From a virus (taxonomy: Duplodnaviria > Caudoviricetes), in the IMG/VR virus record IMGVR_UViG_3300047375_000098, positions 1 to 27,927 of that record: a stretch of DNA of 27,927 bases, one strand, 5' to 3'. The first letter of the stretch is position 1; each line of letters begins with the position of its first letter. This document shows positions 1 through 27,927 of the stretch, piece after piece. A program made the position numbers and the translations under genes. The notes under the pieces were generated by a model. It was given only the letters and a program-made list of their open reading frames with translations. It made no database searches and had not been told where the DNA came from.

Positions 1-2102
1 TCGTTAAAAGCACCAGAGTTTGTCGCTGGGAGTAGAGCATCGGTAATTTTAATACCTTTACCAGATGTGCCGTGAGAACCAATATAAGGGTATGAGCCAT
101 TAGCACCAATACTACCTACAGTTGAGCCGTCTTTGCGGAACTTAGCTATGTCACCATCATTAGTGTTTCGACCAAAGATTGCGCTTTCAGCACTAGCCTT
201 CACCGCAGTAAATAATCCATCAGCACGGGCTTGGATACCAACAGTCGTAGTGTTTTCAACAGTCTTACCCACCAACAAGTTACCTGACGAATCTATTCTC
301 ATTTTTTCCTGACCGCCATCAACACCAAACGTAAGTGGGTGTGTACCGATACTCATCATAGAGACGGTGTTTGAGCCAGTTGTGCCGAAGTATCCGTTTG
401 CAGTTCCGTTTGTAATTTGTAGGTAATTTGCACCAGTTGTGTTTTCTATCTTTGTGGTAACAGAATTGTTAGCACCAGTAACGTCAATGCCTGTTGATGT
501 TGTGGCTAGTTTGGTTGCGCTCTGATATTTAAAACGGATGTCACCACTAGAATTAGTTTGCAAGTAATTATAATTGCTATTATTTATATAAAATTGGTCT
601 GCCTTAATATATAATGACCCTTCTCCACTACCTGTTACATCATCAATATAACTATGTGACCCATCATGGTAAATCTGTAGGTCAGACCCAGCACCGAATA
701 TGGCTTTGTCGTTGTCACCAAATGACAAGTCGCCTGACATTGTACTGCCAGTCTGTAACACAGCACCACTTAACGAAGCATAAGCCGCTACCCAAGTAGA
801 ACCCTCGTAAACTTTCATAGTGTCGTCTGTGCTGTTAAAGTAGAGGCTACCAGCAACCAGTGCGTTTCCGTCATTGTCTACTGATGGATTGCTAGACTTT
901 ACACCTAAGTATCTATCGTCAAAGTTATCTAAAGCCGCTAAAGCCGCATCCTTAGAAGCTGATGCCGCTGTTGCAGAGTTAGCCGCCGCTGTTGCAGAGT
1001 TAGCTGAATTTGTTTCTGCGCCCGTTATTGAGGCCGCACTTGCCGCCGCCGCTGTTGCTGAGTTTGCACTTGCAGTAGCTGAGTTTGCAGAAGATGTAGC
1101 TGAAGCCGCCGCTTCGTTTGCTTTTGTTGTAGCAGTTGCGGATGAATTAGCAGAAGCTGTAGCACTTGAAGCACTATTTGTTTCTGAAGTTGCCGCATTG
1201 GTTGCTGAAGATGCCGCCGCATTCTTTGAGCTTAACGCATTTGTTTCTGAGTTTGAGGCCGCAACTTGTGAAGCACTCGCTTCATTGGCTTTAGTTGTCG
1301 CTGTAGTAGCTGAGTTCGCACTATTTGTTGCACTTACTGCGCTATTATTGGCTGATACAACAGCTTCAGCGGCTTTAGTTGTCGCTACGGTTTGACTAGA
1401 GTTAGCTGATGAAGCACTTGATGCACTTGCCGTTGCACTATTTGATGATGATGTAGCACTATTAGCGGCATTAGTTTCTGAAGTAGAACTTGCGCTTTCA
1501 GATGCAGATGCGGCATTTTTAGACGCTAAAGCTTCTGCGGCACTTGTAGAACTTTCACCAGCTTTTGTAGTTGAAATAGTTGCTTGAGCTGATGCTGTTG
1601 ATGCAGAAGCAGACGCTTCATTAGCTTTAGTTGTAGCTGTAGCGGCGTTATCATCTGCAGTTAATACTTCAGCCATGTTTGCCGCGACTGAGTTAACATT
1701 AGTTGTATTACCTGCAACTATATTTACGTTACCTGCAATCTCTGCAACTGTATCAATATTATCTATATTAGCGTTGATTGTAGCAATAGCACTATCAGCT
1801 CTATCTCTACTTTCTTCAGCTATTAGTCTGTTTTGTTGGTGTGCTAAATCCAGATCAGCCTCAAATAATGTTGAGCCATCTGCAAAATCCACTAACGGAT
1901 TTAAAGGTGTAGCACGACTAATAATAACTTTAGCACCTGACGCTGGTGTTGCGGCTATATTAATTGTCGTTGAGTTTAAAAATGTAAAAGTTGGAGCTGT
2001 CCCATTTACGGTAACAACTACGTCTGCTTGATTTATGTATGTGAACGGTATTTGAAACTGGTTCGTCGCACCGTCAGCGACATAGTTTACAATGGATGCC
2101 AT
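1..2102 (-). CDS. gp17: Tail fibre protein, T7 gp17-like N-terminal adaptor; runs off the left edge (>=700 aa)
   Basis: Absent from the ORF track because no stop lies in the window. Manual translation from ATG at 2102 (GGAG 6 nt upstream) gives MASIVNYVADGATNQFQIPFTYINQADVVVTVNG...PLVDFADGSTLFEADLDLAHQQNRLIAEE, a gp17 N-terminal domain pattern. An Ala/Ser/Thr-rich stalk and beta-rich modules follow (DNFDDRYLG, LSFGDNDKAIFGAGSDLQIYHDG, MRIDSSGNLLVG). The frame was open wherever I checked, down to position 3. Confidence 0.92.
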   Translation of the reverse strand, partial: MASIVNYVADGATNQFQIPFTYINQADVVVTVNGTAPTFTFLNSTTINIAATPASGAKVIISRATPLNPLVDFADGSTLFEADLDLAHQQNRLIAEESRDRADSAIATINANIDNIDTVAEIAGNVNIVAGNTTNVNSVAANMAEVLTADDNAATATTKANEASASASTASAQATISTTKAGESSTSAAEALASKNAASASESASSTSETNAANSATSSSNSATASASSASSANSSQTVATTKAAEAVVSANNSAVSATNSANSATTATTKANEASASQVAASNSETNALSSKNAAASSATNAATSETNSASSATASANSSATATTKANEAAASATSSANSATASANSATAAAASAASITGAETNSANSATAAANSATAASASKDAALAALDNFDDRYLGVKSSNPSVDNDGNALVAGSLYFNSTDDTMKVYEGSTWVAAYASLSGAVLQTGSTMSGDLSFGDNDKAIFGAGSDLQIYHDGSHSYIDDVTGSGEGSLYIKADQFYINNSNYNYLQTNSSGDIRFKYQSATKLATTSTGIDVTGANNSVTTKIENTTGANYLQITNGTANGYFGTTGSNTVSMMSIGTHPLTFGVDGGQEKMRIDSSGNLLVGKTVENTTTVGIQARADGLFTAVKASAESAIFGRNTNDGDIAKFRKDGSTVGSIGANGSYPYIGSHGTSGKGIKITDALLPATNSGAFN
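964..1005. repeat. Two tandem 21-bp copies within the tail-fibre low-complexity region
   Basis: gccgctgttgcagagttagcc followed by gccgctgttgcagagttagct; encodes a 7-residue ANSATAA-type unit on the minus strand. Confidence 0.8.
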
Positions 2103-2120
2103 CCATATCTCCTATATTGT

Positions 2121-2145
2121 AATAAGACCTCGCCGAAGCGAGGCC
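2121..2145 (-). terminator. Hairpin with C(UUCG)G tetraloop and weak U-tract between gp16 and tail fibre (leaky terminator or RNA-stability element)
   Basis: Minus strand GGCCTCGC-TTCG-GCGAGGTC-TTATT; 8-bp stem with one G-U pair; intergenic. Confidence 0.6.
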
Positions 2146-2155
2146 GTTGTAGTTG

Positions 2156-5100
2156 TTAATCGAGTCTTAGATTATCCAGAATTGTCTCTGGTTTTACTGC
2201 AGGTTTATTACGCTGACTGTTTCTTAGGAACTTCCTGTAAGCCTTTGTTTGCTCACGTATAACTGGATATTCTTTCATTAACTGTCTTAACGCTTTATCC
2301 CTGTAACGCTTAATTTCTCTATTAAGCATAGCTACCCTGTGACTTTCTGAAGCTGATACTAGACCGTAATCTTCACCGTCTTTATTGTATTTTTTGCTTT
2401 TGATAACTCTTTGTAGTTTTTCATTTAAAGTTCTTGAGCCAGATTTCATTGAACCCATTAATTGATTCCAACGTTCTACCTGATCTGCAGTAAGCTCTAC
2501 GCCTTTTACTTTTCTGGTTGCACCTTGAAATCTATAACCTAATTTACGCATTTCTTTGTTAATTAAAGCTGTGCCAACATCTTTCTCTTCAAGACCTTTT
2601 TTGGTAATATGTACGAAACCTTTAAGTCTATCAGGTGTGTCTAAAGGCTGTCCGTCTATCCAACTGTATTTGATAGTAAGACCATCACGACCAATTCCTG
2701 ATTGCTTTCTAAGCTTATCTAAGTAGCTACGAGTGTCACGTAAATATTCATCATTCATGTTACCTGTCTGGTTTGTAAGACTAGATAACGGTAGTAATGA
2801 TGCCATTCGTTGCTTAAAGAAGTTCTCAATTTCCCAAGGACTATCTTTAGAATTCATTAAGCTTACTGTATCAGAGATACCTTGTAGGTATGTTTTAGAT
2901 ACGATGTTATTACCTGCCGCCGCTACAAACATAGCCATTAGGTCTGTTGCATCGTTATCTGCCATTTGACCTGCTACAATCATTTCATTGATATCGGCTA
3001 CGATACCAAACGATGTAGTCCAAGGGTCTAATCGAGCATAACTAACCCAGTAAGGCTTTTCATCTGTACCAAAGTTAATTGAGTATGGTTGCCAATCCTT
3101 TGATTCACGCCATAATTTAGCTAGTTTTGGGTCAGTCGGACCACCTCCAGATAGCTTATTATTAAGGGCGAGAGCCGATAGAGTACCATAAATAGCAATA
3201 CCCATAGCCATCTTACCTCTAGCTTGCGCTCTTATAGATGGGTCAGCGTTATTCCATTCATCTTTGTACTGCTTTCTTAATAGATTAAACGCTGGTGTTC
3301 TATCTATAGCTTGGTTTAAGATATTCATTGGTGTTTGAATGAACGGTGTTAACTGTCTCATTAACGGGTGTTTATTTACAAACCCTTGGAAGTTTCCAGA
3401 GAATGTTCCTTTTTCTAGTGGCTGTGTAAATGTAGCCTGTCTAGCTTCTAGCAACGCCGCTGATGAATAACTACTATTCTTGTTAGCAGAACCAATAGCA
3501 TTCTCAATGAACTTCTCTTTAACTTTAGGGTCGTCTACAACTCTGCGAGTTATAACAGCATCCGACCAAGCTTCTTCAGCATCTATCTTTGTGACAAATG
3601 CTTTTTCAAACGTATCTTCAATCCACTCACGTCGTGTATTAAATCCAGCTTTTTGAATATCTTTGATATCCATGTAAGCCGCGTCAGTAGCTATCTTAGC
3701 TTGTAGATGTGACCTGTAAGAAAGTTGCTTAAAGAATTCATCTTCAGCTCCTAACATACGAGATGGTATAGTTAACGCTTTGCCTAGTATGTCTAACGTC
3801 CCACTCTTAACTCCAAGGTATTCAGATGATATTGCACGGGGGTTAGTACCTTGCATTGCGTTATCAACCTTAACACTTTCATCTAGTATAGGCTTCATGT
3901 TGTAGCCAGACCTAGCCGCTAATTGTATGGCATCAGAAAAGTTAGATATATAATATGTATACATCTTCATTGCGGTCTTAGCTTCTTTTAAGTTTCCACT
4001 TAAAACCGCACCTACTGCGCGTTCTGCAGGTCTCATCATAAGGTTAACACTGTTTGAAGTCATATTGAGCATATGTGTAGTCGGACCACTTAAAATAGAG
4101 TTAATCCAATATTCATTTAGAACACGTAACCACTTACGTTCTGCCGCTTTAAATATAGTCTTGGTACGCTGTTTACTGTTAGTAACTTTAGATAATTCTT
4201 GAGCTAGTTTTCTTACCTTCTCACTACCACCAAACATATCAACTCTATTTACAAAGTCAGTACCAAGAGAATTGTCAGTGACAACTCTACCTGCGCTTGT
4301 TGCTCTAGCCGCTGATGTTTGTAGTGACTTAACGTTTGCTACTACTTCCATAGTTGCTTGCATCATATCTACAAACTTATTTTCATCGACTTCTGTAAGT
4401 GTGCCAAGTTCTTTCTTTTCAGTCAGTTCTTTTGAAAGTCTACCAACTTCGTCACTCATAGATTGTATAGCAAATTTACCTGCAACTATCTTCTCAGATA
4501 AATCTCTTGTGATTGTTTCAGTGATATTTAGTTCTTTAATGATGTTGTTAGGGTTTGTGCCAGAAGCATCTGCGATATATTTAATTGCGCCTCTATGTAC
4601 ATCATCAAGTGTTTGAGGCTTATCTAGCTTCATCTTTTTGAATGTTTTAGACTCTCTCAGTACAGTTGTGAATTCTTCAAGAATCTTAGCACCCTCAATC
4701 GGCTGGTTCATATTTCTTGAGTTAAAGAATGCACCATCTTCAATAGATACTAATTCAGTGTCACCACTCTCAAATGCTCTTGATAAAGCTTTTTCAAAGT
4801 CTTCTTTCTTAATTAAAGGAACTTTAGCTTTTGGCTTGATTACTTTAGGCTCTACTTGTGCCTGTAGTATCTCACTCTTTGCTTCATCAGATGTCTTTAT
4901 CTCTACATCTGCTTTAGCATTTGCAGGGATATCTAGCTCACTCATTGCTTTTGCAGGGTCGTCTGACGCTAACGCTTCCGCTGTTTTAGCATTCAATTCG
5001 TTTTCAGCTTTAATCTCAGCTTCTGTCTTAGGGACTTCTACTAGATCATCACCAGCTTCATTAGGCTTAAATTTAGTACCATCAGGTGCTTCAAGTGTAC

Positions 5101-6001
5101 CATCATCATTAGCTACAAGCTTATCAGGTTTACCGCTTTGAGTTTCTATTTCATTTAACTCTGCGTGTGTTTCATCTAGTTTAGCCGCTGTTTCATCAGA
5201 TACTTTACCTAGTTTCTTTATCTCTGCTTTAGCTTTACCGCCAAGCATATAGAACTTAACACCTTTAATAATACCTTCTAAAGCTAGTCCAGTAACACCA
5301 CCTTCAATAGAATTTCGTAGGCGGTTCTCCCATTCGGGTGCGTCTACATCCATTTCAAGTGCTTCAGTTATTGGGTTCGCTAAAAAGCTATCTTCAATAA
5401 GAGATGATATGTTAGCTTCATATGGGTCAAACACAGTAGCATCAACGATACCACCTTTAAGCATTGCACCAACAAAAGTCTTTGCTCCACCAAGTGCAAC
5501 AAATCCTGTAACAAACTGTGAGATACCTTCAGTAAAACCACCAATCATGGTTTCACGTTCGTCATCAATAATGTTTAAGTTTTCTACAGCTTTAGTGATA
5601 ATGTCTTGATCTAGCTTATCTTTGTTAGCTACAACCTTTTCCCTATCCCAGTAGGTAGGTATCATACTATCAGCTTTACCATCACCGTCATTGTCTTCCC
5701 AGACTAAACGACCTGTACCAAGCTTATCTTCCACCCACTCGCCAGCACTATTAACTGTCTGTGCTGTTTCGTTGATAGCTCCTTCGATACCGTTTAAGAT
5801 ACCTTCGCCCATGTCGGCAAGAGTACCAAAGAAGCCAGTACCTTCTGGTTCGGCTTCTACAACATTAGTCTCCTGTACTGCCTCAATAACACCAATAGTC
5901 GAATTATATTTATCCTGACCGTATTTGGATATGAAGTCTGTAGAAGACAGCAAGCCGCCTTTAAGACGCTGTTGTGCGTCTTTGAATTCTTCTTCTTCCA
6001 T
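2156..6001 (-). CDS. gp16: Internal virion (ejection) protein D, T7 gp16-like, 1281 aa
   Basis: Size and position (last core gene before the tail fibre); C-terminal WQPYSINFG...YWVSYARLDPW pattern typical of large podophage ejection proteins. Confidence 0.8.
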   Translation of the reverse strand: MEEEEFKDAQQRLKGGLLSSTDFISKYGQDKYNSTIGVIEAVQETNVVEAEPEGTGFFGTLADMGEGILNGIEGAINETAQTVNSAGEWVEDKLGTGRLVWEDNDGDGKADSMIPTYWDREKVVANKDKLDQDIITKAVENLNIIDDERETMIGGFTEGISQFVTGFVALGGAKTFVGAMLKGGIVDATVFDPYEANISSLIEDSFLANPITEALEMDVDAPEWENRLRNSIEGGVTGLALEGIIKGVKFYMLGGKAKAEIKKLGKVSDETAAKLDETHAELNEIETQSGKPDKLVANDDGTLEAPDGTKFKPNEAGDDLVEVPKTEAEIKAENELNAKTAEALASDDPAKAMSELDIPANAKADVEIKTSDEAKSEILQAQVEPKVIKPKAKVPLIKKEDFEKALSRAFESGDTELVSIEDGAFFNSRNMNQPIEGAKILEEFTTVLRESKTFKKMKLDKPQTLDDVHRGAIKYIADASGTNPNNIIKELNITETITRDLSEKIVAGKFAIQSMSDEVGRLSKELTEKKELGTLTEVDENKFVDMMQATMEVVANVKSLQTSAARATSAGRVVTDNSLGTDFVNRVDMFGGSEKVRKLAQELSKVTNSKQRTKTIFKAAERKWLRVLNEYWINSILSGPTTHMLNMTSNSVNLMMRPAERAVGAVLSGNLKEAKTAMKMYTYYISNFSDAIQLAARSGYNMKPILDESVKVDNAMQGTNPRAISSEYLGVKSGTLDILGKALTIPSRMLGAEDEFFKQLSYRSHLQAKIATDAAYMDIKDIQKAGFNTRREWIEDTFEKAFVTKIDAEEAWSDAVITRRVVDDPKVKEKFIENAIGSANKNSSYSSAALLEARQATFTQPLEKGTFSGNFQGFVNKHPLMRQLTPFIQTPMNILNQAIDRTPAFNLLRKQYKDEWNNADPSIRAQARGKMAMGIAIYGTLSALALNNKLSGGGPTDPKLAKLWRESKDWQPYSINFGTDEKPYWVSYARLDPWTTSFGIVADINEMIVAGQMADNDATDLMAMFVAAAGNNIVSKTYLQGISDTVSLMNSKDSPWEIENFFKQRMASLLPLSSLTNQTGNMNDEYLRDTRSYLDKLRKQSGIGRDGLTIKYSWIDGQPLDTPDRLKGFVHITKKGLEEKDVGTALINKEMRKLGYRFQGATRKVKGVELTADQVERWNQLMGSMKSGSRTLNEKLQRVIKSKKYNKDGEDYGLVSASESHRVAMLNREIKRYRDKALRQLMKEYPVIREQTKAYRKFLRNSQRNKPAVKPETILDNLRLD

Positions 6002-6016
6002 TTTATAATCTTTCTA

Positions 6017-7657
6017 TTAGTTATTGAGGTTTTCTGGAATATTGCTAGTTCCAGTTGTCATAACTGCATCGCTTAATTTCTCTAAAACATTTGCGTATTT
6101 ATCTACTAATACTCTAAATACGTTCATTGTGATTTCGTCCCTCTCAATGGTACTAGGAAATCTACCGCCATTATCTTTTATGAACTTTTCAACACCTATT
6201 CTCACGAATTGCCTGTATTCTGAGCCAACTTGGATTGCTCTCTGATGTCTAGCGTCATCAAAGTCTTCCATGTTACCTTTAAACATTTGCTGTATGTCTT
6301 TTAACAAATCAGATTCTACAGATTGACCTACAAAATCTAAATTAAGTTTATCGTCTAACTCAGGGTTATATTGAGATTTCCAGATATTTAGTTTGGCGTT
6401 AACACCTTCTACAGTAACCTTACCGTCTTCTGCGTATCTTAAAATAATATCAGAAGCTTCTTCATAGGTTTTAGCTTTACTTAAAGCCGCATCTAAATTT
6501 AGTTCGCTTTCTGCAGTTTTATTTTGTCCACCAAGTTGTTGAGCTTTCTCGATTGACTTTAAAGTATTGTTGTAAGATATTGCTAATGAAGTGTTTTTCT
6601 CTTCAGACGACATCCTTAATTTAAATATTTGACCTCTTAAAATTGTTTCATTTTCTGGTGTTGGGTCGTTAATATAATCAATAAGGAATTGTGCGGAGTT
6701 TGCACGAATTACTTCATTTTCTTTATCTAATAGTTTTTCTTCTCTAGCAATCCTAGCGTTCTCTATCTGTATAGATTTAGTTATAATCGCGTTTTCTTTT
6801 TTCTTATAATATAAAGAATTACCTACAAAATCTGTACCAAATTTAGTGTCTTTAAAAACCTCTAAGACTTCTAAATCACCAGTTTCTTGTACGTGCATAC
6901 CAACAGCATCAATTATTGTGTCTAATACTTTAGCGTTGTTTGCACCGTTTACTGAATATTTGGCGGCTGTTTCTTCTAACCACACACCAAACATCCCACG
7001 GTTTGTCATATAGGATACTTCATCCATATCATCAGTAAGCATAGTAGAGACAGCTTCATATACCTCGTTACCAAGTTGTTTGTAGTTCTCTTCTTTCTGC
7101 CATTCGATATGTTTATTCTGCCAAGATTGTCTAAATAATTCTTCTGCTTTAGCCGCTGACGTACCAAAGTTAGTTGCCATTTCTGCGTCAGAGAATTGTG
7201 ACATACCATTTGCTTCTACGAAATCAGCTTGGAAATCACTAATAAACTTATTAACTACATTAGGGTCGTCGTTATGATGTAGGTTTTCAGACGCTAATGC
7301 GGCCTCTAGTTCACCTGTATATCTCATGGCTAACGTGTTCATCTGTGACTCACGATAACCTTTTCTTAAATAAGGACTTGCACCTTCTGGTATTAGACCT
7401 TCTTTAACAGCTTCGCCCATAGCAATTCTGTTTTCTTGATATAATCTCGTACCTTCTTTGTACGCTGTTTCATCTGCACGTTTTTGATTATTCTCTTCGT
7501 TACGTTTAACCTTTGGGTCTAAACGGTTTAACATTTCTGTTAACTTAGCGAAGTCGTTATTCTTAACTGGTTGTACATATGTCTCTACAACTCTAGCAGT
7601 AGGAGATGTATTTGGTATTTGGTTTTCGAATGGATTACCCACTACTGGTCGTGCCAT
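6017..7657 (-). CDS. gp15: Internal virion protein C, T7 gp15-like, 546 aa
   Basis: Synteny between gp14-like and gp16-like genes; helical, charged composition; AGGAG RBS upstream. Confidence 0.7.
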   Translation of the reverse strand: MARPVVGNPFENQIPNTSPTARVVETYVQPVKNNDFAKLTEMLNRLDPKVKRNEENNQKRADETAYKEGTRLYQENRIAMGEAVKEGLIPEGASPYLRKGYRESQMNTLAMRYTGELEAALASENLHHNDDPNVVNKFISDFQADFVEANGMSQFSDAEMATNFGTSAAKAEELFRQSWQNKHIEWQKEENYKQLGNEVYEAVSTMLTDDMDEVSYMTNRGMFGVWLEETAAKYSVNGANNAKVLDTIIDAVGMHVQETGDLEVLEVFKDTKFGTDFVGNSLYYKKKENAIITKSIQIENARIAREEKLLDKENEVIRANSAQFLIDYINDPTPENETILRGQIFKLRMSSEEKNTSLAISYNNTLKSIEKAQQLGGQNKTAESELNLDAALSKAKTYEEASDIILRYAEDGKVTVEGVNAKLNIWKSQYNPELDDKLNLDFVGQSVESDLLKDIQQMFKGNMEDFDDARHQRAIQVGSEYRQFVRIGVEKFIKDNGGRFPSTIERDEITMNVFRVLVDKYANVLEKLSDAVMTTGTSNIPENLNN

Positions 7658-7666
7658 ATTATTCTC

Positions 7667-8179
7667 CTATCCTATATCGAATGTTCGTTGAGCGTTTTTC
7701 TCATCCATATCCAACTTATAGTTTGCTAAAGGTTCTGCGACTGCAAATAGACTTTCAGCAAAGCTTGGTGGTGGGTTTGAGTTTATTCTGTTTTGTGCTT
7801 CAGATTGGAAAGCGAGTTTATCCATTTCGTTCTGAGCTTGCATACCTTTAAGTTGACTATCAACTCTCGCTGTCATTATGCCTTCAGAACGTTCAAAATC
7901 ATTTATAAGCTGGTCAACGTTTCTACCTTGAACCCCAGAACCACCAGCTACAGCTAACGCTGTCCCTTGTGCTTTCATGGCTTTTAAATCAGCATCTTGT
8001 TTTATCTCAGATGCTTTATTTTGTTCTTGTAATAGGCGTAAGTTCGATTGCTTGCTCTTTATAAAGTAAGCGTCTTTAGAGGCTTTAGCGACTGCCGCCG
8101 CTTGGTCTGCTTTTGCTTTTTGTTCCATTACTGCACCACCTACTTTTAGGGCAGTCATTATGGTTGCTGGGTCACACAT
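7667..8179 (-). CDS. gp14: Internal virion protein B, T7 gp14-like, 170 aa
   Basis: MCDP N-terminus, Ala/Gln-rich helices and GGSGVQGRNV motif typical of gp14-like proteins; synteny. Confidence 0.8.
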   Translation of the reverse strand: MCDPATIMTALKVGGAVMEQKAKADQAAAVAKASKDAYFIKSKQSNLRLLQEQNKASEIKQDADLKAMKAQGTALAVAGGSGVQGRNVDQLINDFERSEGIMTARVDSQLKGMQAQNEMDKLAFQSEAQNRINSNPPPSFAESLFAVAEPLANYKLDMDEKNAQRTFDIG

Positions 8180-8645
8180 TTTTATTAATCCTTACAAATT
8201 CGTAAAAGGGTCTGCTTTCAGCCCCGTAGTTTTCGTGCTTGTTGATGAACGTAAAGCCCATCCAATCAAGCCATTTCATATGGACAGTGTTTCGGGCATC
8301 TACACAGTTATATAGTAATGAATAGTCTTGACCTAAGTAGGCCAAAGCTTCTTTACTGTTTCGCAAGAAAGTCATCTGGTATTGATAGATGTCATCTGTA
8401 GCGCACATCCAGACGACCCCTGCGTTTTCTAAATCAGATTTTACCACACCACACAGACCCACACGCTCACCATTAGGTGAACGTAGGGTTAGTGTTATGT
8501 CTCCTATATCAAGGCCATTATGAAGAACGCCTAGAGGCTCATTACCTGTTGCCGCTTTACATTCTTCATAATCTGCTTGTCTTAATTTAGGAGCGATAAA
8601 ATCTACATCTTCCACCGTTGTTGGTGTTAGTAGTTTATTATCCAT
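8172..8645 (-). CDS. gp13: T7 gp13-like protein (GNAT/acyltransferase-like fold)
   Basis: LRQADYEEC...LYNCVDARNTVHMKWLDWMGFTF pattern; position directly after tail tube B. Confidence 0.8.
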   Translation of the reverse strand: MDNKLLTPTTVEDVDFIAPKLRQADYEECKAATGNEPLGVLHNGLDIGDITLTLRSPNGERVGLCGVVKSDLENAGVVWMCATDDIYQYQMTFLRNSKEALAYLGQDYSLLYNCVDARNTVHMKWLDWMGFTFINKHENYGAESRPFYEFVRINKNV

Positions 8646-10992
8646 TTACTCTTCTACTTCTGAGGTGCATATTGCCTTCCCATTCTGCCGATAAGAATTG
8701 GCAGGGTAGGTGGCTATCACTCTCTATTAATACTCGTATTCGTTCAGCTTTAGACATAACTGGAAACCTAAAGTCTCCACTATCTAATGCTGTAGAGCCA
8801 AGTAAGTTAGAACCACCACCAATAATACGACCTGTAAAGATGTATTCTTGTGCTTGTGAGTTTTGTTTTTGTATAACGCTGACCTTAAAATCACCACTAT
8901 CTTGATATCTTAGTAGCCAATGTTTGATCTGCAGTCGTCCACCAGTAATCGCAACACGTCCGCCAGATGCTGTAGGTTCTTTAAGCGTAGGCTCAGAGAA
9001 CTCATAAGTCATTGTGTAACGTTCACCTACATAAAATTCTGTTGATGTGTGATTACCTGATACAATAATTGTTGTACCTGACGCGCTCATATTAGTTAAC
9101 ACAGTACCTTGATTTGTACCTCTATTTTCTACAACTGGATTTGTTAAAGAATAGGGTGTTGTTATTGTTGTTTGATTGGTTGCACTATTGTATGCCTTAC
9201 CAACCTCTAGGTTTGAAACTCTATAATCTAGCCTAGTTACATAATCTTGAGCTGTATCACTTCGACCAGCATCAAAATGTATTTGCATTAGTAGAGTTTT
9301 ACCTGATTTATTTAAAACAACATATAATGTGCTTTCTATAAATTCAGCATTTAATACTTCACTATTATCAAATGTATATTTAGACCAAGACGATTGCATT
9401 TTCTCACGCCCAGCCCAATGATACTTATATAAGAATATTGTATCTGTAGCTAAAGAAGACATCATAATTAATGCATTTTCAGCGGTACTAGCCGCTAACT
9501 TATAAACACCGTCAGGAACATACTTAGCTACGTGAGATGTAATATCTGTTGCGTCTGATCTATCTGTATCATCAACAACATAATATTCTCTAACCGATGT
9601 GAACCCACCACGCTTGGCAGGGAAATATACAACACTACCAGCACTTACAGGGCTTGTAACTGTATTAGCTTCATACTCAGTTGTTTGACTTATAGATGTA
9701 TTCTTAGGTGTAATAAAATCACCACCCTTTAGAATGAACTGTGTCTGATCAGAGAATAGTAATAATTTACGGTCAAAAGGCACAGCGTGTTTCAATGTAG
9801 AAACTTTAACGTGACTAGCCGCTACGTCTATTGGGTCGTTATCTAAAAGACTTCTAGCAGTCGTTGCAAAGAAATCAAAGTAATCTGAAGTCCTCGACAT
9901 AATAACATTCTCACCTGCCAACACTCCAAAGCGGTTCTGAAAGAAGAATACATCTGTAATTTTCTGTCCTATGAATGATGGGTTTGCTATGGATATTTCA
10001 TCGCCTACAGCTCTATCGCCCCAATTTGCTTGTTCAAATGTGAATGTCCCATTTGCTTGTCTTATTAAAAGGTGTGGCATTGTTGCGGCGTTTAGTTCGT
10101 ATTCTATGTTAGGTTTAGCCCATTCAATCCATACACCAGAACCTATTTTATTTTGTGTTCCGTTATCACTTTCAAACTTTACATAGTAATCATCAAAGTC
10201 GTTTGTTTGATCACCTTGTACGTGTGCTATATAACCATCAGGAGCATTTGAAGGTAGGTCATCAAATCTTTGTACTGTACCTATAGTCGGACTTAAACCT
10301 GTGTCACCTAAACTATCATATGTAGCTAGGTCGAATGGTGCATTACCTGCCTTGGTTATAACAACTGTTGAACCATCAGCCTGTGCTGAAAAGTTAGAAA
10401 CACCATTAATTGCTGAAGCTAATGCCGTGGCAATTTCATCTGTCCGAGTTTCTACTTGGTCAGTCTCAGATGTTACGTGGTTAGCGGCAATACTACCATC
10501 AAGATATACTGTAAATCTTTGGTTATAATCACCCTGTTTAACAGCTATTAATCCTGTAAATGGATATGTAGGGGTTAGCTGTGTACTCATTGCTGTTGTC
10601 TGTTTTGAGTTAACAATGAATGTATAATCAGCAACTGTAACAGCTCTAAAATCAGTAGCTGGTGTTGTACTGTTTAGGTAAGCAGTACCATTAGGGTAAG
10701 TAACGGTTTTCTGATTACCAGCTAGGTCATAGATAGATATCTGATTACTAGCATTAATAAACATAAAATAACGTTCTGTTGTATCTCTGTTTATTAAATG
10801 TGTGAATGACCCCGTTGTTGCGGAGTTACTCATTGTAGCCACGTATTCTAGCGGTGGTCGCTTTTGTAGACCCTCAACAAGAGAAGGGAACGCATTAACC
10901 TGTTGTTCAGCTTGAGATGATAATCTTAGAGCTGGAGACTGTTGCGATACACCTTGTATCAAGTTGGGGATAGCAGAACTTATCATACCCAT
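8638..10992 (-). CDS. gp12: Tail tubular protein B (nozzle), T7 gp12-like, 784 aa
   Basis: ISSAIPNLIQGVSQQ...GLQKRPP N-terminus; PSFIGQKITDVFFFQNRFG; DPID; C-terminal SAEWEG. Confidence 0.93.
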   Translation of the reverse strand: MGMISSAIPNLIQGVSQQSPALRLSSQAEQQVNAFPSLVEGLQKRPPLEYVATMSNSATTGSFTHLINRDTTERYFMFINASNQISIYDLAGNQKTVTYPNGTAYLNSTTPATDFRAVTVADYTFIVNSKQTTAMSTQLTPTYPFTGLIAVKQGDYNQRFTVYLDGSIAANHVTSETDQVETRTDEIATALASAINGVSNFSAQADGSTVVITKAGNAPFDLATYDSLGDTGLSPTIGTVQRFDDLPSNAPDGYIAHVQGDQTNDFDDYYVKFESDNGTQNKIGSGVWIEWAKPNIEYELNAATMPHLLIRQANGTFTFEQANWGDRAVGDEISIANPSFIGQKITDVFFFQNRFGVLAGENVIMSRTSDYFDFFATTARSLLDNDPIDVAASHVKVSTLKHAVPFDRKLLLFSDQTQFILKGGDFITPKNTSISQTTEYEANTVTSPVSAGSVVYFPAKRGGFTSVREYYVVDDTDRSDATDITSHVAKYVPDGVYKLAASTAENALIMMSSLATDTIFLYKYHWAGREKMQSSWSKYTFDNSEVLNAEFIESTLYVVLNKSGKTLLMQIHFDAGRSDTAQDYVTRLDYRVSNLEVGKAYNSATNQTTITTPYSLTNPVVENRGTNQGTVLTNMSASGTTIIVSGNHTSTEFYVGERYTMTYEFSEPTLKEPTASGGRVAITGGRLQIKHWLLRYQDSGDFKVSVIQKQNSQAQEYIFTGRIIGGGSNLLGSTALDSGDFRFPVMSKAERIRVLIESDSHLPCQFLSAEWEGNMHLRSRRVNG

Positions 10993-11579
10993 TAGATCAT
11001 CCTACGATTATTTCCGCGATTCATTACACGGGATACTGAATAGCTATCCATCATGTTATAATCCGCTGTGTCTCCTTCAAAATCTTTTAGATCAATCAGG
11101 GCTTTTTGTTCATCTCTTGATACCATCTTACTAATGGTTTCTGAGTTAAGCATACGGTCTGAAAATATACGTGCGGCTCTTGTAGTGATGTACCGTTTAG
11201 CTACATCAGGCAGAGTTAAGAAGTCTCTATAGTATACGATTGTGGCTTCAACACTTGCTTGAAATTCTAAAGACCTAGCTGTTAAATCAAATAGCTTTCC
11301 ATCTCTCTCAACTGTATTGAAGTCTGGTGTGTCTATACGTGCAACATCTGCAGGTATAACAATTTGTTTAAATTCGTTACGACTAAGCACAACTTTATCT
11401 TCAGTATTAAAGTGCCAGCCTTGAGCTTGAACCTCACGGCTTACCTCAGTCAGCACTTGGTTAGCGATTGTCACATCTGTAACCTGATTGCCTGTAAGTG
11501 TGTTAACAGGAGCTTCGCCGATTGTTGTCAGCAAAACGTTGACCGCTTCTAGTTCGGTCATAGACGTTGGTTTTGTCAT
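10992..11579 (-). CDS. gp11: Tail tubular protein A (gatekeeper), T7 gp11-like, ~195 aa
   Basis: TELEAVNVLLTTIGEAPV and QAQGWHFNTE motifs. Start moved from 11627 to the ATG at 11579 because GAGG RBS lies at 11585-11588 and the extension overlaps the terminator. Confidence 0.92.
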   Translation of the reverse strand: MTKPTSMTELEAVNVLLTTIGEAPVNTLTGNQVTDVTIANQVLTEVSREVQAQGWHFNTEDKVVLSRNEFKQIVIPADVARIDTPDFNTVERDGKLFDLTARSLEFQASVEATIVYYRDFLTLPDVAKRYITTRAARIFSDRMLNSETISKMVSRDEQKALIDLKDFEGDTADYNMMDSYSVSRVMNRGNNRRMI

Positions 11580-11591
11580 GATGTCCTCATT

Positions 11592-11625
11592 AAAAAAAAG
11601 GGTTGACCCGATTAAAGGCCAACCC
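11592..11625 (-). terminator. T-phi-like intrinsic terminator after the major capsid gene
   Basis: GGGTTGGCCT-TTAATC-GGGTCAACCC followed by T8; same position as T7 T-phi. Confidence 0.9.
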
Positions 11626-11635
11626 AAAAATTAGA

Positions 11636-12595
11636 TTAAGCAGATTTGATTTCTACAGAACACTCTGGGCGCAAGATGCCATGCCCCATTGCGTACTTCG
11701 CCGCCATTAATGTACCTTGATACATAACTTCGAAGTCACCTGATGTTCTTTCAACTGCTAAGTCCATTAACTTAACAGTACCCAAAGCTTGCTTCTGCAT
11801 TACTACAGCTACAGTGTTTTGGAAGTCACCGTGGTATGTGTTGTTCTCACCAGCTACTGCTGATACGTTTGTTGTTGGTACGTTGTTAGATTTAACAATA
11901 TCAATACCAGCAACTTTAAGAACTGTACCGTCTGCATAAACACCAGCACCACCGAAGTCACGGTTGATTACGTCTGTTGTTTGTACAAGGTTGTAGTATT
12001 GTGAAGGTTTCACGATAGCTACACGCTCATTCTCAGGAACGTCTTTCTCGTCCATGATTTTAGCCGCTTCAAAGATTGATGCCGCTAATGATGCGCCGTT
12101 AGTTGCCGCGTCTGCGTCTGTGATAGCTGAACCGCCGTTACCACCTGTTACAGTAGCACCAGAACGAGCCGCTAATACAGCTAATTGTAAACAGCGAACA
12201 TCGAATTGTTTAGCTAGAGCCATACCTAATAGACGTGAGTATTCTGCACGTACATCATAGTGGTTCTTAGCTTCATCGATATTTGCGATAAATGTGTCAG
12301 CAATTAATACGTCATCGATGTTGATAACGATTTCATTGTGAGCGATTTGTTGTGTACCCAATAGTGGTGTACCTACAGTGTGGTATGCGGCATTCGCTTT
12401 ACCTGTCACTGGGAATGATGCTGATTTACCAGACGCGATTGTACGCGATACGTGTAAATCTTTCATTACGTTTGTTTCGTCAAAAGCAGTTAAAACTTCA
12501 CCAGCAAATACTTTAAGAAATAAAGCATTCGACTGCGTTGCATTAGCCGCCGCTAGGTTTGCCGCGCCGAGGCGTGACGGAGTTACGTTTGTCAT
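11636..12595 (-). CDS. gp10: Major capsid protein, T7 gp10-like, 319 aa
   Basis: ALFLKVFAGEVLTAF, RTIASGKSASFPVTG, HYDVRAEYSRLLGMALA, KYAMGHGILRPE motifs. Confidence 0.97.
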   Translation of the reverse strand: MTNVTPSRLGAANLAAANATQSNALFLKVFAGEVLTAFDETNVMKDLHVSRTIASGKSASFPVTGKANAAYHTVGTPLLGTQQIAHNEIVINIDDVLIADTFIANIDEAKNHYDVRAEYSRLLGMALAKQFDVRCLQLAVLAARSGATVTGGNGGSAITDADAATNGASLAASIFEAAKIMDEKDVPENERVAIVKPSQYYNLVQTTDVINRDFGGAGVYADGTVLKVAGIDIVKSNNVPTTNVSAVAGENNTYHGDFQNTVAVVMQKQALGTVKLMDLAVERTSGDFEVMYQGTLMAAKYAMGHGILRPECSVEIKSA

Positions 12596-12727
12596 TGTCT
12601 TTTCCTATTGAAAATAATTTATAGATTTAAGAATGACTTTCGGTCTCTTACTAGGCAGGGTTGTCATACGCATATGGCCTTGTCGTTCATTGTCGATAGT
12701 CTCAACCACCCAAATTAGGTGTGTTAG

Positions 12728-12769
12728 TTATTTCTTAGTACCTTTTCCGTAAGGTTTTTTCTTAGACAT
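12728..12769 (-). CDS. Putative 13-aa Lys-rich micro-ORF MSKKKPYGKGTKK
   Basis: AGGAG Shine-Dalgarno followed by taact then ATG; TAA at 12728-12730; lies in the scaffold-capsid gap. Confidence 0.5.
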   Translation of the reverse strand: MSKKKPYGKGTKK

Positions 12770-12790
12770 AGTTACTCCTATAATAGTATT

Positions 12791-12810
12791 GATGGGGATT
12801 TCTCCCCACC
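12791..12810 (-). other. GNRA-tetraloop hairpin just after the scaffold stop
   Basis: GGTGGGGA-GAAA-TCCCCATC, 8-bp stem, no U-tract. Confidence 0.55.
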
Positions 12811-12819
12811 ATAATAGTT

Positions 12820-13512
12820 TTAAAATACTGAAGACCGTCCTAGTTTTTCTTCAACGTCTTTAGTGTACGCTGAGTCTTTACCGTATCGAGGGTCTTTCAT
12901 AGCCGCTACAACTTGTGCTGTGCTACGGAATTCATCTTTAGATGCCGCTGATGCTCTACCTTGTAGTAAGCTAGGCTCAGAACCTTCTGCCGCTTCACGT
13001 TTAGATGCAAGCCATTCGACTGCCATCTTTGCATTCTCAGTCCCACCATCGACCATGTTGTTATACAACTCTAGTTCTTTAGTATCGAGAGATTGCTTTG
13101 CCCAATCAGTTAATTCTGCGTAACCTTCTTCACCACCAGCTACATCCATAACTGCGGCAACATCGGCTGTTGCTCCTGATTGCATACCTTTAATGTATGT
13201 CTCCACCATTTCCCGTGGATATCCCATACCTTCAAGTTCTGTGAAGCTATCATTAGATAACTCACCACCAGCGGCGTATTCATCTGCAAACTTTGTAAAG
13301 CTGACAGGTTCACCTTTAGGTGTCTCAATGTCTGCTTCTGGAGTATCATTTGGTGATGACATCTTCTTCTCAAGTTCGCCGTATGATTTAGCCATATCTT
13401 CTGGTGAGCTAAACTTTTCGGGCAACCACTCAGGTCGTTCAGAAAGATTATCTTCTGCAACTGGTGCTTCAGAACCTGTCTCTTCTTCTGTTATTGTGAT
13501 GCTTTCTGCCAT
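12820..13512 (-). CDS. gp9: Capsid scaffolding protein, T7 gp9-like, 230 aa
   Basis: Acidic; RPEWLPEKF...LEKK; AGGEEGYAELTDWA; C-terminal AMKDPRYGKDSAY...VEEKL. Confidence 0.93.
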   Translation of the reverse strand: MAESITITEEETGSEAPVAEDNLSERPEWLPEKFSSPEDMAKSYGELEKKMSSPNDTPEADIETPKGEPVSFTKFADEYAAGGELSNDSFTELEGMGYPREMVETYIKGMQSGATADVAAVMDVAGGEEGYAELTDWAKQSLDTKELELYNNMVDGGTENAKMAVEWLASKREAAEGSEPSLLQGRASAASKDEFRSTAQVVAAMKDPRYGKDSAYTKDVEEKLGRSSVF

Positions 13513-13514
13513 TC

Positions 13515-13643
13515 TTAGAAGTCTTCCCTTTTAATTGGGTGTGGATTTCCTTTGATAATGGAAGGTGTTGCCAGTGGTTTCTTTACAGGCTCTTCTGAAG
13601 GTTTCTTATCCTTCGCCGCCTTGCTGTCTTTGGCTTTCAACAT
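13515..13643 (-). CDS. Small hypothetical protein, 42 aa (MLKAKDSKAAKDKKPSEEPVKKPLATPSIIKGNPHPIKREDF)
   Basis: Manual translation; AGGA upstream; overlaps the portal 3' end and stops 2 nt before the scaffold ATG, filling the gap. Confidence 0.65.
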   Translation of the reverse strand: MLKAKDSKAAKDKKPSEEPVKKPLATPSIIKGNPHPIKREDF

Positions 13644-15156
13644 ATGAATTTCCTAATGCTTTAACTCCCTCTTGAATTGCGTTTGGCGAAGCTTGCATTG
13701 CCATTTGTTGCATCTGCGCTTGCTGTTGCTCTTGGGAGATTTGTTCTTGTGTTTTAATAAGACCGTCTGTCTCGATGCCTAATGCTGTTGCACGGCGTTT
13801 GATATAGTCCTGTAAGTTTACATATTGCTGTAATACTTCAGACCCTAATGCTTGAGACATTCCTTGTATAAACAAATCTAATTTGCGTAGGTCATGCCCA
13901 CGTCCTAGTGCTTCCATACCAGTTACGATTGAAGGTTTTACAACCTCTTCTGGTAACTTAGGTAGCTTCTTAGATTTAGTTAGTACGTCGATCTTACGGT
14001 TAATGTAAGGTAACTGAAATTCTTGAGATAAGATTGAGTAAATACCTGATAGGGTATCTTCTAGTTCACCTGCAAGATATCGTATTTCTTCCGCTGTTAC
14101 ACGTTCAGCGTTTCGAGATACAGATGATTGTAACATGAACTGTTGTGATAGGCGTTCTTCAATACCCTGCATAGCTTGGTAAGCCACGCGGAAGTCGTTG
14201 AACTTATCCATCTGTAAAACAGACACATCGTTCTTATTACCTTCAATGATTGCTGTATTCTCTGCTTGAGCTATTGTTCTCATTCTGGTTGTACCGTTAG
14301 GATTAACCATGAATAATACTTTAGCCGCCGCCGCCGCGCCCTCAACGATTGCTTGTGATAAAGCTTCAAGAGACCGTAAGTCACCTAGAAGTTCTTCAAC
14401 AAACCCTCGACCATAATCCTCACCGTCAATACGGGAGAACCTTAATGGTAGGAATGGTACGCTATCTTTCTTATATTTACCTTTAGAGCCAGTAACTAAT
14501 GTACCCTTGCACTCTTGGTAAACAGTATAGAAATCATTCTTACGCTCTATATGAGTGTAGATTTCTACAGTCTTTTCGTCACCTTCAAGTTTTCCTGTTA
14601 TGTTAGCCGCTGTCGCTTTGTCCAGAGCGTTAGGTGAAACGTGTTCAACCGTTACTATCTCTAACACTTCGCCGTTAGGGGCGCGTGATACAACATAACT
14701 ATCTAAATGGATTACTCTTGTTTTATTTTGACCGACTTGTAACAAAACGTTACCGCCGACAATTAAGTGTTTTAACGCTTCATGTACCGCTACTCGATCA
14801 CCAGACGTTTCAATCTCAGACATTACTGCCCGTTCATACTCACCTAATTGTTGTTCCATTGCAGTTCTAGCCGCATCGTCTTGAGCCATATCTTTTAAAG
14901 TATACGGTTCAACCATGAGGCGAAAGAATGGTGAGTTAGGTGGCATTAGGGCTAGTGAAAGTTTAGAAGCTAAATTATTAACACCTCTCGCACCGATGCC
15001 TTGAAACGGTGTGTATAAATCACTTGTCTCGTTATGGCTATCTTGTGGTATTAAAGATGGAATAGTTAGTTCTGAACAATCTCTAGCTCTATCTAAATAC
15101 GATTGTCGTCCTTGTTCGAGCTGACGATACCGCGCTTCTGCAGTACCTTGACTCAT
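13606..15156 (-). CDS. gp8: Portal (head-tail connector), T7 gp8-like, 516 aa
   Basis: GARGVNNLASKL..PPNSPFFRL; GEDYGRG; AERVTAEEIR; TGMEALGRGHD. Confidence 0.97.
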   Translation of the reverse strand: MSQGTAEARYRQLEQGRQSYLDRARDCSELTIPSLIPQDSHNETSDLYTPFQGIGARGVNNLASKLSLALMPPNSPFFRLMVEPYTLKDMAQDDAARTAMEQQLGEYERAVMSEIETSGDRVAVHEALKHLIVGGNVLLQVGQNKTRVIHLDSYVVSRAPNGEVLEIVTVEHVSPNALDKATAANITGKLEGDEKTVEIYTHIERKNDFYTVYQECKGTLVTGSKGKYKKDSVPFLPLRFSRIDGEDYGRGFVEELLGDLRSLEALSQAIVEGAAAAAKVLFMVNPNGTTRMRTIAQAENTAIIEGNKNDVSVLQMDKFNDFRVAYQAMQGIEERLSQQFMLQSSVSRNAERVTAEEIRYLAGELEDTLSGIYSILSQEFQLPYINRKIDVLTKSKKLPKLPEEVVKPSIVTGMEALGRGHDLRKLDLFIQGMSQALGSEVLQQYVNLQDYIKRRATALGIETDGLIKTQEQISQEQQQAQMQQMAMQASPNAIQEGVKALGNSYVESQRQQGGEG

Positions 15157-15167
15157 AATTTACGTTC

Positions 15168-15395
15168 TCACTTTGTTATTTGTAGTCCAGTATTTTTACC
15201 CATGTTTGTAACAGTTGGGTCTAGGTCTACACGTAACTGAGATGTTCCAGCGGCCTTATCAGCTACTGCACCTTTCTCTTGAGTGTTACCACTCTCAGGT
15301 GTAGATGGGTCGTACATATTAGTTTGTACAGGGTTAACCGCTGGTGGCGCGGCTGGTGGGGGTGTAGGTTCGGCTTTACTGCCTCCAAAGCACAT
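15168..15395 (-). CDS. Small virion protein preceding portal, T7 gp7.3/6.7-like, 75 aa
   Basis: MCFGG N-terminus, Pro-rich linker, GTSQLRVDL...GLQI C-terminus; AGGAG RBS; synteny. Confidence 0.7.
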   Translation of the reverse strand: MCFGGSKAEPTPPPAAPPAVNPVQTNMYDPSTPESGNTQEKGAVADKAAGTSQLRVDLDPTVTNMGKNTGLQITK

Positions 15396-15398
15396 AGT

Positions 15399-15575
15399 CT
15401 ATTCTCCTAAATTTGAAGCTAATTGTTCTTCATGAATTGTTGTTAAAAAGTCTACGACTGAACGCTGTCCACCACGCCATTTTAATTCATCCAATGTCTC
15501 ACCAGCTTTGGGAGATACATTAGGAAAACGTGTGTTAAGTTCTGCTAGTAGTTCTTTAGAAATATAAGGAAACAT
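15399..15575 (-). CDS. Hypothetical protein, 58 aa (MFPYISKELLAELNTRFPNVSP...WRGGQRSVVDFL...)
   Basis: Missed by the 60-aa track; GAGG RBS directly behind the phage promoter; fills the gap between phoH and the gp7.3-like gene; resembles small conserved proteins found at this position in T7-like phages. Confidence 0.8.
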   Translation of the reverse strand: MFPYISKELLAELNTRFPNVSPKAGETLDELKWRGGQRSVVDFLTTIHEEQLASNLGE

Positions 15576-15590
15576 TGTTTGTTTAATCCT

Positions 15591-15608
15591 CTAAAGTGCA
15601 ACCTAATT
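15591..15608 (-). promoter_or_regulatory. Phage RNA polymerase promoter (late/structural module)
   Basis: AATTAGGTTGCACTTTAG, near-identical to copies at 24830 and 26468; overlaps the phoH stop; predicted +1 G at 15591. Confidence 0.8.
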
Positions 15609-16286
15609 AAAGGCGCGTGTCCATGCGGCACATATACCTGACCTCACAACATCGTCGTGAGTGAAGTTACAATGGGCGGCTGGAATGTTATGTTTATGCA
15701 ATAAATCTATAGCAATCTTTAGACCTGAGTTACCACTAAGGTCATGCTGAGATATATCACCGTTAATTATTACCTTGGTGTTTTCTCCTATTCTGGTGAG
15801 AAACATCTTCATTTCGTGAGGTGTAAGGTTCTGTCCTTCATCTAATATTACAAACGCATCATTAAATGAACGGCCTCTCATAACCTCGAAAGGAACTATT
15901 TCGATATCATTACGCTTACGAGCTATCTCATATTTACCTTTACCTAGTCTTTCAGTTAGAACTTCAGTAATCGGATAGACCCAAGGTGCAATCTTCTCTT
16001 CAATAGTACCTGCAAAGAAACCTAAAGATTTACCTGCAGGGATGTTAGGGCGAGTTAATATAATCTTTTTAACTCTATGTTTATTATACATATCAGCGGC
16101 AATAGCCGCCGCTATATAAGTCTTACCAGTACCTGCAACACCAGTAACAAATACCTGAGAGTATCGGTGGATACACTCCATATAGTTCTCTTGTGCAGGG
16201 TTCTTTGGGAGTAGAGGTTGGACGCGAGGATTAACCACGCGCCCTTGCTCTTCTACCTTACGTTTGTAGGCAGATTTTTTAGCCAT
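15603..16286 (-). CDS. phoH: PhoH-like ATPase
   Basis: Walker A GVAGTGKT; LGFFAG; MRGRSF; ILDEGQN; GDISQHD; DVVRS. Confidence 0.95.
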   Translation of the reverse strand: MAKKSAYKRKVEEQGRVVNPRVQPLLPKNPAQENYMECIHRYSQVFVTGVAGTGKTYIAAAIAADMYNKHRVKKIILTRPNIPAGKSLGFFAGTIEEKIAPWVYPITEVLTERLGKGKYEIARKRNDIEIVPFEVMRGRSFNDAFVILDEGQNLTPHEMKMFLTRIGENTKVIINGDISQHDLSGNSGLKIAIDLLHKHNIPAAHCNFTHDDVVRSGICAAWTRAFN

Positions 16287-16295
16287 ATTTATTCC

Positions 16296-18281
16296 TTATC
16301 GGATTGGGCAAGCACCTGTTGCACATTCATCATCAGTTAATTCATCAAATGAGTTTGCGTTCTCAATATCTACGGGTGCTAGTTTTGATACATATTCATC
16401 GTATACTTCTTTAGATACGACATCTTGAGGTAGGTAGGCATAGCCTAAGTCTTCAGCAGTTTTAGTTGGGTCGTTCCTGTAGATGAATGATACACCTACA
16501 TAGCTGTCCCAGTTATTCATAATCCAATCAATCATACTTGGGATTTCATCAGGAGAATAACTAATGGTTACTGAACAATTATGGTCTACATAATTATCCA
16601 TCATTAGTTTGTATCTATCTAATTGCTGTACTGCAGTTTCGAGATTTACAAACTTACCATCAACTTCATCAAACCTAACATCGTCATATGATACAGGGAA
16701 TGTAATCAATACGCTGTCAGGTTCGAATGGTTTCTCAATTACCTTGTATCCAGCATTAGTCATGATGGGTACGATAGGGTCATGCTTAGAGAAAGTAACA
16801 TTGTTAAACAGATACTTACCTAATGGTCGATGCACTCCTTCCGTAGTCGACATGATTTTTGACAACGTTCCCGAAGGTTTTATGGTTGATACAAGTTTAG
16901 CTCTAGGTAGTCCTAGTTCATCCGCAATACTGTTAGCTCCTAGTCTTGCTTGAGCCTGTAGTGTCTTGAGCATACTCTCGACATTCATGTACATATATTC
17001 TTGATGGTCTAACCATTTAACAATACCTGTAGCACCGACACCACATAGACGTAAGAATTCATTTAGCTCATGCCATGAACGCTGTAAGATACCGTCATCT
17101 AAATTCACACAAGTCTGCCGATAGTTTGCTCTAGCTGACATATAAACAGCACGTTTCAAACCTTCGAAGTCATCAAGGAATTTACCCCAATCAATCTCAA
17201 CTAGGTTACAGAAACTCTTATTACCTAAGAGTATCTCCGCGCATGGGTTAACTCCTTTAAAATGTGGAGCGCGTTTGAGTGCGGCTTCAGCATTAATGAA
17301 TGCAGGTTCTGAACCACCAGCATCAACCATACGGTCAAAGATATATGCTATCTCCCACTTGGTAGGCTTCTTAAAGAATAACAATGAGTTGTTAGATTGT
17401 TGTCTGTGTGCATTGTCATGTAACCAGAAATCTTTCTTAGCTGATATAAACTCATCAACTTCGATATCATCTACAGGCATCACTGCGATTTCTGCAGAAC
17501 GTCTTGAAGACAATGTAGTTCCCATATGGTTAAGCAAGTCTAAGATATCCATACGTGTTAGTAATTGACCAGCACGTTTGTTCATCATGTTACATATCTT
17601 TTCTAGTGCTATGTGTAATGTATCATCGCCAGAACTAATCCAGCCATAACCTTTTAGCCTAGTACCTGCAGGTCTGATTTCAGTGTAATCTAATATCAAC
17701 CTATCGATAGGGTCTTTCAGTGCCATGATTTTACCTAGAGCTTTAGCCCAAGCCCTCGCACTATCACCGATAGTTATCTTATAGATACGATAGCCTTCTT
17801 CAGTAACCCGTAGTTCTGTTTTGTTATCTTCAGCACCACGGTCTGTCCTTGTCGAACGAAACGTTTCTACCTCGATGTGCTTTGCAAAGCCATTAAGTGT
17901 ACCAACGATAGGTTCAAAGCCAACACCACAGCCTTGTAGTAGTAACCAGAATGCATCCACTACATCGTGGACTGTTTCTATTCTACCAAAGCTACAGTTA
18001 AATTGAGATGCTTCATGCTTCTTAGCTACATCAGTTCCACCGAGCCATAAGGTACGGCCTGATGTTGTAGCTTTCCTAGACATCATTAGTTCTCTGAATT
18101 CATTAAGCTCACCAGTTTCACCTTGGTTAAGCTTCTCACCTTTACTGCGTTCCCATAACCATTCTTGGTGGTTGATTACACGGTCAACTGTTTGCTCCCA
18201 TGTTTCAAACACTGTGCCTTCATCGTTGAGGGGTCTATTATATGTACGTCTTGTTACAACGTCAGCTCTTATATCTTTCAT
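16296..18281 (-). CDS. nrdJ: Class II (adenosylcobalamin-dependent, monomeric RTPR-type) ribonucleotide reductase
   Basis: GRTLW, FNCSF, GCGVGF, NPCAEI, FCNLVE, TIKPSGT and C-terminal CATGACPIR redox pair; no class I beta subunit in the window. Confidence 0.9.
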   Translation of the reverse strand: MKDIRADVVTRRTYNRPLNDEGTVFETWEQTVDRVINHQEWLWERSKGEKLNQGETGELNEFRELMMSRKATTSGRTLWLGGTDVAKKHEASQFNCSFGRIETVHDVVDAFWLLLQGCGVGFEPIVGTLNGFAKHIEVETFRSTRTDRGAEDNKTELRVTEEGYRIYKITIGDSARAWAKALGKIMALKDPIDRLILDYTEIRPAGTRLKGYGWISSGDDTLHIALEKICNMMNKRAGQLLTRMDILDLLNHMGTTLSSRRSAEIAVMPVDDIEVDEFISAKKDFWLHDNAHRQQSNNSLLFFKKPTKWEIAYIFDRMVDAGGSEPAFINAEAALKRAPHFKGVNPCAEILLGNKSFCNLVEIDWGKFLDDFEGLKRAVYMSARANYRQTCVNLDDGILQRSWHELNEFLRLCGVGATGIVKWLDHQEYMYMNVESMLKTLQAQARLGANSIADELGLPRAKLVSTIKPSGTLSKIMSTTEGVHRPLGKYLFNNVTFSKHDPIVPIMTNAGYKVIEKPFEPDSVLITFPVSYDDVRFDEVDGKFVNLETAVQQLDRYKLMMDNYVDHNCSVTISYSPDEIPSMIDWIMNNWDSYVGVSFIYRNDPTKTAEDLGYAYLPQDVVSKEVYDEYVSKLAPVDIENANSFDELTDDECATGACPIR

Positions 18282-18604
18282 CTGTTATCACCATTTCCTT
18301 TTAGCACCCCTCGCTCTTGGCGGTCTGCTAACTTGCTCAAATTTTTTTCGGCTAATACTTGTAGGGTTGTATTGTGTACCCGTGCCAATTCACTGACAAA
18401 CCAGAGTACATCTCCTAGTTCGTCTAAGACTTCAGCCCTTGGGTACACGCCATCCTTGCGGTAATACTTAGCGACCTTACCGTTCAGCTCACCAACCTCA
18501 GATGATAAGCCAAGTGTTAAATATTCTAGTGCGTGTTTAGTTGGATACACGGCTGTCTTCTCAGCACCATCTTGGTACTGATTAAGCGTTAATTCTTTTG
18601 TCAT
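18278..18604 (-). CDS. mazG: MazG-like nucleotide pyrophosphohydrolase
   Basis: LGLSSEVGE...DELGDVLWF and C-terminal KLADRQERGVLKGNGDNR. Confidence 0.9.
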   Translation of the reverse strand: MTKELTLNQYQDGAEKTAVYPTKHALEYLTLGLSSEVGELNGKVAKYYRKDGVYPRAEVLDELGDVLWFVSELARVHNTTLQVLAEKNLSKLADRQERGVLKGNGDNR

Positions 18605-18834
18605 TATTTGCTCACGTATTGTTTAAGTTCTGTGTAGCCACCAACATGAACGCCAGTGTCTGTGAATATTTGTGGAACGTGGGTTTCACTTGTCATTAAG
18701 AGGAGTGTCTTTAGCCACGGTTCTTCTTCGAGATATGTAACCTCGAAGGGAATGTCTTCTCGTTCGAGAAGGTTGATTGCTTCTTTACAGAATGTACAAG
18801 AATGGGTTGATACAACGTGGTACTTACCACTCAT
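18604..18834 (-). CDS. Glutaredoxin / NrdH-like redoxin
   Basis: CTFC active site, VPQIF, VGGYTEL. Confidence 0.9.
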   Translation of the reverse strand: MSGKYHVVSTHSCTFCKEAINLLEREDIPFEVTYLEEEPWLKTLLLMTSETHVPQIFTDTGVHVGGYTELKQYVSK

Positions 18835-19076
18835 AACTCACTCATACCTGTAAGAAGATTAAGCCGCATCTCAGCGTACCTAATCACCTTATATAAATCT
18901 GTAGCTTCGCTATCTTGTGGGGTCATACCATCATACTGTTTATGCCCAGCGCGTACAGCATACTTAACAATGTTACCTACATGAAAAGGTAAGTCGTTAC
19001 GCATTATGAATTCGATAGGTTCAATTACATACTGAGTATAATGGGCAGGTTTATTTACTAGGTCGGGGGTGTCCAT
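18831..19076 (-). CDS. DUF3310-family protein (related to T7 gp1.7-type nucleotide kinase)
   Basis: DLVNKPAHY...IEPIEFI...FHVGNIVKYAVRAGHK pattern. Confidence 0.8.
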   Translation of the reverse strand: MDTPDLVNKPAHYTQYVIEPIEFIMRNDLPFHVGNIVKYAVRAGHKQYDGMTPQDSEATDLYKVIRYAEMRLNLLTGMSEL

Positions 19077-19795
19077 AGGATTACCTTTCTTGTTTTGAAA
19101 TCGTAGTTGTCTGAACGGCAGATACGAGCGACACGCGCTTGTGTAAGTGCAACCGATTCATTGAGGTTTTGTTTTGCATATGCTTTGACAACTGCGTCCC
19201 ACATCTCAGTTATGGTTTCACAACCATCGAGAATTTTTTCTGCAGTTTTAATGCCACATCTAGGTAGACCCTTGTAGCCATCGACAGCATCACCTGTCAG
19301 TGTCTGAACCATATGAAAGTAATCAGCTTCACGAACGGATACTATGCGTATCCTCTCGTCTTTAGCTGGGTTGTAAAGGTGACAGGGTATTGTGTTTAAG
19401 TCTTTATCTTCTGACACAACAATACAGTCTGGTTCATTGGTTGCAGTAATACCTAATAGGTCATCTGCTTCCATAGTATCTACCATGATACCATCCATCT
19501 CAGTCATAATATATTCACGTAAAGCTTTTAGTATTAGAGGCTTACGTGTATTCTTACGATTAGACTTATAGTCAGGCAGAACATCTTTACGCCAGTTATC
19601 AGTATGGGTCAGATACATAACAACCTCACCTTCACCTAGATGATTAGTCACTTGGTGAATGTAGTTCTTTATATAATCTATACCCTCATGTTCATAGGCG
19701 TGTAGTGTCCACATACCATCGCCCCAATCAATAGGACGCTCAACACTTGAGGCCGCTTTGAATGCAACAATGTCTGCATCTATTAAATACTTCAT
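19058..19795 (-). CDS. gp6: 5'-3' exonuclease, T7 gp6-like
   Basis: LIDADIVAF; WRKDVLPDYKSNR; MEADD; DKDL; LTGDAVDGYKGLPRCGIKTA. Confidence 0.95.
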   Translation of the reverse strand: MKYLIDADIVAFKAASSVERPIDWGDGMWTLHAYEHEGIDYIKNYIHQVTNHLGEGEVVMYLTHTDNWRKDVLPDYKSNRKNTRKPLILKALREYIMTEMDGIMVDTMEADDLLGITATNEPDCIVVSEDKDLNTIPCHLYNPAKDERIRIVSVREADYFHMVQTLTGDAVDGYKGLPRCGIKTAEKILDGCETITEMWDAVVKAYAKQNLNESVALTQARVARICRSDNYDFKTRKVILWTPPT

Positions 19796-19992
19796 TGTAT
19801 CTTACCCCCATCGAATGCCATTAGATCAGCGTTAGTTTTTTCTTTGGGTGACATAACAGCTAAACAGATGAGTGCCGCATCATGAACTATGTTCTTCATG
19901 GCTTCGTCTTCAACACTGTCGTGGGATGTAGCTAGTGCAACAATGCATTGTGACATTGATGTAAATACTACTAGGTCTTTATCATTGATCAT
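19792..19992 (-). CDS. Hypothetical protein, 66 aa
   Basis: Fills the gap between thyX and exonuclease with short overlaps at both ends (ATGA coupling to the exonuclease). Confidence 0.7.
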   Translation of the reverse strand: MINDKDLVVFTSMSQCIVALATSHDSVEDEAMKNIVHDAALICLAVMSPKEKTNADLMAFDGGKIQ

Positions 19993-20623
19993 GAGTTAAC
20001 GCCTTCCATGAGATTGGGTAGAGAGCTTCCATTTGTTCACCGAGTAGTTCAGCAAAGTCTCTAGTTTCTTTTTGTGTGTCGGGTTTAATTCTAAGATTGT
20101 AGACGCGAGACCAAAACAATAATGAACCTGTCCAGACCCACTCCGTGACTGCCCCCTGTGGAAGGATTGCCCTTGCTTGTTCGGCACAAATTCCAACAGC
20201 TATCATCTTGTTATATGTAGCAATCGCATCGATGCAGATGTCGTGGTAATCTTCAACGAATTCATCTGAACGTCTGTGTGGTTCTGAACTAGAACCTTGC
20301 TTCACATCGTCTGCGCCAGCTCTAAAGAACTCTGGCTTCCAGTAGATAGGATTAGATTTTATGTACCGTCTACTAACTTCATTCCATGTTCCACCGACTT
20401 GGTGTTTTGCAAGTTGTCTGCTAACAAAGATAGGAGCTGTACATCTGAATGTAGCTACTGGATGTGAGAAGGGATGGTAATGTTTTTCCCTAGCTAGAAA
20501 GTTTATAAGTCTTTCGTTTTGGTTGTCACCGTATTGGTCGGCTTGTTTGTTAAACGATACACGGGCGGCATCTGTCACAAGGTTATCACAACCCATGTGG
20601 GTCATATAAGATACATCAATCAT
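19982..20623 (-). CDS. thyX: Flavin-dependent thymidylate synthase ThyX
   Basis: AARVSF; HYHPFSH; PIFVSRQLAKHQVG..WNEVSRRY; EQARAILPQ; TQKETR. Confidence 0.93.
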   Translation of the reverse strand: MIDVSYMTHMGCDNLVTDAARVSFNKQADQYGDNQNERLINFLAREKHYHPFSHPVATFRCTAPIFVSRQLAKHQVGGTWNEVSRRYIKSNPIYWKPEFFRAGADDVKQGSSSEPHRRSDEFVEDYHDICIDAIATYNKMIAVGICAEQARAILPQGAVTEWVWTGSLLFWSRVYNLRIKPDTQKETRDFAELLGEQMEALYPISWKALTHDQ

Positions 20624-20631
20624 AGTAATCC

Positions 20632-21033
20632 TTAATGGTTAGTTTTAATGAAATTAGGGTCGTTGGTTGTGTGAACTTCACGGTGGCAGTTAGCACATAG
20701 AAGAAAGCATTTATCTGCTTCAGCTAACAAAGCACTCATAGACCTTTGCATATTATTCTGACTTACTCCGAATAGTTTTTGAGTATGGTCAAAGTGGTGA
20801 AAGTCAAAGACATTCTCATGGAATGTATTGAAGCACCGTTCGCACTCGCCGCCTTTATAGGCGACAAGTAATCTCTTTCTTTCACGCACTTTCTCTCGCA
20901 CCTGTATTGAACGTGGATTGCTAGTGTGTGTCTGCCCAATTATTGCCGACTTTGTATTCTCCTGTAATTGGCACTCTGAACTTGAAGTGTTCTCCAGCTT
21001 GTTGAAAAGATTTAACTGCTTGCTTTCCGACAT
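20632..21033 (-). CDS. Free-standing HNH (putative homing) endonuclease
   Basis: YKGGECERC...FDFHH...KCFLLCANCHREVH zinc/HNH pattern; GAGGAG 10 nt upstream of the ATG, inside the polymerase gene. Confidence 0.8.
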   Translation of the reverse strand: MSESKQLNLFNKLENTSSSECQLQENTKSAIIGQTHTSNPRSIQVREKVRERKRLLVAYKGGECERCFNTFHENVFDFHHFDHTQKLFGVSQNNMQRSMSALLAEADKCFLLCANCHREVHTTNDPNFIKTNH

Positions 21034-22705
21034 GATCAGCTATCTCCTCTCTTGCTATAAGTTGAACTTCATCGTGGACGTGAGCGACTTGCGCCCAATC
21101 CTTGCCCCATGTGTAACCGTTACTGGTTAGATTTTCATAAAGGATTACTGTGGCTTGCTTTGCGATTAGCGAGCCAGCCCCTTGTAACAAGGTGTTGAGG
21201 CAACTATGCGTGGAGCGTACTGGTAAGATACGTTTATCCAAACCAACTAGGTGACCTTTAGTTTTAGCTGATCTGGTTACAGCGTCTTTAAGTAGCTTGA
21301 GGGCAGGGGTTGCTTTCATGAACTTATCAATCAAACGCTTACCGTCCTTCTCACTACCGCCAACTATAGAACCAATCTTTGCAGAACCTGCCCCGTAGAT
21401 GAAAGCATACGCAAATACTTTCGATTGATTACGTGAACTCAAACCAGCACTCTTCATATTTAGTGTATGCACGTCACCATTGATGACGACATCACCGTAA
21501 GCACCGTCATCAAACTTAGCCATGAAGTGCGCTAATACTCTTAGTTCCAATCCCGACAAGTCTGCTCCCACAAGTTTGTAGCCAGATGGTGCATGGAATA
21601 AGGCTCTGCAATCTGTACCGTATGGAGCTGATACGCTAGGACACTGAGCAATGTTTGGTCGATTGTGTGTACAGCGTCCCGTGCTTGCTCCATTAGTATT
21701 AACTTGTCCATGTATCTTTCCATTCACTTGTCTCTTCAGCCAGCCATTAGCACCTGTAGCTAACTGACCGATACGCTTGTTGATAAGGAGATACTCATTG
21801 AGTACGACTGCTTCATCGTAATCTAATTCTTTGAGTACGCTCTCATCGACTTGTGGTTTGCCTTGGGCTGTAAACTTCTCAGGCTTCCAACCTCGTAACA
21901 CTTGCAATCTGTCTGCTATATGGTCACGGGATGCAGGGTTAAATACAATCGTCTTAACCTTGTAGGTCAGTTCACCTTTAACATAACCACGGGTCTTGTT
22001 GTTTACCTTTGGTACGAATGGTGTCTTGATTTCCCAAGGTGGAAAGACTTCTTGTAGTGTTGTCTCTAACTCTGCCTGTCGCATCTGTAGTTTCTGCAAC
22101 AGTTTGTTAGCGGCTGATACATCAAAGTTAAAACCTTGTCGCTCTTGCTTACGAATGACGTGAGCGAAATCATGCTCAAGCTTTATACTTTGAGGGCTTG
22201 GGTTCTTAGACATAATAAACTTATAGAATGTCAGGTTAGCTTTAGTATCTTGGACGCAATAGGTCTGCATTTCTTCAGACCATTCAGCCCAGCCACCATC
22301 ATACTCTATCTTATTATCACCTAACCTAAGACCCCACGCTTTAAGCGAGTGGCTACCTATTAGATTTCTAGGGAAGTCTAAGTTCTTCTTAATGTAATTG
22401 AAGTCATTGTTTTTAAGATCAGACCAGACGAGACGGGACATCAATAACGTGTCATGTATCTCACCTTCATATACAAATCCAAACAACTTCTCTAATGCAG
22501 GGAAGTCAAACCCTTGGATGTTGTGACCTGCAAGTAACTCCGCATTCTCAAGATAAGCCATACCATCTGCAATAGATGTATATCCTTCCTGATCTGCACA
22601 GCTTAATACTTCTTCAGTATCCATATCTAATAACACAAGGCTATGGCATACTGTTAGGTCTGGTACTAGACCATCTGTTTCGATGTCAAACATAATACGT
22701 TTCAT
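20921..22705 (-). CDS. gp5: DNA polymerase, family A with 3'-5' exonuclease, T7 gp5-like
   Basis: FDIET, HNIQGFD, YCVQD exonuclease motifs; DLSGLELR (A), KVFAYAFIYG (B), HVHDEVQ (C); ends NWADTH. Confidence 0.97.
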   Translation of the reverse strand: MKRIMFDIETDGLVPDLTVCHSLVLLDMDTEEVLSCADQEGYTSIADGMAYLENAELLAGHNIQGFDFPALEKLFGFVYEGEIHDTLLMSRLVWSDLKNNDFNYIKKNLDFPRNLIGSHSLKAWGLRLGDNKIEYDGGWAEWSEEMQTYCVQDTKANLTFYKFIMSKNPSPQSIKLEHDFAHVIRKQERQGFNFDVSAANKLLQKLQMRQAELETTLQEVFPPWEIKTPFVPKVNNKTRGYVKGELTYKVKTIVFNPASRDHIADRLQVLRGWKPEKFTAQGKPQVDESVLKELDYDEAVVLNEYLLINKRIGQLATGANGWLKRQVNGKIHGQVNTNGASTGRCTHNRPNIAQCPSVSAPYGTDCRALFHAPSGYKLVGADLSGLELRVLAHFMAKFDDGAYGDVVINGDVHTLNMKSAGLSSRNQSKVFAYAFIYGAGSAKIGSIVGGSEKDGKRLIDKFMKATPALKLLKDAVTRSAKTKGHLVGLDKRILPVRSTHSCLNTLLQGAGSLIAKQATVILYENLTSNGYTWGKDWAQVAHVHDEVQLIAREEIADHVGKQAVKSFQQAGEHFKFRVPITGEYKVGNNWADTH

Positions 22706-22735
22706 GATGCTGTCCCTCTCGACTAGCTAGTTAAA

Positions 22736-24361
22736 TTAAAAATCATCTTCATCACCCCCGAAGTCGGGAGCGTTGTCTGGGTTCTGGGTTTCAATCATAC
22801 GTCCAGTTTCTTTGTTGTAGTTTAGGTAACAACCTATGCCTGTCTCTCCGCTGTAGCGGTTCTTGAGAACTCTCACGGTAGTAGTGTTTGGGTTGTCACC
22901 TTGTTGGTCTCGCTCTACTGAGATAACCATATCGCTTAACTGTGCGATTGCGGCTGAACCACGTAGGGAATTGAGGGTAACTTCTTTACCATTCTCCCAA
23001 CCTTGTTCACCTGCAGGTCTGCGTAAATGACTGACTAAGATAAGTCCGATGCCTGTCTCTTCTACAAGAGAACGTAGCTTCGTCATTATAACATCGATAG
23101 CTTTCCGCTCATCACCATCATCAATACCTGAAACAATAATGCTGAGATGATCGATGATAATCCAGCTAGTGCCACAAGATTTCGCAAGGTATCTGACCTG
23201 CTCCATGAGCTTATCCGTAGACATAGAGCCGAAAGAATCGTAGAGGAAAACACGACCATTGCCAACGGTAGTATCGAAAGCAGTTTTAAGAGTATCATTT
23301 GATATTCCTTCCTGAGTTAAATGAAGAGGTACATCTATAGCCAGACCCATTAGAGAGATTGCTGTATGCTTACAGTTTTCTTCTAAAGCGATATAACCTA
23401 ATGTCTCTTCCTGTTTAATTAAGTGGTATGCAATTTCTCTACATACCTGTGACTTCCCAACCCCAGAACCTGCAGTAATAGTTACAAGTTCACCACGTCT
23501 TATACCTCTAGTCTTTTCATTGAGACCATCGAACGGGTAGGGTACGGATTGGGTATTGTCTGGTGTAGAAACTAATTCCCACATATCCACACCAGCTATG
23601 ATGCCATCAGGTCTATAGGGTTTAGCTTCCCACATAGCCTCTAGCATCTGCTTAGTCTTGCCTTTCACTAGCATATCACTAGCGTCTTTCTCAGGTAACG
23701 TAGCAATGTGTGCCTTAGATGGTGATAATAACTTAGCCACATCAAGGCTTGCTTTCCTACCGTGTTCATCGTTGTCGAACATGAGAACAACACGGTCAAA
23801 TGACTCAACAAAATCTAAAGAATTCTGTACAGCTTTGACTGCATTGCCAGCTCCTGACGGTAAACTACATACAGGAAAACGATTACCTTGTGCTTGGGAA
23901 AGTGAAAGCGTGTCCAGCTCACCCTCGGTTAGGCAAAGCATAGCACCACCACCTTTAAAAAGATGTTGTCCGTACAACCCTGCATTCTTTGCATCACCTA
24001 AGAATTTAAAAGACTTGTCAGCGAAGCGTATCTTCTGAGCTACGACTTCACCGTCCTTCTTATAGTTAGCAACCTGCACAGGCTGGCCTTTGTATTCACT
24101 AATAGTATAGCTATACTTCTTACAGGTTTCTTCAGTTAGCTTACGTTTAGCAAGTGAACCTGATTGACCTGTAGGAATAAGACCGAACGTTGGTTTAGAT
24201 TGTACGAATTCTGTTTGCATCTTGGCATCATCCTTAAAAAATTTTTGGCAAGAAAAGCACCAGCTTCCACCGTCACTATAAACTGCACGGGCATCGCTAC
24301 TGCCACATTCACACGACGTATGGTAAAGTAATGAACTATCGTTCGAGCTGGTACTCTGCAT
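22736..24361 (-). CDS. gp4: Primase-helicase, T7 gp4-like
   Basis: Zn finger CEC...CFSC; TEGELD, FDNDEHG and KDASD (TOPRIM); GSGVGKS, IDHL, LRGSAAIAQLSD, KNRYSGETG (DnaB-like). Start at 24361 is preferred over 24373 because GGAG lies 6 nt upstream. Confidence 0.96.
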   Translation of the reverse strand: MQSTSSNDSSLLYHTSCECGSSDARAVYSDGGSWCFSCQKFFKDDAKMQTEFVQSKPTFGLIPTGQSGSLAKRKLTEETCKKYSYTISEYKGQPVQVANYKKDGEVVAQKIRFADKSFKFLGDAKNAGLYGQHLFKGGGAMLCLTEGELDTLSLSQAQGNRFPVCSLPSGAGNAVKAVQNSLDFVESFDRVVLMFDNDEHGRKASLDVAKLLSPSKAHIATLPEKDASDMLVKGKTKQMLEAMWEAKPYRPDGIIAGVDMWELVSTPDNTQSVPYPFDGLNEKTRGIRRGELVTITAGSGVGKSQVCREIAYHLIKQEETLGYIALEENCKHTAISLMGLAIDVPLHLTQEGISNDTLKTAFDTTVGNGRVFLYDSFGSMSTDKLMEQVRYLAKSCGTSWIIIDHLSIIVSGIDDGDERKAIDVIMTKLRSLVEETGIGLILVSHLRRPAGEQGWENGKEVTLNSLRGSAAIAQLSDMVISVERDQQGDNPNTTTVRVLKNRYSGETGIGCYLNYNKETGRMIETQNPDNAPDFGGDEDDF

Positions 24362-24533
24362 ATTTCGCTCCATTAGGTGCGCGTTTCATTAAGGTTGTGA
24401 TATCCAAACCACGTTGTCGTAGTCTGTGTATCTCTGCGGCTAATCGCCAGACGCTATAGTTTGACATAGCTTCTAACGGTGAGATTGTGCCGTACTTTTT
24501 TAGGTGGTCTTTAATCTGTGTAGTCTTATTCAT
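24336..24533 (-). CDS. Small winged helix-turn-helix protein (HTH_39-like)
   Basis: QIKDHLKKYGTISPLEA...RLAAEIHRLRQRGLDI...AEYQL; AGGAG RBS. Confidence 0.8.
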   Translation of the reverse strand: MNKTTQIKDHLKKYGTISPLEAMSNYSVWRLAAEIHRLRQRGLDITTLMKRAPNGAKYAEYQLER

Positions 24534-24542
24534 AGTAGTCTC

Positions 24543-24761
24543 CTAGTTGTCAGGATTTCGGGGATTGCCTAGTGCATCTAATAGTGTGAACCAGACATCG
24601 AGTGCGGCCTCGACAGGCCATAAGAAAAAGATAAACAACCAGCTACGTAAGGCTAAGTCTTGATCTTCTTCTAGCTCCATACTGACTTGCCGTGTTAATA
24701 GAACACCGCCAAGAAAGTAGAGTAGCATTGTAATTAGAATTAGAATTGTTGTGAGTGACAT
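24543..24761 (-). CDS. Small membrane protein, ~72 aa, two hydrophobic segments
   Basis: Start moved to ATG 24761 (GGAG 5 nt upstream); hydrophobic stretches ILILITMLLYFLGGVLL and WLFIFFLWPVEAALDVWFTLL. Confidence 0.7.
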   Translation of the reverse strand: MSLTTILILITMLLYFLGGVLLTRQVSMELEEDQDLALRSWLFIFFLWPVEAALDVWFTLLDALGNPRNPDN

Positions 24762-24774
24762 TATGTCTCCAGAT

Positions 24775-24805
24775 AAAAAAGACCCCACGCGAAAAGCGTG
24801 AGGCC
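24775..24805 (-). terminator. Intrinsic terminator
   Basis: GGCCTCACGC-TTTTC-GCGTGGGGTC (10 bp, two G-U pairs) followed by T6. Confidence 0.85.
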
Positions 24806-24830
24806 AGTTGGGAGGAAAATATTAAAATGC
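24775..24830 (-). ncRNA. Candidate 56-nt small RNA, suhB/MmgR (alpha-r8)-like, with anti-SD core
   Basis: Bounded by a phage promoter +1 and a terminator; GCAUUUUAAUAUUUUCCUCCCAACUGGCC...hairpin-U6; the UUUCCUCCC-(N)ACU-hairpin layout matches my recollection of the alpha-r8 core. Confidence 0.5.
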
Positions 24831-24847
24831 TATAGTGCAACTTAATT
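24830..24847 (-). promoter_or_regulatory. Phage RNA polymerase promoter (after amidase)
   Basis: AATTAAGTTGCACTATAG followed by CATT, the same initial sequence as the 26468 copy; predicted +1 G at 24830. Confidence 0.82.
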
Positions 24848-25286
24848 AAATGGTGGATACTATCTCACCTGTATTGTACCAAAGTTCAGCATCAAAATTT
24901 GGACAGGTCTTACCCTTATCAAAATCTGTGTGGCCTTTAACTTTAGCATCAGGGAAGTGTTCCCATTTTAGTTCATCGATAGTTTTCTTTAACGATGCAT
25001 ATTGTTCATCAGTATAATTTATCTGCGCTCCAGTTTTGTCAGCGTTCATTCCACCAATCAAACAGATGCCGATTGATTTCCTATTCATTGATCTGACGTG
25101 TGCGCCTGTACGTGATAATGGTCTACCATATTCAACAGTGCCATCGCGTCTAATGACCAGATGATAACCACAACCGAGCCATCCTTTAGCTCTATGCCAG
25201 CGGTCAATATCTTTGACACCAATGTCCATAGTTCTGGGTGTGTACGCACAGTGTATAATAATATGTGTGACATCTTCTTTATTCAT
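24846..25286 (-). CDS. gp3.5: N-acetylmuramoyl-L-alanine amidase (T7 lysozyme gp3.5-like)
   Basis: IIIHCA; IDRWHRAKGWLGCGYH; GAHV; SIGICLIGG; GHTD..KTCPNFD. Confidence 0.95.
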   Translation of the reverse strand: MNKEDVTHIIIHCAYTPRTMDIGVKDIDRWHRAKGWLGCGYHLVIRRDGTVEYGRPLSRTGAHVRSMNRKSIGICLIGGMNADKTGAQINYTDEQYASLKKTIDELKWEHFPDAKVKGHTDFDKGKTCPNFDAELWYNTGEIVSTI

Positions 25287-25722
25287 TTAGCCACTCCTCT
25301 GGTACTGTACGGTCTGCGTATAAGAAGCCGTGCTTCTCACACCACATGGCGTAGGTTGTCTTGCTGGTTTTAGAAATACGTTGTTTGCTGTTGGAGAATA
25401 CAAAGCGAAGGTCGATATCTGGATGCTGATTTTTTACCAGTATCATGGATTGTCTATTGGCAACTTTGAACTGCCCCTTGCTTTCTACTATGATTGTCTT
25501 CCCAGATTTAGTTTTAATATAAAAGTCTGGTGTGTATCGTGCCATCCTTGAGGGTACTTCATACTTCAGTACGTTCTCTTCATACTGGTAATCGATACCC
25601 TTAGAACGTAAGTCAGCGGCAAGGGTTTCTTCTAACCCTGACCGCCAACCATTCTTTATTGCGTTCTGTCTTACAGTAGAATTTCTGACACCACCAAGCT
25701 TTCGCTTAGAAGTCTGCGTCAT
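25279..25722 (-). CDS. gp3: Endonuclease I (Holliday junction resolvase), T7 gp3-like
   Basis: RSGLEE; YTPDF; VESKG; QHPDIDLRFVFSNS; YAMWCEKHGF. Confidence 0.96.
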   Translation of the reverse strand: MTQTSKRKLGGVRNSTVRQNAIKNGWRSGLEETLAADLRSKGIDYQYEENVLKYEVPSRMARYTPDFYIKTKSGKTIIVESKGQFKVANRQSMILVKNQHPDIDLRFVFSNSKQRISKTSKTTYAMWCEKHGFLYADRTVPEEWLNE

Positions 25723-26305
25723 CTGATACTGCTACCGCCTCGCTACTATTATCAAAGTTATCTGCGACGAAGCCATCTTCTTTATCAAACATAGATAAAG
25801 CTTCAGCACCGCCAGACCCTTGAGCCAGTTGGATAATCTGTATAGCTGATGGTCTCAGCGATACACCGACACGTCTAGTTGAAGGCATTGCATATGTATA
25901 TGCGCTTGCCGCTACACGAATAGTAGAACCACCAGTTACTGTGGCATCTGTAGGTGTCTTGTTGCTATCATATAAAGCAACCTTCATCTCCATCTCACCA
26001 CGGCGTGTAGTAATCTTAGCTTTCTGTTTAAACTTAAACAAATTGAAGCCAGTAAGATTACCTTGGTCGTCTTCTTCTTCTTCATAGACAGGAGCTAGAT
26101 CATACTTAGCAATCTTAGGATTGTTCTTAGCTTCTTCATCCCTGTAAGCATCGCGTAAACCTTCAAGCTGTTTGATCAGGTCTTGGCTTTTAGATGCCTC
26201 TATTTTCAGTGTTGTTTTATACTCACCATCTACATTAAATTTGTAGTCTGGTGCATTTAGTTTAGGCCATACTGCTATGCCTTTAGGTGTGACAAAATTC
26301 GTCAT
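25706..26305 (-). CDS. gp2.5: Single-stranded DNA-binding protein, T7 gp2.5-like, ~199 aa
   Basis: TPKGIAVWPKLNAPD..F...GEYK; GGSTIRV; GVSLRPSAIQII; acidic tail ending DDADF. Start moved to 26305 (AAGGA RBS). Confidence 0.92.
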   Translation of the reverse strand: MTNFVTPKGIAVWPKLNAPDYKFNVDGEYKTTLKIEASKSQDLIKQLEGLRDAYRDEEAKNNPKIAKYDLAPVYEEEEDDQGNLTGFNLFKFKQKAKITTRRGEMEMKVALYDSNKTPTDATVTGGSTIRVAASAYTYAMPSTRRVGVSLRPSAIQIIQLAQGSGGAEALSMFDKEDGFVADNFDNSSEAVAVSDDADF

Positions 26306-26315
26306 ACTTATTCCT

Positions 26316-26441
26316 TTAGTTGTGTTGATATTCAGTAGTTGAAATACCATGAGCATGAAGCCTCGCCTGTACATCGACAGGCAAGGGCATCGCATTTCGC
26401 TTATAGTATTCAGCCATCATTATGAGTGTCTCAGTATCCAT
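26316..26441 (-). CDS. Small hypothetical protein, 41 aa (MDTETLIMMAEYYKRNAMPLPVDVQARLHAHGISTTEYQHN)
   Basis: Manual translation; AAAGGA RBS; first ORF behind the phage promoter; its stop overlaps the SSB RBS. Confidence 0.75.
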   Translation of the reverse strand: MDTETLIMMAEYYKRNAMPLPVDVQARLHAHGISTTEYQHN

Positions 26442-26467
26442 AAGTTCCTTTCGGTTTCGTGAGAATG

Positions 26468-26485
26468 CTATAGTGCAACCTAATC
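26468..26485 (-). promoter_or_regulatory. Phage RNA polymerase promoter directly downstream of the RNAP gene
   Basis: GATTAGGTTGCACTATAG then CATT; position equivalent to T7 phi1.1; predicted +1 G at 26468. Confidence 0.85.
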
Positions 26486-26499
26486 GTTAATGGTTAGAA

Positions 26500-27927
26500 T
26501 TATGCAAAGAAGAACTCTGACTGACGTACTTGTGTAACATCGAAGTCACCCTTTGGTGGTAGGTCAGGTAGTTCTCTATCGATTAACAACTCTCCTTCAT
26601 CTTTAAATTTCTGTAGTGGGTCGTTCTCTACATAAAGTTCTATGAAGGTTTCTCTTAGACAAGCACCAAGCATCTCAACATCAGCGGCGTGACATCCAAA
26701 GCTATCATGTATCATAGCAAAGTGAGTGACACCGTTGAACTTAGATAGGTTGACTGTCATTCTTAGGTGACAGCTATCATTAGCGTGAACCCAATTAGGA
26801 CTGATGCCATTACCTTGTCGTCTGCTATCCAGCTTATCTTTGATAGCTTCCTGTACTGTCATATAGATTAGCTTGTCACCAAACTTGGTCTTAACTCTGC
26901 GCTTCTTCATATCAGGATAGTTCTGCATGATAGGTAAACCATCGATAGTAGTCCAAGTGATAGGTAAGTTTTCTTTAGCCAACTCCCTAGCACAAGACTG
27001 TAACCAATCCATGCCTGTCTTAGCCGCCTTAACTGTATCGTTGATAGCTTCCCAGATATACTTAGCTAGGTAGATTGCCGCATCAAATTCTTTATCAAGT
27101 AAAGGAGATACATATGATCTATCAGCTTGTAATCTTTTCAAGTCTGTATCAACTATATATTCCTGTACAAATGACCTTGCTGAGAACAACGTTGAACCAT
27201 AGACCCGTGTCATTACTGATCTTTTACTCGACGATCTGGTCATACCAAAATCTAACCAAGCCTGTGCTATTTCTTTATTCTCCCCACGCACAGCATCAGC
27301 CTTAACTCTGATGATAGCTTTATCAATCACAGTCTGATAGATATCTGCAGGTTTATCTAATGGTAGTAGGTTTACTTGTGTCGCACCTTCACCGTCAGAT
27401 AAAGCGGCTGAGAAATGTTGAAGGCCAGAACAACTACCATCCTTACAAACTGGTATGTAGTTTACATGATCATAACCAAAAAGATTATATCCTTCCCACT
27501 CCTTACAGAATGCTAGGAAACACCAAGGACTGTCAGCTTCTTTAGCCCACCATAAGTCTTCCATAGGGTCATGAGCTACCTGTAATATTCGTTGCTCATT
27601 TTCTACTACCCAATCAACTCTCTCTTGCATCGATGCCTTGTCATATCCAAAGCAGTTAGCACCGTGGATTGCTAGTTCACAAGCGGCCTCGTTTGTACCT
27701 AATGGTTTACCATCTGCAAACTGTAGCAGTCCTTTAGATAAATCATTACCTTGCGGTGAGAGATGTGAAGAACCTGCAGGGTAAAGCCTACCTCTAAAGT
27801 CCATCGTATGTACAAAGAAGATACTCTCAAACTCAGAATATTTTTCTGCCATAAATCTTACCCGTGCTGTTAGGTTTCTTTTAGAACCTATACGGATGTT
27901 CTCGTCATAGATTTTAGTGGCTTTTCT
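26500..27927 (-). CDS. gp1: Single-subunit DNA-dependent RNA polymerase, T7 gp1-like; N-terminal part outside the window
   Basis: DFRGRLY; DGSCSGLQH (motif A); KRSVMTRVYG (B); IHDSFG (C); C-terminal FFFA; frame open to the right edge (RKATKIYDENIRIGSKRNLTARVRF before M at 27852). Confidence 0.98.
   Translation of the reverse strand, partial: RKATKIYDENIRIGSKRNLTARVRFMAEKYSEFESIFFVHTMDFRGRLYPAGSSHLSPQGNDLSKGLLQFADGKPLGTNEAACELAIHGANCFGYDKASMQERVDWVVENEQRILQVAHDPMEDLWWAKEADSPWCFLAFCKEWEGYNLFGYDHVNYIPVCKDGSCSGLQHFSAALSDGEGATQVNLLPLDKPADIYQTVIDKAIIRVKADAVRGENKEIAQAWLDFGMTRSSSKRSVMTRVYGSTLFSARSFVQEYIVDTDLKRLQADRSYVSPLLDKEFDAAIYLAKYIWEAINDTVKAAKTGMDWLQSCARELAKENLPITWTTIDGLPIMQNYPDMKKRRVKTKFGDKLIYMTVQEAIKDKLDSRRQGNGISPNWVHANDSCHLRMTVNLSKFNGVTHFAMIHDSFGCHAADVEMLGACLRETFIELYVENDPLQKFKDEGELLIDRELPDLPPKGDFDVTQVRQSEFFFA

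Follow-up and report, generated by a model that had tools for sequence, protein, structure and literature searches.

A phage promoter directed into a terminator behind the amidase gene of a CRP-114-like Roseobacter phage: a probable stop-and-restart junction

Why a phage should place a promoter only 25 nt ahead of a terminator is the question raised by the region behind the amidase gene in the 27,927-nt stretch of DNA analysed here (the window). The first-pass annotation had read this region as a self-contained unit for a 56-nt RNA, a candidate viral mimic of the alphaproteobacterial suhB/MmgR (alpha-R8) small RNA family, on the ground that mRNA synthesis alone hardly accounts for a promoter that runs straight into a terminator. 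The 56-nt sequence is exactly as annotated and runs from 24830 to 24775 on the minus strand, which the annotation had left unstated.

The phage is a CRP-114-like Roseobacter autographivirus, marine and T7-like, with all genes of the window on the minus strand in T7 order: RNA polymerase, SSB, endonuclease, amidase, two small ORFs, primase/helicase, DNA polymerase, nucleotide-metabolism genes and structural genes. The nearest cultured phages by primase (68-71% identity) are the Roseobacter phages CRP-361, -125, -114, -227, -171 and -113, and because these closest cultured relatives infect Roseobacter (CRP phages were isolated on RCA strains, PMC11092137), the host of the window phage is likely a roseobacter. 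A complete viral contig that is nearly identical to the window (G001) encodes an integrase and a regulator, and its early region includes a gene matching the anti-restriction protein family phrog_7245 (L618:4662-5537). In the window, an HNH endonuclease ORF (20632-21033, minus strand) overlaps the end of the DNA polymerase gene, and a second strong terminator (11600-11625, minus strand) directly follows the major capsid gene in a position equivalent to that of T7 Tphi. The features that bear on the question are these:

26469-26485, minus strand: phage promoter after the RNA polymerase gene, whose transcripts would stop at or cross the hairpin
24846-25286, minus strand: T7 gp3.5-like amidase, the final gene ahead of the junction
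24831-24847, minus strand: predicted phage RNA polymerase promoter (-17 to -1), the positional equivalent of T7 phi3.8 and LUZ100 phi4
24806-24830, minus strand: linker of 25 nt, G-poor and unpaired, with an AU-rich part, a CU-rich part and ACU
24809-24818, minus strand: match to the alpha-R8 core in 9 of 10 bases, the last base being A instead of U
24781-24805, minus strand: TE-like terminator hairpin of 10 bp
24775-24780, minus strand: U6 tract
24767-24770, minus strand: GGAG, the ribosome-binding site of the gene that follows; pairing of this site with the linker is predicted for read-through RNA
24543-24761, minus strand: hydrophobic ORF of 72 aa without a PHROG or Pfam family, present in some relatives and deleted in several others
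24336-24533, minus strand: winged helix-turn-helix protein of 65 aa (PF14090)
22736-24373, minus strand: primase/helicase, transcription of which would have to cross the terminator
15592-15608, minus strand: next near-consensus promoter downstream, ahead of the structural genes

The annotation of a phage promoter holds. The 17-bp motif is repeated and strand-specific, being present in the window in three copies with zero or one mismatch, all on the minus strand and all at gene ends (one at the amidase stop), and each of four complete genomes of relatives has five to six copies in forward orientation, versus zero to one for a reversed control. The distance from the amidase stop to the promoter is 16 nt, compared with 19 nt for T7 phi3.8, and the +1 position at 24830 is predicted by T7-type numbering rather than mapped. 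From the hairpin to 15606, the minus strand contains no site with fewer than two mismatches and just two sites with two, both intragenic and downstream of the DNA polymerase gene. Since no near-consensus promoter lies nearer, expression of the primase and DNA polymerase would, to judge from a scan limited to near-consensus sites that divergent promoters may escape, depend on read-through of the terminator. The promoter is absent or decayed in some relatives (L017-L023, CRP-227 and CRP-361) while the terminator stays. A variant promoter precedes the terminator in L109, L119 and L121, and a more distant phage (L044; amidase, 48%) has tandem copies of the motif at 1458 and 1498, 40 nt apart.

Folding bears out the annotated 10-bp hairpin, U6 tract and unpaired 5' half, seed included: the hairpin folds at -17.9 kcal/mol (z = -4.7; equally stable shuffles, 0 of 200) and is the top-ranked terminator-like site within 12000-27927. 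Eight consensus pairs are retained in 10 of 10 aligned relatives, just one pair being changed on both sides. At the 34 of 80 amidase loci with at least 61% identity, hairpin and U tract come next, except in L021, where other DNA follows, and L034, which is cut; at more distant loci with the amidase before the primase, they are found there in 11 of 39. The terminator is retained with A-rich, C/A-rich or zero-length (L494) linkers. Extra ORFs or other DNA lie between amidase and terminator in L109, L110, L119-L121, L379, L283 and L021, and in CRP-118, -804 and -403 (L089-L091) the amidase-primase gap is only about 9 nt, so that the junction is absent there.

The window thus has, ahead of its replication genes, the GC-rich hairpin, U tract and conserved pairing of a TE-like or LUZ100 T6-like terminator. 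CRP-114, -125, -171 and -113 share the 26-nt ACU-hairpin-UUU sequence of T7 TE without a single change, and the terminators of CRP-227 and -361 are one loop base off; in the window itself the hairpin has moved away from TE and is nearer to that of Rhizobium phage RHEph01. Convergence may account for part of the resemblance to T7 TE, because TE-like stems are common among unrelated contigs, for instance behind tRNA-like ends; the ACU prefix to such a stem is found mainly in T7-like phages and CRP-type relatives. An alignment search yielded 36 loci, a metagenome scan of 8 of 64 parts yielded 3 phage loci among 119, none of a new type, and one narrow pattern scan, too strict for a TE-type stem, placed 16 of 82 loci at an amidase, all of them near-clade; a single-protein search of genome contigs gave no matching loci.

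T7 RNA polymerase passes TE; the portions of the literature searched contained no direct data on the polymerase at this terminator. Over eight pairings of a polymerase with a terminator, termination by T7-type polymerases (T7, T3 and SP6) amounted to 12-86% (PMC11347151), and therefore both a short product and read-through would be expected here. Among contigs from four RNA runs (depth 2-6), the site is covered in one run, and the one contig that spans the hairpin may be DNA, with ends that are unreadable.

That a promoter leading into a terminator is hard to reconcile with mRNA synthesis proved wrong, because the same layout has been mapped by experiment in the related phage LUZ100, and for the same reason the promoter-terminator pair is likely to be an ordinary stop-and-restart junction between two gene blocks, of the kind known from T7 and LUZ100. 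In the Pseudomonas phage LUZ100 (OP329100), the amidase gene is directly followed by promoter phi4, with a mapped start at 8644, and by terminator T6, with a mapped end at 8683; units from starts 4100, 6756 and 6801 end at T6 (Table S7), and four units from 8644 extend in long-read data to terminators T7-T10, the longest through the primase (PMC10134795). The phi4-T6 linker is 5-6 nt long and without the seed. No unit from the local start to T6 is listed in Table S7 (PMC10134795), and since the method would likely lose RNAs of only 39 nt, the mapping does not exclude a short product.

By analogy, some of the transcripts across the RNA polymerase, SSB, endonuclease and amidase genes would stop at the terminator, and the promoter just ahead of the hairpin would start transcripts that partly read through to the primase and DNA polymerase. 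The SSB/endonuclease/amidase block would be set above the replication block in level, host polymerase would be stopped before the replication genes in an integrase-carrying phage, and the linker would need only to be short and unpaired. It is from such analogy that we infer promoter activity, terminator activity and the identity of the stopping polymerase. The unit is not confirmed as self-contained, because read-through would be required; the 56-nt RNA is probably made in part, most likely as a by-product that does nothing in trans. A stop-and-restart junction at this locus would provide abundant marine roseophages with a promoter consensus and a likely map of transcription, neither of which is given in the paper describing them, the main text of which does not contain the words promoter, terminator or sRNA (PMC11092137).

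The anti-Shine-Dalgarno stretch UUUUCCUCCC (24819-24810) and the GGAG (24770-24767) lie on the minus strand at the positions claimed for them. The window contains no other site with at least 9 of 10 alpha-R8 core bases on the transcribed strand (one chance site is on the opposite strand), and 0.6% of linker shuffles reach 9 of 10. Across relatives, linker length is very variable (0 in L494, up to 50 nt) and A-rich or C/A-rich forms occur, all of them G-poor; the core match is 4-9 of 10 among 28 related linker types, with the intact 10-mer in none. After removal of near-duplicates from these 28 hand-picked types, at least 8 core bases are present in 5 of 18, and in none of 48 control terminators that have the same stem (Fisher P 0.001, which is overstated because the linker types share ancestry and are not independent). 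On a four-protein tree, which omits eight loci where an insertion or other DNA follows the amidase, seed-like linkers alternate with seedless groups and belong to the window clade, CRP-125, the CRP-114/227 group and L033; L283 also has a seed-like linker, for a total of four to five sublineages. Among homologous loci the core is kept in the near clade, partly kept in three to four other sublineages and lost in others, the seed being missing in CRP-171, L028, L109/119/121, L125/130, L131/293, L017-023 and L494.

The linkers of the window and CRP-125 are identical in 22 of 25 columns, compared with 42% identity at four-fold sites. Without the first four and last three bases, the linker is conserved clearly above shuffles only in CRP-125 (P 0.0015; 0.047 for CRP-114 and 0.054 for CRP-227), and conservation above shuffles reaches a similar degree in the leader that follows the RNA polymerase gene. 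The seed match is not plain noise. In the comparison of relatives that the annotation had proposed, for a conserved seed and stem covariation, the stem pairing is kept and the seed recurs in several sublineages; the seed is lost in other lineages, and the stem offers the single double-sided change. A stop-and-restart junction leaves unexplained both the conservation of the CU-rich linker between the window and CRP-125 and the excess of seed-like linkers (5/18 versus 0/48).

These two observations touch on the best of the rival explanations, which we consider unlikely: that the terminated product, whether the 56-nt primary RNA or a 3'-end fragment of upstream mRNA cut in the AU-rich part, acts like an alpha-R8 RNA and would load Hfq, block host or early phage ribosome-binding sites, or soak up a sponge RNA. 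Alpha-R8 RNAs are defined by an unpaired UUUCCUCCCU after a weak hairpin, plus a terminator (PMC12559287). Membership of the window locus in this family is rejected: in the covariance search it scores 20.4 bits with the suhB model (Rfam RF00519), versus a gathering threshold of 41; its core, although unpaired, has 9 of 10 bases; and the 5' hairpin is absent, all four model pairs being broken in the alignment. A terminator does follow after a short ACU linker, yet ACU plus hairpin is also the sequence of T7 TE, so that ACU does not serve as the mark of suhB for which it had been taken. At the gathering level, Rfam has no match in the whole window. On a 401-nt stretch, suhB has the best E-value (0.06) among 4227 Rfam families, and three unrelated sRNA families score 18.5-22.8 bits. 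Four CRP phages score 10.9-19.9 bits with RF00519, and the locus is the best suhB site genome-wide in CRP-125 (19.9 bits) and CRP-227 (19.8 bits), which favours an alpha-R8-like product; no RF00519 match is listed for G001, although the near-identical window scored 20.4 bits. In alphaproteobacterial genomes, true members score 44-68 bits and host background sites 25-30, above the phage's 20.

The likely host family could support such an RNA, for Hfq is encoded in 101 of 101 sampled genomes (the family of a Shimia genome) and suhB exceeds the cut-off in at least 11 of 101, with 41 candidates scored per genome. Many of the sub-threshold host matches have a recurring form (core, a block of 5-6 nt, ACU and terminator), found in the Roseobacter-family genomes L603, L604, L606-L608, L614, L616, L617, L576, L599, L601, L602, L609 and L612, many behind a LysR-like gene and one behind a response regulator (labels read from translations). 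These elements (27-41 bits, below the RF00519 cut-off) look like an unmodelled alpha-R8 subfamily. A looser host pattern matched 100 of 101 genomes and was dropped; it carries no evidential weight because its matches were no more frequent than those of its reversed control. A model built from 24 host elements, which scores sequence only because it was built without base pairs, recovered with default filters five of eight held-out host loci (27-41 bits) and none of 31 phage sources; unfiltered, it ranks the window site first in 54.7 kb (10.8 bits, E 0.03), and matches CRP-125 and -227 by their hairpins alone.

Seed-like linkers in four to five sublineages, with the seed unpaired in the 56-mer, also favour an alpha-R8-like product, as does SorX, a precedent for 3'-derived RNAs in Rhodobacter (PMC8625941). 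The RNA has a 12-nt perfect complement at the ribosome-binding site of one early gene (L618:6772-6783 in the G001 early region; shuffle P 0.003), but this gene, of 71 aa and without a family, occurs only in three near-identical contigs, and the match is unrepeated in four of four CRP phages (4-6 nt); no other ribosome-binding site stood out in the search for phage-internal targets. Against such a product there are also the lack of the full 10-mer in every one of the phage linker types, the loss of the seed in CRP-171 and several groups of L-loci, and the shared ancestry that makes the 5/18 count non-independent; moreover, the seed (-8.1 kcal/mol) binds a Shine-Dalgarno model no better than do the C-rich leaders behind other promoters (-7.7 to -8.8 kcal/mol).

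Of the proposed alphaproteobacterial mimic, what survives is its setting (Roseobacter relatives, Hfq and alpha-R8-like RNAs in the host family, and the best E-value for suhB) and the recurrence of seed-like linkers above control terminators; family membership fails. To judge from sequence, a regulatory role of the short RNA is less likely than a stop-and-restart junction. We hold it doubtful, then, that a subset of Roseobacter T7-like phages co-opted the by-product of the junction as an Hfq-loaded anti-Shine-Dalgarno mimic of alpha-R8 or SorX RNAs which, made by the phage's own polymerase, would silence host or early phage mRNAs at the switch to replication. If true, a phage would be imitating, with an RNA made by its single-subunit polymerase, a family of host regulators of carbon metabolism, a case of which the literature listings contained no example. 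A role of the seed is directly testable, because the cultured phages of one host strain, FZCC0023, include a carrier of the seed (CRP-125) as well as seedless ones (CRP-171 and CRP-113).

Less probable still is that the CU-rich linker acts in cis, pairing with GGAG in read-through RNA and lowering translation of the small membrane protein gene. Linker-GGAG pairing is predicted at 0.85 in the window, 0.99 in L015, 0.93 in CRP-125 and 1.00 in CRP-171, the last three above 93-98% of shuffles (computed for 10 of 24 types), and in the seedless CRP-171 a 7-bp stem between the linker and its ribosome-binding site is still predicted. However, 27% of shuffled window linkers pair equally well, pairing is just 0.09-0.24 in the CRP-114/227 group, own pairs do not stand out from swapped ones among 16 types (P = 0.34), and A-rich linkers also precede the same gene.

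That the short RNA primes replication, or that a host promoter lies here in antisense, at 24808-24836 of the plus strand, is very improbable, for a released RNA ending in a hairpin would be a poor primer, and the sigma-70-like site that overlaps the unit (9 of 12 matches, extended -10) is rejected because such sites are no commoner than in shuffles (33 versus 38) and its spacing is lost in relatives (15, 20 or 4 nt).

The proposed stop-and-restart junction can be set beside four known systems. Like the alpha-R8/suhB/MmgR/SisA-D RNAs (RF00519), the window has an unpaired core (9 of 10 bases here) followed by ACU and an intrinsic terminator; unlike them, it has a phage promoter, a different last core base, no 5' hairpin and a core that is lost in close relatives, and host members have a block of 2-6 nt between core and ACU. 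The CRP phages share with the window the gene order, the promoter motif and the position of the terminator, at 68-71% primase identity, but their linkers are 12-28 nt long with a partial seed or none, and in CRP-227 and CRP-361 the promoter is decayed. T7 (NC_001604) likewise has a promoter, phi3.8, directly after the amidase gene, and its TE, with three promoters upstream, is identical or nearly so to the terminators of the CRP relatives, ACU included; unlike in the window, TE follows the ligase gene rather than the amidase gene and has a shorter U run, and the hairpin next to phi3.8 lacks a U tract. LUZ100 differs from the window in its 5-6 nt seedless linker, its promoter and hairpin sequences, an additional promoter (phi5) downstream and a gammaproteobacterial host. 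Like the window phage, however, it is T7-like and encodes an integrase, its amidase stop coincides with a promoter that has a terminator directly behind it and a small DNA-binding gene and the primase downstream, and its mapped upstream termination and read-through from the local promoter are those of the layout proposed here.
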